Of a DNA stretch of 56,720 nt, positions 1 through 56,720 are shown in pieces. The translations under genes and the position numbers were made by a program. Position 1 is the first letter of the stretch, and each line of letters starts with the position of its first letter. This DNA comes from Acidobacteriota bacterium. GTDB lineage: Bacteria; Acidobacteriota; Polarisedimenticolia; Gp22-AA2; AA152. The notes beneath the pieces are model-generated. The model was not told the origin of the DNA and did no database searches. It saw only the letters and a list, made by a program, of their open reading frames with translations. The stretch covers positions 1 to 56,720 of the forward strand of contig JAKEFJ010000175.1 in NCBI GenBank assembly GCA_022616665.1, read 5' to 3'.

Positions 1-22
1 ACACCTTCCGGGAAATGGAGCG

Positions 23-51
23 TTGACAGGCGGGGTGCGGATGGCTACCAT
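23..51 (+). promoter_or_regulatory. Candidate sigma70-type promoter (TTGACA-N17-TACCAT) upstream of the VOC gene
   Basis: TTGACA at 23-28, 17-nt spacer, TACCAT at 46-51. GAAGGAG Shine-Dalgarno sits before ATG 100. Confidence 0.3.
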
Positions 52-99
52 GAAGCCAACTAGCCCCTCGGACCCGGCCTCTGAAGGAGTCACCCAGCC

Positions 100-483
100 A
101 TGATGAGCAAGGTAGGCTACAGCCGGATCGTTGTTTCAGACCTCAAGCGCTCCATTGAATTCTATCGGGATGTTCTGGGAGTGCCCCTCAAATACGAAGC
201 GGACGACTGGGCGGAATTTGCGACGCTCGGCACCCGGCTCGCGCTCAAGGCAGGGGCCCCTCCCGTGCCCGCCATTCCCGAGAAAAGCCACGACGGGCTG
301 CCCATCGCCGGCCGTGTGGGAATTGCGTTCGAAGTGAAGAATCTCGACCAGGTCTACCGGGATCTCTCGGCAAGAGGAGTGAAATTCACCCAGCCGCCGA
401 CCGAAGACGGGCCGGGTGGACGCATGGCGATGCTGCTGGATCCCGACGGCTTGGAGATCGCTCTCGGCGAGACCCACCACTGA
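100..483 (+). CDS. VOC / glyoxalase-bleomycin resistance family protein
   Basis: 127 aa. N-terminal IVVSDLKRSIEFYRDVLG and C-terminal DPDGLEIAL are typical glyoxalase-fold paired beta-alpha-beta-beta-beta modules. SD precedes the ATG. Confidence 0.8.
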   Translation: MMSKVGYSRIVVSDLKRSIEFYRDVLGVPLKYEADDWAEFATLGTRLALKAGAPPVPAIPEKSHDGLPIAGRVGIAFEVKNLDQVYRDLSARGVKFTQPPTEDGPGGRMAMLLDPDGLEIALGETHH

Positions 484-486
484 TTT

Positions 487-2646
487 TCAAATGGGCTCAA
501 GCTGGGAGTACCTGGGTAGAAACTTCTTGGAGCCATAGACCGAGAAGGAGACGGTCAGCTTCAGGGATTCACCGGCGCCCTCCACTCCGATGATGGTGCC
601 GATTCCATACTCCGGGTGGTGCACCCGTTTCCCCAGCTTGTAGGGGCCCGCACCTTCCCGCTCCCGAAATTCTCCAGCTTCCGGATCGAGTACATAGCTG
701 CGCGAAGACTCCGCCACCCGTGGGCGGGGAAGCGCCACGGCCCGCCGCGTGAGATCCCGCAGCAGGTGCGGGGGAATCTCCTCGAGGAATCGGGACGGCT
801 CGTTGAACTGGCTGCGGCCGAAGAGCCGGCGGGAGACGGCTCGGGTCAGGAGTAGTCGCTCCTTCGCCCGGGTCATCCCCACGTAGCAGAGGCGACGCTC
901 CTCCTCAACGTCATCGAGCTCCTCCCGGCTGTGGGCGTGCGGGAACAGGTTTTCCTCCATGCCCACCAGGAAGACCACGGGAAACTCCAGCCCCTTGGCA
1001 CAGTGCAGCGTCATGAGTGAAACCCCGCCTGCCCCCCGGGTATTCTCCACCTCTGATAGCAGGGCGGTGCGCTCCAGGAATTGCTGGATGCCCTCGACTC
1101 CCCCGGCGTATTCGCCGACGGCAGCCACCAGCTCGTCCACGTTTTCCAGTCGGGACTCCGCATCCTGCGGATTGTCGCGCTCCAGGAATTCCCGATAGCC
1201 AATCCGCTGGATGAGGTCGGAGAGAAAGTCTCCCGGCTCCTTCTCCGCCATTTCCAGTCGAAGGTCCTCCAGGAGATCGAGAAAGCCCCGGATCGCCCGT
1301 TCGCCCCGGGGGGTCAGCAGCGAGCGCTCCAGGACGATCCGGGCAGCCACGGCGGGAGGGAGGCCCTCGGTTCCTGCCAACTCCTCCACCAGGGCTGCCG
1401 TGCCTTTGCCGATCTCCCTGGGCGGGACATTGACCACTCTTTTCCAGGAGACTTCATCGGCCGGATTCACCAGCAGCCGCAGATAGGCGATGAGATCCTT
1501 GACCTCCTTGCGCTCGTAGAACCGAACGCCACCGATAATCAGATATGGCATGCCGCGCCGCACCAGGGCTTCCTCGAAAAGTCGAGACTGGGCGTTGGTG
1601 CGATAGAGGACGGCGAAATCCTCGGGAGGCCGATCCATCCGGGCCATGCTTTCCGCCGCGAAGTGGGCCTCTTCCAGATCGTCCCCCGCGCAGAACAGGT
1701 CCAAAGGCTCCCCCGCGTCGTTTTCCGTCCACAAGGTCTTGCCGATTCGGCTTGTGTTGTGGGACACCATCGCGGAGGCTGCTTCCAGAATCACCTTGGA
1801 GGAGCGGTAGTTCTGCTCCAGCTTGATGATGCGGGTTCCCGGGAAATCCCGCTCGAAGGTGAGGATGTTCTGGATGTCGGCTCCGCGAAAGCGATAGATG
1901 GACTGGTCTTCGTCTCCCACGCAACAGACGTTCCCGTGGGCTCGGGCCAGCGCCCGGATGAGGCGGTACTGCGAGTGATTGGTGTCCTGGTACTCGTCCA
2001 CCAGCAGGTACCGGCACCGCTCGCTCCAGCGGCGCGAGGCCTCCTCGTCCGTCTCCAGAAGCCTCAGGGGCAGGACGATGAGGTCGTCGAAATCCATGGC
2101 ATTGGCAGCGCGTAGACGACGGGCGTAGCGTTCGTAGAGTCGGGCGATGGTGCGGCTGCCCGAGGAGATGCCCGAAGCCTGAAATTCCTCCGGGGTCACC
2201 ATCTGGTTCTTGGCGTGGCTGATCGAGGAGAGCACGCGCCGAGGTGGGAATGCTTTGTCGTCCACCCCTTCCTCGCGCAGCAGGTCCTTCACGAGGGCCA
2301 TCTGGTCGTCGTCATCGTAAATGACGAAGCTTCGGGCATAACCCAGCCGCTCTGCCTCCACCCTCAGGATTCGCAGGCCCAGGGAATGAAACGTGGAGAT
2401 CCACGCTCCTACGGGAACGTTTCCCAGGAGATCCGCCACGCGGGTTTTCATTTCGCCGGCGGCTTTGTTAGTGAAGGTGACGGCCAAAATCTCCTCGGGA
2501 CGCGCCTTGCCGGAATGAAGCAGGTGGGCAACGCGGTAGACGATGACCCGGGTCTTGCCGGAGCCGGCTCCCGCCAGGATCAGGAGAGGGCCTTCGGTTG
2601 CCAGGACCGCCTCTCGCTGCTTGTCGTTCAGGGTGTCCAGGAGCAT
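487..2646 (-). CDS. pcrA: ATP-dependent DNA helicase, UvrD/PcrA family (SF1)
   Basis: LNDKQREAV, Walker A AGAGSGKTRV, LLVDEYQDTN, VGDEDQSIYRFRGA and TLHCAKGLEFPVVF motifs, plus a C-terminal Tudor-like HPEYGIGTI tail. Start taken at Met33 of the ORF (MLLDTLN); the upstream 32 codons look non-coding. Confidence 0.9.
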   Translation of the reverse strand: MLLDTLNDKQREAVLATEGPLLILAGAGSGKTRVIVYRVAHLLHSGKARPEEILAVTFTNKAAGEMKTRVADLLGNVPVGAWISTFHSLGLRILRVEAERLGYARSFVIYDDDDQMALVKDLLREEGVDDKAFPPRRVLSSISHAKNQMVTPEEFQASGISSGSRTIARLYERYARRLRAANAMDFDDLIVLPLRLLETDEEASRRWSERCRYLLVDEYQDTNHSQYRLIRALARAHGNVCCVGDEDQSIYRFRGADIQNILTFERDFPGTRIIKLEQNYRSSKVILEAASAMVSHNTSRIGKTLWTENDAGEPLDLFCAGDDLEEAHFAAESMARMDRPPEDFAVLYRTNAQSRLFEEALVRRGMPYLIIGGVRFYERKEVKDLIAYLRLLVNPADEVSWKRVVNVPPREIGKGTAALVEELAGTEGLPPAVAARIVLERSLLTPRGERAIRGFLDLLEDLRLEMAEKEPGDFLSDLIQRIGYREFLERDNPQDAESRLENVDELVAAVGEYAGGVEGIQQFLERTALLSEVENTRGAGGVSLMTLHCAKGLEFPVVFLVGMEENLFPHAHSREELDDVEEERRLCYVGMTRAKERLLLTRAVSRRLFGRSQFNEPSRFLEEIPPHLLRDLTRRAVALPRPRVAESSRSYVLDPEAGEFREREGAGPYKLGKRVHHPEYGIGTIIGVEGAGESLKLTVSFSVYGSKKFLPRYSQLEPI

Positions 2647-2793
2647 CGGCGCCTTTCGGGAAGACCTCGCGTCTGCAGCACGGATGTGGCGAAGAATAGC
2701 ACAGCCTCGGGAAACCGCCGTGGCAGCGTGAAATTCCCTCAACTACCAAGCCTGGGGCCGGATTGCCAGCAGGCCGAGCAGGAAAGCGGCGGT

Positions 2794-4626
2794 CTATTCG
2801 ACGGTGACGCTCTTGGCGAGGTTTCTGGGTTGGTCCACGTCGCAGCCCCGACGCAAGGCAATGTGGTAGGCGAGGAGCTGGAGCGGAATCACCGCCAGGA
2901 TGGGGGTGAGCAGGTCGGCGGTTTTTGGAATGGCGATAACGTGGCTTGCGATCTTGCTCAGATCGCCGTTCCCCTCCTGGGTAATGGCGATGATGCGTCC
3001 TTCACGGGCCTTCACCTCTTCGATGTTCCCCATCATCTTTTCATAGACCTTGTCGCCGAAAGTCAGGGCGACTACGGGAAGGTTCTTATCGATGAGGGCG
3101 ATGGGGCCGTGCTTCATCTCGCCGGCCGGATAGCCCTCGGCGTGGATGTAGGAAATCTCCTTCAACTTCAGCGCCCCCTCCAGCGCGATGGGGTAATTCA
3201 CGCCTCTCCCGAGAAAGAGGAAATCCGAAGCCCGGTAGTATTCCTTGGCCACTTCCTCGATGGCGGGATCCGTCTGAAGGATTTTCTCCACCAGCGCCGG
3301 CAGATGCAGCAGCTGTGCAATGTGGCTCTTGGCCGCATCCAGTTCCAGCGTGCCGCGAACCTCGGCAAGGTGCAGCGCCAGCAGCTGCAGGGCTATCAGC
3401 TGGCAGGTGAATGCCTTGGTGGATGCCACCCCGATTTCCGGACCGGCGTGGGTGTAAATGACGCCGTTTGCCTCGCGGGTGATCATGCTTCCTACCACGT
3501 TGCAGATCGCCACGGTCTTGACCTTCTTGGCCCTGGCCTCCCGCTGGGCGGCCAAGGTGTCCGCGGTCTCTCCCGACTGGCTGATCACGACTACCAGGTC
3601 CTCGGGGGCGAGAATCGGATCGCGATAGCGGAATTCGGAGCCGATGTCCACATCCACGGGCACCCTCACGAGCCGCTCGAGAAGGAACTTCCCCACCAGC
3701 GCCGCGTGCCATGAGGTGCCGCAGGCCACCAGGGAAATGCGCCGGACTCTGCGGAAATCTTCCGGGGAGATGTCCATCTCCTCCAGAAAGATCTTGCCAG
3801 TTTCCGCCGAAACGCGGCCCAACAGGGTGTCTCGAATGGCTCGGGGCTGCTCGTAGATTTCCTTCAACATGAAATGCTTGAAGCCGCTCTTCTCGGCCAT
3901 GATCGGATCCCAGGTGATTCGCTGGGCCTTCCGGGTCACGGGGCGTCCCTCCAGATCCCGGACTTGGACCCCCGCCTCGGTCACCACCGCCAGCTCGCGA
4001 TCGTCCAGGAAGAAGATATCCCGAGTATGGTGGAGGATTGCCGGGACGTCGGAGGCGACGAAGTACTCGTCCTTGCCGAGTCCGATCACCAGGGGCGGTC
4101 CATTCCTGGCCGCCACGATTTTCTTGGGGTGATTCGCGGCGATCACCGCGATGGCATAGACGCCCTTCAGGCGCGGCAGGCAGAGGCGAATCGCCTCTTC
4201 CAGGGAGTGCTCCTTCAGCTTCTCCTCGAAGAGGTGCGCCATCACCTCGGTATCGGTCTCGGTCTTGAAAGAGTGCCCACGCTGCTGAAGCTCCCGCTTC
4301 AGCTCTATGTAATTCTCGATGATGCCATTGTGCACCACCACAAGGTTTCCGGTGCAGTCGCGGTGTGGATGGGCATTCTCTTCGGTGGGTCGCCCGTGGG
4401 TCGCCCAGCGCGTGTGCCCCACTCCATAAGAGCCGTCTAAGGGCTTCAGACGAAGCGCTTCTTCCAAGTCCCGAAGCTTCCCGGCGCAGCGCGTCACCTC
4501 CAGACCCTTCTCGTTGACCACCGCGAGTCCTGCCGAGTCGTACCCCCGGTACTCCAGGCGGCGCAGCCCGTCCATGAGAACACTGGTGAGGCGTTTGTTC
4601 CCGATGTACCCGACGATTCCGCACAT
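2794..4626 (-). CDS. glmS: Glutamine--fructose-6-phosphate aminotransferase (isomerizing)
   Basis: Starts MCGIVGY (catalytic Cys2) at Met15 of the ORF. Two SIS domains. Ends with the canonical NLAKSVTVE. Confidence 0.95.
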
Positions 4627-4703
4627 GATGAGACCGAATATAGGGGGTTTCGATGCATCCTGCAACAAAGCGGAGCGCGAAGCGGAGCGAAGATCGCAGA
4701 TTT

Positions 4704-6143
4704 CTAGTGCTGCTTCCTTTTGTGTTTCTTGGCCCAGCCCTTCACCACCACCTGGCGACCCCGGGCGATGGCGAGGCTGTAAGGGGGCACTTCCTTCGTG
4801 ATGGTGGATCCGGCTCCCACGTAGGCTCCTTTGCGCACCCTGACCGGCGCGATCAACTGGCTGTCGCTGCCGACAAAAACGCCGTCCTCCACCACTGTCT
4901 TGTGTTTTTTCTCCCCGTCATAATTGCAGGTGATGGTTCCCGCTCCGATGTTGACGCCCTCGCCAATTTCCGAATCGCCGAGGTAGGTGAGATGGTTTGC
5001 CTTGCTTCCGCGGCCGATGGCGGTCTTTTTGGTCTCCACGAAATTTCCGATGCGCACCCCCTCGGCCAGCTCCGTGTCGGGACGCAGATGCGCGAAAGGG
5101 CCCACCTTGACGCCCCGTCCCAGGCGCGCCTGGGTGATGACGCAATGATCCAGGATTTCGGTTCCCTCCCCGACTACCGAGTTCGAGATCCGCGTCCCCG
5201 GCCCGATCCAGCAGCTCTCCCCAACAACGGTGTCTCCCACGAGAAAGGTCATGGGGCAGAGGACCGTGTCGCGGCCCACGCGAACGTTGGCTTCCACGTA
5301 GGTACATTCGGGATCCAGGAACGTCACGCCGGCGTCCATGAGCTCCTGAGCTTTTCGCAGGTAGAGCCTTTTCCCCGCCCGGGCCAGCTCGCGTCGGTTG
5401 TTGACGCCCATGACCTCTTCGCTGTCCGGGTGGCGATAGGCCGCCACTTTCTGGTGGTTCCGCTTGAGAATCTCCACCAGATCGGTGAGATAGATCTCCC
5501 CCTGGGCATTGTTGGCACCCGCCTGGAGGAGATTCTTGAAAAGGTGCTTCATCTCCACGCAATAGATGCCCGCGTTGATCTCCTGGATTTGCTTCTCCTC
5601 CGGGGTCGCGTCGGAAGCTTCCACGATCCGGGCCACATCGGAGTTGTAGTTGCGGACGATCCGCCCGTAAGCCGCGGGATCCTCGAGCACCGCTGTGAGC
5701 AGCGTCAGCGGAACGGCGTGCTGTCGGTGAAATTCCAGAAGACTGCGAAGCGTCTCGACGCGCAGGGAAGGAAGGTCACCGTTGAGAATCAGGAGCGTGT
5801 CTTCCGCCCCCTTCAAGACCTTCTCCGCGGAGAGGACTGCATGTCCGGTCCCCAGGGGCTGCTCCTGGATGCAGAAGCTCACCCTCGGGTCTTTCGTCCC
5901 GACTGCCTGGCGAACGTCCTCCGACTGGCTTCCCACCACCATCAGGACGCGCTGGGCCCCCAGGGCCAGCGCCGCATCCACCACGTATCGAACCATGGGT
6001 TTGCCAGCCAGGTTGTGCGCCAGCTTGGAAGCTCGGGAATGCATACGCTTCCCCACGCCGGCCGCCAGGACGAGGACGGTGATTCCGGGAGGCTTCGGCT
6101 CCGGGAATGGGGAGGGCTTGATGGAGGTCTTGCGGGTGGCCAT
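4704..6143 (-). CDS. glmU: Bifunctional UDP-GlcNAc pyrophosphorylase / GlcN-1-P N-acetyltransferase
   Basis: LAAGVGKRM nucleotidyltransferase signature followed by C-terminal left-handed beta-helix hexapeptide repeats. Sits directly upstream of glmS. Confidence 0.92.
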
Positions 6144-6154
6144 CGCTGAGGGGG

Positions 6155-6706
6155 CTATTCCCTCTCCGCGGAGATAAGGTCGATAAAGGCATCGTCATCG
6201 GAGAGCAAATCAAAATCCGGGTCGCTTTGCGCATGGATCCGGTTCTCTGGGTTTGTCTCGATGGCTTCCTTGAGCAGATTCAGCGCCTGTTCTCGCTCCC
6301 CCTTGAGGGCCTGGGTGGCGGCAGTGGCGTAAAGGAACCGATCGTCCTTGGGATTCATTTTAAGGGCCTTGTCCAGGTGCTTCAGGGCCTCGTCGTACTT
6401 CTGCCGATTGCTCTCCACGATTCCCTGGTAGTAGTAGTCTTCGGCCTTCTTCAGCGGTAACACCCTGTCCGACTGCTCGCGCTCGCAGACACTCACGTAG
6501 ATGCGGCAGCGATCGGCCATTTCCTTCTCGTCGGGATAGGTCTTGATGACTTTTTGGAAGGCGTCGGCCGCCCCTGAGTAGTCTTTCCGCCTCAAGAGCC
6601 CGAGGGCATGATCATAGTCCTTCACCGCTTGCTCGGCGTGGGCGGCGAGTGTGGAAACGGGACGCGAGGCTGACTTCTTGCCCTTCTTTATTTCTTTTTT
6701 GGCCAT
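6155..6706 (-). CDS. TPR repeat protein
   Basis: Repeated A-x3-F/Y...P helix-pair pattern (YDHALGLLRRKDYSGAADAFQKVIKTYPD, YYYQGIVESNRQKYDEALKHLDKALKMNP). Start placed at MAKKEIKKGKK (Met50 of the ORF). Confidence 0.65.
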   Translation of the reverse strand: MAKKEIKKGKKSASRPVSTLAAHAEQAVKDYDHALGLLRRKDYSGAADAFQKVIKTYPDEKEMADRCRIYVSVCEREQSDRVLPLKKAEDYYYQGIVESNRQKYDEALKHLDKALKMNPKDDRFLYATAATQALKGEREQALNLLKEAIETNPENRIHAQSDPDFDLLSDDDAFIDLISAERE

Positions 6707-6846
6707 GGCACATTTGTCCTGTGGTCGGGCGTTTCGCCTGGATGTTTTCGGGAAGACAGGTCTATGATGACCCCTCTCAGCGAACTCGGCGGAGGCTTGA
6801 ATCATCGGGTTTGTGAAGCGCGAAATCTTAGCAAAGTGAGCACTTA

Positions 6847-7404
6847 GTGTCAATGACTCCCATTTACCTGGCCTTGGGGTCGAACCTGAGCGACCGTGAG
6901 TTGGCGCTTCGGGGCGGCCTTCGGGAGCTGGCCAACCGGGGGGTGTCCACCCGGCGAGTCTCCTCCTTGTATGACACTGACCCGGTTGGCTTTCTGAATC
7001 AGCCCACCTTCCTGAACATGGTGGCGGAAGTTGGCTGGGAAGGCACTCCCGAGGAGCTTCTGGCGCGCTGCCTCGCGGCTGAGAACGCTCTGGGCAGAGT
7101 CAGAGAGTTCCGGGATGGGCCGCGGACCCTGGATATCGACGTGCTGCTCGCCGGCGATCTGGTCTTGAAATCCCGGGGCCTTGAAATCCCTCACCCCCGC
7201 ATGCATCTGCGGCGATTCGTTCTGCGGCCCCTCAGTGAGATTGCGCCGCACGTAATCCATCCACTGATGCGGCTGAGCGTGCAGGAGTTACTGGAGAAAT
7301 GCCAGGATGTAGCCGAGGTGCGAAGAGTGGGTGAGCCGTTTACGGTTGAACCCCCGGACCCCTCTGGATATAATCCGGCGGCTTCCCGGGGCAAACACGG
7401 ATGA
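6847..7404 (+). CDS. folK: 2-amino-4-hydroxy-6-hydroxymethyldihydropteridine diphosphokinase (HPPK)
   Basis: IYLALGSNL, LYDTDPVG and GPRTLDIDVLL motifs. Start is GTG 6847 or ATG 6853. Its stop overlaps the next gene's start (ATGA). Confidence 0.85.
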   Translation: MSMTPIYLALGSNLSDRELALRGGLRELANRGVSTRRVSSLYDTDPVGFLNQPTFLNMVAEVGWEGTPEELLARCLAAENALGRVREFRDGPRTLDIDVLLAGDLVLKSRGLEIPHPRMHLRRFVLRPLSEIAPHVIHPLMRLSVQELLEKCQDVAEVRRVGEPFTVEPPDPSGYNPAASRGKHG

Positions 7405-8060
7405 AATTCAAGCACATCGCGGTGGAGGGCCCCATCGGCGTGGGGAAGACCTCGCTGGTGGACCTGCTGGCCCAGCGATTCGACGCCCTCAAGGTGATGG
7501 AGCGGACCGAGAACCCCTTCCTGGAGGAGTTCTACCGGGACAAGCCAGGCTCTGCATTTCAGGCGCAGCTTTTCTTCCTGCTCAACCGGTACCAACAACA
7601 GCGCGAGCTGACCCAGGGAAACCTGTTCAATCAGGTGACCCTCTCCGATTACCTCTTCGCCAAGGACAAGATTTTCGCCTACCTGAACTTGGACGACTCG
7701 GAATTGATGATTTATGAGAAACTTTACGCCCTCTTGGAGCAGAATATCCCGCGTCCGGACCTGGTTATCTATCTGCAGGCTTCGGACAAGGTGCTGCTGG
7801 AGCGTATTCGCCGCCGCAGCCGGGACTACGAGGTGGGAATCTCAGAGCGTTATGTTGCGGAGTTGAACCGGGCCTATAATTATTTCTTCTTTCACTACAC
7901 GGCTACGCCGCTGCTCGTCATCGATACCTCGGACATCGACTTCGTGGAGCGCGTAGACGACTTGAACGAGTTGGTCACCCAAATCGATCAGATGGAAAAA
8001 GGAGTCCAGTACTACATTCCGCTGGGAGCCGGAGACGGCCCGAGACGGAAACCCAAGTAG
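7401..8060 (+). CDS. Deoxynucleoside kinase family protein
   Basis: IAVEGPIGVGKTS P-loop, a DYLFAKD-type ERS-like region and an RIRRRSRDYE LID region, as in dCK/dGK-type kinases. Confidence 0.82.
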   Translation: MKFKHIAVEGPIGVGKTSLVDLLAQRFDALKVMERTENPFLEEFYRDKPGSAFQAQLFFLLNRYQQQRELTQGNLFNQVTLSDYLFAKDKIFAYLNLDDSELMIYEKLYALLEQNIPRPDLVIYLQASDKVLLERIRRRSRDYEVGISERYVAELNRAYNYFFFHYTATPLLVIDTSDIDFVERVDDLNELVTQIDQMEKGVQYYIPLGAGDGPRRKPK

Positions 8061-8145
8061 CCGGACTTCCCGAAGCCATCTGCCCAGAGCCAACCGCCGC
8101 CGCGTTTCCCCCAACCCCTCAGGGGTGGGGAGAAAGGAGCGACCC

Positions 8146-9030
8146 ATGAGCGGTCCCCGTCCGTGTCCGGTCTGCGTCCCCGATCTACTCAGGATGAAGC
8201 AGCGTGGCGAAAAAATCGCCATGCTCACAGCCTATGACTTTCCCACGGCGCGCCAGGTGGATGCCGCCGGCGCCGACATCGTCCTGGTGGGGGACAGCCT
8301 GGGCATGGTGGTGCTGGGGTACGAGAGCACGCTGCCCGTCACCATGGACGAGATGATCCACCACACCAAAGCTGTGGTCCGCGGGGCGCAGCGCGCCCTG
8401 GTGGTGGCCGACATGCCCTACCTTTCGTACCACCTCTCCCTGCGCGATGCGGTGCGCCATGCCGGCCGATTCGTACAGGAGGCGGGGGCGAAGGCGGTCA
8501 AGGTGGAAGGGGGCCGCAAGCGCGTGCGCGCCATTCGCGCCATCCGGGATGCTGAGATCCCCGTCATGGGCCATGTCGGATTGACCCCCCAATCGGTGCA
8601 CGAGTTCGGCGGTTTCAAGATTCAGGGGAAAAGCGCGGCGGCAGCCCGCAACATTCTGGACGACGCCCTGGCGCTGGAGGAGGCGGGAGTGTTTTCTGTG
8701 GTTCTGGAGGGAATTCCGGCGGAGCTGGCGAAGATGATCACCGAACGCCTCACGGTGCCCACCGTCGGCATCGGCGCCGGCGTGTCATGCGACGGGCAGG
8801 TCCTGGTGATTCACGACCTGCTGGGAATCACCGAAGGGCATGTGCCGTCGTTCGTTCGGAGGTACGCGGAGGTGGGAGCCACGGTGCGCGAGGCATGCCG
8901 CCATTTCGTGGAAGACGTCCGTGACGGGAAGTTTCCTTCCGATGTGGAGTCGAGCCATCTGAAGGGCGAGGTGCTGGAGGAAGTGCGCGGCGGACTCGGC
9001 CCCGCGGCAAAGAGACAATGGCGATCCTAG
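8146..9030 (+). CDS. panB: 3-methyl-2-oxobutanoate hydroxymethyltransferase
   Basis: MLTAYDFPTA, VGDSLGMVVLGY and GHVGLTPQS motifs. ATG 8146 has an AAGGAG SD 6 nt upstream. Confidence 0.92.
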   Translation: MSGPRPCPVCVPDLLRMKQRGEKIAMLTAYDFPTARQVDAAGADIVLVGDSLGMVVLGYESTLPVTMDEMIHHTKAVVRGAQRALVVADMPYLSYHLSLRDAVRHAGRFVQEAGAKAVKVEGGRKRVRAIRAIRDAEIPVMGHVGLTPQSVHEFGGFKIQGKSAAAARNILDDALALEEAGVFSVVLEGIPAELAKMITERLTVPTVGIGAGVSCDGQVLVIHDLLGITEGHVPSFVRRYAEVGATVREACRHFVEDVRDGKFPSDVESSHLKGEVLEEVRGGLGPAAKRQWRS

Positions 9031-9068
9031 CGGATCCGGAGCGCACCCAGAAGAGCGGCGAGGGATTG

Positions 9069-9923
9069 ATGGAAACCCTCACGAGCCCAGAGCGGATGAG
9101 GGCGCTGGCACGGGAGTTCCGAGCGCAGGGGGAGCGCATCGGCTACGTCCCGACCATGGGGGCCCTGCACGAGGGGCACTTGAGCCTCATCCGGCGCTCC
9201 AAGCAGCTGGCGACCAGGACCGTGGTGAGCCTGTTCGTCAATCCCACTCAGTTCGGCCCTTCCGAGGATTTCCGGAAATATCCCAGAAATCCTGAGCGCG
9301 ACGCCGAGCTGGCGCGTCTGGCTGGAGCCGATGTTCTGTACGCCCCCAGGGTGGGGGATGTTTACCCTCCGGGCTACCGGACCTACGTGGCGGTGGAGGG
9401 TTTGGGCACGACGCTGGAGGGCGCCAGCCGTCCGGGACATTTCCGCGGCGTCGCCACCGTGGTCGTCAAGCTCCTGAATCGCGTTGCGCCGCACGTCGCC
9501 CTGTTCGGACAGAAGGACGCCCAGCAGGCGATTCTCATCAAAAAGCTGGTGCGCGATCTCGAGGTGGATCTCGAGATCGAAGTTTGCCCGACGGTTCGCG
9601 AGGAGGACGGACTGGCGATGAGCTCTCGCAATGCCTACCTCACACCGGAACAACGGCGCGCGGCGCCGGTGCTGTATCGGGCACTGAAGCGGGCCGAATC
9701 GGCGGTGGTCAGGGAGAAGGAGCGCCGTGCGGAGCGGATCGTGGATCTGATCCGGGAGACGGTGGCCGCCGAGCCGTACGTCTCGCTTGATTATGCCGAG
9801 GTGGTGGACGCAGGAACGCTCGCGCCGCTGGAGCGGATCGAGGGCAGTGTCCTGATTCCTATCGCGGCCCGCGTCGGGGCGACGCGGCTCATCGACAACG
9901 TGATCCTGAAGGTGGAGGAGTAA
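9069..9923 (+). CDS. panC: Pantoate--beta-alanine ligase
   Basis: [14 protein letters not shown] (HIGH-like), FVNPTQF and GQKDAQQ motifs. Start taken at METL, which gives the usual ~26 residues before VPTMG. ATG 9018 is an alternative. Confidence 0.9.
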
Positions 9924-9928
9924 ACGCA

Positions 9929-10312
9929 ATGCATCGCGAAGTGCTGCGAGGAAAGATACACCGGGCGACGGTCACCGAAGCCAATCTGGAATACGAGGGG
10001 AGCCTGACCGTGGACGTCGAGCTGTTGGAGGCCGCGGGCCTTTCCGCCTACGAGCGCATCGACGTTTACAACATCACCAACGGGAACCGCTTTTCCACCT
10101 ATCTCATCGAGGGACCGCGACATTCGGGAGTGATCTGCGTGAACGGGGCCGCGGCCCATCTTTCCCGCTCCGGTGACAAAGTGATCATTACGGGCTACGG
10201 CCTCGCCGCCGAAAGCGAGGTCAAAGCCCACCGGCCTCGCGTGGTCCTCGTGGACGAGGCCAACCGCATCAAACAGGTGCTCCAGGAATCCACCGGCAGC
10301 CGTGTTTCCTGA
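9929..10312 (+). CDS. panD: Aspartate 1-decarboxylase
   Basis: [29 protein letters not shown] contains the self-processing G-S site. Completes a panB-panC-panD run. Confidence 0.93.
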
Positions 10313-10388
10313 GGATCTCGCTCGGAGCATCCTTATTGTATTTCCCGGTGAGCAGCCCCCCGGCCAGGGGAAACCAGACGAGGCGCTT

Positions 10389-13300
10389 CTAGGTCGCGAT
10401 CTGGACGCGATTCCGGCTGTGCGCGGAGATTCGCGGGCTCGGGGTGAGGATGCCATGCAGATTGAGCGGATCGGAAGCGGACACCCACAGGGGTGAGCCC
10501 CCTTGGCGATTGCGGATGGAGCGCAGCAGCTCAACAGCCTCGGGAAGCGCGTATTGCTCCCCGGAAATGCCGGCCACGAAGCGTCCCCCACGAATCTCCC
10601 CACGCAGCTCCAGGCGGCGATACGCCCGCACGACATCGCGCCACGGGATCGGGATCTTCTCGCGCTCCAGAAGGCGCCTCTGCATGAGGCCGTAGCGCCT
10701 GAGGAGCTGCCGGGCGGCGAATTCCGCAGCGGATTCCCGTTGCGGGTCCGAAACGACAGATGCCAAGCCTGGCCTTCCATCCCGCGGCGGGCGTGGTTCG
10801 GAGAGCGGTACACGGGTCGCCCCCGGTTGGGACAAACCGGCTACTTGGGGATCCGGTCGCAGCAGCGACCAGCGGCCGGCGGGAGACAGCAGCGATTTCA
10901 CTCCGAATCGCCGGTGGACCTTGGAAGGCCTGAGAAGTCGGCGAAGTCCACCGAAGGAATCGCAGGTGACCAGCCCCCGGGCAATCAGTTCCGAGACCGC
11001 CATGTTGAGGTGGGTCGGCAGCAATCCACTGGCCGATTCCAGCTCCTGGGTGAACAGGGCGCCTCGGGAAGAAAGCAGATCCCGCAGAACCTGGGCCCGG
11101 CCGGAGAGGGCGGTTCCAGAGGCCTGCTTCGTAGCCCGGGATAGGGACATCCAGTCTGACAAGTCCCGGCGCGGCAGCAGCGTGATGGGGGTGGTTCGGA
11201 TGGCCGCTTCCCCCGAGCCCCAGATTCTTCCCCACGCCACCTCGCCCGTCAGAGTCAGGTGATCCAGCCAGTCGGAGCGATACCCGCGCACCCGGGACGG
11301 AAAAATGCTCGTCTCCCATGCCGCCGCGGGGATCTCGAACCCCGCGAGCTGCTGGACGAGCTCGGACACGCCGCGCGGACCGTCCAGCCGGTGCGCCTCA
11401 TCAGCGTGCTGCCAGCATGCCAGAAAGCGCCAGTAGGCGGCGGCGCTCACCGGCTCGATTTCGCGGCGCAGCCGCTCCAGGGTGTAGGTGTGGATCCGGG
11501 CGAGCAGGCGACGGTCGCACCAAGCCTGCTTGCCCTCAACGCGGCAGCGAAGAATGACCCCTTCCTGCTCGAGGGCCAGCAGGGCCGGCCCGTCCTCCGG
11601 CGATAGCGCCAATCGTCCCTCCGCGCCGGAGACCATGGGTCCGAGAGCTTCAAGCCGCCCGCGCAGGAGGGCCTTCGGCTCCCGGGAAGCTTCCACGGCG
11701 AAGCAGCGCTCTTCCTCGCGAACGACTCGCGAGGCCCCGCGCAGCTCGTCGATCCATTGCCCCCAGCCCGATTGGCGGATTTCGTCTTCGGTGACGAATC
11801 CCATCCACAGCAGCGCCTCATGCACCTCCTCGGCGCTCTCCGGCTGGGGCCACGCTTCGTCGCGCACGCGCGCCACGGCATTGGGATCGAGGGCCCCCAG
11901 CGTATCGGCGCTGGAGGCATCCAGGGCCCGGCGCTGCAGCACCGCCTGGGTGCGCCGCTCCTCCAGCGGCGCGTCATCCAGGAAGGCGTAGGGCATGGCG
12001 TTCAGGACGCCCAGCGCGAAGGGGGAAGGCTCGGGCGTGTCGATGGCGATCCGGTGAATTTTTCCTCGGCGCAGATTGCGCAGCAGCTCCAACATCCCCT
12101 CGGCGTCCATGGCCTCTTCAAGGCAATCCTCGATGGTCTGCCGGACGATGGGATGCTCCCAGGGCACGGGGATGTCCCCTGGGGGAAGCGTCTCGCCACA
12201 GGCCAACACTTGCGGGAAGGCATGGACCAGCTGGTCATCCGCCCGCATCCTCAGGAGTGGCGCCGGCACACGTCGGCCGCCTTTGTGCGTCCGGGAGAGG
12301 AGAAGCGAGCGGGTCAGGTTCCAGCGCCAGCGGGTCAGGAACAGGGGAGAGGGGAACAGCGCCTGCACCAGGAGGTCCTTGGCGGTATTGGGGTGAAGGT
12401 AGTCGAACACCTCGGCGAGGGGGAAGCTGTGGTGGGGACCCAGCGAAATGATGATGGCTTCTTCGTTGGCCGCGGCCTGCAGCTCGAATCCGAAGCCCCG
12501 ACAGAACCGCTTGCGCAATGCCAGGCCCCAGGCGCGGTTGACGCGGCCGCCGAAGGGGGAGTGAATGACCAGCTGCATCCCACCCGACTCGTCGAAGAAT
12601 CGCTCCAGGATGACGCACTCCTGGGAGGGCACGCCTCCCAGTATCCTCGCGCCTTCCTCCACATATTCCGCCAGCTGCGTGGCGGCGCCCTCGCTCAGCC
12701 CCGCCTCGCGCATCAGCCAATCCGGCTCGCGTCCGAAGGTGCGGATGCGGGTGATGGATGAAGAGAGCTCCGGCGTGCGTGCGGGGCCCTCACCCAGCCA
12801 GAAGGGGAGGCTGGGAGGCGTCCCCTGCGCATCGGCCACTCGCACGATTCCCGGCTCCACCTTCAGAATCTTCCAGGAGGCGTTGCCCAGCTGGAAGATG
12901 TCTCCCACCGTGGCCTCCACCGCGAAATCTTCATGCACCGAGCCGATGAGCGTCCCCTCAGGTTCCAGAAGAACCTGATAGTCGGCGGTGTCGGGAATGG
13001 CCCCGCCGGAGGTGAGTGCGATGAGACGGGCGCGGCGCGTGGCGCGCAGCCGCTGGTTCACGCCGTCCCGGTGCAAAAGCGCCAGACGACCCTGAGTGTG
13101 CAATCGAACCACAGCGTCGAACTCCCCACGGGACAAATCGCGATACGGCCAGGAGCGTGTCAGGCTGGCGAAGAGAGAGCTTTCCTCCCAGGCTTCGGGC
13201 ACGCACGAGGCGACGATCTGCTGGGCCAGGATATCCAGCGGCCGGCGTGGCTGCGGTGTGCGGTCGAGCTCTCCGTTGCAGACGGAATGGAGCAGGGCCG

Positions 13301-14432
13301 CAGAACAGACCAGCTCATCCCGGGTCAAGGGGAAGATGCGTCCCTTCGGGGTGCGAGAGAGGGCGTGGCCGGCGCGCCCTATGCGCTGGAGGAACGTTGC
13401 GATGGAGGGAGTGACGCCTACCTGAATCACCAGGTCCACCTCGCCGATGTCGATTCCCAGCTCCAGCGAAGCGGTGGCCACCAGGGCCCTCAGGGATCCC
13501 GATTTGAGGCGCTGCTCGGCATCCAGGCGCCGCTCGCGGGAGAGGCTGCCGTGGTGGCTGGTGACCTGGTCCTTCCCCAGCACGTCGGTCAGCCGCGCCG
13601 CCACCCGCTCGGCCAGCTTGCGCGTGTTGACGAAGATCAGCGTGGTGCGGTGCTCTTGAATCAGAGCCGCCATCCGCTTGTAGATCTCATCCCACATCTC
13701 GTGCGAGCAGACGGCGGAAAGCGGGGAATCGGGAATCTCCACCCCCAGGTCCATGGCGCGGCGGTGACCCACATCCACCAGGGTCACCTCGCGGCGCGCG
13801 CCGACCAGGAGCCTCCCGACATCGTGCAGGGGTTTTTGGGTTGCCGAAAGGCCGATGCGCTGCGGCGGGGAATCGGCCAGGGATTCCAGGCGCTCCAGCG
13901 ACAATGCCAGGTGCGCCCCGCGCTTGTCGCCGCACAGGGCGTGAATCTCGTCCACGATGACGGTGCGCACGGTGCGCAGCATGCTGCGGCCCCCGTCGCT
14001 GGTGAGGAGAATGTAGAAGGACTCGGGGGTGGTGACCAGGATGTGAGGGGGACGCTTGCGCATGGAGGCGCGCGCGGCGGGCAGCGTGTCGCCCGAGCGC
14101 ACGAGAACCCGTACTTCAGGCAGCGTCGGGTCCAATTCCTGTAGCTCAGAGAGGGGGCCCTGAAGGTTCTTCTGAACGTCGTTTCCCAGCGCTTTCAGAG
14201 GAGAGATGTACAGCACCTGAGTGGTGTCCGCCAGCGCCTCGCCCTGCCGAATCAGCGAATCGATGGCCGAGAGAAACGCGGCAAGCGTCTTCCCGGTCCC
14301 TGTGGGCGCCGCGATGAGCGTATGCCGCCCCTCCCGGATGGGCGGCCAGCCCATTTCCTGGGGCTGAGAGGGATCGTGGAATTTTTCCTGGAACCATCGT
14401 CGGATCGTGACGTGGAAACTGGCCGAGAGCAT
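10389..14432 (-). CDS. lhr: Lhr-type large ATP-dependent SF2 helicase
   Basis: 1347 aa. AAPTGTGKT Walker A, VIVDEIHAL (DEIH) and QRIGRAGH motifs, then a long Lhr-style winged-helix and C-terminal extension. Confidence 0.88.
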   Translation of the reverse strand: MLSASFHVTIRRWFQEKFHDPSQPQEMGWPPIREGRHTLIAAPTGTGKTLAAFLSAIDSLIRQGEALADTTQVLYISPLKALGNDVQKNLQGPLSELQELDPTLPEVRVLVRSGDTLPAARASMRKRPPHILVTTPESFYILLTSDGGRSMLRTVRTVIVDEIHALCGDKRGAHLALSLERLESLADSPPQRIGLSATQKPLHDVGRLLVGARREVTLVDVGHRRAMDLGVEIPDSPLSAVCSHEMWDEIYKRMAALIQEHRTTLIFVNTRKLAERVAARLTDVLGKDQVTSHHGSLSRERRLDAEQRLKSGSLRALVATASLELGIDIGEVDLVIQVGVTPSIATFLQRIGRAGHALSRTPKGRIFPLTRDELVCSAALLHSVCNGELDRTPQPRRPLDILAQQIVASCVPEAWEESSLFASLTRSWPYRDLSRGEFDAVVRLHTQGRLALLHRDGVNQRLRATRRARLIALTSGGAIPDTADYQVLLEPEGTLIGSVHEDFAVEATVGDIFQLGNASWKILKVEPGIVRVADAQGTPPSLPFWLGEGPARTPELSSSITRIRTFGREPDWLMREAGLSEGAATQLAEYVEEGARILGGVPSQECVILERFFDESGGMQLVIHSPFGGRVNRAWGLALRKRFCRGFGFELQAAANEEAIIISLGPHHSFPLAEVFDYLHPNTAKDLLVQALFPSPLFLTRWRWNLTRSLLLSRTHKGGRRVPAPLLRMRADDQLVHAFPQVLACGETLPPGDIPVPWEHPIVRQTIEDCLEEAMDAEGMLELLRNLRRGKIHRIAIDTPEPSPFALGVLNAMPYAFLDDAPLEERRTQAVLQRRALDASSADTLGALDPNAVARVRDEAWPQPESAEEVHEALLWMGFVTEDEIRQSGWGQWIDELRGASRVVREEERCFAVEASREPKALLRGRLEALGPMVSGAEGRLALSPEDGPALLALEQEGVILRCRVEGKQAWCDRRLLARIHTYTLERLRREIEPVSAAAYWRFLACWQHADEAHRLDGPRGVSELVQQLAGFEIPAAAWETSIFPSRVRGYRSDWLDHLTLTGEVAWGRIWGSGEAAIRTTPITLLPRRDLSDWMSLSRATKQASGTALSGRAQVLRDLLSSRGALFTQELESASGLLPTHLNMAVSELIARGLVTCDSFGGLRRLLRPSKVHRRFGVKSLLSPAGRWSLLRPDPQVAGLSQPGATRVPLSEPRPPRDGRPGLASVVSDPQRESAAEFAARQLLRRYGLMQRRLLEREKIPIPWRDVVRAYRRLELRGEIRGGRFVAGISGEQYALPEAVELLRSIRNRQGGSPLWVSASDPLNLHGILTPSPRISAHSRNRVQIAT

Positions 14433-14444
14433 GACTCCTTCCTG

Positions 14445-14476
14445 CAGGATTTTCCCATTATACCCAGAAAATCCTG
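14445..14476 (-). promoter_or_regulatory. Perfect 10-bp inverted repeat (CAGGATTTTC-N12-GAAAATCCTG) enclosing a minus-strand TATAAT, 13 nt upstream of the lhr start
   Basis: Arms at 14445-14454 and 14467-14476. The loop contains attata (TATAAT on the minus strand). GGAAGGAG SD lies between it and ATG 14432. Confidence 0.35.
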
Positions 14477-14500
14477 ATGCGGAGGGAGCTCTCTCCCGGT

Positions 14501-15850
14501 TCAGCTGCCGCTGATGCTGATGCCTTCGAGAAGGACGGTGGAGCCGGAGTTGCCGGAGGCGAAGAACCGCAGGTCGTCGGCCACGGCGGCGAGGGCGTTG
14601 AGCAGATCGCGCACGTTGCCGGAAATCCCCATCTTCTGCACCGGGCGGAGCATGGAACCATTCTCCATTTCCCAGCCCACGGCCCCCAGGGAGAAATCGC
14701 CGCTGATCGGGTCGATGGTGTGCAGCCCCATCACCTCGGAGACGTAGATTCCCTTGGCCACCATGCCCAGCAGCGTCTTCCGGTTGATCCCGGTGGAGCG
14801 CAATAACAGCGTGTTGGTGCCGATGTGGGGCGAGGCCAGGTAGCCGCCGCGCTGGGCGCTGCCGGTGCGCTGGGCTTTCATCTTGCGGGCCGTGTAATCA
14901 TCGTGCAGGTAGCTGTTCAAGATTCCCTGGTCGATGAGCGTGGTGCGCCGCGTGGGGGTCCCTTCGCCGTCCACCGGTCCGGTGTTCAAGGCGCCCGGAA
15001 TCCTGCCGTCATCGATCAAGGTGAGGTTGGCGCGGGCCACGCTCTGCCCCAGCAATCCCTGGAACAGCGACTTCCTCTTGATCACATTGTCGGCATAAAA
15101 CGCGGAAGCCAGCGTCCCGAAGACACCGGCGACCACTTCAGGGTCCAGCACCACCTCGGTGCGCCGCGTGGTGACCGACTCGCCGCCCAGCTTGTTGATG
15201 GCGCGCGAGGCGGCTTCGATCCCGATGGCGTCCGGCTCGAGATCGTCGATCCCCAGGGCGAAGCCCGCCGAATAGCCGGTCTGGCTTTCTTCCTTGTCGA
15301 TGGCCACCAGCTCGATGGAGCCGAACGCGCGGCTCATGGTGTATCCAGCCCGCAACCCTTCCGTGTTGGCGACCCAGCAGCCTCCCCAGACATCCGAATA
15401 GCGGCTGTCCCGCACCCGCTTCACCCGGCTGGAGAAGCGCAACGCGCAGCTCTCGATGCGCCGGGCCATGTCTACCTTCTGATCCACGCTCACCGCGCTC
15501 AGATGCGGGTCTTCATTCTTGAGGTTGAAGGTCGTCGGCTCGGCCACCGGCACTTTCAGTTCCGGCTCGGGGTCCACGTGCGGCAGGATGGCCACCGCCC
15601 GCTCCAGCGCCTTCGCGATCCCTTGGGCGGTGGCGTCGGGGGTGAACGAGAATCCGACCCGTCCCCCGCGGAAGACGCGCAGGCCCAGCCCGCGTTCCTG
15701 CTTCGCCTCGACGCTTTCGATCCTCTGATCCACCACGCTGGCGGAGGTCTCGTGGGTGTCCTGATAATAGATTTCACCCCCGTCCACCGGCGCCTTCGTC
15801 AGGGCCGCCAGAGCCAGGTCCAGGATCTTGTCGTGCTCGCCGCCTGCCAT
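14501..15850 (-). CDS. pmbA: TldD/PmbA family metalloprotease subunit (PmbA/TldE-like)
   Basis: 449 aa. Peptidase U62-type C-terminus (GDFSLGAVGWEMENG). Paired with tldD immediately upstream. Confidence 0.82.
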   Translation of the reverse strand: MAGGEHDKILDLALAALTKAPVDGGEIYYQDTHETSASVVDQRIESVEAKQERGLGLRVFRGGRVGFSFTPDATAQGIAKALERAVAILPHVDPEPELKVPVAEPTTFNLKNEDPHLSAVSVDQKVDMARRIESCALRFSSRVKRVRDSRYSDVWGGCWVANTEGLRAGYTMSRAFGSIELVAIDKEESQTGYSAGFALGIDDLEPDAIGIEAASRAINKLGGESVTTRRTEVVLDPEVVAGVFGTLASAFYADNVIKRKSLFQGLLGQSVARANLTLIDDGRIPGALNTGPVDGEGTPTRRTTLIDQGILNSYLHDDYTARKMKAQRTGSAQRGGYLASPHIGTNTLLLRSTGINRKTLLGMVAKGIYVSEVMGLHTIDPISGDFSLGAVGWEMENGSMLRPVQKMGISGNVRDLLNALAAVADDLRFFASGNSGSTVLLEGISISGS

Positions 15851-15865
15851 GGTTCTCCTGGCGCC

Positions 15866-17269
15866 TCAGTCGGTGGGGGCGATGGTGCCACCCACCACAA
15901 TCTTTGGAATCCGCAGCGTCGGCTGCGCGTCAGCCACGGGAACCCGCTGGCCGTCCTTCCCGCAGGTGCCCACGCCGAAGCCCAGATCGGAGCCGACGGC
16001 GTCGATGCTGCTCAGCACTTCGGGGCCGTTCCCGATCAGAGTGGCGTCGCGGATCGGCTCGGCGATCCTCCCGTCGCGGATTCTGTAAGCCTCACCCACG
16101 TTGAAGATGAAATTCCCGCTGGCGATGTCGACCTCGCCGCCTCCCATCTGGCAGACGAAGACACCATCCTTCACGCTTGAGAGGATCTCCCCGGGTGGGG
16201 TCTTCCCCGACAGGATCATCGTGTTGCGCATCCGGGGAATGGGAAGGTGACGGTAGCTTTCGCGCCGACCGTTGCCGGTAGGCGAATGTCCGAGCTTCCG
16301 GGCGGTCCGGCGGCTGTGGAGATACGACTTGAGGACCCCCTTTTCGATGAGTAGGACTCTCGAGCTGGGAATGCCTTCGTCGTCCATGCCGGTGGAGCCG
16401 CGCTTGTTGGGCAGGGTTCCGTCATCCACCACGGTGATCAGCTCGGAGGCGACCTGCTGGCCCAGCTTGCCCGCATAGATGGAGAGAGACTTCTCGGCGA
16501 AATCCCCCTCCAGTCCGTGGCCGCAGGCTTCGTGGACCATGGTTCCTCCCGCCTTGGAGGAGAGCACCACGGTGAAGGTGCCTGCCGGGGCGGGCTTCGC
16601 CGCCAGCTGGACCATGGCGATGCGCGCCGCCTCCTTGCCCACCTCCTCGGGAGGGTGCTCCTCGAACAGCTCGAACCCCTTGGTCTCAGCCAGGGAATGG
16701 TAGCCGGTGCGAATCTGCTCTCCCTCCCGGGCGATGGCCGAGCCGAAAAGCGTCGAATAGACCCGGGTCTCGCGGGAGAACACTCCCTCGGAGTTGATGA
16801 TGGCGATGGAGAGGGTGGAATCCCCATAGCTGGCGGAGAACTGCACCACCGAGGGATGGGCAGCGCGCGCCGCCTTCTCCGCCCGGCGCACCAGCTCCAC
16901 CTTCCTGCCGAGATCGATCGTTCCCGGGGCGATCCGGATCGGCGAGACGGGAGGGACCTCGGAAGGGCGCAGAGTTGCCAGGGAGCCGGGCTTCCCCCCC
17001 CCCTCCAGCGCCTGCGCCAGCCGCGTGGCCTCGCTCACGAGGGTTTCCACGTCCAGGGAATTGCCCGAGTAAAAAAAGGTTCGATCGCTGGAAACCAGCC
17101 GCATCGAAACGCCTGAATCCTCTCCCGACAGGATCTCCTCGAGCTTGCCGTCATCTAGAATGATGCGGGTGTACTGATTCGCCTGGCAGTAGATTTCGGC
17201 GAACTCTCCGCCGCGGGCGAGAAGCGCCGCCAGAATGCGTAGCGCCGATGACTCATCCATGAAGTTCAT
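15866..17269 (-). CDS. tldD: TldD family metalloprotease
   Basis: 467 aa. HEACGHGLEGD zinc motif, GNFIFNVGEAYRIRDGRI, and a conserved C-terminal PTLRIPKIVVGG. Confidence 0.87.
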   Translation of the reverse strand: MNFMDESSALRILAALLARGGEFAEIYCQANQYTRIILDDGKLEEILSGEDSGVSMRLVSSDRTFFYSGNSLDVETLVSEATRLAQALEGGGKPGSLATLRPSEVPPVSPIRIAPGTIDLGRKVELVRRAEKAARAAHPSVVQFSASYGDSTLSIAIINSEGVFSRETRVYSTLFGSAIAREGEQIRTGYHSLAETKGFELFEEHPPEEVGKEAARIAMVQLAAKPAPAGTFTVVLSSKAGGTMVHEACGHGLEGDFAEKSLSIYAGKLGQQVASELITVVDDGTLPNKRGSTGMDDEGIPSSRVLLIEKGVLKSYLHSRRTARKLGHSPTGNGRRESYRHLPIPRMRNTMILSGKTPPGEILSSVKDGVFVCQMGGGEVDIASGNFIFNVGEAYRIRDGRIAEPIRDATLIGNGPEVLSSIDAVGSDLGFGVGTCGKDGQRVPVADAQPTLRIPKIVVGGTIAPTD

Positions 17270-17278
17270 GCTTGCTCC

Positions 17279-17938
17279 TCACTGGGCCGCCTGGCGGCTC
17301 TCCCATTCTCGGCGCAACGAGTCAAACGCCTGCCTCGCCTTGGCCCGGGTCTCTTCCAGGCTGCCGGAAGTGTCCAGCACGATGTGGGCGATTCGCCGCC
17401 TGGCGGCGGAGTCGGCCTGGGCACCGATCCGCCGGAGCGCCTGCTCCTCGCCGAGCCCGTCGCGCGCTCTCAAACGCAGCACTTGCGTGGGAGTGTCGCA
17501 CTCGGTCAGGACGATCCGATCAAAGCGGCCGAAAGCGCCCGCCTCGGCCATCAAGGCCGCCTGAGTGACCGCTATCCCTCCCGGATTCTGCCGGGCGAAG
17601 TGCGCCACCCGCTGCTCCGCCTCGGCAAGGATTCGGGGATGCAGGATGGCGTTCAACTGAAGCCTGGCGCGCTCATCGCCGAAAATCCTCTCACCCAGTT
17701 TTTTTCGATCAATCCGACCGTCAGGTTCCAGGATTCCATCGCCGAATCGCCCCCGGATCTCCTGGTAGGCCGGCGTCCCCGGCTGCATCAATTCGTGTCC
17801 CAGGAGGTCTGTATCCAGGACGAACGCCCCCTCCTCCCGAAACACCTCCGCCACGACTGATTTTCCGGTGGCGATTCCCCCGGTGAGTCCCACGCGAAAC
17901 ACGGGTGGGTCCGGAGTCTTCCCAGCGGGAGCACTCAT
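17279..17938 (-). CDS. coaE: Dephospho-CoA kinase
   Basis: VGLTGGIATGKS P-loop, then HPRI...; typical length. Confidence 0.87.
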   Translation of the reverse strand: MSAPAGKTPDPPVFRVGLTGGIATGKSVVAEVFREEGAFVLDTDLLGHELMQPGTPAYQEIRGRFGDGILEPDGRIDRKKLGERIFGDERARLQLNAILHPRILAEAEQRVAHFARQNPGGIAVTQAALMAEAGAFGRFDRIVLTECDTPTQVLRLRARDGLGEEQALRRIGAQADSAARRRIAHIVLDTSGSLEETRAKARQAFDSLRREWESRQAAQ

Positions 17939-18870
17939 CTCTGGGCCGGCAGCCCGCGATGGACCCGGGCCGCCTGAAGCGTGTTTTTGAGCAGACAGGC
18001 GATGGTGAGTGGTCCCACGCCGCCCGGAACCGGGGAGAGGGCGCCCGCCCGGGGCTTCACCCGCCGGGGGTGCACGTCCCCCACCAGCACGCTCCTGCCG
18101 GATTTCAACGCCGCCAATTGCCGGGAACCGGCGCCGAAGAAATCTTCGGCCTGTCCGGGACTCACGATCCGATGGATTCCCACGTCCACCACCGTGGCAC
18201 CCGGCTTGACGAACTCCTCGGTGACGAACGCCGGCTTTCCCACGGCCACCACCAGGATCTCGGCGCTGCGGGCCAGGTGAGGAAGGTCCCGGGTCCTGGA
18301 ATGGCAGATCGTCACGGTGGCATTCGCGTGCAGGAGCAGCATGGACATCGGTTTCCCCACGATGTTGCTGCGACCCACCACCAGGGCATGCGTCCCCTCC
18401 ACGGCGATGCCGGAGCGCTGCAGCAGTTCCATAATGCCGCTGGGAGTACAGGGACGCAGCCCCTGCGCCCCCTCGACGAGCTTTCCCACATTCTCCGGGT
18501 GAAGGCCATCCACGTCCTTTCCTGGATCCAGAGCATGCAGAACGCGGGTTTCATCGGCGTCCTCGGGAAGCGGAAGCTGGACCAGAATTCCATCCACGTC
18601 CGATCGGTCATTCAGGCTCTGGACCGTGGAGAGAGTCCGCCCGCCGTCCAGATTCCCTTCGAGGCGCACCAGCTCTGAATCGATTCCCACCTGTTCGCAG
18701 GCCTTGATCTTGTTGCGGACGTACACCTGGGATGCGAGATTTTCGCCTGAGAGGACGACCACCAGCCGCGGGCGCGGTTTTCCTCGGGCCAGAAGATCCG
18801 CCACGCCGGCGGCCACCTCCTGGCGGATCGCATGCGCCACCACTTCTCCATCCAGCACCCGGGCGCCCAC
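17935..18870 (-). CDS. folD: Bifunctional methylenetetrahydrofolate dehydrogenase / methenyl-THF cyclohydrolase
   Basis: SQVYVRNKIKACEQVGI, GILVQLPLP, DVDGLHPENVGKL, VVGRSNIVGKP and PVPGGVGPLT motifs. 4-nt overlap with coaE. Confidence 0.92.
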   Translation of the reverse strand: MGARVLDGEVVAHAIRQEVAAGVADLLARGKPRPRLVVVLSGENLASQVYVRNKIKACEQVGIDSELVRLEGNLDGGRTLSTVQSLNDRSDVDGILVQLPLPEDADETRVLHALDPGKDVDGLHPENVGKLVEGAQGLRPCTPSGIMELLQRSGIAVEGTHALVVGRSNIVGKPMSMLLLHANATVTICHSRTRDLPHLARSAEILVVAVGKPAFVTEEFVKPGATVVDVGIHRIVSPGQAEDFFGAGSRQLAALKSGRSVLVGDVHPRRVKPRAGALSPVPGGVGPLTIACLLKNTLQAARVHRGLPAQR

Positions 18871-18871
18871 G

Positions 18872-19528
18872 CTACTTCACCTTCTCAAAGTGCCAGGCCA
18901 GTCTGGCCTGGTAGGTCTCGGTCCCGACTTGGAAGCTGGAGATGAGCAGCATCATGGCCTTCCGCCTCTTGCTGGGCGGCATCTCCCTGAAGAAGAGGAG
19001 CCGCTCGACGGGTTTTCCGGTATCCAGAATCATCCCGCTGTCAAAGAAATCGTCGCGCACCGGGTCCAGGTCTTCTCCCGGCTTGCCGATTCCCTGGAGG
19101 TATTGGTAAAGATCGGTGTAATCCAGAATGTGATCCTCTTCATGGGGGCCGCCCAACCTCAAGACATTGCCCGGCTGGAAGCGGACCAGCTCTCGGTTGC
19201 GGTTGTCGATGCTCAGCAGAAAAACCTCGAAGGGAGCGGGACGCCCGCCGGGACCCCGAAAAAGCCCTCCACTGCCGGGCGAGCGTTTTTCGATCCGCGC
19301 TTCCCACTCCTGCACCGTCAAGGGCCGGGCGGAAAAGCCCACGCCCTGGCTGGAAGTGCTGGCCAGATCCGTCCTCGGCTCGCCCTCGACACAGACCGGT
19401 CCCGCCACGATCCGAACCGGCGCAGGCTGCGAGGCAAACACTCGGGGGGAAAGATACAGAATCAATGAAAGTAAGAAGAAGATGCTGGAAACGGGCCGGA
19501 CAAGGACCCGAAGGCGGGACGGGGGCAT
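18872..19528 (-). CDS. Hypothetical secreted protein
   Basis: Start at MPPSRLRVLVRPVSSIFFLLSLILYLSPRVFASQ (signal-peptide-like) with a GAGGAT SD 6 nt upstream. No family recognised. First gene of the folD-coaE string. Confidence 0.55.
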   Translation of the reverse strand: MPPSRLRVLVRPVSSIFFLLSLILYLSPRVFASQPAPVRIVAGPVCVEGEPRTDLASTSSQGVGFSARPLTVQEWEARIEKRSPGSGGLFRGPGGRPAPFEVFLLSIDNRNRELVRFQPGNVLRLGGPHEEDHILDYTDLYQYLQGIGKPGEDLDPVRDDFFDSGMILDTGKPVERLLFFREMPPSKRRKAMMLLISSFQVGTETYQARLAWHFEKVK

Positions 19529-19552
19529 GGCGAATCCTCGCGAGAACGCGTA

Positions 19553-19581
19553 AAGATAGGCTGAATCAGGAGATCTGTCAA
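19553..19581 (-). promoter_or_regulatory. Candidate sigma70-type promoter (TTGACA-N17-TATCTT, minus strand) for the hyp-folD-coaE string
   Basis: tgtcaa at 19576-19581 and aagata at 19553-19558 on the + strand. About 25 nt upstream of ATG 19528. Confidence 0.4.
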
Positions 19582-19631
19582 GATTCGGGGAGAGAGACTG
19601 CGCGCCGCGGGAATGCCTGGACGGCACAAAC

Positions 19632-19660
19632 AAAAAGCGGGGCCGGTTTTCCAGCCCCGC
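19632..19660 (-). terminator. Rho-independent terminator after the 71-aa ORF
   Basis: Minus-strand RNA reads GCGGGGCUGG-AAAA-CCGGCCCCGC followed by UUUUU. Located 30 nt after the stop at 19691. Confidence 0.8.
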
Positions 19661-19690
19661 CTGGGATCGCACGCTCTCCGATGAGCCAGA

Positions 19691-19906
19691 TCAGTGGTCG
19701 GTCTTCAGCATCTGGGGCGTTGCCTTGATGATGAAGACCTCTTCGCTTCCATCCGGATTGGTCTTCACCACCCTGTGAAGGACTACCCGCTGATTGTTCT
19801 TGGTGGCCACCATCGTCTCGACCCGGATGTCCTCGGCGAGAGGTCCGTCGGTCTCGTTCCATCCCCTGGGGACGGTGGGCTTCACGTTCCAACCCTGAAT
19901 CTTCAT
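19691..19906 (-). CDS. Small hypothetical protein (71 aa)
   Basis: GGAGGA SD 5 nt before the ATG. Has its own promoter-like element and terminator. No recognisable family. Confidence 0.55.
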   Translation of the reverse strand: MKIQGWNVKPTVPRGWNETDGPLAEDIRVETMVATKNNQRVVLHRVVKTNPDGSEEVFIIKATPQMLKTDH

Positions 19907-19928
19907 CCGAGTCCTCCGCTTTGACGTG

Positions 19929-19961
19929 GGGCCCGCATCTTCGGGGAGAAGATGCGGGCCC
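19929..19961 (-). promoter_or_regulatory. Perfect 14-bp stem / 5-nt loop hairpin in the 5' leader of the 71-aa gene
   Basis: gggcccgcatcttc (19929-19942) pairs with gaagatgcgggccc (19948-19961). No U-tract on either strand, so it is not an intrinsic terminator. Confidence 0.6.
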
Positions 19962-20046
19962 GGCTCTCCACTACCCCCCCAGATAGGGAGAACTAAAACC
20001 TCCTAGCATTTTCTCGAAACGGCCACTTCCGCCGCTTCACAAGGAA

Positions 20047-20075
20047 GATATACCCAACGATCCGCCCCCTGTCAA
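20047..20075 (-). promoter_or_regulatory. Candidate sigma70-type promoter (TTGACA-N17-TATATC, minus strand) for the 71-aa gene
   Basis: tgtcaa at 20070-20075 and gatata at 20047-20052 on the + strand. Implies a leader of about 130 nt. Confidence 0.4.
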
Positions 20076-20156
20076 CCTGAAAAAGTCGACCTAAATGCTT
20101 GACAGGTCCGCCCAAGGGCGAGCGATCCCCGGAGCGCGTCGGGCGGAAATGGGCCA

Positions 20157-20186
20157 TTGATGCGTCCACCCTGAGACGGTTATAAT
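20157..20186 (+). promoter_or_regulatory. Candidate sigma70-type promoter (TTGATG-N18-TATAAT) for the thiolase-hbd operon
   Basis: Hexamers at 20157-20162 and 20181-20186. AAGGAGG SD at 20213-20219 precedes ATG 20227. Confidence 0.4.
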
Positions 20187-20226
20187 CCGTCGCCAGCGAA
20201 TCATTTATCCCCAAGGAGGTCATCCA

Positions 20227-21408
20227 ATGGGCAGAGCCCTCATCGCCGGCGCCGTCCGCACGCCCATCGGCCGCTTTCTCGGCGGCCTGAAGGGGTTTTC
20301 GGCCACCCAGCTGGGCGCATGCGCGGTTGCCGAGACTGTTCGGCGCACAGGAATCCCCCCCGAGGCCGTGGGGGAAGTGATTATGGGTAATGTGGTTCAA
20401 GCGGGTCTGGGACAGAATCCGGCCCGGCAGGCGGCCCTGAAGGGGGGCCTCCCAAGCAGTGTCGCCGCAATGACGATCAACAAGGTCTGCGGTTCAGGTC
20501 TGAAATCGGTGGTCTTGGCCTCCCAGGCGGTGCTCCTGGGGGATCAGGAGGTCGTGGTCGCCGGCGGGATGGAGAGCATGAGCAACGCACCCTTCCTGTT
20601 GACCGGCGCCCGGGAGGGGTACCGGATGGGCCACAACCAGATCTTCGACTCCATGATCCGGGACGGACTCTGGGATGTCTACGAGGATTACCACATGGGC
20701 TGCACCGGCGAGAACGTAGCCCAGAAGTACGACATCTCCCGCCGCATGCAAGACGAGTACGCCACCCACAGCCACCAGAAGGCCATCGCCGCCATGGACG
20801 CGGGCAAGTTCAAAGCCGAGATCGTGGGCGTGCAGGTGCCCCAGAAAAAGGGTGAGACCCTGCTATTCGACACCGACGAAGGTCCGCGCCGTGACACCTC
20901 GGTGGAGGCGCTCGCCAAATTGAAGCCCGCCTTCAAGAGCGACGGCACGGTAACCGCGGGCAATGCCCCCGGAGTGAATGACGGCGCGTCAGCCATGGTG
21001 GTTCTCTCCGAGGCATCCGCCGCGAAATTCCGCGTGACTCCACAGGCGGAAGTGGTGGCCTACGCCACTTCGGGAGTGGAGCCCAAGTGGGTGATGATGG
21101 CGCCCCTGACGGCGGTGGAAGAAGTGCTCAGGAAAACCGCCTGGAAGAGGGAGGAAGTCGATCTCTACGAGCTCAACGAGGCTTTTTCGGTTCAGGCTGT
21201 CGCCTTGGTGAAAGAGCTGAGGCTGCCCCCGGAGCGCGTGAATGTGAACGGGGGAGCGGTGGCGCTGGGGCATCCTATCGGGGCGAGCGGCGCTCGGATT
21301 CTGACCACCCTGATTCACGCCTTGAAGCATCGAGGCGGCAAGAAAGGGATCGCGGCGCTGTGCCTGGGTGGAGGGAACGCCGTGGCCATGGCAATCCGGC
21401 TCGTCTGA
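20227..21408 (+). CDS. Acetyl-CoA C-acetyltransferase (thiolase II)
   Basis: [11 protein letters not shown] active-site Cys, [19 protein letters not shown] and [10 protein letters not shown] signatures. Confidence 0.93.
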
Positions 21409-21545
21409 TCGCGCCGCGCCAGCTCAGGCGCTCCGCAAGCACGAGCTCCTTCCGGCGGATTCGCTACACTGTTCTATCTCCGGGGCCGGCAGGAGAATGG
21501 CGCAAGGCCACTCCAACGTTGCGAGTGAGAAAACCGGAGGCGAAC

Positions 21546-22403
21546 GTGGGAATCCAGGTCGTGGGAGTGGTGGGGGGCGGCACGATGGGCAACGGAATCG
21601 CCCAGATGGCCGCCGCTGCGGGGCATCCCGTAATTCTGGTGGATCGCTCCGCAGAATTCCTCCAGCGGGCGCTGGACACCATCGACAAAAACCTCCAACG
21701 AGCGGTCGATAAAGGAACCCTCACGAGGGCCGACAAGGCAGCACTCCTGGGCCGAATCACCACGGACGAGACGCTGGAGAAACAGGCGGCCGCGGATTTC
21801 GTCATCGAGGCGGTTAACGAAGATCTCGACCTGAAGCGCCAAATTTTCAAGGATCTGGATCGGATTTGCCGGCCGGGAGTCATCCTGGCAACGAACACAT
21901 CCTCCATCTCCATCACCAAGATCGCCGCCGTCACCAAGCGCCCGGAGCAGGTCATCGGGATGCACTTCATGAATCCGGTGCCGGTCATGAAACTGGTGGA
22001 GGTGATCCGCGGCCACGCCACTTCCGACGAGACCTGGCAGGCAACCCGGGAGCTGTCGGAGAAGTGGGGGAAGGTCCCGGTGGAAGTCCACGATTACCCG
22101 GGATTCGTCTCCAACCGGGTGCTCATGCCGATGATCAACGAGGCGATCTTTGCCCTGCACGAAGGGGTCGGCTCCCGGGAGGCCATCGATACGGTCATGA
22201 AGCTGGGAATGAACCATCCCATGGGTCCTCTGACTCTGGCGGATTTCATCGGGCTGGACACGTGCCTGGCCATCCTGCAGGTTCTCCATGAAGGATTCGG
22301 AGATCCCAAATACCGGCCGTGCCCCCTGCTCAGGAAAATGGTGGACGCGGGACATCTGGGGAGGAAGTCGGGGCGCGGGTTTTACGATTACGAACGCACC
22401 TGA
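21546..22403 (+). CDS. hbd: 3-hydroxybutyryl-CoA dehydrogenase
   Basis: [15 protein letters not shown] Rossmann motif and NTSSISIT; HFMNPVP. GTG 21546 has a GGAGG SD 6 nt upstream. The 438-aa ORF in the track is an overextension into the thiolase gene. Confidence 0.9.
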
Positions 22404-22408
22404 CCGCG

Positions 22409-25294
22409 ATGATCGACTTTGTCCGGGCGCTGTCCGCTTCCAGGGACTTCGGTCCCGACCTGGTCCAGGTGCGGTCCTTCCCCGCGGCGGCGGGAAAATA
22501 CGCGGATCTCGCCGAGGGTCTGTCCCCCGCCCTGTCCGAAGCGCTGCAGCGTCAAGGAATCAGCCGGCTCTACTCCCACCAGGCCGAAGCGATCGATCGG
22601 ATACGGCGCGACCAAAACGTCCTGGTGGTCACTCCCACGGCCTCCGGCAAGAGTCTCATCTATATCCTCCCCACTTTCGAGAGAGTGATCCGGGAGCCGG
22701 GAGCCCGGGCGCTGTACCTCTTTCCCTACAAAGCGCTGGAGCAGGATCAGCTCAAGGCGATTCTCTCCCTGGGGGGAGACCTGGGCGGCGGGAGGAGGAT
22801 CCGAGCCGAAATCTATGACGGTGATACTCCCGCATCGCGGCGCAAGGCGATCAAGGCCGACCCTCCCGACATCCTGATCACCAACCCGGACATGCTCCAC
22901 CTGGGCCTTTTGGCCTACCACGATGATTGGCGCGAGTTTTTCTCCCATCTCCGATTGGTGGTTTTGGACGAGCTGCACGTCTACAAGGGGATCTTCGGGT
23001 GCCACCTGCACCATATTCTGGTGCGATTGCGACGGGTGGCGGATCATCATGGGACCCGTCCGAGATTCGTGGCCTCCTCGGCCACGATTGCCAATCCCGA
23101 TGAGCTTGGCACCGCTCTGACCGGAGAGGATTTCGCGCTGGTGGACGACAACGGGGCGCCCCGGGCGGCCAAGCACATCGCCTTTCTCAATCCGGCGGTC
23201 AGCGCCTACACTTCGGCCACCAAGCTCATCGCGAAATCTCTCTCCTCGGGATACCGTACCATCGCTTTCACCAAGGCCCGAAAGATCACGGAGCTGATCC
23301 ACTCGTGGCTGGTCCAGCAGGATCCGAAGCTGCGGGAGCGCATCTCCTCCTACCGTGCCGGTTACCTGCCCGAGGAACGGCGGGAGATCGAGCGACGGTT
23401 GGTGCAGGGGGACCTCTGGGGAGTGATTTCCACCAGCGCGCTGGAGCTGGGAGTGGATATCGGCGGATTGGATGTTTGCGTGCTGGTGGGTTATCCCGGC
23501 TCCATCGTCTCCTCCTGGCAGAGGATCGGGCGGGTGGGGCGCGAGGACCGGGAGTCGCTGACCTGCCTCGTGGGGATGCCCGACGCTCTGGATCAATACT
23601 TCATGAGGGAGCCGGAGGAGTTTTTCCGCCGCGGCTTCGAGCGGGTGGTGTTCGACCCCGCCAACCGGGTGATCGCCGCGGACCATCTGGTGTGTGCCGG
23701 AGCAGAGATTCCCCTCACGCGACAGGAGGACGAGCCGCGCTATGCGGAGGGGACGTTCGACGTGGTGCAGGATCTCGAGCGCCAGGGGGGGCTGGTCCGG
23801 GACGCCGAAGTCGAGCGCTGGTATTCGTTCCGCCGCAATCCACAGCGCAGCGTGAATCTCAGGGGCATCGGCAACACCTACACCATCCTCCGGGGGGAGA
23901 ACGGCGATCCCTCGGGGCGGGTCATCGGAACCGTGGACGCCATCCGCGCCTTTCATGAGTGTCACGATGGAGCCATCTACCTCCACCTGGGACAGCAATT
24001 CCTGGTCCGCGCCATGGACGTGGAGAATCGCAAAGTGCGCGTGGCGGCGGTGGATACGGACTATTACACCGTGGTCAAGGCTGAAAAGCAGACCGAAATC
24101 CTTGCGACCCTCGCTTCCCGGGTGCTGGGGCCGGCCCGAATTCACTTGGGGAGGCTGAAGGTGACCGAAGAGATTCTCGGCTACGAGAAGCGGCGCCTGC
24201 ACGGCCGGGACCGGATCTCCTCCCACGATCTCGAGCTCCCTCCCATCGTGTTCGAGACCGTGGGTCTGTGGATCGAGCTGCCGGAGGATCTGCGCGGCAT
24301 GGTGGTGGCCCGGGAGGGGCACTTCATGGGAGGCATCCATGCGACGGAGCATGCCGCCATTTCCCTGTTTCCTCTCTTGGCCATTTGCGACCGCAATGAC
24401 ATCGGTGGCATCTCCTACCCTCTCCATCCGCAGCTGGGACGATCGGCCATCTTCATCTATGACGGATACCCGGGAGGCGTGGGCCTGGCGGCAAAGGGAT
24501 ATGACGGGCTCGAAGATCTGCTGGAGCGAACTCGCAAGCTCATCGAGGGATGCCCGTGTGAAAAGGGATGCCCTTCCTGTATCCATTCCCCCAAATGCGG
24601 AAACGGCAACCAGCCTCTCGACAAAAAAGCGGCTCTCTTGATTCTTCGAGTTCTGACTGGCGTGCTGCCGCTGGAAAGGTCGATGCAGGAATCGCCGGCA
24701 CCCGCGAGCGAGCTCCTGGCGACCGCGTCGGAGGCCCGGCGGGAGAAGACGACGCAGGATGGGAGAGTCCTTTATTTCGATCTGGAGACCCTGCGCAGCG
24801 CCGAGGAAGTCGGAGGGTGGGAGAACACGGCGAAGATGGGAATGTCGGTGGGGGTGGTGTTCGAAGAGGGGAAAGCGGAGTACCGGACCTACCGCGAAGC
24901 CGACGTGGAGCGCCTCCTGCTGGATCTGGTGACCGCGGATCGGGTCATCGGCTTCAACATCGACCGGTTCGACCTGGCGGTGCTCTCCGGCTACACCACC
25001 TGGGACCTGGGAAAAATCCGGACCTTCGACATGATGGGCTACATCTACTCGAAGCTGGGATTCCGGCTCAAGCTGGACTCCCTGGCCGAGACAACGCTGG
25101 GAGAGAGAAAATCCGCGGATGGGCTGCAGGCGCTGGCCTGGGTCAAGGAAGGCCGGTTCGACCTCATCGAGGAGTACTGCCGGAAAGATGTGGAAGTGAC
25201 CCGCAGCCTGCACCGGTTCGGAGTCACGAACCGATTCCTGCTCTATCACGATCGAGAGGGACGCAAGGTGCGGCTTCCGGTGGAGTGGACCTGA
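22409..25294 (+). CDS. DEAD/DEAH-box helicase with DUF1998/MZB domain (MrfA/YprA-like) fused to a C-terminal DEDD-type 3'-5' exonuclease domain (MrfB/YprB-like)
   Basis: VTPTASGKS, VLDELH and QRIGRVGRE motifs. Four-Cys cluster CPCEKGCPSCIHSPKCGNGN (nt ~24551-24600). From nt ~24764: YFDLET (ExoI), GFNIDRFD (ExoII), YCRKDV (ExoIII). Start at MIDFVRAL, 6 nt after the hbd stop. Confidence 0.85.
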   Translation: MIDFVRALSASRDFGPDLVQVRSFPAAAGKYADLAEGLSPALSEALQRQGISRLYSHQAEAIDRIRRDQNVLVVTPTASGKSLIYILPTFERVIREPGARALYLFPYKALEQDQLKAILSLGGDLGGGRRIRAEIYDGDTPASRRKAIKADPPDILITNPDMLHLGLLAYHDDWREFFSHLRLVVLDELHVYKGIFGCHLHHILVRLRRVADHHGTRPRFVASSATIANPDELGTALTGEDFALVDDNGAPRAAKHIAFLNPAVSAYTSATKLIAKSLSSGYRTIAFTKARKITELIHSWLVQQDPKLRERISSYRAGYLPEERREIERRLVQGDLWGVISTSALELGVDIGGLDVCVLVGYPGSIVSSWQRIGRVGREDRESLTCLVGMPDALDQYFMREPEEFFRRGFERVVFDPANRVIAADHLVCAGAEIPLTRQEDEPRYAEGTFDVVQDLERQGGLVRDAEVERWYSFRRNPQRSVNLRGIGNTYTILRGENGDPSGRVIGTVDAIRAFHECHDGAIYLHLGQQFLVRAMDVENRKVRVAAVDTDYYTVVKAEKQTEILATLASRVLGPARIHLGRLKVTEEILGYEKRRLHGRDRISSHDLELPPIVFETVGLWIELPEDLRGMVVAREGHFMGGIHATEHAAISLFPLLAICDRNDIGGISYPLHPQLGRSAIFIYDGYPGGVGLAAKGYDGLEDLLERTRKLIEGCPCEKGCPSCIHSPKCGNGNQPLDKKAALLILRVLTGVLPLERSMQESPAPASELLATASEARREKTTQDGRVLYFDLETLRSAEEVGGWENTAKMGMSVGVVFEEGKAEYRTYREADVERLLLDLVTADRVIGFNIDRFDLAVLSGYTTWDLGKIRTFDMMGYIYSKLGFRLKLDSLAETTLGERKSADGLQALAWVKEGRFDLIEEYCRKDVEVTRSLHRFGVTNRFLLYHDREGRKVRLPVEWT

Positions 25295-25313
25295 CACAGC
25301 GGGGAGGGAGGCG

Positions 25314-25991
25314 ATGGGACTAAAGTCTCTGGACGTGCTCCTCTCCCAGTACCGTGTCGAGGTGCTGGGCGAGAAATCCCGGGAAGCACAGGAGATGACT
25401 CGATTCACAGAATTCCTGTTGAGCCACGGGGGGCTCAAGAAGCTGGAGGTCCCGGGGAAGCCTGCCCTGCTCGTGGATCGGACGGAGAGGCTGCGGTGCT
25501 TTCACTTCTCCCAGTATCTGGACTGGTACCTGACGGAGAAGGTGGGAGCCGACCGGCGAGAAGTTGAAGAGGCACGCCTGGCCATGGTTCATTTCAATGA
25601 ATGGCTCCTGGAGCAGCAGGCCATCACGCAAGAAGCGTTCGAGGAGAATCGCGATTCGATCTTGAGCGGGGAGGGCGGTCCCGCCGTGTACGAGGACGTG
25701 TCCGGTCCTGGAGTGGATGACGACGAGACGGGCATCCCCGCCGTCCGGGAGGAGAAGGATTTCTACGTTCCTGGCGAGTACTCCGCCACCTTGAGCGGCG
25801 AGCTCATCCTCACCAAGGTCCAGGAAGGAATTCTCTACGGCACCTTCCCCGATGGTGGAAAAGAGATCGGTCCCATTCTGGTGGATCGGGCCGTCAGCAG
25901 CAGTCACAAGGTGGGCGATCGCGTTCACCTCTCCCTGGGCCGGGCCGGGGACCACTGGAATCTGCTGCACGAGGGTCAAAGACGGAGCTGA
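25314..25991 (+). CDS. Hypothetical protein (225 aa), likely co-transcribed with the helicase-exonuclease
   Basis: Starts 20 nt after the helicase stop. Helical N-terminal half, acidic linker (VDDDETGIPAVREEKD), small beta-rich C-terminal module. No family recognised. Confidence 0.55.
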   Translation: MGLKSLDVLLSQYRVEVLGEKSREAQEMTRFTEFLLSHGGLKKLEVPGKPALLVDRTERLRCFHFSQYLDWYLTEKVGADRREVEEARLAMVHFNEWLLEQQAITQEAFEENRDSILSGEGGPAVYEDVSGPGVDDDETGIPAVREEKDFYVPGEYSATLSGELILTKVQEGILYGTFPDGGKEIGPILVDRAVSSSHKVGDRVHLSLGRAGDHWNLLHEGQRRS

Positions 25992-26337
25992 TCCCGCCGC
26001 TGGCGCCATCTCTCATCCAATTCCTCCAAGCCCTTCGACATTCTTGCTGGTTACAAGTCGGTGCTGCTGGCCTGGGGGCACTGCGGCACCGTGTCTTTCG
26101 AGAAGACCGAAACTCCCGCCGGCCGCGGCACTTTCACCACATGGAGCGGAGTGATGACCTCGAAGGGGGGAAATCTGAACTGAAGCTACTCCCGGGAAAA
26201 CACGCCTGTCAAGGCTCGACTCACCGGAAATTCCCGCCCGGGTGACGCAGCGATTCGGATTGCCGGAAGGGCTAGCGAAACGCACCCTCACCCCTCGGGA
26301 TGATGGCGCTTCCCAAGCAATGAATCGTGCTCGAGGC

Positions 26338-26366
26338 TTGATTCCACGAGGGGAAAGTGGTAAAAA
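26338..26366 (+). promoter_or_regulatory. Candidate sigma70-type promoter (TTGATT-N17-TAAAAA) for the HU gene
   Basis: Hexamers at 26338-26343 and 26361-26366. GGAGGA SD at 26399-26404. Confidence 0.35.
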
Positions 26367-26412
26367 ACCGCCACGTTTGAGCCATGTCGGCTCCAATTGG
26401 AGGAAATGAAGC

Positions 26413-26700
26413 GTGAGCAAAATGACCCGCACGGACCTGATCGAGGCCATTGCCAAGGAAGCCGGCACGGAGAAGAAGGCTGCCAAGACCTTCCTGGAGG
26501 CTTTCACCAGCATCGTCGAGAAGACGATGAAGAAGGGCGGAGAAGTTCCTTTGGCCGGGCTGGGCAAGTTCAAGGTCGTGAAGCGCAAGGCCCGCATGGG
26601 GCGCAACCCGGCCACCGGCCAGGCCATCAAGATTCCCGCCAAGACCGTGGCGAAGTTCTCCGTGGCCAAGAACCTCAAGGACATGGTGAAGAAGGCTTAA
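26413..26700 (+). CDS. hup: HU family DNA-binding protein
   Basis: TRTDLIEAIAKEAG...GLGKFKVVKRKARMGRNPATGQAIKIPAKTVAKF is the classical HU/IHF arm. GTG 26413 is 8 nt after the SD. ATG 26422 is an alternative. Confidence 0.92.
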   Translation: MSKMTRTDLIEAIAKEAGTEKKAAKTFLEAFTSIVEKTMKKGGEVPLAGLGKFKVVKRKARMGRNPATGQAIKIPAKTVAKFSVAKNLKDMVKKA

Positions 26701-26721
26701 CCGCCTCGCTCACGGCGTCAC

Positions 26722-26760
26722 AAAAAAAGCCCGCCGAACCCGAAAGGGCGGCGGGCTTTT
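26722..26760. terminator. Bidirectional rho-independent terminator between hup (+) and the TPR gene (-)
   Basis: A7 - GCCCGCCG - loop (itself ccc-gaaa-ggg) - CGGCGGGC - T4. Confidence 0.8.
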
Positions 26761-26811
26761 GCGTTGGGTAAAGAGCTTCGCGCCGGAGGCGAAGGGCGGC
26801 GATCGGTCAAT

Positions 26812-27501
26812 TCAAGGCAATGGGTCAGAGAACTTTTCCAGTTTCTGCAGGCTGCTCTCGGCCTCTTTCACGTAGCCGTATTCCGGATGGCCCATCCGGA
26901 TCACCCGCTGGTAATAGTTCCGGGCGTGGGCCGTCAGACGGGCCTCGTCCAGGGTCAGCGCCAGTCCAAAAAGCGCCCCCTGGTGACCTTCGGAGCTATA
27001 GAACGGCTTCTTCGAATCGAACAAATCCACGGCACATAAATAATGGTAGATGGATTCGGGGTAGCGCTGGTAACGCTCCACCTCCAGTCGGCCCCGCTCC
27101 GCGAAGGCCGCGGCGCGCCCGTTCTGGTAAAAGTCCCGGTTCTCCAGGCAGCGGTCGAGCCAGCGCAGAGCTTCCTCGGCGCGGCGTTGGAAGCTATAGC
27201 AGTAGGCGATCTGCAAGGATGCCACTCCCTGCTCGGGAGGGTCGCCTCCCAGCTCGCTCAATCCCGCCAGGTAGTACTTCAGGGCCTCCTGGTACTTCTC
27301 CTGGTCATAGTGCCAGTCTCCCAGATCAAGAAGGAAATATCCCAGCAGCTCCGCAGCGCCGGATTGCCGAGCCAGCTGCCGGTATTCGGGCTCCATCCGG
27401 ATCGCCTCGGGGAGCTCGCCCGCCTCCAGGTGGGCCAACATGCGTTGATCCAAGCGCCGGCGTTCCAGCTCCACCTGACGACGGGTTGGGGTCTTGGCCA
27501 A
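26812..27501 (-). CDS. TPR repeat protein
   Basis: 229 aa with repeated TPR-like helix pairs (YQEALKYYLAGLSELGGDP, AEEALRWLDRCLENRDF, YYQRVIRMGHPEYGY). Confidence 0.68.
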   Translation of the reverse strand: MAKTPTRRQVELERRRLDQRMLAHLEAGELPEAIRMEPEYRQLARQSGAAELLGYFLLDLGDWHYDQEKYQEALKYYLAGLSELGGDPPEQGVASLQIAYCYSFQRRAEEALRWLDRCLENRDFYQNGRAAAFAERGRLEVERYQRYPESIYHYLCAVDLFDSKKPFYSSEGHQGALFGLALTLDEARLTAHARNYYQRVIRMGHPEYGYVKEAESSLQKLEKFSDPLP

Positions 27502-27519
27502 GGGATTCCTCGGATCGTC

Positions 27520-28815
27520 TCAGCAGGGAACGGCCGACACCCGAGCGGGAGTGACCTCAGTGATTCGCGCCCTCACGAGCCGATTCATGCAATCCTGCGG
27601 GCGGGCCTGCAGGGCCATTTCAATGAAATTGCCCGACAGGGCGCGGACCCTCCCGTCGGGCAGGCACTCGCGCAGTCCGAGCACTTCCAGATCGCGGCCG
27701 AGGAACGAGGTCCGAAAGCGGTGGGAGAGATGGCCGCCCAGCGCCCTCAGCTCGGCGCTGCGCTTCCGGATCACGTCACCCCGCACCGGGTCGGCAGCGT
27801 CGGCCGCGGGAGTTCCAGGGCGCGGTGTGAAGCTGAACACGTGCAGGTAATTCAGCTGGGAGGAGGCGATGAACTCGTAACTCTGCCGGAATTCCTCCTG
27901 GGTCTCGCCGGGAAATCCCACAATGACGTCGGCCCCCAGGCCCACTTCCGGGATTTTCCCCCGAAGTGTTTCCAGCGCCTGGCGGTACAGTCCGGTCCGG
28001 TAGGGGCGGCGCATTCTCCCCAAAACCTCGTCGGATCCGCTCTGCAGCGGAATCTGCAGGTGGGGGGCCAGCCGTGGCGAGCTCTGCAGCGTTTCCACCA
28101 GCTCTTCGGTGACGCAGCGCGGCTCCACCGAATTGAGACGGAGTCGCCCCACGGATGTAATCTCCGAGGCGCTCCGCAGCAGGGCTGCGAGAGTGGTCGC
28201 GGGAGTCAGGTCCTTTCCGTAATCCCCCGTATTGACTCCGGTGAAGACGATTTCCTGAAATCCGGATTCCGCCAGCAACGCCACCTTTCTCAGGACCGTC
28301 TCCGGATCCACGCTGCGGCTGGCGCCGCGAACCGACGGAATGACGCAGTAGGAGCAGCGCAGATCGCACCCTTCCTGAATCTTTAGAAAGGCCCGGGTCT
28401 GGTCCGAAAACAGGGGCAGGGGATCGTCGGCCGATTCGAGGCACGCCGGCTGCTCGGGGGTTTCGGGCACCAGCTTCACCACGAGTTGCTTCAGCCCTTT
28501 TTGACCGGAAAGCCCCAGCACCGCGTCCACGCCGGCTATCGCTTCTAGTGCTTTCGGATCGCGCTGGGCGTAACAGCCGGTGACCAGGAGGGTGCAGTGA
28601 GGGTTGGCGCGCCTCAACTTGCGAATCAGCTGCCGGGACTGGGCATCGGCGGCGGAAGTGACGGTGCAGGTATTGATCACGACGACGCGGGCCGCAGCTG
28701 GGTCCGCCGTGGGAGACATCCCCAGCGCCGCCAGGTCCGCTTCCATGACGGCTGAATCGAACTGGTTGAGCTTACAGCCCAGCGTGGCGACGTGATAGAG
28801 GGTGGGACGATTCAC
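27520..28815 (-). CDS. mtaB: Radical-SAM methylthiotransferase, MiaB/MtaB family
   Basis: LGCKLNQFDS UPF0004 N-domain, CDLRCSYCVIP radical-SAM cluster, C-terminal TRAM-like region. Start at GTG 28815, overlapping the purE stop (GTGA). The 651-aa ORF in the track is an overextension through purE. Confidence 0.82.
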   Translation of the reverse strand: MNRPTLYHVATLGCKLNQFDSAVMEADLAALGMSPTADPAAARVVVINTCTVTSAADAQSRQLIRKLRRANPHCTLLVTGCYAQRDPKALEAIAGVDAVLGLSGQKGLKQLVVKLVPETPEQPACLESADDPLPLFSDQTRAFLKIQEGCDLRCSYCVIPSVRGASRSVDPETVLRKVALLAESGFQEIVFTGVNTGDYGKDLTPATTLAALLRSASEITSVGRLRLNSVEPRCVTEELVETLQSSPRLAPHLQIPLQSGSDEVLGRMRRPYRTGLYRQALETLRGKIPEVGLGADVIVGFPGETQEEFRQSYEFIASSQLNYLHVFSFTPRPGTPAADAADPVRGDVIRKRSAELRALGGHLSHRFRTSFLGRDLEVLGLRECLPDGRVRALSGNFIEMALQARPQDCMNRLVRARITEVTPARVSAVPC

Positions 28816-29321
28816 GATCGGTTCCGGATTTCCTCGGAGCGGCGGGCGATCTTCTCGGCCATCTCTTGCTTGTACTGCTGGACCGCTTGCCGCAGCCGCG
28901 GATCGCCGGTGGCGAGGATCTGCACCGCCAGGATCGCTGCATTGACCGCCCCCGCCTCCCCGATGCTGACCGTGGCCACCGGAACACCGCCGGGCATCTG
29001 GACCGTCGAGAGCAGGGAGTCCAGACCTTGAAGGGGAGACGTGTTCAGCGGAACGCCGATCACCGGAAGGGACGTGTGGGCCGCCAGGGCCCCGGCCAGG
29101 TGGTTTGCGAAGCCGGCGGCGCCGATCAAGACTCGAATTCCGCGCCCCTCGGCTTCTCTGGCATAGCGGGCAGTCATCTCCGGCGCCCGGTGGGCTGAGG
29201 AGAGCTGCACTTCCACCTCCACGCCGAATTTCTTGAGAAGCTCGACCCCTTTGGTCATCAAGGGAAGATCGCTCTCGCTTCCCAGCACGATTCCCACCAG
29301 CGGTTGCGATGCCTGGCTCAT
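28812..29321 (-). CDS. purE: 5-(carboxyamino)imidazole ribonucleotide mutase
   Basis: VGIVLGSESDLPLM, SAHRAPE, GAAGFANHLAG and VIGVPL motifs. Confidence 0.93.
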   Translation of the reverse strand: MSQASQPLVGIVLGSESDLPLMTKGVELLKKFGVEVEVQLSSAHRAPEMTARYAREAEGRGIRVLIGAAGFANHLAGALAAHTSLPVIGVPLNTSPLQGLDSLLSTVQMPGGVPVATVSIGEAGAVNAAILAVQILATGDPRLRQAVQQYKQEMAEKIARRSEEIRNRS

Positions 29322-30658
29322 GATTCGGCCCCTCTCGCGCTTGCGGCGGAAGCACTCCCCGCATGGCTCCTATGCTCGAAAGCCACCGCCTCCTGGGCGA
29401 TGTCCTTACGGAAATATCGATTGGAGAAATGAATGGATTCCACGGCTTTGTAAGCGGCCGAGCGGGCCTGATCAAAGCTGGCGGCGAGCGCCGTGACCCC
29501 CAGCACGCGCCCTCCCGAGCTCAGAATCGGGCCGTTCTCCGAGCGCTTCGTCCCCGCGTGAAAAACGGTGACCCCGGGCATCGCCCCGGCCTTGTCCAGC
29601 CCGTCGATGGGCCGGTCGGTCTGATAGGACTCGGGATACCCCTCCGATGCCATCACCACGCAGACCGCTCGATCGCGGTGCCACAGCACGTCAATCTTAT
29701 CCAGACGCTTCTCCACGCTGGCCAGAAGCAGCTCCGCCAGATCCGATTTGAGCCGGGGCAGCAGGACCTGGGCCTCCGGGTCGCCGAAGCGCGCATTGAA
29801 TTCCAGCACCTTGGGGCCCTGCTCGGTCAGCATGATTCCGGCGTACAGGACGCCCCGATAGGTCCGTCCCTCCCGGTCCATGCCGCGGATGGCCGGCACG
29901 AAGACCTCCTCCACCACCTGCTCGAAAATCTCCTGTGACACGTGAACGGAAGGGGAAAAAGCTCCCATGCCGCCGGTGTTCGGGCCGCGGTTCGCATCCC
30001 CGATGCGCTTGTAATCCTGGCAGGTGACCAGGGGAAATACGAATTCGCCGTCGGAGAGGGCGAAGAAGGAGACCTCTCGACCTCGCAGGAAGTCCTCGAC
30101 GATGAGGCGGTCCCCGGCGGTGCCGAACTTGCGACGCTTCATGATATCGGCCACCGCCCCTTCTGCATCGGCGGCGCTATCGGCGATCACGACGCCTTTG
30201 CCGGCGGCCAGGCCGTCGGCCTTCAGCACCACGGGGTAATCCGTCTTCTTCCGCTTCTTCAGGGTGGCCAACGCTTCCTCGTGGGAGGCGCAACTGGTGA
30301 AGGGGGCCGTGGGAATCTCGTGGCGAGCCATGAATTCCTTGGCGAAGACTTTGCTGGATTCAATCTCCGACGCCGCCTGGGAGGCAGCGAAAACCTTGAG
30401 TCCGCGTTTCTCGAACTCGTCGGCAATCCCCAGGGTCAGGGGAATCTCCGGGCCCACCACCGTCAGGTCCATCCGGACCTTCTCGGCAAAATCGCCCAGT
30501 TCCACGGTGCTGGAGGAATCGATGGGGACGCAGTCGGCTAGCGCGGCGATGCCGGCGTTGCCGGGCGCGGCGTAGAGCTCGGAGACGAGGGGGCTCTGAC
30601 GGAGCTTCCAAGCCAGAGCGTGCTCTCGCCCGCCGCCGCCCACCACCAGCACCTTCAT
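29318..30658 (-). CDS. purD: Phosphoribosylamine--glycine ligase
   Basis: MKVLVVGGGGREHALAWKL, an ATP-grasp core, and NTGGMGAFSP. Confidence 0.93.
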   Translation of the reverse strand: MKVLVVGGGGREHALAWKLRQSPLVSELYAAPGNAGIAALADCVPIDSSSTVELGDFAEKVRMDLTVVGPEIPLTLGIADEFEKRGLKVFAASQAASEIESSKVFAKEFMARHEIPTAPFTSCASHEEALATLKKRKKTDYPVVLKADGLAAGKGVVIADSAADAEGAVADIMKRRKFGTAGDRLIVEDFLRGREVSFFALSDGEFVFPLVTCQDYKRIGDANRGPNTGGMGAFSPSVHVSQEIFEQVVEEVFVPAIRGMDREGRTYRGVLYAGIMLTEQGPKVLEFNARFGDPEAQVLLPRLKSDLAELLLASVEKRLDKIDVLWHRDRAVCVVMASEGYPESYQTDRPIDGLDKAGAMPGVTVFHAGTKRSENGPILSSGGRVLGVTALAASFDQARSAAYKAVESIHFSNRYFRKDIAQEAVAFEHRSHAGSASAASARGAES

Positions 30659-30755
30659 CGCGATGGATCCTTAATCCATGAACGAATCGTCGTGAGGAGG
30701 CCAGATTCTTTCATAGCGCCAAGAAAAGTGTCAAGACGAAGTATAATTCCGCTCC

Positions 30756-32399
30756 ATGGAATTTCCGGATCAACTCTGCAACAGAATCCTCCGCACGCTT
30801 TGGCGTCACGCGCCGGTGAACGCCACTTACCTGGGGATTCACGATTACGATTACCATCTGAGCGCATTTCATCCAGACACTCTGGACAGCCAGGCCGCGG
30901 AGCTGAAGACGCACCTCGCGGAAATCCGGACGAGCCGGGAAGCCCTTCCGGAGATGACCGGAGATCAGCGCCTCGACCTGGATCTCCTGGAAGGGGAGCT
31001 CAAGACGCAGCTGAGGAGCATGCAGGAGATGCGCTCACCATTCCGCAATCCGGGCGCTTATCTGGAAGAAGCCAGCTTCGGTGTCTACATCCTCATGGTG
31101 CGCGAATTCGCTCCTCCCGAGGAGCGCGCCCGAGGAGTGCTGTCCCGGCTTCGCGAAGTGCCGAGAATCCTCTCGGAGGCGCGGCAAAACCTCCGGCAGC
31201 CGGAGGAGGTCCCCCTCCTCTGGTCGGAGATGGCGTGTGATCTGGGCGCGACCCTGTGCGAGTTTCTCTCCGAGGCGACCTTGTGGGCAGCCCGATGCGC
31301 TCCGGCGTTGGCGGAGGATGTCAAGAAAGCGGCGCGCTCGGCCCGAGAGGAGGTTCAATCCTACCTGCGCTTTCTGGAAGAGAGGGTTCATCCACGGGCC
31401 CGTGGAAGCTTCGCGACAGGTAGCGATTTTTTCGAGTTCCTGCTGAGAGAAGCGCATGGCCTGAGCGACACCGCTTCCGATCTCGAGGCTTTCGGTCAGC
31501 AGGAGATTTGTGAGACCCAGAGGCAGTTGCAAGCGATGGCGGAGGACCAGGCGGCAGGCGGATGGGAAGCGCGGGTGGAAGAATTCAAGCGCGACGTCCC
31601 GCGCGAGGAAGGTCTTCTGTCGGCCTACCGGGATGAGATCGATCGCTCACGGCGCTTCGTCCTCGAGCGAGGCCTGCTGGAGCTTCCCGCCGGGGAGCGC
31701 CTCGAGGTGGTGGAGACCCCCGTCTTCGAAAGGAAGACCACTCCCTTCGCCGCCTACGTCCCTGCGGCTCCCTTCGAGGAGCTTCAGAAGGGGTACTTCT
31801 GGGTCACGCCCCCGGAAGGGATCGTCTCGGAGGAAGAGCGGCGCCAGCACATGAAGGAGCACATGCTAGCCGCAATCCCCATCACCTGCGTGCACGAGGG
31901 CTATCCCGGTCATCATGCCCAGCTTTCCCTGGCCAACCGCGCCGGATCGCCCGTCCAGCGGCAGATCGGAACCCCGGTGCTGATCGAGGGATGGGCCCTT
32001 TACTGCGAAGAGATGATGGGGGAGCAAGGCTTCTACAGCGACCCGCGAACCCGCCTTCTGCAACTCAAGGATTACCTCTGGCGATGCAGCCGGGTGGTTA
32101 TCGATGTGGGGCTGCACACGGGTCACCTCACGTTCGAGGAGGCCGTGCAAATCCTCGTGCGGGTCGCGAAGATCAATCCCGTGAGCGCCCGGGGAGAGGT
32201 CAAGCGCTATTCCAAGACGCCGACGCAGCCGCTGTCGTACGCGGTGGGAAAACGGGAGCTCACGCGCTTGCGAGACGATGTACGCCGCCTGGAAGGCGAC
32301 CGTTTTTCCCTCAAGGAGTTCCACCGCCGACTCCTGCGCCACGGTTCCATAGCCCCCCAGCGCATTCGCGAGCAGATCTTCCCCGCGCCTCAGGCGTAA
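30756..32399 (+). CDS. DUF885 family protein (putative metallopeptidase-like)
   Basis: NATYLGIHDYD near the N-terminus and HEGYPGHH motif, as in DUF885. Confidence 0.78.
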   Translation: MEFPDQLCNRILRTLWRHAPVNATYLGIHDYDYHLSAFHPDTLDSQAAELKTHLAEIRTSREALPEMTGDQRLDLDLLEGELKTQLRSMQEMRSPFRNPGAYLEEASFGVYILMVREFAPPEERARGVLSRLREVPRILSEARQNLRQPEEVPLLWSEMACDLGATLCEFLSEATLWAARCAPALAEDVKKAARSAREEVQSYLRFLEERVHPRARGSFATGSDFFEFLLREAHGLSDTASDLEAFGQQEICETQRQLQAMAEDQAAGGWEARVEEFKRDVPREEGLLSAYRDEIDRSRRFVLERGLLELPAGERLEVVETPVFERKTTPFAAYVPAAPFEELQKGYFWVTPPEGIVSEEERRQHMKEHMLAAIPITCVHEGYPGHHAQLSLANRAGSPVQRQIGTPVLIEGWALYCEEMMGEQGFYSDPRTRLLQLKDYLWRCSRVVIDVGLHTGHLTFEEAVQILVRVAKINPVSARGEVKRYSKTPTQPLSYAVGKRELTRLRDDVRRLEGDRFSLKEFHRRLLRHGSIAPQRIREQIFPAPQA

Positions 32400-34126
32400 T
32401 AGCTCAGCAGCGCATCCACGAAGGCGTCGGCAATCTTTTGCCGGAAGGCGGGATCCGTGAGAGTGCGGGCATCGGCGGGATTGTTGATATTGCAGACCTC
32501 CAAGAGGATCTGCACCGAGACTTCGTTGCAGCGAAGCACTGCGGGGACCCAGGGGCGGGTGCGACGGATGATCCGGTCGCGGACGGGCTGGTAGGGGTGG
32601 ATACGCGCCCCGCGCTGCTTCAAGGCCTTCAGCAGGTGGGCGGCGAACTCCCGGGATAGTCCCTCGGATTTCTGCCTCTGCTCGCGCGTGAAGGAGACGT
32701 GGCTCTTCTCCCGCACCTCCCTTCGCGCCTGGTAGGTGGCCCCGTTGAATCCGTAAGTCTTGGCCCGGTACTTCTCGCCGGGGACGTAGATCATCGTCCC
32801 CCTCAGGCTGGGATGCAGCGAGTCGGCGTGCAGGGAGGCGAAGACGACCTTGTCGGGGTCCACTCCCTTCCTTCGCAGACTTCTCAGATAGGAGTTGGAC
32901 AGATACCAGCGCAGATTGACTCCCACGTCGTTGGGTGCCGAGGAAGCCAGCCGCAGCGGCGGCGTGGTGAGGATCGACTCGGACTGGTTCAGGGGGATGC
33001 CGTGGGTTTCGAAGATTCGGAAGCCGTACTGCGTGTCGCGGATCGTGGTGAGTACCTGGGCCGCCGTGTTCTTTTCCAGCCGGGCCTTGATCCGGCATAG
33101 CACATCATAGACGTAATCGCTCTCCCAGACCCCGTTGCGGGAAGCGCCGATGTCCCGCCCTCCGTGACCGGAGTCCAGGATGACCGTCACCCCTTCCAGG
33201 TCCCGGCTGATGGCCTGGTTCTTGAAGCGCTCCACCTCCCTCCGGCTCAGCTCGAATTCAATGCGCCGCAAATCTCCGGGCGGCAGGAACTCCGGCATGA
33301 TGGAATCGCGGGGGATCTTTACCTGGTATCCCACGGCCAGGCTGCTCACGTCTTCGATGCCGCTGCGCCGGGCCACCAGGCTGGCCATCTGGTTCACCTC
33401 GTCGGCGTCCAGCAATCCGGTAAACCGGACCACGACCGAAGAATAAATCGCTTCGCCCTTCTTGAGCCGGTAGGCACCGTACTCGCCCTGCTCATCCCGG
33501 CCGAAACTTAGATCCCCGGCCTCGGTGGGCGGCACCTGTGCAAAGATTGGCAGTAGCAGCGATCGATGAATCCTCAGGACCCGACCGGAAATTGGAGTCA
33601 GGTCCCGTAGCCCGTTCATCTCAGCGATCGCCTGGAAGTTCTTCCCCTCCCCCGTGAACCAGAGGGCCAGATGCCAGAGGCTCTCGGCCGCCATGGGAAT
33701 TCTCCCTCGGCCCACCGGGTGCAGCCAGTATTCGCCCTCCAGCCGGTCCTCGGGGAAGAGGCGTGCCATGGTCAGGAATTGGTAAGCTTCCCGAAGGTCT
33801 TCATAGGGCACGACCACGTAGCGCTTCGCCGGGCGCTTGGGCTCCTCGGGGTTGAAGGCCTTGACGGTCTCCCAGCGGGCCGGATCCCGCAACACACGGC
33901 GCGCCACGTCCTCGTCGGTATCGGACTTTTGGCGGAGAACCTCCAGGAAGAGCGCGTTTTCTTCACTTAGAAAAATCCGGATTTCCGGGGTCACCTCGAA
34001 GGTCCGCAGGCTCTCGGGGAGCTGGAGCGAGGGACCGGCTGGAGCGGACTTGTCTTCCGAGGAGCGAAGGATGTGAGGCGCCGCCATCAGAATCGCCAAG
34101 ACGGCGAAGAGTAGGCGACGGAGCAT
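32390..34126 (-). CDS. N-acetylmuramoyl-L-alanine amidase (Amidase_3) with a long N-terminal region
   Basis: ILDSGHGGRDIGA ... SLHADS ... zinc-amidase motifs. Start at MLRRLLFAVLAILMAAP (signal peptide). Its 3' end overlaps the DUF885 gene convergently by 10 nt. Confidence 0.8.
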   Translation of the reverse strand: MLRRLLFAVLAILMAAPHILRSSEDKSAPAGPSLQLPESLRTFEVTPEIRIFLSEENALFLEVLRQKSDTDEDVARRVLRDPARWETVKAFNPEEPKRPAKRYVVVPYEDLREAYQFLTMARLFPEDRLEGEYWLHPVGRGRIPMAAESLWHLALWFTGEGKNFQAIAEMNGLRDLTPISGRVLRIHRSLLLPIFAQVPPTEAGDLSFGRDEQGEYGAYRLKKGEAIYSSVVVRFTGLLDADEVNQMASLVARRSGIEDVSSLAVGYQVKIPRDSIMPEFLPPGDLRRIEFELSRREVERFKNQAISRDLEGVTVILDSGHGGRDIGASRNGVWESDYVYDVLCRIKARLEKNTAAQVLTTIRDTQYGFRIFETHGIPLNQSESILTTPPLRLASSAPNDVGVNLRWYLSNSYLRSLRRKGVDPDKVVFASLHADSLHPSLRGTMIYVPGEKYRAKTYGFNGATYQARREVREKSHVSFTREQRQKSEGLSREFAAHLLKALKQRGARIHPYQPVRDRIIRRTRPWVPAVLRCNEVSVQILLEVCNINNPADARTLTDPAFRQKIADAFVDALLSYYA

Positions 34127-34133
34127 CAATGCT

Positions 34134-35609
34134 TCAGGCGTCCAGGGCTTTCGGCCGGTGGTGGGAACGAAAGTCCATCTCCGACTCCAGCGCCGCGGCG
34201 ACACCCAGGAGGCGCGGCTCGGAGAAGGCGGGACCGACGATCTGCGCGCCGATGGGAAGGCCGTCGCGGGCGATCCCGCAGGGGAGTGAGAGGGCGGGGA
34301 TGCCCACGAGATTGATGGTGGCGGTGAATATGTCCGACAGGTACATCTGCAAGGGATCTTCGGTTTTTTCCCCGAATCGGAAGGCCGTGGAAGGGGTGGT
34401 GGGAGTGACGATCAAATCGACCTTCTCGAAGGCCGCATCGAAATCGGCCTTCAGGAGGGTGCGCACCTTTTGAGCCTTGAGGTAATAGGCATCGTAGTAT
34501 CCGGAGCTGAGGACATAGGTCCCCAGCATGATCCGCCGCTTCACTTCCCGGCCGAAGCCCTCCGAGCGGCTCCTGCGGTACATCTCCCCCAGAACGTGCG
34601 CCCCCTCGGCACGGTAGCCGTACCGGACGCCGTCGTATCGAGCCAGGTTTGAAGAGGCCTCCGCGGTGGCCAAGATGTAATAAGTGGGGATACTGAAATC
34701 GGTGTGCGGCAGGGAGAGCTCTTCCACCCGGGCCCCCATGGCCTCGGCCCGGGTCAGCATGGCGCGGACCGCCCCCTCGATCTGCGAATCCAGTCCCGCG
34801 GGAAAGTACTCTTTCGGGACTCCCAGGCGGATGGATCGCAGGGGAGCGGAGAGTTGCGAGGCGTAATCAGGCACCGGCACGCGGGCCGAGGTGGAATCAC
34901 GAGGATCATACCCGGCGATCACCGAGAGGGTGCGCGCCAGGTCCTCCACGGTCTTGCCGAAAGGCCCAATCTGATCCAGGGAAGAGGCGAAGGCGACCAG
35001 TCCGAAGCGGGAGACCCTGCCGTAAGTGGTCTTGAGTCCGGGCACACCGCAGAAGGCAGCAGGCTGTCGGATGGATCCGCCGGTGTCGGTGCCCAGGGAC
35101 ACAGGCGCCATGTCGGCTGCAACGGCCGCCGCCGATCCGCCGCTCGAACCTCCCGGAACCCGGTCGAGGTCCCACGGATTGCGGGTCTTTTCGAATGCCG
35201 AGTTCTCCGTGGAGGAGCCCATGGCGAATTCGTCCATGTTCGTTTTCCCAAGGATGACGGCTCCCGCCTCCTTGAGGCGCCGGATCACGGTGGCATCGTA
35301 GGGGGGAATGAACTTCTCGAGGACTCTCGAGCCGCAGGTCGTGGGGTGGCCCGCCAGGCAGAGGACATCCTTCAGAGCAACGGGCAGGCCCGCCAGGGAG
35401 CCCGGATCCTCACCCCGTGAGAAAGCACCGTCGATGGCCTCGGCGGTGGCGAGTGCTTCCTCCTCAAGAATGCAGCGAAATGCCCGAACTCTCCCCTCGA
35501 CGGCTTTCATTCGCCGCAGGCAGGCCCGGGTGGCCTCCTGTGAGGAGATCTCCCGGGATCGAATGCGGCGCAGGAGCTCGGAGCCTGAGAGGCGAAAGAG
35601 TTCTTCCAT
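34134..35609 (-). CDS. gatA: Asp-tRNA(Asn)/Glu-tRNA(Gln) amidotransferase subunit A
   Basis: Amidase signature GGSSGGSAAAVAA. Start at MEELFRLSGSELLRRI (Met27 of the ORF). Confidence 0.93.
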   Translation of the reverse strand: MEELFRLSGSELLRRIRSREISSQEATRACLRRMKAVEGRVRAFRCILEEEALATAEAIDGAFSRGEDPGSLAGLPVALKDVLCLAGHPTTCGSRVLEKFIPPYDATVIRRLKEAGAVILGKTNMDEFAMGSSTENSAFEKTRNPWDLDRVPGGSSGGSAAAVAADMAPVSLGTDTGGSIRQPAAFCGVPGLKTTYGRVSRFGLVAFASSLDQIGPFGKTVEDLARTLSVIAGYDPRDSTSARVPVPDYASQLSAPLRSIRLGVPKEYFPAGLDSQIEGAVRAMLTRAEAMGARVEELSLPHTDFSIPTYYILATAEASSNLARYDGVRYGYRAEGAHVLGEMYRRSRSEGFGREVKRRIMLGTYVLSSGYYDAYYLKAQKVRTLLKADFDAAFEKVDLIVTPTTPSTAFRFGEKTEDPLQMYLSDIFTATINLVGIPALSLPCGIARDGLPIGAQIVGPAFSEPRLLGVAAALESEMDFRSHHRPKALDA

Positions 35610-35613
35610 GCTT

Positions 35614-35901
35614 CTAGCCGATGACCTTGGGGACCGTGAAGTGCTGGTCCTTCGATTCGGGGGCGTTCGCCAGCGCCTGAGGGACACTCAGAGACCGAAT
35701 CGTGCGGTCCTCCCGCAAGGTCTGCTCCATCCGGGTCACATGGGAGGTGGGCTCGATCCGCGCGGTGTCCAACTCGTTGAGCTTGTCGATGTATCTCAGA
35801 ATGGAATCGAGCTGGCGGGTGAAAAGCTCCAGCTCCTGGTTGGAAAAATCGAGGTTGGCGAGGCGCGCGACGTGGCGGACGGTGTCGATCCCGATTTTCA
35901 T
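35614..35901 (-). CDS. gatC: Asp-tRNA(Asn)/Glu-tRNA(Gln) amidotransferase subunit C
   Basis: 95 aa. MKIGIDTVRHVARLANLDFSNQELELF...; sits directly upstream of gatA. Confidence 0.9.
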   Translation of the reverse strand: MKIGIDTVRHVARLANLDFSNQELELFTRQLDSILRYIDKLNELDTARIEPTSHVTRMEQTLREDRTIRSLSVPQALANAPESKDQHFTVPKVIG

Positions 35902-36039
35902 GAAGTGCGGTTCTCCCCAGAGATTCTCCGCGCGCCGCGCGGCCGGAAGCATAGAGGAAGGGGGAAGAGAATTCAAGAATGCGGCGGAGTGGTTGATGCC
36001 GCTTGACGCCAGGGGAATCGATGGGGAGAATCTCACACC

Positions 36040-36975
36040 GTGCAACCTCCCCGGATTCGAGCTCTTCCAGTCCTCCTGACTCTTCTCTGCCTGTCCACGC
36101 TCTCACCGAGTGCCGAGGAGGGAGGCGTCTCCCCGGCCATGCCGATCGACCTCACCGTGGAAATTCTCAAGGTGGGGCCAGGCGGCACCGAGACCCTCGC
36201 GACCGACCAGGCGAGGGTGTTTTTGGGAAAGGGGGCGCTGCTGGCTCGAGACGTGACCCTGATGGGGAGATCGCCGTTGAAAGAGCCTCTGACCGAAAAG
36301 CTCCGGCTGCGCGCCGAGCTCCGGCCGTTGGGGGTGACGCAGGCCGGCCTCGCTCTCGTGTTGAAGTCGAAGGTCCAGGTCCTGGCTCTGAGCGGCAGCG
36401 GCCAGATTCCCCGCGGGGACATCACCCGGAGCCTCAACCTGGAAATTGCCCAAGGCGCCTCCGAGCTGGTCACCGTCTACGAATCCCCGCCCCTGGATAC
36501 GAAGGTGACGCTCCATGTGAAGTGGAGCCTGGCGGAGGATTCGGAGGCTCCGGGTGCTGATCCGACCCAGGTGGCGCTCATCGCCCGGGTGTTCGAAGTG
36601 GGTGACTCGGGAGAGACCCTGCTGGCCGATCACCGATTGGTGGCGGTTGTGGGGCACCCTGCTTCCACGACCGTCGACCGCCTCGTGCCTCTTCCAGGAA
36701 ATGAGCCGAAGAAGGTACGCCAGGATCGGTTGGAAATCACCCTTGTGCCCCTCACCCTCTCGGGTCGAAACCTGAGCCTGTCGTTGGAGGTGAGCGGGGA
36801 AATCGCGACCCTGACTTCAGAGGGGAACCAGTCCCATCCCCTGGCCCACCAGGGAAACTACCTGCTGTCCCCCGGAGTTCCGGAGGGTGCCGAGCTGGAG
36901 GTCCGCTCCGGTTCAGCCGGCAAGGAGGGCTGGCTCCGAGTCCGTTTTCGGATAGAAATCACGGCGCTTTTTTGA
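36040..36975 (+). CDS. Hypothetical secreted protein with tandem internal duplication
   Basis: GTG start. Signal peptide ALPVLLTLLCLSTLSPSAEE. Two ~130-aa beta-rich halves share a VG..GETL.A...RL...PL...L.L.L pattern. Ends ...RFRIEITALF. Confidence 0.55.
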   Translation: MQPPRIRALPVLLTLLCLSTLSPSAEEGGVSPAMPIDLTVEILKVGPGGTETLATDQARVFLGKGALLARDVTLMGRSPLKEPLTEKLRLRAELRPLGVTQAGLALVLKSKVQVLALSGSGQIPRGDITRSLNLEIAQGASELVTVYESPPLDTKVTLHVKWSLAEDSEAPGADPTQVALIARVFEVGDSGETLLADHRLVAVVGHPASTTVDRLVPLPGNEPKKVRQDRLEITLVPLTLSGRNLSLSLEVSGEIATLTSEGNQSHPLAHQGNYLLSPGVPEGAELEVRSGSAGKEGWLRVRFRIEITALF

Positions 36976-37007
36976 TCCCCGTTCGTTCATCAAATCTCCC
37001 GGACAGT

Positions 37008-37036
37008 TTGACATAGCTTGCTGACTCAATTAAGGT
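37008..37036 (+). promoter_or_regulatory. Candidate sigma70-type promoter (TTGACA-N17-TAAGGT) ahead of the barrel/kinase/regulator module
   Basis: Hexamers at 37008-37013 and 37031-37036, within a locally AT-richer spacer. Confidence 0.35.
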
Positions 37037-37213
37037 AAGCGCTCGTCTGAGCGGCCGAAACCTTTCGATTTTGTTCCGATCCATTCGAGAGGTTCCAACC
37101 TGCACAAAGGCTTTCAACTCCTCGGGCTTCTAGCCCTCCTTCCGGCGGTCCTTCTATATCCGGCGAGCGCGGCGGCAGCGCAGGCTGAAACACCCCTGCT
37201 GGGACTTGGTGTC

Positions 37214-39157
37214 GTGCGGGACAGGCTGGGCCGAGGCCTCCCCGGCGTGGAAATCGTCGTATTCTCCCTAGGCACCACAGCCAGCGCCCCCCTTGCCATC
37301 CTACTTACTGATGATCGCGGGCGCTTCAGCCTCGAGGGAATCGGTTCGGGGAACTTCCTGTTGGCCTTGAACAAGCCCGGGTATCCCGTCCGTCTGGCCC
37401 AGGCCAACAGCCGCCTCCTCTCGCTGCTTCAGATCCAGCTTGGGCCCGATGTGAATCCGGCGCTGGGGGAGAACTCTTCGAGCGACTCGATGGATTGGGT
37501 CCTTCGGCTGCCTCGCACCGACATCTTGAAGGAGGAGGATCCTCAGGTCCCGGAGCCGTTCGTCTCGCACGACGGGGGAGGCGGCAAGACAGGCTTCACA
37601 GGTTCCGGATCCCCACCCATCGCACTGGAAACTGGCCGGCTTCCGGTGAGCGGCGAGGTGAACCAGTGGTATACCTCCAGTCTTGCCGGAATGGGTGGGA
37701 GCCCCCAAGCGCCAGGATCCAGCGGCCGAGCCACCACGGTCCAGGTAGCAGGGGATCTCCTGGGACGGGGCGACTGGGAGGTTCGCGGCCTGGCCGAAAG
37801 CCTCAGCACCGAAGGAGCAGCCTTGGGAGGATTCGTGAGCGATCAGGGAGCCAACCGGTTGCGGGTCGCAATGCGATACAAGGTCTCTCCCGAGGATTCC
37901 GTTCAGGTCCAGGCTCGCTTTGATCGCGACAGTTATCGCGCGGATGGAGAATCCGAGGCCTTCGCACCCTCCAGTCAGGCGGTTCGAACCTTGGGGTACC
38001 AGGCCAACTGGACACGCAACCTGGGGAAGGACAGCGGCCTGCAAGTGGCCACGGGCTTTATCCACGCCCAGGCGAGCGTCCCTTGGGACGTCGAAGCGGG
38101 AAGCGGGTCGGGTGAGCGGGGGGACGAACTTCGGGATTGGCACTGGAACGCCCAGGCTGGTTATCGCCTGCAGCTCCCGCGGGCGCATCGCCTCTCCCTG
38201 GCAGCCCGGACTCGAGTCTATAACTACGATCAACGCGACGCCGGGTGGATTTTGGCTCCCATCCGTCCGGACCTCTCCATGCTGGACTCCGGTCAGCGAG
38301 GCTGGGGGCTGTCGTTGTCTGGAGAAGATACCTGGCAGTTGTCCCAGCCGGTCAGCTTGATCCTGGGCCTCGACACCCACGTCTCCGAAGGAATGGATCG
38401 CAATGTCATTCTGGTCCCAAGGATCGGGGCCCGGAAGCAGGGAGAGCAATCCACCCTGCAAGGGTGGGTTCTCGTCCGAACCGACAACCTTGGATCTGAT
38501 TCCCGCCAGGGCGGGTTCATCGGACGGGGAGCCACGGAATCCGAGACTCTGGGCTTCCGAGCAGAGATCCTCCAGAGATTCCAGGGGAACTGGGTGGTGG
38601 GCGGGCACGTCGAGCGCAATCCACTCGGTGCCTCCGCCATCCTGAGCCAGCCTGGAATCTCCGATCCCTCCACTCCGGAGGTGATGCTCATCACTGATCC
38701 GTCCGCCTGGTCCCAGGAGGCCGGTTTCTCGGTATCCAAGAGCCTGAAAGGGGTGGAGGGGAGCCTCGAGTCGGATCACGGTCGGGTCGTGGGGAGAATG
38801 GCTGGCGGTCTGACCGAGGCCCCGGTGCTGGTTCTGGAAGAGGGGGGAGTTAGGTACCTGGCGGTGAAGGTTACCGCCAATGTCCAGAAGACCGATACCC
38901 AGGTGCGTCTGGACTACACGCACCTGACGGAAACGGAAGTTGACGAGACAGCGGGGACGGCGCTGAGCGCTTCACGGGTCGACGTGGTGATTCTGCAGCC
39001 CATTCCTTTTGTGTCCAATCGTGGTGCTGGCGCATGGAGGATTCTCCTGGGATTCCAGTCGCTCTCCCGGGGCCCGGGTTCGGGAACCGAGCCTCTGGAG
39101 AATGCGATGCCGGAGAAGATCAACCGATTCAGCGGCGGCGTGGGGGTGAGCTTCTGA
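37214..39157 (+). CDS. CarboxypepD_reg-like domain protein with a putative plug-less outer-membrane beta-barrel
   Basis: GVEIVVFSLG...TDDRGRFSLEGIGSGNFLLALNKPGY (CarboxypepD_reg-like), then many amphipathic beta-strand-like segments. Ends GGVGVSF (terminal Phe, OMP beta-signal-like). The frame stays open upstream to 37034 and encodes a signal peptide, so the true start may be CTG 37100 (see findings). Confidence 0.7.
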   Translation: MRDRLGRGLPGVEIVVFSLGTTASAPLAILLTDDRGRFSLEGIGSGNFLLALNKPGYPVRLAQANSRLLSLLQIQLGPDVNPALGENSSSDSMDWVLRLPRTDILKEEDPQVPEPFVSHDGGGGKTGFTGSGSPPIALETGRLPVSGEVNQWYTSSLAGMGGSPQAPGSSGRATTVQVAGDLLGRGDWEVRGLAESLSTEGAALGGFVSDQGANRLRVAMRYKVSPEDSVQVQARFDRDSYRADGESEAFAPSSQAVRTLGYQANWTRNLGKDSGLQVATGFIHAQASVPWDVEAGSGSGERGDELRDWHWNAQAGYRLQLPRAHRLSLAARTRVYNYDQRDAGWILAPIRPDLSMLDSGQRGWGLSLSGEDTWQLSQPVSLILGLDTHVSEGMDRNVILVPRIGARKQGEQSTLQGWVLVRTDNLGSDSRQGGFIGRGATESETLGFRAEILQRFQGNWVVGGHVERNPLGASAILSQPGISDPSTPEVMLITDPSAWSQEAGFSVSKSLKGVEGSLESDHGRVVGRMAGGLTEAPVLVLEEGGVRYLAVKVTANVQKTDTQVRLDYTHLTETEVDETAGTALSASRVDVVILQPIPFVSNRGAGAWRILLGFQSLSRGPGSGTEPLENAMPEKINRFSGGVGVSF

Positions 39158-41982
39158 TGAAGCCCGGGACAATCGGAGCCCTGATTCCTGCCCTTCTGCT
39201 GGCTATTCTGGGATTATTGAGTTTCCTGAATCGCGCCGCTTCGCTGCACGGCGAAGACGGGGTGATTTGGGCGAGCCGAGGGCGAGGTTTGGAGGCAGCG
39301 TCCATCCAGGCAGGAAGTCCCGCGGACATCGCCGACATCAAGAGGGGAGATCAGCTCATCAGCATCGCTGCGGTCGCTCCCTCCGCCACTCGCAGCGTTC
39401 GAGAATTGCTCTGGGGGCGTGCCGGGCTTCCGACGCCTTATAAGGTCCTGAGGGGAAACCAGCGCCTGGATCTGGAGGTTCTCCCCCGGTCTGATGGGGA
39501 GGAAAATCGCCTCTATTACTTCCTCTTTATTGTGGGGGCGGCGGCTCTCGTGGCGGGCAGCCTGGCTCTGGTGAAGCTCCCCTCAGAGCACGCAGCACTC
39601 GTGCTTTACGGCCTCTGCCTCGCTTTCTTCTCGCTGCTGGCGCTCTCTCCCGGGGGAAACGCCCGAATCCTCGACTGGATTTTCTACTGGGGCGATCTGG
39701 CGGGACGACTTCTGCTTCCCCCCTTGATCGTCCATTTTGTCCTGGAGCTCTCCGAGCCGGTCCCACGCTTGGGCGCCGGCACCGGCCGGCGTATCTGGCT
39801 GTATGCGCCGGCGATACTCCTGCTGGGAGTGGCCGTCTACCTGATTCCGCTCAAGGGGGCCCTCGCCTTCTCCGAACCGACCCACGCCATTCGCCTGAAA
39901 GACCGCTTGGAGCTTTTTTACCTGGGGCTCTACACCGTCCTGGCGGTTTCGACCCTCTTCGCCAGACTCTGGAGCTGTACGCGTGCCGCAACGCGGTGGC
40001 GGCTCAGATGGGTGGCGGCCTCAGCTGCGGCGGGCCTGTTGCCGCTCTGCCTCCTGTATCTCCTCCCGGTCGCGCTGGGAGTTCCGGCAGGAGCGCTGGG
40101 CGAACTGTCCGTGCTCCCGCTGGCGATCGCCCCCCTGGGTTTCACGGCGACACTGTTTGAGGAGCGGGCGGTGGATTTGGATCGCTCGCTGCGGGCAGCG
40201 GTGCGCTGGGCCGTGGTCGGGGCTGTTTTTCTGGCTGGGGGCGCGGCCTGCTCCCGGCTCCTTTCGTTCCTGCCGGGTGGAGCGTCTTCGGGGGGGATTC
40301 TCGCCGAGGTCAGCTTCCCGCTGCTCATTTCCGGTGCTCTGGCGGTACTTTTCTACCGTTTCCTGGGGAGCAAAGTGGACCGCTTGCTTGGCAGGCGGCC
40401 GGCAGCGACTTCCCGCCTGCTGCTCGAGCTGGGCGAGGACATTAACGGAGAGGTCCGGCTGGAGCCGCTCGCCAAAAAGCTGGTCTCGCGACTGGCGTCG
40501 CAGTTCGGAGTCGATCCGGTTCTGTTGCTGGTGGAGGGGCCGGGTGAGGGGATTTTTCTTCCCGCACGGGGATCGACCCATCTGTCGAATCAGCCTATGC
40601 GCTGGAGCTTTTCGGACCAGGAGGCTCGTGAGCTCTCGACGAAGGAGATGGTGCTCCTGGGCGACGCAGGGGCGGAGCTTCCGTCGGCCGCGAGGGAGGA
40701 AGCTCGAAAAGCGGGATTTCGGTACGTCTTCCCCATGGTCGTTCGAGGCCAAATGCGCGCTCTGCTGCTGAGTGGCCCGCGCCGCGACTGCTCCGCCCTG
40801 GAGGGAGAGGATCTGGACGCCATGGCGGCCCTCGCTTCACAGGCCGCCAAAGCCGTTGAAGCGGCTCGCCTGTACCGGGAGATCGAGGAAAGAAGTCGCC
40901 GTGAAGAGCAGCTCCGTCGCCAGACCGAGGCCATTTTGCAGTCCAGCCGGATCGGAATCCTGCTCTGTGACGCCGCGGGGAGGATCACGGCAGCCAACCT
41001 TGCGGCCGCCAGGATACTCGGTCATCCTGTTCCCATCGGGGCCGGGGTGGGAGCGATGCTTCCCAAAGGATTGCTCATGCTGCTGGATCGGTCCGTCCGT
41101 GATGTCCGGCGAGGCGGGTCGGGGGAGCGGGTCTTCCGCTTCTCCCTGGGTCGCGCCGATGGAAAGATCCGAGTGATCAACGCCAGCCGCTCCTACCTGG
41201 GCGGAGACCCCTTATCCGGGGTGGTTTACACACTGGACGATGTCTCCGAAGAAGTCCGACGAGAGGAGAGCATGGTTCACCACGACCATCTGGCGGAGTT
41301 GGGCTTGCTGGCCTCGCAAGTGGCTCACGAGGTGAATACGCCGCTGGCCGGCATTGCCAGCTACGCCCAGCTGTTGATGGCCCGGATGAAATCTCGGATT
41401 CCCGAGATGGAGCTGCTGAAGAAGATCGAGAGCCAGGCAGTGCGCGCCGCGGGAATCGCCGGCTCCGTGCTCAACTTTGCCCGAAGGAAGGACGAGGAGC
41501 CCGCCCAGGAATTCGACCCCGGTGCGGTCATTGCAGAGAGTCTGGCCTTGTTCGAGCCCCAGCTCAAAGGAAAACGAATCCGGCTCTCCATGGAGCGGGC
41601 GCCGTCCCTCCCCATGATCCGGGGACATCGCGGCAAAGTGCAGCAGGTGATCTTGAATCTACTGATGAACGCGGCCCAGGCGCTTCCCTCCGGCGGAGAG
41701 ATTCGGCTGGCGCTGGACCGGGATGGTGAATCGGTGCGAATACGGGTTTCCGACAGCGGTATCGGCATCCCCTCCGCCAGCCTCCCCAGGATCTTCGAGC
41801 CCTTTTTCACCACGCGCTCCGACGGCAAGGGAACCGGGTTGGGACTGTCCGTGGTACAACGGATCGTCCTCGAGCACGGCGGCACGATTCAGGTGGAGAG
41901 TGTTGAGGGTGCCGGCAGCACCTTTACCGTGTCCCTCCCTGCGGCACAGATCCCTGTCGGCGAGGTTGCCCGTGGAGCTTAA
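39157..41982 (+). CDS. Multi-TM sensor histidine kinase with an N-terminal PDZ domain (predicted periplasmic), PAS, HisKA and HATPase_c
   Basis: ATG overlaps the upstream stop by 1 nt (TGATG). TM1, then PDZ (GSPADIADIKRGDQLISI), then about 9 further hydrophobic helices, PAS-like ILLCDAAGRITAANLAAARILG, H-box LASQVAHEVNTPL, and N/G boxes (LLMNAAQA, DSGIGIP, GTGLGLS). Confidence 0.87.
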   Translation: MKPGTIGALIPALLLAILGLLSFLNRAASLHGEDGVIWASRGRGLEAASIQAGSPADIADIKRGDQLISIAAVAPSATRSVRELLWGRAGLPTPYKVLRGNQRLDLEVLPRSDGEENRLYYFLFIVGAAALVAGSLALVKLPSEHAALVLYGLCLAFFSLLALSPGGNARILDWIFYWGDLAGRLLLPPLIVHFVLELSEPVPRLGAGTGRRIWLYAPAILLLGVAVYLIPLKGALAFSEPTHAIRLKDRLELFYLGLYTVLAVSTLFARLWSCTRAATRWRLRWVAASAAAGLLPLCLLYLLPVALGVPAGALGELSVLPLAIAPLGFTATLFEERAVDLDRSLRAAVRWAVVGAVFLAGGAACSRLLSFLPGGASSGGILAEVSFPLLISGALAVLFYRFLGSKVDRLLGRRPAATSRLLLELGEDINGEVRLEPLAKKLVSRLASQFGVDPVLLLVEGPGEGIFLPARGSTHLSNQPMRWSFSDQEARELSTKEMVLLGDAGAELPSAAREEARKAGFRYVFPMVVRGQMRALLLSGPRRDCSALEGEDLDAMAALASQAAKAVEAARLYREIEERSRREEQLRRQTEAILQSSRIGILLCDAAGRITAANLAAARILGHPVPIGAGVGAMLPKGLLMLLDRSVRDVRRGGSGERVFRFSLGRADGKIRVINASRSYLGGDPLSGVVYTLDDVSEEVRREESMVHHDHLAELGLLASQVAHEVNTPLAGIASYAQLLMARMKSRIPEMELLKKIESQAVRAAGIAGSVLNFARRKDEEPAQEFDPGAVIAESLALFEPQLKGKRIRLSMERAPSLPMIRGHRGKVQQVILNLLMNAAQALPSGGEIRLALDRDGESVRIRVSDSGIGIPSASLPRIFEPFFTTRSDGKGTGLGLSVVQRIVLEHGGTIQVESVEGAGSTFTVSLPAAQIPVGEVARGA

Positions 41983-42376
41983 GGGCGTGGTGCTCGCCTT
42001 CATCCTGACCGGAGCGCTGGGAGCCCTGCCGGCGCGAGCCGGATCCCAGGATCGTGCGGATGAGCTGGCGGGCCCGACTCCGGGAGGAATTACGGGCAGG
42101 GTGATGGATGGGCGGGGCGGACCCCTTTCGGGCGCGAAGGTGGTCCTGCACCGGGGAGAGTTTTCCACTACCACGCGGACCGATGAACAAGGGGAGTACT
42201 GCTTCTGCAGGGTCAAGCCGGCCCGCGACTATGTCTTCGAAATTGAAATGGACGGGTTCGCCGGATTCATCGAAAGGGACTTTACCGTGGCGAGAACCAG
42301 GCTCTCGATCCGCAACGTCATTCTCGAGCCGCTCTCCAGCTTCCGATCCGAGCCCGGAAAAGAGGAATCGCCTTGA
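41972..42376 (+). CDS. Small secreted CarboxypepD_reg-like domain protein
   Basis: GTG 41972 (TTG 41966 is an alternative) overlaps the kinase stop. Signal peptide VVLAFILTGALGALPARAGSQ, then ITGRVMDGRGGPLSGAKVVL...TDEQGEYCF...KPARDYVFEIEMDGF. Its stop overlaps the regulator start (TTGA). Confidence 0.6.
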   Translation: MELKGVVLAFILTGALGALPARAGSQDRADELAGPTPGGITGRVMDGRGGPLSGAKVVLHRGEFSTTTRTDEQGEYCFCRVKPARDYVFEIEMDGFAGFIERDFTVARTRLSIRNVILEPLSSFRSEPGKEESP

Positions 42377-43791
42377 GCGGACCGAGCCCGGTGACGCCCA
42401 ACCACCGCGCCAGGATTCTGGTGGTGGAAGACGAGAGTGTCTTTCAGGAAGTCCTGTCCGGCCTTCTTCAGGAAGCGGGTTACCAGCCGACGGTCGCAGG
42501 TTCCGCGGAAGAGGCCCTGGGTTTGCTCGATCGGGACAGTTTTGATCTCCTGGTTATCGACCTGATGCTCCCTGGCGCCGGTGGGCTGGAGCTTCTCCGG
42601 GCGGTCAAGGGCCGGGATCCGGACCAGATGGCAGTCGTGATCACCGCGTTTGGCTCGGTGGAATCGGCGGTGCAGGCCATGAAGGAAGGAGCGTTCCATT
42701 ACCTGACGAAGCCCTTCCGTCACGAGGAGGTGCTGCTCACGGTTCGCAACGCCCTGGGCCAGCGTAACCTGCTTTCGGAGAATCGCACTCTGCGGAGGGC
42801 GCTCTCGTGGCGCGCCCGGGATAACGAGCTGGTGGGGAAAAGCCGTCCGATCCAGGAGCTGCAGAGCATGCTGGACCGGATCGCGCCGACCCGCAGCACC
42901 GTGCTCATTCAGGGGGAGAGTGGCACGGGGAAAGAGCTGGCTGCGCACGCGATTCATCATCGCAGTCCCCGCTCGCATCGTCCTTTCGTGGTCGTGAATA
43001 GCGGCAGTGTGCCGGCGGAGCTCTTGGAGAGCAATCTCTTCGGCCACCGCAAGGGGGCCTTCACGGGAGCGGTGGCAGCCAAAAAGGGGCTCTTCGAAGT
43101 CGCCGACGGCGGATCCTTATTCTTCGACGAGATCAGCTCCATTCACCCGGAGGTTCAGTCGAAGCTCCTCAGGGTGATCCAGGAGCGGGAGTTTCTCCCA
43201 CTGGGGGCCGTGGAGAGCGTGCGGGTGGATGTGCGGATCATCACTGCCACGAACATCGACCTGAAGGAGCTTGTGGAACGGGGACTGTTCCGGGAAGATC
43301 TCTTCTATCGCCTCAATGTCATCGTGGTGAATCTGCCTCCCTTGCGGGATCGGCGCGAAGACATCCCCCTTCTGGCGGACCACTTCCTGCGACGATTCGC
43401 CGAAGAGAACGGCAGGCCAGTCCCCGAGATCAAGCCAGAGGCCATGTTGGCTCTGACCCGCCACACATGGCCGGGAAACGTTCGCGAGCTGGAAAACCTC
43501 CTGGAGCGGGCCGTCGTACTGGGAAACGGGAGCGCCATCGGCTTGGAACTGCTCCCGGAGGAGATTCACCCCGGGGAAGCCGCCCCGTCCGACATTCCGG
43601 CAAAGGAGAGCGTCTCCGGTGAGTTTTCCTACGCTCAAACCATTGCTAGCTTTGAGCGGGAGCTGATTGAGCAGACCCTCCACAGGGCCCATGGGGTCCA
43701 GCGGAGGGCTGCGAGGCTATTGGGAATCAAACCCACGACCCTTAACGAGAAGATCAAGAGGTTGGGGATTCGTTCCCCCCGCCTCCCGTAG
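42373..43791 (+). CDS. Sigma54-dependent response regulator (NtrC family: REC-AAA+-HTH)
   Basis: ILVVEDE...DLLVIDLMLPG receiver, GESGTGKE Walker A, GAFTGA sigma54-contact loop, LFFDEI, C-terminal Fis-type HTH (AARLLGIKPTTLNEKIKRLGI). Confidence 0.92.
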   Translation: MSGPSPVTPNHRARILVVEDESVFQEVLSGLLQEAGYQPTVAGSAEEALGLLDRDSFDLLVIDLMLPGAGGLELLRAVKGRDPDQMAVVITAFGSVESAVQAMKEGAFHYLTKPFRHEEVLLTVRNALGQRNLLSENRTLRRALSWRARDNELVGKSRPIQELQSMLDRIAPTRSTVLIQGESGTGKELAAHAIHHRSPRSHRPFVVVNSGSVPAELLESNLFGHRKGAFTGAVAAKKGLFEVADGGSLFFDEISSIHPEVQSKLLRVIQEREFLPLGAVESVRVDVRIITATNIDLKELVERGLFREDLFYRLNVIVVNLPPLRDRREDIPLLADHFLRRFAEENGRPVPEIKPEAMLALTRHTWPGNVRELENLLERAVVLGNGSAIGLELLPEEIHPGEAAPSDIPAKESVSGEFSYAQTIASFERELIEQTLHRAHGVQRRAARLLGIKPTTLNEKIKRLGIRSPRLP

Positions 43792-43833
43792 CCCCCTGCT
43801 GCGTCCGCTCCGCACTCCAAAATATACAATTCC

Positions 43834-43861
43834 TTGACATCCACTCTTATAGACGTAATAT
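43834..43861 (+). promoter_or_regulatory. Candidate sigma70-type promoter P1 (TTGACA-N16-TAATAT)
   Basis: Consensus -35 at 43834-43839 and TAATAT at 43856-43861, in an AT-rich intergenic island. Confidence 0.4.
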
Positions 43862-43932
43862 ACCTTCAGGTGGTGGGAGTAATTATTCAGACGGTCCCCG
43901 TAACTTGCTGTCGCCGTTTCTCTTATTGGGAA

Positions 43933-43962
43933 TTGACAGGCGCGGGTCCGGGCCGATAAAAT
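43933..43962 (+). promoter_or_regulatory. Candidate sigma70-type promoter P2 (TTGACA-N18-TAAAAT)
   Basis: Consensus -35 at 43933-43938 and TAAAAT at 43957-43962. About 120 nt upstream of ATG 44081, which has a GGAGG SD 8 nt upstream. Confidence 0.4.
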
Positions 43963-44080
43963 GCCAATTCTCAAAAGATAGTGATGATGAAGGCAGGAGA
44001 GCCCCCCGGGGGGAGGGCTGCTTCACCAGGGGCGTGAGAGTTCGTCCCCATCCACTTCGTGAAGTCCGGAGGTAGTTCTC

Positions 44081-47000
44081 ATGGTCAGTGGCAGGGCCAA
44101 ACGTCTCGCCGGTTTCTTTTCCGTAATCCCCGTAATCCTCTGCATCTCCTCCCTCTCCGGTTTCTCCCAGACCACGCCGGGGACCGTGAAAGGGGTCGTT
44201 GTCGACAAGGAGGGGAGCCCTCTCCCGGGCGCCACGGTCACCCTGGAAAACAAGGCCATGGCAATTGTGGGGCTGGGAGGTGTCACGAACGCCCAGGGGG
44301 AGTTCCGGATCACGCCTGTGGCACCCGGCAAAGGGTACGCCCTTCGAGTGAGCCTGCCCGGGTACCAGAAGATTGAGTTCACCCTCGAAGTCTATTCGGG
44401 AAAGACCATCGTCCAGAACGTCACCTTGCGCGAGGCGATGACGGAGCGGGTACAAGTGCAAGGCAAAACGGATGTGGTCAACACCGAGTCGACCCAGATC
44501 AGCACCACGATCACCTCCGAGTTCATCTCCGGCCTCCCGGTTCTGGGAACCGATTATCAGGATGTCCTGACGCTGGCGCCAGGCGTGACCGACGTGAACA
44601 ATACCGGAAACCCCAACATCCACGGTGCCCGGGACACCGACGTGGTGACCCTCGTGGACGGAGTGAGCACCACCGATCCTTTCGACGGCCATTTCGGTCA
44701 GAACCTCAACACCGAATCGATCGAAGAGATCGAGGTCATCACCTCCGGCGCAGGCGCTCAATTCAGCCGGGCCCAGGGAGGATTCGTCAACATCGTCACC
44801 AAGTCCGGCGGCAACGAGTTCAAGGGTACCTTCACCTTTCAAATGCGCACCAACAAGCTGGATGGCGACGGAGCGGGAGTGGATCGGTCGGAATTGCGCG
44901 GAGGCCTCGGTGAGACCGATGGGTTCCGGGACCTGGAGTTCACGAATCTTTCCCCCTACCTGTCCCTCTCCGGAGCTATCGTCAAGGACCATCTCTGGTA
45001 CCTCTTCGCCCCCGAGTACATTCAGGAGGAATTTCCAGTCAACGCCGGAACTCAGGCGTATGTCCAGACCCTCACCGACACTCGGGTCACCGCTAAGCTG
45101 ACCTGGCAGGTCAGCTCCAATAACAAGTTGGCGCTCATCGGCATTATGGATGACCAGGAATTCAACAATCAGGGACTGGATAGCCGCATCGACCTCGGAT
45201 CGGGTTTCACGTTCGAACGAGGCGGGCCGACCCTGACCCTTCAGGACACGGCCATTTTCACTCCGACCTTTTCACTGGAATCCACCATCTCCCGGTTCGA
45301 CCAGACGGTCAAGCGGACCCCGACCGTCAATCCGGACACCAATGGAAACGGCATCCTCACCGTGGACCACATTAAGTCGCTGGGCGGCAACGGGGACGGA
45401 TTCGTGCAGCTCCGGGAAAGCGTCGACGCTGGAGAGGATTTTGATCATGACGGCCGATGGGACGTCTTCGAGGATACCGAACCTAAGCCAAGAGGACGTG
45501 ACGGAAAGCTGAACTGTACGGACGATCCGATCACCGGGGAGCCCATCTGCCCAGAAGATCGCGACGGTGACGGACGGCTGACCGGAGCTTTCGGCTGCGA
45601 GGGGCCCAATCGGGAAGACATCAACTGTAACGGATCCGTTGATCGCGAGATTGATCTCGACGGGGATGGAAGATTGGATCTCGGCGTGGCTGACCTTAAC
45701 GGTGACGGTGTCTTTGAGACGGACCTTGACGGTGACGGTGACTTTCGTCCTAACGAGGACACTGGGATCCCTTGCCTTAACCCGTCCATCTGTCCCGGAC
45801 GAGTCGAGCTGATGCGTGGCTGCCTTGACCCCGCCACATGCAGCACCGCGGGCAACGGGAGATTCGACACCGAGGACCTGAACGGCGATTTTGTAATCAA
45901 CGACACCCCCTTTCCGAACTGGAATGACGCCAACCTCAACGGCATTCCGGAACGGGGCGAGTTTACGGCCCCTCTGGGTGCAGATCAGCCTTATGTCCTG
46001 GACTTCAGAAGCCTTCGAATCACGGGGCCGTACTTTCGGAATTACTCGGACAGTCGCACCCGGGATAGCCTCAGGGAGGATCTCTCGTACTACATTGATG
46101 ACCTCTTCGGGAGCCATGACCTCAGGATGGGAATGTCGGTGGAGTTTGAGGGCTATGAGGCAACCAACGATCTTCGCCCCGTCTGGCAGTCGAGACCCGG
46201 CGACCTCGCCAACAGCGCGGGTGAGGTCGGGGGAATCCTCTCCGCCGCCCTGCCCACCACACAGTCGGCCACCAACTCGGCCACCAGCGACAACCTCGGA
46301 CTCTATTTCAACGATACCTTCAAGCCGCTCCCCAACCTGACCCTCGGCCTTGGAATCCGGTTCGATCGCGAGCAGGTGAGCTCCCAGGGCTATACTTTCT
46401 TCGACCCGCTCGCCGAAGCGGGAGAGTACGTGAATCTTCTTAACATCGCCGGCCAGGAACACCTGCAAGGGGATCTGAACAACGATGGCATCAAAACAGC
46501 GGGATTGAGAAATGGGGACCCCCTGTATTCGGGAAACAATGTCTCTCCCATCGATACGCTTAAGAATCGCCCGGAAACCCTCTCCTCGGACCTGAATAAT
46601 GCGGCAGGCGTGCGCCTGACCCGGCACAACGTCGAGAGTGTCATCCAGAGCACTTTCATCGAGAACTCCAACATTCTCAAAAACGGGCACCCGCGAACCC
46701 CCGAAGACATCGACATCACCAACAACAACCTGGCGCCGCGGATCAGCGTCTCCTGGGATCCCTGGGCCGATGGCAAGAGCAAGGCCACGGCCACCTGGGG
46801 GCGCTTCTACGACAAGCTCTTCCTCCAGACCGTCATCGGCGAGGAGGGCCCCGACTTCTTCACGCAGTACTATCGCCTGGACATCGACGGAGTGGACGGG
46901 GACGGATTGCCCAACAACTTCGTGGGGGCGTCAATCTCCAAGGCGCCTCCCTCGGCGTCCCAGGTGGATCGCAATCTGAAGACTCCCTACACCGACGAAT

Positions 47001-47917
47001 TCACCATCGGTTTCCAGAGGGAGATCGCCCCCGAGATGAGCGTTTCCATCAATTACATTCAGAGGAAGTTCCAAGACCAGCTCCAGGACATCGACGTGAA
47101 CCATACCACCCGCAAACACGGCGTCAATGGCGCCTCCTGCGACGTAGTGACGGTGTCCGGCTATTGCGATAAGATTGGAATGACCATCGACGCCCCGCCC
47201 ACCGGGACCGGCGGCGAAGCCGGAACGGGCCGCACGGATGAGAGGATCGGGGACAGTTACCCGGATCTCTACATCCTCAATCCGAATTTCAACCAGATCT
47301 TCCGCGTGGGAAACTACAACCTCCAAGACTACAACGCCGTCGAGTTGCAATTCGTTCGCCGGTTGAGCCGGAAGTGGCAGATGGATGCGAGCTATGTCTT
47401 CTCCAAGGCCACGGGGCAGGCAGACTCGTTCAATTCGGAAAGCGGCGACGACCCCGCCCTCACCGAGTTGAGGTATGGATATCTGGAATTCGATCAGCGC
47501 CACGTGGCGAAGTTCTTCGCCACGGCCTACCTTCCAGGTGATTGGAGAATCGGTGGTGGGATCACCTGGTCTTCGGGCCTTCCCTATTCCAATGTGAACC
47601 GGTTCGTGGCGGGCGACAACGTGGACTTTGCGCAGATCAGGCGCCTCTACGGCTACAAAGACTTGAATACCGGGAAATTCTACGACGAGGACAGGAACAC
47701 ACACCGAAACCCCGCTGCCTACTCCATCGACGTTCGGACCGAAAAGCAGTTCGTGATGGGAAAGGTCTCGTCCGGAGCGTTCTTCGAAATCTTCAACCTC
47801 CTCAACACCGATGATCTCCGGGTAACGGAAATCGATAATCGCGCCCGCTCACTGCAGTCCGTGGAGACCAGGGACTTCGGCAGGCGATTCCAGTTCGGGA
47901 TCAAGATGAACTTCTAG
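44081..47917 (+). CDS. Giant TonB-dependent-receptor-like outer-membrane protein (CarboxypepD_reg + plug + barrel) with an Asp-rich insert
   Basis: 1278 aa. Signal peptide, GTVKGVVVDKEGSPLPGATVTL (CarboxypepD_reg), plug (LAPGVTDVNNTGNPNIHGARDTDVVTLVDGVSTTDPF...EIEVITSGAGAQFSRAQGGFVNIVTKSG), long barrel, C-terminal beta-signal RFQFGIKMNF. Confidence 0.88.
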   Translation: MVSGRAKRLAGFFSVIPVILCISSLSGFSQTTPGTVKGVVVDKEGSPLPGATVTLENKAMAIVGLGGVTNAQGEFRITPVAPGKGYALRVSLPGYQKIEFTLEVYSGKTIVQNVTLREAMTERVQVQGKTDVVNTESTQISTTITSEFISGLPVLGTDYQDVLTLAPGVTDVNNTGNPNIHGARDTDVVTLVDGVSTTDPFDGHFGQNLNTESIEEIEVITSGAGAQFSRAQGGFVNIVTKSGGNEFKGTFTFQMRTNKLDGDGAGVDRSELRGGLGETDGFRDLEFTNLSPYLSLSGAIVKDHLWYLFAPEYIQEEFPVNAGTQAYVQTLTDTRVTAKLTWQVSSNNKLALIGIMDDQEFNNQGLDSRIDLGSGFTFERGGPTLTLQDTAIFTPTFSLESTISRFDQTVKRTPTVNPDTNGNGILTVDHIKSLGGNGDGFVQLRESVDAGEDFDHDGRWDVFEDTEPKPRGRDGKLNCTDDPITGEPICPEDRDGDGRLTGAFGCEGPNREDINCNGSVDREIDLDGDGRLDLGVADLNGDGVFETDLDGDGDFRPNEDTGIPCLNPSICPGRVELMRGCLDPATCSTAGNGRFDTEDLNGDFVINDTPFPNWNDANLNGIPERGEFTAPLGADQPYVLDFRSLRITGPYFRNYSDSRTRDSLREDLSYYIDDLFGSHDLRMGMSVEFEGYEATNDLRPVWQSRPGDLANSAGEVGGILSAALPTTQSATNSATSDNLGLYFNDTFKPLPNLTLGLGIRFDREQVSSQGYTFFDPLAEAGEYVNLLNIAGQEHLQGDLNNDGIKTAGLRNGDPLYSGNNVSPIDTLKNRPETLSSDLNNAAGVRLTRHNVESVIQSTFIENSNILKNGHPRTPEDIDITNNNLAPRISVSWDPWADGKSKATATWGRFYDKLFLQTVIGEEGPDFFTQYYRLDIDGVDGDGLPNNFVGASISKAPPSASQVDRNLKTPYTDEFTIGFQREIAPEMSVSINYIQRKFQDQLQDIDVNHTTRKHGVNGASCDVVTVSGYCDKIGMTIDAPPTGTGGEAGTGRTDERIGDSYPDLYILNPNFNQIFRVGNYNLQDYNAVELQFVRRLSRKWQMDASYVFSKATGQADSFNSESGDDPALTELRYGYLEFDQRHVAKFFATAYLPGDWRIGGGITWSSGLPYSNVNRFVAGDNVDFAQIRRLYGYKDLNTGKFYDEDRNTHRNPAAYSIDVRTEKQFVMGKVSSGAFFEIFNLLNTDDLRVTEIDNRARSLQSVETRDFGRRFQFGIKMNF

Positions 47918-47936
47918 CCGTTCCAGGACTTGAGCG

Positions 47937-47966
47937 AAAAGGGGGGTCGAGGCCCCCCTTTTTTTT
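47937..47966 (+). terminator. Rho-independent terminator after the giant receptor gene
   Basis: AAAA-GGGGGG-tcgagg-CCCCCC-T8. Confidence 0.8.
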
Positions 47967-48081
47967 GTGCTCTCCAACCGGCATTGACACCACCGGAAGG
48001 CGAAGGTAAACTCTCCCGTCTGTGCCACCCGCCCCACTGATACGGGTCCAGACCTCAACACCCCAGTTCCGAGATGACCGC

Positions 48082-49470
48082 TTGATTCGTTTCCACAACA
48101 CCTACTCCCGCCGCAAGGAGCCATTCCGCCCGCTCGTTGAGGGCGAGGTTCGCATGTACACGTGCGGCCCCACCGTTTACGACTTTGCCCACATCGGAAA
48201 TTTTCGCGCCTACGTCTGGGAGGATCTCCTCCGCCGATACCTGAAGGCGCGGGGGTACCGCGTGACGCAGGTGATGAACATCACCGATGTGGACGACAAG
48301 ACCATTCGGGGCTCCGCCGCCGCAGGAGTCAGTCTGGAGGAGTATACCCACCGGTACATCGAGGCTTTTTTCGAGGACCTGGACGCCCTCGGGGTGGAGC
48401 GCGCCGAGGTTTATCCCCGGGCGACTCGGCACATCCCCGAGATGGTCGCCCTGATTCAGAAACTGATGGAGAGAGGACACGCGTACGAAAGCAAAGGCTC
48501 CTTCTACTTCCGACTGGATTCCTTTCCGGCATACGGGAGACTGGCCGGACTGGACCGCCAGGGGCTGATCGCGAATTTTCGGGTGGATTCGGATGAATAC
48601 GAGAAATCCGATGTGCGCGATTTCGTCCTATGGAAGGCACACAAGGAGGGAGAGCCCTCCTGGGACACGCCTTTGGGGAGCGGCCGACCCGGGTGGCATA
48701 TCGAGTGCTCGGCCATGAGCATGAAGTACCTGGGAGAATCCTTCGATATTCACACCGGCGGGACCGACAACGTCTTTCCCCACCACGAGAATGAGATTGC
48801 GCAGAGCGAGGCCGCCACAGGAAAGCCCTTCGTTCACACCTGGATGCACTGTGCCCACCTGGTCGTGAACGGCGAGAAGATGTCGAAGTCCCAGGGGAAT
48901 TTCTATACCCTCCGCGACCTGCTGGGACTGGGCCACGACGCCCGCGCCATCCGGTACCTCCTGGTCTCGCAGCATTACCGGAAGCCGATCAATTTCACTC
49001 TGGACGGCATCGGTTGGGCGGGAGCGAATCTCAACCGCCTGGGGGACTGTGTCCGTCGCCTGGAACACCCTTCGGGGACGGGGGAGAACGGGCGGCTCGC
49101 GGAATTCACGAGGCAAACCGTCGACGCCTTCTACAAATCCATGGACGATGACTTGAATAGTGCCGCGGCCATGGGGTTCGTCTTCGAGCTCGTTCGGGAA
49201 TTGAACTCCGCTGGGGACCGGGCGGAGCTGCCGGCGAAGAATGCCGGAGAGCTGCAGCGGTTTTTTGGCGAAGTCTCCGCCATCTTTGGATTCGCTCTGG
49301 GCAGTGAGCTGACTCTCGATCAGGAGCTGGAGGGATTGGTGGCCAACCGGGAAGACCTTCGCAAGGCTCGGAAGTTCGCCGAAGCCGATGCCATTCGGGA
49401 TGCTCTGCTGCGTCGAGGAATCGTCTTGGAGGATACCCCTGCGGGGGTTCGCTGGAAGAAGAAGGTTTAG
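48082..49470 (+). CDS. cysS: Cysteine--tRNA ligase
   Basis: IRFHNTYSRRKEPF..., MYTCGPTVYDFAHIGN (HIGH) and KMSKSQGN motifs. Start set at in-frame TTG 48082, giving the usual N-terminus. GTG 48022 is the longest alternative. Confidence 0.9.
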   Translation: MIRFHNTYSRRKEPFRPLVEGEVRMYTCGPTVYDFAHIGNFRAYVWEDLLRRYLKARGYRVTQVMNITDVDDKTIRGSAAAGVSLEEYTHRYIEAFFEDLDALGVERAEVYPRATRHIPEMVALIQKLMERGHAYESKGSFYFRLDSFPAYGRLAGLDRQGLIANFRVDSDEYEKSDVRDFVLWKAHKEGEPSWDTPLGSGRPGWHIECSAMSMKYLGESFDIHTGGTDNVFPHHENEIAQSEAATGKPFVHTWMHCAHLVVNGEKMSKSQGNFYTLRDLLGLGHDARAIRYLLVSQHYRKPINFTLDGIGWAGANLNRLGDCVRRLEHPSGTGENGRLAEFTRQTVDAFYKSMDDDLNSAAAMGFVFELVRELNSAGDRAELPAKNAGELQRFFGEVSAIFGFALGSELTLDQELEGLVANREDLRKARKFAEADAIRDALLRRGIVLEDTPAGVRWKKKV

Positions 49471-49512
49471 AGCCGATCCGCCCAGGTGCGGGCGGTGCCC
49501 TTGGAGGAGAGC

Positions 49513-50862
49513 ATGCCACCGACCCTTCCCAGAATCGTCACCTCGTTACCCGGGCCCAACGCCCGGGCCTGGATCGACCGGGACGCTTCCCGAGTCTCCC
49601 CTTCGTACACCCGGGCCTATCCCTTGGTGGTCGAGCGGGGCGAGGGAGCGGCCATCCTGGACGTGGACGGCAACTGGTTTCTGGATTTCACCGCGGGGAT
49701 CGCGGTGACAGCCACCGGTCACAGCCATCCTGAAGTGGTCAAGGCCATCGTCGAGCAGGCCGGGAAGCTGATCCACATGTCCGGCACCGATTTCTATTAT
49801 GGCCCTCAGATCCGCCTCGCCGAGGAAATCGCGGCGCTGGTTCCCATCGAAGGCCCGGTCAAGGTTTTCTTCGGGAATTCCGGCGCAGAGGCCAACGAGG
49901 CCGCGATCAAGCTGGCTCGCTACCATACGGGCCGGCCACGAATTCTGGCGTTCTTCGGCTCCTTTCATGGCCGGACCATGGGGGCTCTCTCCCTCACCTC
50001 CAGCCGCTCGGTGCAGAAGCGGGGATTCTTCCCGCTGGTTCCAGGGGTGGACCACGTTCCCTATGCCTATTGTTTCCGGTGCCCCGTCAATCGGCGGGTG
50101 GAGACCTGTGACGTGGAGTGCTTCTCGTTCGCGACCGATTTCCTCTTTCCCAGGACGGTGCCGCCGGAGGAAGTGGCCGCCATCGTCATCGAGGTGGTGC
50201 AGGGGGAGGGCGGCTATGTGGTGCCTCCGCCCAAGTTCCTGGCCCGAGTCGAGCAAGTCGCCCGGGAGCACGGAATCCTGATCATCGCGGATGAGGTACA
50301 GTCGGGAATGGGGCGCACCGGAAAGATGTTCGCTTCCGAGCATTTCGATTTTCATCCGGATCTCATCACCATCGCCAAGGGAATCGCATCCGGCCTCCCC
50401 CTGGGGCTCTGTGTCGCCAAAGAATCCATCATGCGATGGGCTCCCGGCTCCCACGCCAGTACCTTCGGCGGGAATCCGGTGGCTTGTGCCGCGGCGCTCA
50501 CCACGCTGCGATTGCTGAAGGATCAGTATCTTGAAAACGCCCGGGTACAGGGAGAGCGACTCGTGGGAGGCCTGAAGGGCGTCATGTCGCGGCACCGAAT
50601 CATCGGCGACGTTCGGGGTCTGGGTCTGATGGTGGGAGCGGAGATTGTTGTTCCCGATACCCCCGATCTGCGTAAGGATCCGAAGCGCCGCGACGCCATC
50701 GTGGAAAAGGCCTTCCAGCGTGGCCTCTTGCTGCTCGGTTGCGGAGACAACACGGTTAGGTTCTGCCCGCCACTCGTGGTGACAGCCGAGGAGATCGACG
50801 TCTGCCTGCGCCTCTTCGAGGAGGCGGTTGCCGAGGTCGAATCGGGATTCTTGGCTCCCTGA
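49513..50862 (+). CDS. Class-III PLP-dependent aminotransferase (GabT/ArgD-like)
   Basis: GNSGAEANEAAIKLAR, DEVQSGMGRTGK and TFGGNP motifs. ATG 49513 follows a GGAGGAG SD. Confidence 0.87.
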   Translation: MPPTLPRIVTSLPGPNARAWIDRDASRVSPSYTRAYPLVVERGEGAAILDVDGNWFLDFTAGIAVTATGHSHPEVVKAIVEQAGKLIHMSGTDFYYGPQIRLAEEIAALVPIEGPVKVFFGNSGAEANEAAIKLARYHTGRPRILAFFGSFHGRTMGALSLTSSRSVQKRGFFPLVPGVDHVPYAYCFRCPVNRRVETCDVECFSFATDFLFPRTVPPEEVAAIVIEVVQGEGGYVVPPPKFLARVEQVAREHGILIIADEVQSGMGRTGKMFASEHFDFHPDLITIAKGIASGLPLGLCVAKESIMRWAPGSHASTFGGNPVACAAALTTLRLLKDQYLENARVQGERLVGGLKGVMSRHRIIGDVRGLGLMVGAEIVVPDTPDLRKDPKRRDAIVEKAFQRGLLLLGCGDNTVRFCPPLVVTAEEIDVCLRLFEEAVAEVESGFLAP

Positions 50863-50958
50863 GGGGCGCGACGGTTCTGACCGACAGCCCTGGCGTCACG
50901 ACCTTGACGGAGCCCTCCACTCCCAGCGAGCAAGCGCCGCGGTTCAACCATTCGGCGG

Positions 50959-51543
50959 GTGCCGGGGTCGAATGCCATGTGGGGGCCCTCCAGGATGACG
51001 CCGACGCCAGACCCGAATCAGCGGGACCTGGAGCTTGTCCGTCGATTCCAGGCCGGGGAGGAGGGCGCTTTTGACCAACTGGTGCATGCTCATCGGCGTG
51101 ATATTTATCGGCTGGCCTACCGGCTCCTGGGGAACCATGCCGATGCCGACGATATGTCCCAGGAAGCCTTCTTGAGGATATACCGTTCCCTGGGCCGCTT
51201 CAGGGGGGAGGCGTCCTTTCGAACCTGGGCCACCCGAATCGTCCTGAACCTCGTCACCGATCGCCGGCGAGAGTTGGCCACGCACCGACCCACTTCCCTG
51301 GAAGAGCTGGGTCCCGCCGAGCACCCCTTTGAAGCGGGGAAGCAGGATGGAATCATCCAAGTGGAGATACTTCGAAGAGCCGTGGGCCGCCTTCCCAAGC
51401 GCCAGAGGGAGACGCTGATCCTGAGGGTGTTCCAGGAAATGAAATTCCATGAGATCGCGGCGGTGATGGGCTGTACCGTGGGTACGGCGAAAGCCAATTT
51501 TTTCCATGCCCTTCGGGGTCTTAAGCAGCGGGTCGGGAGCTGA
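50959..51543 (+). CDS. ECF-type RNA polymerase sigma factor (sigma70 regions 2 and 4)
   Basis: LVRRFQAGEEGAFDQLV, ADADDMSQEAFLRIY, FRTWATRIVLN and LILRVFQEMKFHEIAAVMGCTVGTAKANFFHA motifs. Start uncertain (GTG 50959, ATG 50977 or ATG 50995). Confidence 0.87.
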   Translation: MPGSNAMWGPSRMTPTPDPNQRDLELVRRFQAGEEGAFDQLVHAHRRDIYRLAYRLLGNHADADDMSQEAFLRIYRSLGRFRGEASFRTWATRIVLNLVTDRRRELATHRPTSLEELGPAEHPFEAGKQDGIIQVEILRRAVGRLPKRQRETLILRVFQEMKFHEIAAVMGCTVGTAKANFFHALRGLKQRVGS

Positions 51544-51556
51544 GTCGGAGTTGTTG

Positions 51557-52171
51557 ATGGCGCCGAGAAAATGCGCTGAGGTGCAAAGGGAGCTTGCCTG
51601 GCTCATTGCGGAAGCAGCCGGAGGGGGCTCACCTTTCGGCCTTTCGGAACATCTCCTGGAATGTCCGCGGTGTGCCATGGAGGCTCAGCGCCTCAAAGCA
51701 CTGCTGGGAAGTCTCAGCACCGGCGCCGTCCCGGATCCCCCGGAAGCCTACTGGCAGGCATTCTTGCCGCGCCTCCGAATCAAGCTGGCCGCGCAGGGAA
51801 TGACCGGCCGTGTCCGGACGGCATGGATCTGGGCGTTTGCGGGCACGGCTGCCTGCTTTTTCCTGGCAGGTCTGGCCGTTGGCAAGTGGGAAATTCCTCC
51901 GGAGACCGGTGCCCGACTTCGTCTGGAGCAAATGGCGGAGGGTATCGATCCCGACTCGCTCCAGCAGGCCCTGGACACGCTCCTGCCGGATTCGGACCCC
52001 GGGACGCCGCCCGCGCGCAGGAACGAGGCAACGGCCAGTGCGGCGGACATGACGAGGGCTCTGGAAGAAGTTCTTCCCGAGCATGAGGCGGGCTTTAATG
52101 GTGCCATGCGTGAGCCGACCCCGGCGCCGGCGCTTCGACTCGCGCAATCACCGGACCCCGGTTGGGTCTGA
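51557..52171 (+). CDS. Anti-sigma factor, zf-HC2 type, single-pass membrane protein
   Basis: EHLLECPRC (H-x3-C-x2-C) and one TM (AWIWAFAGTAACFFLAGLAVG). Directly downstream of the ECF sigma gene. Confidence 0.7.
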   Translation: MAPRKCAEVQRELAWLIAEAAGGGSPFGLSEHLLECPRCAMEAQRLKALLGSLSTGAVPDPPEAYWQAFLPRLRIKLAAQGMTGRVRTAWIWAFAGTAACFFLAGLAVGKWEIPPETGARLRLEQMAEGIDPDSLQQALDTLLPDSDPGTPPARRNEATASAADMTRALEEVLPEHEAGFNGAMREPTPAPALRLAQSPDPGWV

Positions 52172-52192
52172 GGGGGCAGAGGGAGGAATCTC

Positions 52193-52780
52193 ATGAGATC
52201 GAAAATGCGAAGCACAGGAACAACCGGGGCTCGTCAAACTTGGCCGGCAGCCCTCCTCTTGGCCGCCGTCCTCACTCCGCTAAGGGCGGCGCCGCCCCAG
52301 CCCCGCCCCCCCGGGGATGTGAATGAAGTGCGAGAGTCCCTCCAGAACTTGATGATCGCCTCCATGAAAAAGGCCCTGGAATTGACCCGCGACCAGCAGG
52401 TTGAGGTGATTCCCCAGGTGGAGCAGGTCTTCGAAGAGCGCGAGCGCTACGCACGGCAACGCCGGGAAGCGCTTCATCTGCTCCAAGCGAAGCTCTTGGA
52501 GGAGTCGGTCCCCGAGAAGGATTATCGCGACCAAGTGATCCGCCTGGATGACCTGGAACGGGCCCACCACGATCGGGAGCTCCGCTTGAGGGCCGAGATC
52601 GATCGATCTTTGAACCCGCGCCAGCGAGCGCAGTTGAGGGTCTTCGTGCCACGGTTTCGGAGAGAGATGCAGATGCGAATTGATGAAGCTAGGACTGCCC
52701 AGCCTCGTCGCAACGCGCCTCCGCGCCCGGCACCCCCCCCCAACCCCCAGGAGTGGGACACGGATGACGAGGAGTTCTAG
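52193..52780 (+). CDS. Periplasmic LTXXQ-motif (CpxP/Spy-like) protein
   Basis: Signal peptide AALLLAAVLTPLRAAP. LELTRDQQVEV and LNPRQRAQL motifs in a helical, charged protein. Third gene of the ECF operon. Confidence 0.6.
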   Translation: MRSKMRSTGTTGARQTWPAALLLAAVLTPLRAAPPQPRPPGDVNEVRESLQNLMIASMKKALELTRDQQVEVIPQVEQVFEERERYARQRREALHLLQAKLLEESVPEKDYRDQVIRLDDLERAHHDRELRLRAEIDRSLNPRQRAQLRVFVPRFRREMQMRIDEARTAQPRRNAPPRPAPPPNPQEWDTDDEEF

Positions 52781-53177
52781 CGAGGCGGGTCCCGGGGTCA
52801 CCGAACCGGCAGATCCTCGCCGGCGCCGCGGCGATCTGGGAGAGCGAGCGGCGGAGCGGCACCTGCGGGCTGCGGGGATGGGAATTGTGGCGAGGGGATT
52901 CCGCTTCAAGGGTGGTGAGATCGACCTCATTGCCCGAGACGGGGAAGAGCTGGTTTTCGTGGAAGTGAAGACCCGGACTTCCGAGGACTTCGGGTATCCG
53001 GCCGAATCGGTGACCCGGAGCAAGCGACGGAAGCTCCTCCAAGCCGCCTCATTCTACTTACAATCCAGAGGAATCATGCAGCATCCTTGTCGCTTTGACG
53101 TCATTGCCATTCGGCTGGGAAGAGACGGCAGCTCAACCTTGGAGCACCTTCAAGATGCCTTTCGCCAGGAGGAGTGA
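52764..53177 (+). CDS. yraN: YraN family (UPF0102) endonuclease-like protein
   Basis: GERAAERHLRAAGMGIVARGFRFKGGEIDLIARDGEELVFVEVKTR; ...FDVIAI. Start ATG 52764 overlaps the previous gene by 17 nt. Confidence 0.82.
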   Translation: MTRSSSEAGPGVTEPADPRRRRGDLGERAAERHLRAAGMGIVARGFRFKGGEIDLIARDGEELVFVEVKTRTSEDFGYPAESVTRSKRRKLLQAASFYLQSRGIMQHPCRFDVIAIRLGRDGSSTLEHLQDAFRQEE

Positions 53178-53190
53178 CTCCCGGCCATTC

Positions 53191-53219
53191 TTGACAGGAA
53201 CTGACGTGTCTGCTATATC
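53191..53219 (+). promoter_or_regulatory. Candidate sigma70-type promoter (TTGACA-N17-TATATC) for tRNA-Gly
   Basis: Hexamers at 53191-53196 and 53214-53219, about 40 nt upstream of the tRNA 5' end. Confidence 0.45.
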
Positions 53220-53260
53220 TTGCCGGTCATCACGACGACTCTACCCCAAGCAACGGCTGG

Positions 53261-53335
<75 letters not shown>

Positions 53336-53371
53336 TCCAAATTTCCTGAACCCTCCAACCACCCAGGCGGC

Positions 53372-53401
53372 TTGCTCCAAACCACGTGCCTCTCCTATAA
53401 T
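53372..53401 (+). promoter_or_regulatory. Candidate sigma70-type promoter (TTGCTC-N18-TATAAT) for tRNA-Cys
   Basis: Hexamers at 53372-53377 and 53396-53401. Confidence 0.35.
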
Positions 53402-53445
53402 CACCGCGCCCTTTCTAATCGGGATTCAATGCTGGCTCCACCTTC

Positions 53446-53520
53446 GGCGGCGTAGCCAAGCGGTAAGGCAGAGGTCTGCAAAACCTCCATACATCGGTTC
53501 AATTCCGATCGCCGCCTCCA
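53446..53520 (+). tRNA. tRNA-Cys (anticodon GCA), CCA encoded
   Basis: Acceptor GGCGGCG/CGCCGCC, anticodon stem GAGGT/ACCTC with loop CTGCAAA, T-arm ATCGG-TTCAATT-CCGAT, discriminator T, CCA. Confidence 0.9.
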
Positions 53521-53586
53521 CCCCCTTTCCTCTCCAGGGGTGCGGTCCAAGAACAGCGGCAGGATCCCATCCAAGCCAATCCTCCA

Positions 53587-53615
53587 TTGCTGCCGACTCC
53601 ACTGCGGCTTATAAT
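53587..53615 (+). promoter_or_regulatory. Candidate sigma70-type promoter (TTGCTG-N17-TATAAT) for the second giant receptor gene
   Basis: Hexamers at 53587-53592 and 53610-53615, about 50 nt upstream of ATG 53668. Confidence 0.35.
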
Positions 53616-53667
53616 GAAGGCCTCTCTCGGGATTGACCGCCTAAACCCCTGCTCGGGGAGAAGTTCC

Positions 53668-56600
53668 ATGCATCGGCGCGCGGGCAGTCTCTGTTTCGTG
53701 CTGCTCTCCTGCTGTTTGAATGTCTGCCAAGCTCTCGGCGGAGATTCCACCGATCTGAAAGGCAAGGTCACCGATCGCCTGGGAAACCCTCTCCCAGGCG
53801 CGACCGTGGTCGCCAGAAATGACTCGCTGGCGATCGCAGAGAGAGGCGTCGTATCCGATGCCGAAGGGAATTATCGAATTCCCCGGTTGCCTCCGGGGCC
53901 GCACTACCGCGTGCGCGTCACCCTCGGCACCTACGGTCCCGTGGAGTTCTCCGACCTCGAGCTAGCGGCTGGTAAGACCTACACGCTGGACGTCGTCTTG
54001 AGCCCCGCCTCGGAGATGAAGGAAGTCCTCCGAGTGGAAGGGCACGCCGATCTCGTGGACACGGAGAGCGTCGTCACCTCCACCACCTTTTCGTCGGAGT
54101 TCATCAGCGGCCTTCCGGTGCTGGGGCGGGATTATCAGGACGTTCTTAGCCTGGCCCCTGGCGTCACCGACGTGGACGGCACCGGCAATCCCAATATTCA
54201 CGGCGCGCGCGACACCGACGTGATCACGCTGGTGGACGGCGTGAACACCACGGATCCCTTCACCGGCTACTTCGGGCAACAGCTCAACATCGAATCCATC
54301 GAGCAGATCGAGGTCATCACTTCCGGCGCCACGGCGGAATTCGGCCGCGCGCAGGGGGGGTTCGCCAACATCATCACCAAGTCGGGAGGCAATGAGTTCC
54401 AGGGGAGCTTCAAGTTCTTCATGCGGACGGATCGGCTCGACGGAGACGGAGCGGGCATCGATCCCCCGGACCTGCGCGGCGGGATCGGAGAGGTGCAGGG
54501 GCTTCGCGAGCTGAGCTTCACCGATTTTTACCCGTTTCTCTCGCTGTCGGGCCCCATCATGAGGGACAAGGTGTGGTATTACCTTGCGACCGAATTCATC
54601 CAGGTGGAGACACCCATCAACGCCGTGTCCCAGGCCTTCGTAACGCGGACACGGGGATTCAGGAACTTCGTAAAAGCCACCTGGCAAATCAATCAGGCGC
54701 ACAAGCTGGCTTTCTCCATCTCCGTCGACAGAACCAGGGATGAAAACCAGGGCCTGGACAGCGTCACCGCGGTGGAATCGGGGTTTCAGTTCGAGCGGGG
54801 AGGGCCCACCTATACCCTGAAAGAGATCGCCGTGTTCAGCCCGACTTACCTCCTGGAGTCCTCGCTTTCCTGGTTCGACAATGCATTTCAGCGTGGCCCC
54901 ACCCAGGATCCGGACACGAATGGCAACGGTGTTCTGTTCATCGACGACCGGACCGACCTGGGGGGCAATAATGATCATTTTATCCATGCCCGTGAGCGGG
55001 ATCCCGGTGAGGATTACGATCGAGATCTGGCCTTCGATCTGTTCGAGGATTTTAATCACAACGGGCGCCTGGACCCTCTGATTGGAGAGGACCGCGACAA
55101 GGACGGCCGGCTGACGCCTGACGGGGGTTGCGAAGGGGACTCCAATGAGGACATCAACTGCAACGGGTTCCTGGATCAGGAGTACGACCTCAACGAGAAT
55201 GGGCGCGTGGATCCCGATGAGGATCGAGGGCTGCCTGACATTGACGGCACTGCGGGAAACGGCCGTTTCGATTCGGAGGACATCAACCGGAACAATCTGG
55301 TGGACACGCTGGGGAATTCCGGCCAAACCTCTTTCCCGTTCTGGTCCGACACGAACGGGAATCACCAGGTCGATCCAGGCGAGTACACGGCGCCTCTCTT
55401 CCCCGATCGGGACTCCACCCGGACAAACGGCGCCACGGTCGGTCCCAACCCCTTCCAGTTCGAGGACCACCGGAAACGCTTCACTTTGAGAGAGGATTTC
55501 TCGATCTACGTCGATGGGTTCGGGGGGACTCACGACTTGAAGGTAGGGGTGCTTTACGAGCACGAAGCCTTCGATCGCCAGACTGAGAAGCGGCCCATCC
55601 TGGATGTCTCGGTGGGATTTGGGAGTTCCCAGGGCGGAACACGGCAGGCCGGTAGCACGGTTACGGCTCACCTTCCCACTCTTCCCAGCGTGAACAATTC
55701 CGCCACGGGGGATAACTTGGGACTTTACGTTCAGGACACCTTCAAGCCGCTGCCCAACCTGACTCTGGGCCTCGGCATTCGGTTCGACCTGGAAGACCTC
55801 AGCTCCTTCGGTCACACTCTGTTCGACCCGGCGGCGGAGCGGCGAGTGTATGACCAATTGATGGGCATCGTGGGTGTGGAGCACGGTAGCTTCGGCGAGT
55901 TTGACTTCGATGGGATCCATGACCCCGGCCTCGAGAACACGGACCCTCTGTACCTGAACGGTGGTGGTGGGGACCCCCTCCACCTGGCGCAGATTACGAG
56001 TGCGCTGCTTGGCATGGCGCCAAGGCGATTCACCGGCCACGAGGCGCAGGTGCCCATTGAATCCGCCTACCTCGCTAACGCCCTGGGGCGGGAGCCCACC
56101 CCGGAGGACCTCTTGCGCAACGGTTTCAACGTTCGCCAGCCCGAGGAAATCAACATCCAGAATGCCAACGTAGCTCCCAGGCTCAGCCTCTCCTGGGATC
56201 CCTGGGCTGACGGCAAGTCCAAAGTCTTCGCCTCCTGGAATCGGTTCTACGACAAGCTTTTCCTGAACACGATGGTGCTGGAGGAAGGGCCGGACACCAT
56301 TGCCCGGTATTACCGCTTCGACGCCAACGGCGTGGATTTCGAGGGCAAGCCGAACAACCAGGTGGGAGAGGCGCTGTCCCAGCCCCCTCCCTCGGGCTAC
56401 CAGATTGACAGAAGCCTCTCGACCCCCTACACGGACGAGCTGACGCTGGGCTTCGAGCGGGAGCTGGCGCCCGATCTTTCCCTGTCGGTGACTTACATCC
56501 GCAGGGACTTCCGTGACCAGCTGCAGGATGTGGACCTGAACCACAACACCCGGATCGATCCCGAAACGGGCCGCCTGCAGGATAAATTCGGAATCGAGAC

Positions 56601-56720
56601 CCCACCGGAGGGCACGGGGCGGGGGGATAGGGCTGAGGACGGCAAGCCGGATCTCTACATCCAGAACATCTTTTTCAACCGCGTTCTTCGTCTGGGCAAC
56701 TACAACGACCAATCCTACCG
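53668..56720 (+). CDS. Paralogous giant CarboxypepD_reg/TonB-dependent-receptor-like outer-membrane protein (3'-truncated by the window end)
   Basis: Not in the ORF track because it has no stop in the window. My own translation from ATG 53668: MHRRAGSLCFVLLSCCLNVCQALG (signal peptide), KGKVTDRLGNPLPGATVVA (CarboxypepD_reg), then a plug collinear with 44081-47917 (SEFISGLPVLG, GNPNIHGARDTDV, FKPLPNLTLGLGIRFD, SWDPWADGKSK). Confidence 0.85.
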   Translation, partial: MHRRAGSLCFVLLSCCLNVCQALGGDSTDLKGKVTDRLGNPLPGATVVARNDSLAIAERGVVSDAEGNYRIPRLPPGPHYRVRVTLGTYGPVEFSDLELAAGKTYTLDVVLSPASEMKEVLRVEGHADLVDTESVVTSTTFSSEFISGLPVLGRDYQDVLSLAPGVTDVDGTGNPNIHGARDTDVITLVDGVNTTDPFTGYFGQQLNIESIEQIEVITSGATAEFGRAQGGFANIITKSGGNEFQGSFKFFMRTDRLDGDGAGIDPPDLRGGIGEVQGLRELSFTDFYPFLSLSGPIMRDKVWYYLATEFIQVETPINAVSQAFVTRTRGFRNFVKATWQINQAHKLAFSISVDRTRDENQGLDSVTAVESGFQFERGGPTYTLKEIAVFSPTYLLESSLSWFDNAFQRGPTQDPDTNGNGVLFIDDRTDLGGNNDHFIHARERDPGEDYDRDLAFDLFEDFNHNGRLDPLIGEDRDKDGRLTPDGGCEGDSNEDINCNGFLDQEYDLNENGRVDPDEDRGLPDIDGTAGNGRFDSEDINRNNLVDTLGNSGQTSFPFWSDTNGNHQVDPGEYTAPLFPDRDSTRTNGATVGPNPFQFEDHRKRFTLREDFSIYVDGFGGTHDLKVGVLYEHEAFDRQTEKRPILDVSVGFGSSQGGTRQAGSTVTAHLPTLPSVNNSATGDNLGLYVQDTFKPLPNLTLGLGIRFDLEDLSSFGHTLFDPAAERRVYDQLMGIVGVEHGSFGEFDFDGIHDPGLENTDPLYLNGGGGDPLHLAQITSALLGMAPRRFTGHEAQVPIESAYLANALGREPTPEDLLRNGFNVRQPEEINIQNANVAPRLSLSWDPWADGKSKVFASWNRFYDKLFLNTMVLEEGPDTIARYYRFDANGVDFEGKPNNQVGEALSQPPPSGYQIDRSLSTPYTDELTLGFERELAPDLSLSVTYIRRDFRDQLQDVDLNHNTRIDPETGRLQDKFGIETPPEGTGRGDRAEDGKPDLYIQNIFFNRVLRLGNYNDQSY

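Follow-up and report, generated by a model that had tools for sequence, protein, structure and literature searches.

The stretch of DNA analysed here (called the window; 56,720 nucleotides of contig JAKEFJ010000175.1 from an Acidobacteriota bacterium) carries a gene in which a helicase, a linker and an exonuclease follow one another in a single reading frame (Table 1). Neighbouring genes in the window encode a thiolase, a 3-hydroxyacyl-CoA dehydrogenase (3HCDH), HU, a TPR protein, a MiaB-like protein, PurE and PurD. With the exception of the TPR protein, the order FolD-thiolase-3HCDH-fusion-HU-MiaB-like-PurE-PurD is kept in Acidobacteriota relatives, and the genomic context is a conserved housekeeping neighbourhood. 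A scan for promoters and terminators returned nothing above chance save a single site that resembles a promoter and lies upstream of thiolase.

The ATG at 22409 is located 5 nt past the TGA of the upstream 3HCDH gene. An alternative GTG start at 22319 in the ORF list would give a protein of 991 aa; tblastn alignments of relatives begin at query residues 1-4, and residues 1-10 of the fusion protein are predicted by AF2 with a pLDDT of 94. On the opposite strand, an ORF of 1016 aa (22388..25438) had no Pfam match and was taken as a GC-rich shadow frame.

Table 1. Features of the fusion gene in the window.
Feature	Residues	Position	Strand	Basis
Whole fusion gene, helicase-linker-exonuclease	961 aa	22409..25294 (stop codon included)	+	ORF list
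MrfA/YprA-type SF2 helicase (RecA1/RecA2, winged helix, OB/connector, MZB)	~19-751	22463..24661	+	TIGR03817, Pfam, 6ZNP
MZB (MrfA Zn-binding, DUF1998) domain	647-725	24347..24583	+	PF09369, E 3e-23
Disordered, poorly conserved linker	~759-783	24683..24757	+	AF2 pLDDT <50
DEDDy 3'-5' exonuclease	~786-961	24764..25291	+	AF2, Foldseek, PF13482 in relatives, invariant catalytic residues

Junction integrity and spread of the fusion

A reading made from the sequence alone (called the sequence-only reading) had described the gene product as an MrfA-type DUF1998/MZB helicase fused to a complete DEDD exonuclease. Profile searches, AF2, Foldseek and the alignment of relatives bear out this single polypeptide with a disordered linker between its two parts, and all motifs named in that reading were found at the positions given there. 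The region between the two parts is variable: residues 751-780 showed the lowest conservation in the alignment of 76 full-length relatives (42% gaps), and the distance from the last Cys of the helicase to D791 ranges from 54 to 116 aa among relatives.

We considered the explanation that the fusion is an artefact of assembly or annotation, in which two neighbouring genes had been joined through a sequencing error or through chimeric assembly of the contig. Some relatives do show helicase pieces next to a separate exonuclease gene of 169-221 aa. These split cases are long-read, low-coverage assemblies (one contig is named '3.42x') in which the helicase itself lies in several pieces, and the fragmentation together with the low coverage therefore indicates frameshift errors; the apparent split relatives P0067 and P0077 were dismissed on this ground. 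Within the window, the junction is spanned by independent contigs from two sequencing runs. The contig from run X1 measures 1501 bp (23406-24906) and has 0 differences from the window, that from run X2 measures 408 bp (24499-24906), and for neither was an indel or a joint reported. Together, contigs from the two runs cover the entire gene free of indels. A mis-join is thereby excluded. Likewise, no frameshift or stop was found between the MZB and exonuclease parts in these contigs or in the relatives, since an uninterrupted single frame is present in 80/80 of the best species-level genome matches (of at least 588), closed chromosomes included and across many phyla, and the 76 full-length ORFs can be aligned over their entire length. 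We regard the probability of an artefact as negligible.

The wide distribution also limits the novelty of the fusion. An organism with fused MrfA and MrfB is mentioned in the footnote of Fig. 6 in a study of the B. subtilis proteins (Burby & Simmons, bioRxiv 10.1101/426304), and a 2025 survey of the YprA family lists helicases "fused to MrfB/YprB homologs", while the terms YprB and MrfB were absent from the supplements of this survey. Presumably the gene of the window belongs to this previously noted clade of MrfA-MrfB fusions with the same architecture. The sequence-only reading had put the fusion forward as new Rosetta-stone evidence for a partnership of the two proteins. The fusion itself is real and in one frame, but it adds little in this respect because the partnership is experimentally established by epistasis and two-hybrid interaction (Burby & Simmons, bioRxiv 10.1101/426304) and the fusion had already been noted in print. 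The gene is thus a solid annotation of an already known type and not a discovery. Details of the fused nuclease (DEDDy signature, loss of the TPR and N-terminal regions, linker, phyletic spread) were not found in Burby & Simmons or in the 2025 survey. Proteins of this kind (~960 aa) carry no label in public records beyond 'DEAD/DEAH box helicase', and C-terminal fragments appear as 'ribonuclease H-like domain-containing protein'.

Helicase module and exonuclease domain

Pfam searches with the whole protein returned DEAD (E 3e-30), Helicase_C (E 2e-13) and WHD_HRQ1 (E 6e-9, residues 416-487) besides the MZB match of Table 1. The SF2 motifs PTASGKS, DELH and QRIGRVGR are located at residues 76, 187 and 371, respectively, and their motif residues are invariant in an alignment of 28 relatives. 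A cluster of cysteines (C715, C717, C721, C724 and C730) lies at and just past the C-terminal end of the MZB domain, and the first four of them are invariant among the aligned relatives (alignment A3). The structure of B. subtilis MrfA/YprA (PDB 6ZNP) was matched with an E-value of 1e-151 and 35% identity over query residues 29-727, collinear with 6ZNP residues 32-732, and Foldseek aligned the AF2 model to the same structure with an E-value of 2e-74 and TMt values of 0.77-0.81. The match runs end to end and includes the winged helix, the OB/connector and the 4-Cys MZB domain, and the first ~750 residues qualify as an MrfA/YprA helicase of orthologue grade. The NCBIfam model TIGR03817 (DECH_helic, helicase/secretion-neighbourhood helicase) scored 718.2 bits over residues 19-751, which is below its curated cut-off of 874.1 bits; judged by this profile score, the helicase represents a subfamily related to TIGR03817 and not a member by the NCBI threshold. 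3'-5' DNA helicase activity is predicted from the 35% identity to the characterised MrfA.

The C-terminal part contains the exonuclease motifs YFDLET at residue 789 (D791/E793), GFNIDRFD at 848 (N850/D855) and YCRKD at 923 (Y923/D927), and 34 residues follow between D927 and the end of the protein. Without exception, the full-length relatives (76/76) share D791, E793, N850, D855, Y923 and D927, in agreement with the DEDDy-like third motif (Y-x3-D) that the sequence-only reading had pointed out; Y-x3-D was also found in 149 of the 150 cluster representatives. Searches of Pfam, NCBIfam and the PDB sequences with the C-terminal 214 aa alone yielded either sub-threshold DEDD matches, such as DNA_pol_A_exo1 (E 0.013) and DNA_pol_B_exo2 (E 0.022), or none. 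The domain of the window was not matched by PF13482 (RNase_H_2) even at E<=10, and no Pfam TPR domain was found in the fusion protein or in its C-terminal 214 aa. Since direct sequence searches were sub-threshold or empty, the assignment required a family alignment, AF2 and Foldseek.

PF13482 was matched by 45 of the 49 aligned family members at E<=0.01 (best 2e-11), several of them above the gathering threshold of 22 bits; scores of 24-36 bits were obtained for family members, and the score of B. subtilis MrfB is 136.6 bits. When the family profile was compared with PDB sequences, weak matches were obtained to the Pol I exonuclease (8JRB, E 0.018), T7 polymerase and NrnC (9QTH, E 0.28), and the MrfB structure 8UN9 was not retrieved. 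AF2 predicted the exonuclease construct with a pLDDT of ~98 over residues 40-214 of 214. With this model, Foldseek returned a probability of 1.00 to the exonuclease domains of PolB, Pol epsilon and T7 polymerase (E 2e-6 to 1e-5); among the best 50 of 159 significant matches, which are filled by polymerase entries, the nearest folds were 1TGO (E 2e-6, TMq 0.57), 6S1C (Pol epsilon) and 1SKR (T7). Foldseek also paired the domain with phage proteins named 'YprB ribonuclease H-like'. The DEDD/RNase-H fold claimed for the last 200 aa is therefore present by Foldseek, with the window's own domain staying under the Pfam thresholds. DEDDy chemistry is common to the fused nuclease, NrnC and the proofreading domains of family-A and family-B polymerases, but the fusion protein has no polymerase domain and sequence identities are 13-20%. 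The nuclease is of a PolB-proofreading-like structural class and, judged by its relatives, probably falls into PF13482, the Pfam family which also holds MrfB. Based on the predicted fold and the conserved residues, it is predicted to be a DEDDy 3'-5' exonuclease of the two-metal type with its catalytic residues intact.

Relation to MrfB and origin of the nuclease

For comparison, the authentic MrfB sequence was traced from 6ZNP, through its alignment and a search for homologues, to the locus in B. subtilis. BLASTP between MrfB and the fused nuclease was not significant (best E 0.85). The same was true for hhalign of the profile against the MrfB sequence (probability 1.4%) and against the MrfB family profile (probability 0.75%, E 0.075, with the Exo II region alone aligned), and hmmsearch between the fused nuclease and the MrfB family scored <8 bits in both directions. 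As all of these searches were non-significant, the domain is not filed as MrfB proper, and functional equivalence to MrfB would be an analogy drawn from position and family rather than orthology.

In both systems the nuclease is coded directly 3' of the helicase: B. subtilis mrfB begins 16 nt after mrfA as a second gene, whereas the form in the window is one polypeptide. The literature gives 3'-5' polarity for both members of this mitomycin-C repair pair of B. subtilis, the helicase MrfA (YprA) and the exonuclease MrfB (YprB). Both nucleases are of the 3'-5' DEDD type, with PF13482 matched by MrfB and by relatives of the fused domain, and have in common a long alpha-C helix, an x3 spacing before the last Asp and a nearly identical Exo I-Exo II distance (65 residues in MrfB, 64 in the fusion). 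They differ in the fifth catalytic residue, which is Y923 in the fusion (Y923-x3-D927, DEDDy) and H258 in MrfB (H258-x3-D262, DEDDh, invariant within the MrfB family). Absent from the fusion are the ~100-residue N-terminal region that precedes D107 of MrfB and its C-terminal TPR (matches at 291-359). According to a published AF-Multimer prediction, the N-terminal region of MrfB wraps the winged helix of MrfA, and the DNA 3' end is placed near the MrfB active site. The designation 'MrfB-like' in the sequence-only reading consequently holds at the level of Pfam family and fold, but extends neither to direct similarity nor to the DEDDh signature and the TPR and N-terminal regions.

These differences raise the question of whether a PolB-exonuclease-like DEDDy nuclease was acquired independently by convergent recruitment and not from an adjacent mrfB, in analogy to MrfAB, WRN and exonuclease-DinG. 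In line with such an origin are the non-significant similarity to MrfB and to the profile of its family, the low PF13482 scores of the family relative to MrfB, the Tyr in place of the His and the missing TPR and N-terminal extension. Stand-alone genes that are ~50% identical to the fused nuclease point the same way; they adjoin PBP1A/TPR/Tricorn genes, with no helicase nearby. Phage-type exonuclease+Gp157 fusions also exist among the relatives of the nuclease. However, the best Pfam match of the family is MrfB's own PF13482, the motif spacing and the long alpha-C helix are shared, the nearest structural neighbours of MrfB were published as the same PolB/Pol epsilon/NrnC DEDDy domains, and the fused partners are treated as MrfB/YprB homologues in the 2025 survey. 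On balance we consider independent recruitment rather doubtful, and it is only tentatively that we propose the nuclease to be either a distinct DEDDy branch recruited apart from the Bacillus-type MrfB or an ancestral Tyr form of the DEDDh enzyme. One syntenic relative appears to retain the nuclease alone, which together with the stand-alone copies argues that the nuclease does not strictly need the helicase. If it were indeed a distinct branch, the fusion clade would represent a repair enzyme in its own right, built as a single chain and common among uncultured anaerobes (Acidobacteriota, Desulfobacterota, Methylomirabilota and anammox Planctomycetota), whose nuclease, as suggested by the stand-alone and helicase-deleted copies, would also be able to act alone.

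A putative single-chain helicase-nuclease

We propose that the gene encodes a single-chain helicase-nuclease which combines 3'-5' unwinding with resection of 3' ends in DNA excision repair, a reading to which we assign a probability of roughly 0.7. It builds on the domain identities, the intact catalytic residues, the single frame, the wide conservation and the housekeeping context observed here. The helicase part, with its winged-helix, OB and zinc-binding MZB domains, would use ATP to translocate along DNA in the 3'-5' direction, and the DEDDy exonuclease would be tethered to it by a flexible linker of ~25-40 residues. The helicase would load where a nick or gap close to a lesion provides single-stranded DNA and unwind in the 3'-5' direction, after which the tethered exonuclease would digest the freed 3'-ended, damage-bearing strand. 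B. subtilis divides this job between MrfA and MrfB, and the covalent link may stand in for the non-covalent tether provided by the N-terminal region of MrfB. Three points of this proposal are inferred: coupled action of helicase and nuclease, the substrate on which they act, and any link to mitomycin-type adducts. Against the proposal, distant MrfAB homologues from P. aeruginosa fail to complement B. subtilis, and other uses of MrfAB in distant bacteria have been suggested (Burby & Simmons, bioRxiv 10.1101/426304).

YprA-family helicases with C-terminal nucleases also occur as anti-phage effectors directed at invading DNA, as in Druantia, ARMADA and TALON, and C-terminal nucleases are typical of the defence-branch helicases in the literature. 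The PADLOC models BrxHI, SngC, DruE and DpdF did match the helicase core in part, but these matches are limited to the generic SF2 core (162 bits for BrxHI versus 510 bits for MrfA). The nucleases described for the defence branch are PLD, Vsr/PD-(D/E)xK or inactivated RNase H domains, none of them an active DEDD exonuclease. Moreover, the neighbours belong to core metabolism and include no methyltransferase, BrxHII-like helicase, PLD/Vsr nuclease, DrmB or other defence partner as known from the YprA-family systems DISARM, Dpd, Druantia and ARMADA. In the 2025 survey, the forms associated with MrfB or fused to it are assigned to the repair branch. A role in defence is therefore very improbable for the gene of the window.

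Covalent joining of an SF2 helicase to a 3'-5' DEDD exonuclease is found in other systems. Human WRN unites a DEDDy exonuclease and a RecQ helicase in a single chain. Staphylococcus aureus DinG carries an N-terminal 3'-5' exonuclease and a helicase (PMC12345164). In both, unlike in the fusion of the window, the nuclease lies at the N-terminus, ahead of a helicase from another family (RecQ and XPD/DinG-like, respectively) without MZB/DUF1998; these arrangements arose independently of the fusion.

Recognition of an intact DEDDy nuclease in the proposed helicase-nuclease allows a more accurate functional label in hundreds of genomes. The mode of the MrfA-MrfB interaction is not yet settled in the B. 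subtilis literature, and a natural single chain without the TPR and N-terminal tether could simplify structural work on the coupling of unwinding to 3' resection. The full-length AF2 model reached a pTM of 0.86 despite the disordered linker, a value which fits a docked nuclease without proving the docking.

Reading frame and helicase module

The sequence-only reading had placed an MrfA-type helicase and a DEDD exonuclease on one polypeptide, and the fusion was borne out by the 961-aa ORF and by a survey in which one genome per GTDB species was scanned. Among the best 80 of at least 588 relatives found, all matched query residues ~1-960 and all (80/80 loci, among them closed chromosomes such as CP070843, CP070704, CP070673 and OY762721) encode both modules in one frame without a stop. 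The whole gene is tiled by Logan contigs from two sediment-metagenome runs, in which no indels or joints were reported, and the junction is crossed by a 1501-bp contig (23406-24906, 0 differences) and by a 408-bp contig (24499-24906). A mis-join is excluded by these junction-spanning contigs of two runs together with the single frame in the best 80 loci. Two close syntenic relatives from long-read assemblies (L081 and L089; one contig is labelled 3.42x) show the helicase split over several gene calls and give the exonuclease a gene of its own (169-221 aa). They were rejected as true split genes, since a broken helicase in long-read assemblies almost certainly reflects frameshift errors; entries of this type make "stand-alone" exonucleases look more frequent in protein databases than they are.

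An in-frame GTG at 22319 is an alternative start that would add 30 residues. The ATG at 22409 was kept because it lies 5 nt beyond the TGA (22401-22403) of the upstream 3-hydroxyacyl-CoA dehydrogenase gene, because the relatives' alignments in the species-level scan begin at query residues 1-4 and because residues 1-10 form a confident helix in the AF2 model. A long antisense ORF over the same region was rejected as a gene, as it has no family match and corresponds to the usual GC-rich shadow frame.

Coordinates of the fusion gene, neighbouring ORFs and related loci (L-numbers: positions within the respective locus)
Feature	Coordinates	Strand	Remarks
Fusion gene	22409..25294	+	single ORF, 961 aa
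Antisense ORF	22388..25438	-	1016 aa; no Pfam match
ORF between fusion gene and HU	25314..25991	+	225 aa; starts 20 nt past fusion stop
TPR protein	26812..27501	-	229 aa; TPR_12 E 2e-7; between HU and MiaB-like gene
L081, fragmented relative	3441..5666		
L089, fragmented relative	1603..4510		
L082/L083, stand-alone exonuclease	5001..5612		
L086, stand-alone exonuclease	4001..4576		
L087, stand-alone exonuclease	4001..4618		
L092, gene in fusion slot	4501..5229		242 aa; intact DEDDy exonuclease, 62% identity to window residues 779-960

In the helicase module, the Pfam search returned DEAD, Helicase_C, WHD_HRQ1 and MZB (PF09369) in MrfA order, and the motifs PTASGKS (76), DELH (187) and QRIGRVGR (371) as well as the Cys cluster (residues 715-730) were confirmed. 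NCBIfam TIGR03817 aligned over residues 19-751 with 718 bits, under its 874-bit cut-off, and the B. subtilis MrfA/YprA structure 6ZNP is collinear (residues 29-727 versus 32-732, E 1e-151). In Foldseek, 6ZNP also ranked first (E 2e-74, TMt 0.77-0.81, 35% identity) for the full-length AF2 model (pLDDT 88, pTM 0.86); the defence-system models BrxHI, DruE, DpdF and DrmA matched the generic SF2 core only, with much lower scores. The linker read from the sequence between the modules is seen as pLDDT <50 at residues 759-783 of this model and as variable length in the relatives: D791 lies 61 residues beyond the last Cys in the window protein and 54 to 116 beyond it among the relatives, and block 751-780 has the lowest conservation and most gaps in the alignment of full-length relatives.

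The exonuclease domain and its relation to MrfB

The isolated 214-aa tail reached Pfam only below threshold (DNA_pol_A_exo1 E 0.013, DNA_pol_B_exo2 E 0.022), with no NCBIfam match and nothing meaningful among PDB sequences. A homologue search yielded 849 relatives, and an exhaustive profile search 4076 clusters (50% identity) at E<=1e-3, 599 of them at E<=1e-30. In a 49-sequence alignment of the family, the invariant or near-invariant columns coincide exactly with the DEDD motifs; PF13482 (RNase_H_2) was matched by 45/49 members at E<=0.01 (best 2e-11), the two polymerase-exonuclease families by fewer. AF2 on this alignment gave pLDDT ~98 at residues 40-214 of the tail and ~51-67 over the first 39. 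In the PDB, Foldseek matched the model to proofreading domains of archaeal family-B polymerases (1TGO E 2e-6, TMq 0.57-0.60) and further to those of Pol epsilon, herpesvirus polymerase and T7 polymerase. Matches in BFVD were small phage exonucleases, some named "YprB ribonuclease H-like domain-containing protein"; the 214-aa viral protein H9C0I0 has TM 0.68 to the model. Phage-borne versions are also indicated by two proteins of 356 and 464 aa (P0192, P0200), since they combine the same exonuclease family with a C-terminal Siphovirus Gp157 domain.

The motifs YFDLET (789), GFNIDRFD (848) and YCRKD (923) were confirmed. D791, E793, N850, D855, D874, Y923, C924 and D927 are invariant in 76 full-length relatives, in line with the full DEDD set claimed from the sequence, and the DEDDy-like third motif (Y-x3-D) is kept in 149/150 of the best cluster representatives. 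This conservation argues for a catalytically intact domain with predicted DEDDy 3'-5' exonuclease activity.

Authentic B. subtilis MrfB was reached from the 6ZNP alignment via an MrfA search to locus L085, where a 413-aa PF13482 gene (136.6 bits; TPR matches at 291-359) begins 16 nt after mrfA. In common with MrfB, the fused nuclease has the Pfam family (as judged from its relatives), a place directly 3' of the helicase, the Exo I-Exo II spacing (64 versus 65 residues), a fifth residue x3 from the last Asp on the long alpha-C helix and, according to the MrfB paper, the nearest structural neighbours (archaeal PolB, Pol epsilon, NrnC). It differs in having Tyr in place of His258 and in lacking both the TPR domain and the ~100-residue N-terminal region, which is wrapped around the winged helix of MrfA in a published AF-Multimer model. 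BLASTP of MrfB against the domain gave no significant match, hhalign of the 49-sequence alignment gave probabilities of 1.4% against MrfB and 0.75% (E 0.075, only the Exo II region aligned) against 31 MrfB sequences, and hmmsearch between the families stayed <8 bits both ways. "MrfB-like" applies to Pfam family and fold and fails for direct similarity, His258, TPR and N-terminal region; given these shared features, differences and non-significant comparisons, the domain is an MrfB-class (PF13482) DEDDy exonuclease in MrfB's place, a possible rather than an established MrfB orthologue.

Proposed action and prior reports

[quoted passage not shown] By analogy, the fusion most likely represents a single-chain helicase-nuclease machine, in which the helicase module would translocate 3'-5' from a nick or gap and the tethered nuclease would trim the freed 3' end, so that the damaged stretch is removed. 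With a pTM of 0.86, the full-length model would allow for a docked nuclease. The substrates may be mitomycin-type adducts or others; in B. subtilis, no complementation was obtained with distant homologues (Burby & Simmons, bioRxiv 10.1101/426304).

The suggested Rosetta-stone evidence for the MrfA-MrfB partnership is not new: epistasis and two-hybrid data had already established the partnership, an organism with fused MrfA and MrfB was marked in a figure legend (Burby & Simmons, bioRxiv 10.1101/426304), and a 2025 YprA-family survey lists helicases fused to MrfB/YprB homologues. The window gene is a known, common fusion type; it holds no surprise and adds no new evidence for the partnership. 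In these reports of the fusion (the preprint and the survey) we did not find it stated that the fused form is DEDDy, that it has lost the TPR and N-terminal parts or that it is distant from Bacillus MrfB. What is gained is a clean annotation and possibly a good object for structural studies of how helicase and nuclease are coupled.

Genomic neighbourhood and stand-alone nucleases

The nearest loci (58-64% identity) come from MAGs of Acidobacteriota, several of them bearing the label of the class Candidatus Polarisedimenticolia in that phylum, and share with the window the order FolD-thiolase-3HCDH-[fusion]-HU-MiaB-like-PurE-PurD, a vertically inherited housekeeping neighbourhood and no defence island. 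Tight spacing and one promoter-like site preceding the thiolase gene weakly suggest co-transcription with the upstream genes. The fusion also occurs in genomes labelled Thermodesulfobacteriota/Deltaproteobacteria, Methylomirabilota, Nitrospinota, Scalinduaceae, Kuenenia, Glassbacteria, Aerophobetes, Desantisbacteria and CSSED10-310. Full-length fusions on contigs from Promethearchaeota, Bacteroidales and Woesearchaeota bins (L078, L079, P0515; the first two with very low coverage in the contig names, cov 0.42 and 1.41) may be binning errors rather than a real archaeal presence.

Stand-alone exonuclease relatives (190-205 aa, ~50% identity) had no helicase nearby in the three loci examined. The gene order in L086 and L087 runs PBP1A, a 166-aa TPR protein (with stop/start overlap in L086), exonuclease and Tricorn-like protease, recalling the exonuclease+TPR architecture of MrfB; in L082/L083 the Tricorn-like gene is the only recurring neighbour. 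An acidobacterial MAG (L092; GCA_030157165.1, JASDBC010001845.1) retains the synteny of the window, and in the fusion slot its nuclease follows a helicase remnant of only 17 residues (498-514). This points to loss of the helicase with the nuclease kept, or else to a MAG misassembly; the "MGRGEESEP...PRRRGS" leader of the protein is also present in several other samples (P0010, P0014, P0066).

Two ORFs set the window apart from related loci. The 225-aa ORF, without a Pfam match or a counterpart in those loci, where HU directly follows the fusion, is either a lineage-specific insertion or a non-gene. The 229-aa TPR protein, for which no counterpart was found there, is unlikely to stand in for the TPR of MrfB; that it lies near an MrfB-class nuclease without TPR is noteworthy.

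Follow-up and report, generated by a model that had tools for sequence, protein, structure and literature searches.

The main feature of this 56,720-nucleotide stretch of acidobacterial DNA (hereafter the window) is a run of genes for an outer-membrane barrel, a histidine kinase and a sigma-54-dependent regulator. Judged from sequence, these three genes form the conserved unit, adjacent in at least about 150 acidobacterial species. We read the trio as an uncharacterised acidobacterial three-component envelope-signalling module, to which the clade of the window has added a fourth, accessory gene; we put the probability of this reading at about 0.45. The elements of the region are the following (all on the + strand).

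36040..36975, +, secreted protein with an internal repeat, 311 aa (signal peptide and two similar halves in the translation)
37008..37036, +, putative module promoter, sigma-70-type (TTGACA at 37008-37013, 17-nt spacer, TAAGGT at 37031-37036)
37100..39157, +, gene 1, exported outer-membrane barrel resembling a plug-less TonB-dependent transporter, 685 aa (signal peptide, aa 1-27)
37202..37441, +, gene 1 CarboxypepD_reg (Ig-like) domain, aa 35-114, predicted periplasmic (Pfam PF13620; model pLDDT about 90)
37490..37537, +, gene 1 linker motif, aa 131-146, DWVLRLPRTDILKEED (conserved; candidate contact site)
37646..39154, +, gene 1 predicted 22-stranded beta-barrel, aa 183-685 (predicted structure, fold search; beta-signal-like tail SGGVGVSF)
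39157..41982, +, gene 2, sensor histidine kinase, 941 aa (TM1, periplasmic PDZ, about 9 TM helices, GAF, PAS, HisKA, HATPase_c; Pfam and hydropathy)
39244..39495, +, predicted periplasmic PDZ of the kinase, aa about 30-113 (PDZ_6, weak in the window)
39670..39696, +, motif LDWIFYWGD, aa 172-180, TM3-TM4 loop, predicted to face the periplasm (alignments; topology from hydropathy)
41972..42376, +, gene 3, small exported single-domain CarboxypepD_reg protein, 134 aa (Pfam E 1.8e-12)
42373..43791, +, gene 4, NtrC-family sigma-54 enhancer-binding response regulator, 472 aa (Response_reg, Sigma54_activat with E 2e-65, AAA_lid_14, HTH_8; Pfam)
43834..43962, +, two tandem sigma-70-type promoters of the TonB receptor (TTGACA-16-TAATAT, TTGACA-18-TAAAAT), outside the core module
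44081..47917, +, Oar-like TonB-dependent receptor, 1278 aa (CarboxypepD_reg, Plug, OMP_b-brl_4; Pfam)

Genes 1 to 4 (37100-43791, + strand) overlap at all three junctions, as read directly from the sequence. At TGATG (39155-39159), the TGA stop of gene 1 (39155-39157) runs into the ATG start of gene 2 (39157); a GTG at 41972, opening an ORF with a signal peptide, lies 11 nucleotides before the kinase stop TAA (41980-41982); and at TTGA (42373-42376) the TTG start of gene 4 (42373) overlaps the TGA stop of gene 3 (42374-42376). Overlaps of this type recur at all three junctions in the relatives L001 and L003. Together with the Pfam matches, this bears out the four overlapping genes and the domain content given in a preliminary description of the locus. 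Such overlaps occur in many operons and are in themselves nothing unusual. Both hexamers at 37008-37036 are kept in an alignment of the window with L001, L002 and L003, and the site scores below the threshold of a simple consensus scan; we infer that it is the promoter of the module.

Kinase relatives were collected with the pattern L[DS]W[IVS][FLG]YWGD, which gave 155 confirmed proteins, and 80 species-level loci out of the 155 were examined. The order barrel, kinase, regulator is found in nearly all of these 80, mostly in Vicinamibacterales and Polarisedimenticolia. Conversely, the PDZ kinase follows each of four arbitrarily chosen barrel homologues, which are only about 23% identical. The flanks comprise gatCA, Amidase_3, DUF885 and cysS in the lineage of the window, and enolase, a cyclase and glycosyltransferases in Vicinamibacterales. 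Because the whole neighbourhood is collinear within each lineage, housekeeping genes included, the independent observations of linkage are few: in essence, the 155 reduce to two or three genomic contexts. The preliminary description had presented a quartet: the trio is indeed syntenic in relatives, across two classes with different flanks, but the quartet is not, gene 3, the small periplasmic protein, occurring only in the window and its closest relatives (L001, L003 and L007) among the 80 loci.

Gene 1 starts with a CTG codon at 37100, after a Shine-Dalgarno sequence GAGAGG (37087-37092), and no in-frame ATG, GTG or TTG was found before 37214. The aligned codon in L003 is likewise non-canonical (CTG/ATH class) and follows the same SRG-coding stretch; the database gene call for this protein (P0001) is truncated to 598 aa. 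The CarboxypepD_reg match (PF13620, aa 37-96, E 1e-4) falls below the family cut-off, and the domain holds the most conserved 15-residue stretch of the barrel family (aa 81-95). The second most conserved 15-mer lies in the linker, which is otherwise disordered and poorly conserved, and corresponds to the short motif WVLRLPRTDILKE, with W133 at 100%, L135 at 95%, R136 at 93% and P138 at 91% among 136 sequences. This motif persists in barrels only about 21% identical, and in distant barrels of Vicinamibacterales takes the form WRLRHxKRSxLKD, matched by a loose pattern in 67 of 77. The structural model (pLDDT 81.8) has 22 strands between aa 183 and 684, and its top PDB fold matches are all TonB-dependent transporters (E 5e-11 to 1e-7); no Pfam Plug domain was matched in the gene 1 protein or in the barrels of relatives. 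The family counts at least 150 clusters at 50% identity (E<1e-30), and its full-length members end in Phe in 118 of 119 cases, within a tail resembling the BAM beta-signal (72 of 77 for the locus barrels). From the model, gene 1 encodes an outer-membrane protein composed of a periplasmic Ig-like domain, a motif-bearing linker and a 22-stranded barrel without plug. The exported, outer-membrane-type barrel proposed earlier is thus upheld by a signal peptide seen on inspection, the 22-strand model and the Phe tail.

Gene 2 encodes a polytopic histidine kinase (about 10 TM helices) with a predicted HtrA-type PDZ in the periplasm. The hydropathy profile shows 10 TM segments, so that the PDZ falls outside and the part from GAF to HATPase inside, and an H-box (AHEVNTPL) and G-boxes can be read from the translation. 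The PDZ_6 match of the window kinase (E 1.6e-3) is below the Pfam cut-off, but the orthologues of L001, L004 and L087 have significant PDZ_6 or PDZ_2 matches; the L004 domain most closely resembles the PDZ domains of HtrA, DegP and DegS. The PDZ had been described as the sole extracytoplasmic domain. It is the only folded periplasmic one, but it is followed by about nine further TM helices and by the LDWIFYWGD motif, which is invariant in the kinase alignments.

Gene 4 carries a GAFTGA loop, a Walker A motif (GESGTGKE) and the receiver Asp in its translation, the marks of a complete sigma-54 activator of the NtrC type. Its best-scoring NCBIfam equivalogs are AtoC, NtrC and ZraR (374 bits for ZraR, against a cut-off of 760), and none attains its cut-off. 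Gene 3 is exported, as had been supposed, with an N-terminal signal peptide that ends in ARA/GS on inspection of the translation. With the N-terminal domain of the adjoining TonB receptor it shares 31% identity (E 8e-11), and it has no significant likeness to the CarboxypepD_reg domain of gene 1 (E 2.9). By its distribution gene 3 is a clade-specific accessory, and the neighbouring receptor is the likely donor of its domain.

In Vicinamibacterales, barrel and kinase lie 150-300 nt apart and the gap holds a canonical -24/-12 sigma-54 promoter. A weight matrix, trained on the very sites that it then recovered, found 56 sites scoring 16 bits or more, each no further than 450 nt upstream of the start of the kinase gene, and none elsewhere in about 1.5 Mb; the sites were also picked up by an independent generic consensus. 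Within 52 upstream regions examined, 21 copies of a palindrome TCCA-N6-TGGA were counted, of which 11 lie at about -117, and an exact IHF-consensus match lies at about -37 in six regions. A sigma-54 promoter with an upstream palindrome between barrel and kinase implies autoregulation, and the Vicinamibacterales module appears to be autoregulated. The 56.7-kb window itself yielded no candidate for a sigma-54 promoter or a regulator site; its clade has the sigma-70-type promoter instead. The preliminary description suggested coupled, stoichiometric expression. In the window the four genes do make up a single overlapping unit in one direction, but barrel and kinase are not stoichiometrically coupled in general.

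How might the three products communicate? We propose, at slightly less than even odds, that the envelope signals to the kinase through the periplasmic part of the barrel. The barrel would be an outer-membrane co-sensor, its Ig-like domain and WxLRxPRxxxLKE motif contacting the PDZ or periplasmic loops of the kinase. A change in the barrel, perhaps caused by a ligand binding in its lumen or by a disturbed outer membrane, would alter this contact and set kinase activity; the kinase would then phosphorylate the regulator, switching on sigma-54 promoters that in Vicinamibacterales would include that of the kinase-regulator pair itself. In the window clade, the whole unit of overlapping genes would be expressed from one sigma-70-type promoter, and gene 3, a free Ig-like protein, may modulate the kinase or compete for the same contact, in the way that QseG acts on QseE. 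We favour this reading because conservation in the barrel family is highest on the periplasmic side (the Ig-like domain, and a motif set in a variable, disordered linker), because PDZ domains of the HtrA type bind peptides and proteins, because the order of the trio is kept between lineages with different flanks and the gene overlaps within the window clade, and because QseG/QseE offers a precedent of an envelope accessory controlling a sigma-54-linked kinase (PMC6075780). The transporter-like barrel fold without plug, and the sigma-54 promoters, palindromes and IHF matches upstream of the Vicinamibacterales kinases, also speak for it. Weighed against it were the sub-threshold PDZ match of the window kinase, the small number of genomic contexts, the lack of sigma-54 promoter candidates in the window and the want of an account of how a plug-less 22-stranded barrel stays closed.

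The genes would be expected side by side also if the barrel merely let in a solute sensed by the kinase. The barrel might be a diffusion channel for a particular solute or oligomer that the kinase senses by its PDZ or membrane domain, without touching the barrel. A transporter fold lacking a plug is consistent with this, as are the separate promoters of the barrel and the kinase-regulator pair in Vicinamibacterales; natural plug-less SusC-like transporters have been proposed for small substrates, and an engineered plug deletion still functions (bioRxiv 10.1101/2025.11.13.688124). However, conservation peaks in the periplasmic domain and linker motif, which is unexpected for a substrate-specific channel, and in neither lineage is the module accompanied by genes for catabolism or inner-membrane uptake. 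The ligands of PDZ domains, moreover, are peptides and proteins, not small solutes, and we consider a simple channel unlikely.

Comparably improbable is a DegS-like surveillance of outer-membrane protein assembly, in which the PDZ would bind the exposed C-terminal beta-signal (..GGVGVSF) of the unassembled partner barrel, or of outer-membrane proteins generally, and launch a sigma-54 envelope-stress regulon with the barrel as sentinel substrate. DegS is known to be activated by the C-termini of outer-membrane proteins, and the HtrA/DegP/DegS likeness of the L004 PDZ and the near-invariant terminal Phe of the barrels both agree with such a role, as does the reported link between sigma-54 and control of the cell exterior (PMC3162934). 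Yet any BAM substrate has a C-terminal Phe tail, so that the PDZ is not needed to explain it, and a sentinel role leaves unexplained both the missing plug and the conserved Ig-like domain and linker motif. Finally, an ordinary NtrC-type two-component system could lie beside an unrelated outer-membrane protein gene by descent only. Regions collinear down to their housekeeping genes and the commonness of stop/start overlaps would allow this, but the trio is kept where the flanks differ completely between Vicinamibacterales and the window lineage, the kinase still follows barrel homologues of only about 23% identity, and the barrel and kinase sensor families are each found almost only together; we regard mere descent as very improbable.

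By analogy, the closest counterparts of the module would be QseE/QseG/QseF and FecA-type surface signalling. The preliminary description knew of no characterised system of this composition; this is true of the parts, but the order of genes 2-3-4 (kinase, small exported accessory, NtrC-type sigma-54 regulator) is that of qseE-qseG-qseF (QseE being GlrK and QseF GlrR), a characterised three-component system of E. coli (PMC6075780). There too output passes through envelope-linked sigma-54 promoters, and an outer-membrane or periplasmic accessory controls the kinase by touching its periplasmic part, as we infer for the module (PMC6075780). qseEGF is reported not to be autoregulated (PMC6075780), unlike what appears to hold for the Vicinamibacterales module. 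QseG is a lipoprotein, whereas gene 3 is a CarboxypepD_reg domain without lipobox; QseE has a simple periplasmic loop in place of a PDZ and about 10 TM helices; and qseEGF has no barrel gene. With 334 bits where the cut-off is 763, gene 4 is not a GlrR orthologue.

Systems of the FecA-FecR-FecI type combine a 22-stranded barrel bearing an N-terminal STN domain, an anti-sigma factor and an ECF sigma factor. Gene 1 is similarly a 22-stranded barrel with an extra N-terminal periplasmic domain, and its gene neighbours encode a signalling protein of the inner membrane and a dedicated transcription activator acting with an alternative sigma factor. However, its domain is CarboxypepD_reg rather than STN, it has no plug and no recognisable TonB box, its partner is a histidine kinase instead of an anti-sigma factor, and the output is a sigma-54 enhancer-binding protein instead of an ECF sigma factor. 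In N-terminal domain family and barrel fold, gene 1 resembles the SusC-like or Oar-like transporters with a CarboxypepD_reg extension, the kind to which the 1278-aa receptor of the window belongs, and BT1762-type SusC structures are among its fold matches. It differs from them in length (about 685 aa against 1000-1300) and in having about 65 residues from the N-terminal domain to the first strand, without Plug match.

In ZraP-ZraS-ZraR and CpxP-CpxA-CpxR, a periplasmic accessory modulates a sensor kinase, and ZraR is an NtrC-type sigma-54 activator. The module would share this scheme, and genes 2 and 4 have ZraS and ZraR among their top NCBIfam matches, but far below the equivalog cut-offs (161 bits against 479 for ZraS); the module has no ZraP/CpxP-family protein, and Zra and Cpx have neither barrel nor PDZ. 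The DegS/RseP sigma-E pathway relies on PDZ sensing and proteolysis of an anti-sigma factor. Both cases would involve a periplasmic HtrA-type PDZ on an inner-membrane protein and an outer-membrane protein with C-terminal Phe, but the module has no protease domain, and phosphotransfer would replace proteolysis.

Upstream of the module, the duplicated secreted protein of the preliminary description gives way to a single 311-aa protein that contains an internal repeat and is probably transcribed separately; ORF 35308-36006 (+) is antisense to gatA/gatC and probably spurious. No Pfam or NCBIfam match was found for the 311-aa protein, which has homologues at the same position in L001-L003, L007, L009, L011, L012 and L087. 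A 370-aa secreted protein occupies this position in Vicinamibacterales and was rejected as a homologue (hhalign probability 0.5%). Downstream, the giant TonB receptor is present as described, but as a neighbour of the module it is confined to the Polarisedimenticolia/gp22-type lineage: it lies 3' of the module in L001, L003, L008-L011 and L087, and is absent there in Vicinamibacterales. No sigma-54 promoter was found for this receptor; its two sigma-70-type promoters are kept in L001 and L003, and a terminator-like hairpin lies past its gene at 47936-47963.

The Acidobacteriota rank among the most abundant bacteria in soil, and their sensing of the surroundings has been little studied. The genes described here belong to a signalling module that is widespread in Acidobacteriota and uncharacterised, and whose three components are an exported barrel, a PDZ histidine kinase and an NtrC-type regulator. 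The genes of the window concerned are as follows.

37100-39157, + strand: gene 1, exported CarboxypepD_reg barrel
39157-41982, + strand: gene 2, PDZ histidine kinase
41972-42376, + strand: gene 3, small CarboxypepD_reg protein
42373-43791, + strand: gene 4, NtrC-type sigma-54 regulator
44081-47917, + strand: large Oar-like TonB receptor of 1278 aa, downstream neighbour of the module

The preliminary description had presented the four genes as one coupled module. In relatives the conserved unit is the barrel-kinase-regulator trio, gene 3 being a clade-specific addition. The close-relative loci L001-L003 have the same four genes, which says little alone since their whole region is collinear with the window throughout (gatCA, Amidase_3, DUF885, the large TonB receptor and cysS). 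The locus of a distant kinase homologue, L004, has another context, with enolase, cyclase and glycosyltransferase genes nearby; there a CarboxypepD_reg barrel lies upstream and an NtrC-type regulator downstream of the kinase, and the small protein is absent. Scanning one genome per species with the kinase-sensor alignment gave 155 confirmed relatives; the seven matches of the kinase sensor in a word-indexed search had wrongly suggested a tiny family. Among the best 80 of these 155 loci, almost all labelled Acidobacteriota (Vicinamibacterales, Polarisedimenticolia, gp22), barrel, kinase and regulator follow each other in this order on one strand in nearly every case, as judged from HMM searches of six-frame ORFs. 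Contig ends or frameshifts account for the departures, together with a handful of insertions. These rare insertions, of 1.3-3.7 kb, separate kinase from regulator or barrel from kinase (L041, 12805-14189; L076, 4044-5385; L081, 5180-8921). In the reverse check, a PDZ kinase follows the barrel in all four arbitrarily chosen barrel homologues (P0060, P0047, P0065 and P0118).

Several other features of these neighbourhoods deserve mention. Vicinamibacterales-type trios turn up in metagenome bins labelled Bifidobacteriaceae (L022, L086), Betaproteobacteria (L028) and Acidimicrobiia (L034, L066); these are probably mis-binned or mislabelled acidobacterial contigs and not evidence of transfer. In the Vicinamibacterales, the gene immediately before the barrel, in the same orientation, encodes a conserved 370-aa secreted protein (L004, 6757-7869; same position in 70 loci), which has no clear Pfam match and only a faint Ig-like one at its C-terminus. 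The corresponding position of the window holds a 311-aa secreted protein with an internal repeat (36040-36975). Homology of the two families was rejected, as no relatedness could be detected; the upstream secreted protein may be a fourth, lineage-variable component. Overlapping-frame ORFs confounded the clustering of the flanks, which served qualitatively only. An N-acetylmuramoyl-L-alanine amidase gene (Amidase_3; window 32390-34204, - strand) and gatCA also stay near the module in the wider lineage of the window, with homologues in L001-L003, L087 and L089, which may reflect plain synteny and not a functional link.

The overlaps claimed for all three junctions can be read directly from the sequence: TGATG at 39155-39159 between genes 1 and 2, a GTG at 41972 within the final codons of the kinase (stop TAA, 41980-41982) for gene 3, and TTGA at 42373-42376 between genes 3 and 4. 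Pfam likewise confirmed the claimed domain content, with a weak CarboxypepD_reg match in gene 1 and a clear one in gene 3; in gene 2, GAF, PAS, HisKA and HATPase_c after a weak PDZ_6 match; and Response_reg, Sigma54_activat, AAA_lid_14 and HTH_8 in gene 4. The start of gene 1 is unusual. Its frame has no ATG, GTG or TTG before 37214, and from 37100 onwards it encodes a typical signal peptide; the codon at this position is CTG, with GAGAGG (37087-37092) 7 nt upstream. In L003 the aligned codon is likewise non-canonical (CTG/ATH-class) and preceded by the same SRG-coding stretch. Gene 1 thus appears to start at CTG 37100, and the conservation of the amino acids 'SRGSN' upstream of it (window 37034-37102) is probably that of a ribosome-binding site. 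The stored database version of the protein (P0001) is shortened to 598 aa, which conceals the signal peptide as well as some of the first domain. N-termini of gene 1 homologues differ widely between gene-caller predictions.

A word-indexed search had returned a barrel family of only 28 proteins. This was wrong: an exhaustive profile search showed a large family of at least 150 clusters at 50% identity (E<1e-30), most of them 640-715 aa long and matching the profile end to end; another search, with a mixed alignment, had brought no useful addition. Phe is the last residue in 118 of the 119 full-length members, in a tail such as SGGVxVxF, which fits the generally known BAM beta-signal pattern. 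We modelled gene 1 with AF2 from an alignment of 136 sequences (pLDDT 81.8, pTM 0.72), setting aside an earlier 25-sequence model (pLDDT 43). The model comprises an Ig-like domain (aa 35-114), a disordered region (aa 119-178) and 22 long antiparallel strands spanning aa 183-684. Its top Foldseek matches in the PDB are all TonB-dependent transporters, including Cir, PfeA, FepA and BtuB (E 5e-11 to 1e-7, TM-score 0.35-0.47), and gene 1 is accordingly predicted by the model to form the 22-stranded outer-membrane beta-barrel of these transporters. A PDB sequence search with the barrel profile matched Ig-like domains only, and no barrels.

Gene 1 was found to be devoid of the plug (hatch) domain of TonB-dependent transporters. 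Pfam gave no match to Plug (PF07715) at E<=0.01 in gene 1, precomputed Pfam lists show none in its homologues, and only about 65 mostly disordered residues separate the N-terminal domain from strand 1; the neighbouring large TonB receptor, unlike gene 1, matches Plug. Inspection by eye revealed no canonical TonB-box-like sequence in gene 1. The two most conserved 15-residue stretches of the family (136 sequences) are both predicted to be periplasmic, one in the Ig-like domain (aa 81-95) and the other in the linker (aa 132-146, WVLRLPRTDILKE). The linker motif, WxLRxPRxxxLKE, is unlike known TonB boxes; W133 is invariant, L135, R136 and P138 are each present in more than 90% of the 136 sequences, and conservation is poor on both sides of the motif. 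It is seen as WRLRHxKRSxLKD in very distant barrels of Vicinamibacterales.

Gene 2 qualifies by sequence as a two-component sensor histidine kinase of the HisKA/HATPase_c class: both Pfam domains exceed their cut-offs (HisKA E 1.4e-9, HATPase_c E 9e-30), and the translation has a normal H-box (AHEVNTPL) and DSGIGIP and GTGLGLS boxes. Hydropathy shows one transmembrane helix, the PDZ region (aa ~30-113) and then about nine further helices; from this 10-TM topology, the PDZ domain is predicted to be periplasmic and the GAF-PAS-HisKA-HATPase part cytoplasmic. In the window kinase the PDZ_6 score is only 18.6 bits, below the cut-off of 27; PDZ_6 or PDZ_2 matches reach significance in orthologues. 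The loop between TM3 and TM4, predicted to face the periplasm, carries an invariant motif, LDWxFYWGD. A survey of microbial PDZ proteins records kinases with a PDZ domain only as a ComP-type family (PMC6411480).

Gene 4 is assigned by domain content to the NtrC-family sigma-54 enhancer-binding response regulators (Response_reg 85 bits, Sigma54_activat 220 bits), and its translation has a GAFTGA loop and a Walker A motif. Gene 3, found only in the window, L001, L003 and L007, seems to be a receptor N-terminal domain that was copied and recruited recently as a free protein, because it is similar to that of the adjacent 1278-aa TonB receptor (31% identity, E 8e-11) and not to the gene 1 domain, of which it had been considered a copy (E 2.9, rejected).

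Which genes does the regulator control? Putative sites come from the Vicinamibacterales, where a gap of 150-300 nt separates barrel and kinase and contains, some 55-110 nt ahead of the kinase start, a -24/-12 element, for example TGGTATATCGTTTGCT or GGGAACGGCGTTTGCT.

L013-L086 (Vicinamibacterales loci), barrel-kinase gap; example L032, 9868-9883: predicted sigma-54 promoter

With a weight matrix at >=16 bits, all 56 matches in about 1.5 Mb fell upstream of the kinase gene and none elsewhere, the matrix being trained on the same sites that it recovers; a generic consensus had detected the sites earlier. The 52 upstream regions examined contain 21 copies of a palindrome, TCCA-N6-TGGA (11 at about -117), and six of these regions have an exact IHF-consensus match at about -37, with looser variants seen by eye in many more. 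To judge from sequence, loci with all three elements have the standard enhancer-dependent promoter layout; since the -24/-12 element, IHF-like site and palindrome form this layout, they imply that the regulator would activate its own operon in Vicinamibacterales. The promoter is absent from the window's clade, where barrel and kinase genes overlap and a TTGACA-17-TAAGGT element is conserved before gene 1. We saw no credible intergenic sigma-54 site in the window. A recurring TGGCAYATCGAGTGCT was rejected, as it lies inside cysS and reflects coding conservation, and TCCA-N6-TGGA matches in the window are confined to coding regions and uninformative.

Literature searches for a combination of barrel, PDZ kinase and sigma-54 regulator found nothing, in agreement with the view of the preliminary description that no characterised system has this composition. 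By analogy, the known kin of the module would be either two-component systems in which an envelope protein is the accessory, or cell-surface signalling. QseE/QseG/QseF presents the same order of kinase, small exported protein and sigma-54 regulator and, according to one account (PMC6075780), an envelope protein that controls the kinase from the periplasm. Only gene order and logic are common, however: gene 3 is not a lipoprotein, its signal peptide having no lipobox Cys, and orthology to GlrK/GlrR (QseE/QseF) was rejected (GlrR 334 bits against a cut-off of 763). FecA-type surface signalling also places a barrel with an extra N-terminal periplasmic domain beside an inner-membrane signalling protein. 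That domain is STN in the FecA-type transducer, whereas it is CarboxypepD_reg in gene 1, and the FecA-type neighbours are an anti-sigma and an ECF sigma factor, genes for which are missing from the module, instead of a histidine kinase and an NtrC-type regulator. Another analogue is ZraPSR, but the module has no ZraP-like protein, gene 3 being a CarboxypepD_reg domain, and the ZraS and ZraR equivalogs were rejected (161 bits against 479 and 374 against 760). So were AtoSC, below its curated cut-off, and PrsK/PrsR of the PEP-CTERM/exosortase system (TIGR02916, TIGR02915): gene 4 scores 366 bits for PrsR against 503, PrsK is absent from the best 25 of the 86 matches listed for gene 2, and the L004 kinase reaches 35 bits for PrsK against 300. 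For the barrel and gene 3, NCBIfam gave zero matches. By these sequence comparisons the module belongs to none of the QseEGF, FecA-type and ZraPSR families, because the NCBIfam equivalogs are all far below cut-offs and no STN, plug, anti-sigma factor, lipoprotein or ZraP-like protein is present.

Does the barrel signal to the kinase? The strict pairing of two otherwise unnamed families, the concentration of barrel conservation in the periplasmic domain and a short linker motif, and the protein-binding PDZ domain of the kinase all argue for a physical link, in which the barrel would be an outer-membrane co-sensor and the kinase its transducer to the sigma-54 activator; we hold this to be slightly short of an even bet. 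That the adjacency of barrel and kinase-regulator is functionally meaningless seems very improbable. The barrel might instead be a mere channel for the sensed molecule, and plug-less transporter-like proteins have been proposed in Bacteroides (bioRxiv 10.1101/2025.11.13.688124); we regard this as unlikely. In another scheme, the kinase PDZ domain would detect the C-terminal tail of unassembled barrel, as in DegS. The PDZ domain of the L004 kinase is closest to those of HtrA/DegP/DegS. We regard this scheme, too, as unlikely.

The boldest reading would be an undescribed type of cell-surface signalling, to which we give a probability of about 35%. A plug-less barrel derived from TonB transporters would relay a cue of outer-membrane or extracellular origin straight to a histidine kinase, through contact of its periplasmic Ig-like domain and short conserved linker motif with the kinase PDZ domain, and a sigma-54 enhancer-binding protein, not an ECF sigma factor, would stand at the end of the pathway. 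It would constitute a lineage-wide signalling device of soil Acidobacteriota, in which gene 3, the free Ig-like domain, would be a modulator specific to the clade.

Conservation of the module extends to at least 155 species-level genomes, and no part of it has a curated name. If the barrel does signal to the kinase, this would add a route for information across the Gram-negative envelope, joining a transporter-derived barrel to a phosphorelay and sigma-54. It would also give a function to the CarboxypepD_reg extension, present on very many TonB-dependent transporters, and to the PDZ domains of sensor kinases, listed as a family in the survey (PMC6411480). The predicted sigma-54 promoter before the kinase gene of Vicinamibacterales could be used directly as a reporter of the pathway.

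The large TonB receptor downstream was considered as a sigma-54 target, an idea dropped because, within 43834-44080 of the window, it has two tandem conserved sigma-70-type promoters; it is a lineage-specific neighbour, not an evident target. Its leader, of about 120-220 nt, holds a CCCCCCGGGGGG palindrome also found in L003. Rfam detected no known leader RNA upstream of the receptor, and only two tRNA genes in the window (53261-53332 and 53446-53517). After these tRNAs comes a second Oar-like TonB receptor (about 53.5-56.72 kb, + strand), a paralogue of the first (phmmer E 2e-293) that runs past the window end; a minus-strand ORF at 53962-56712 is probably its antisense shadow.
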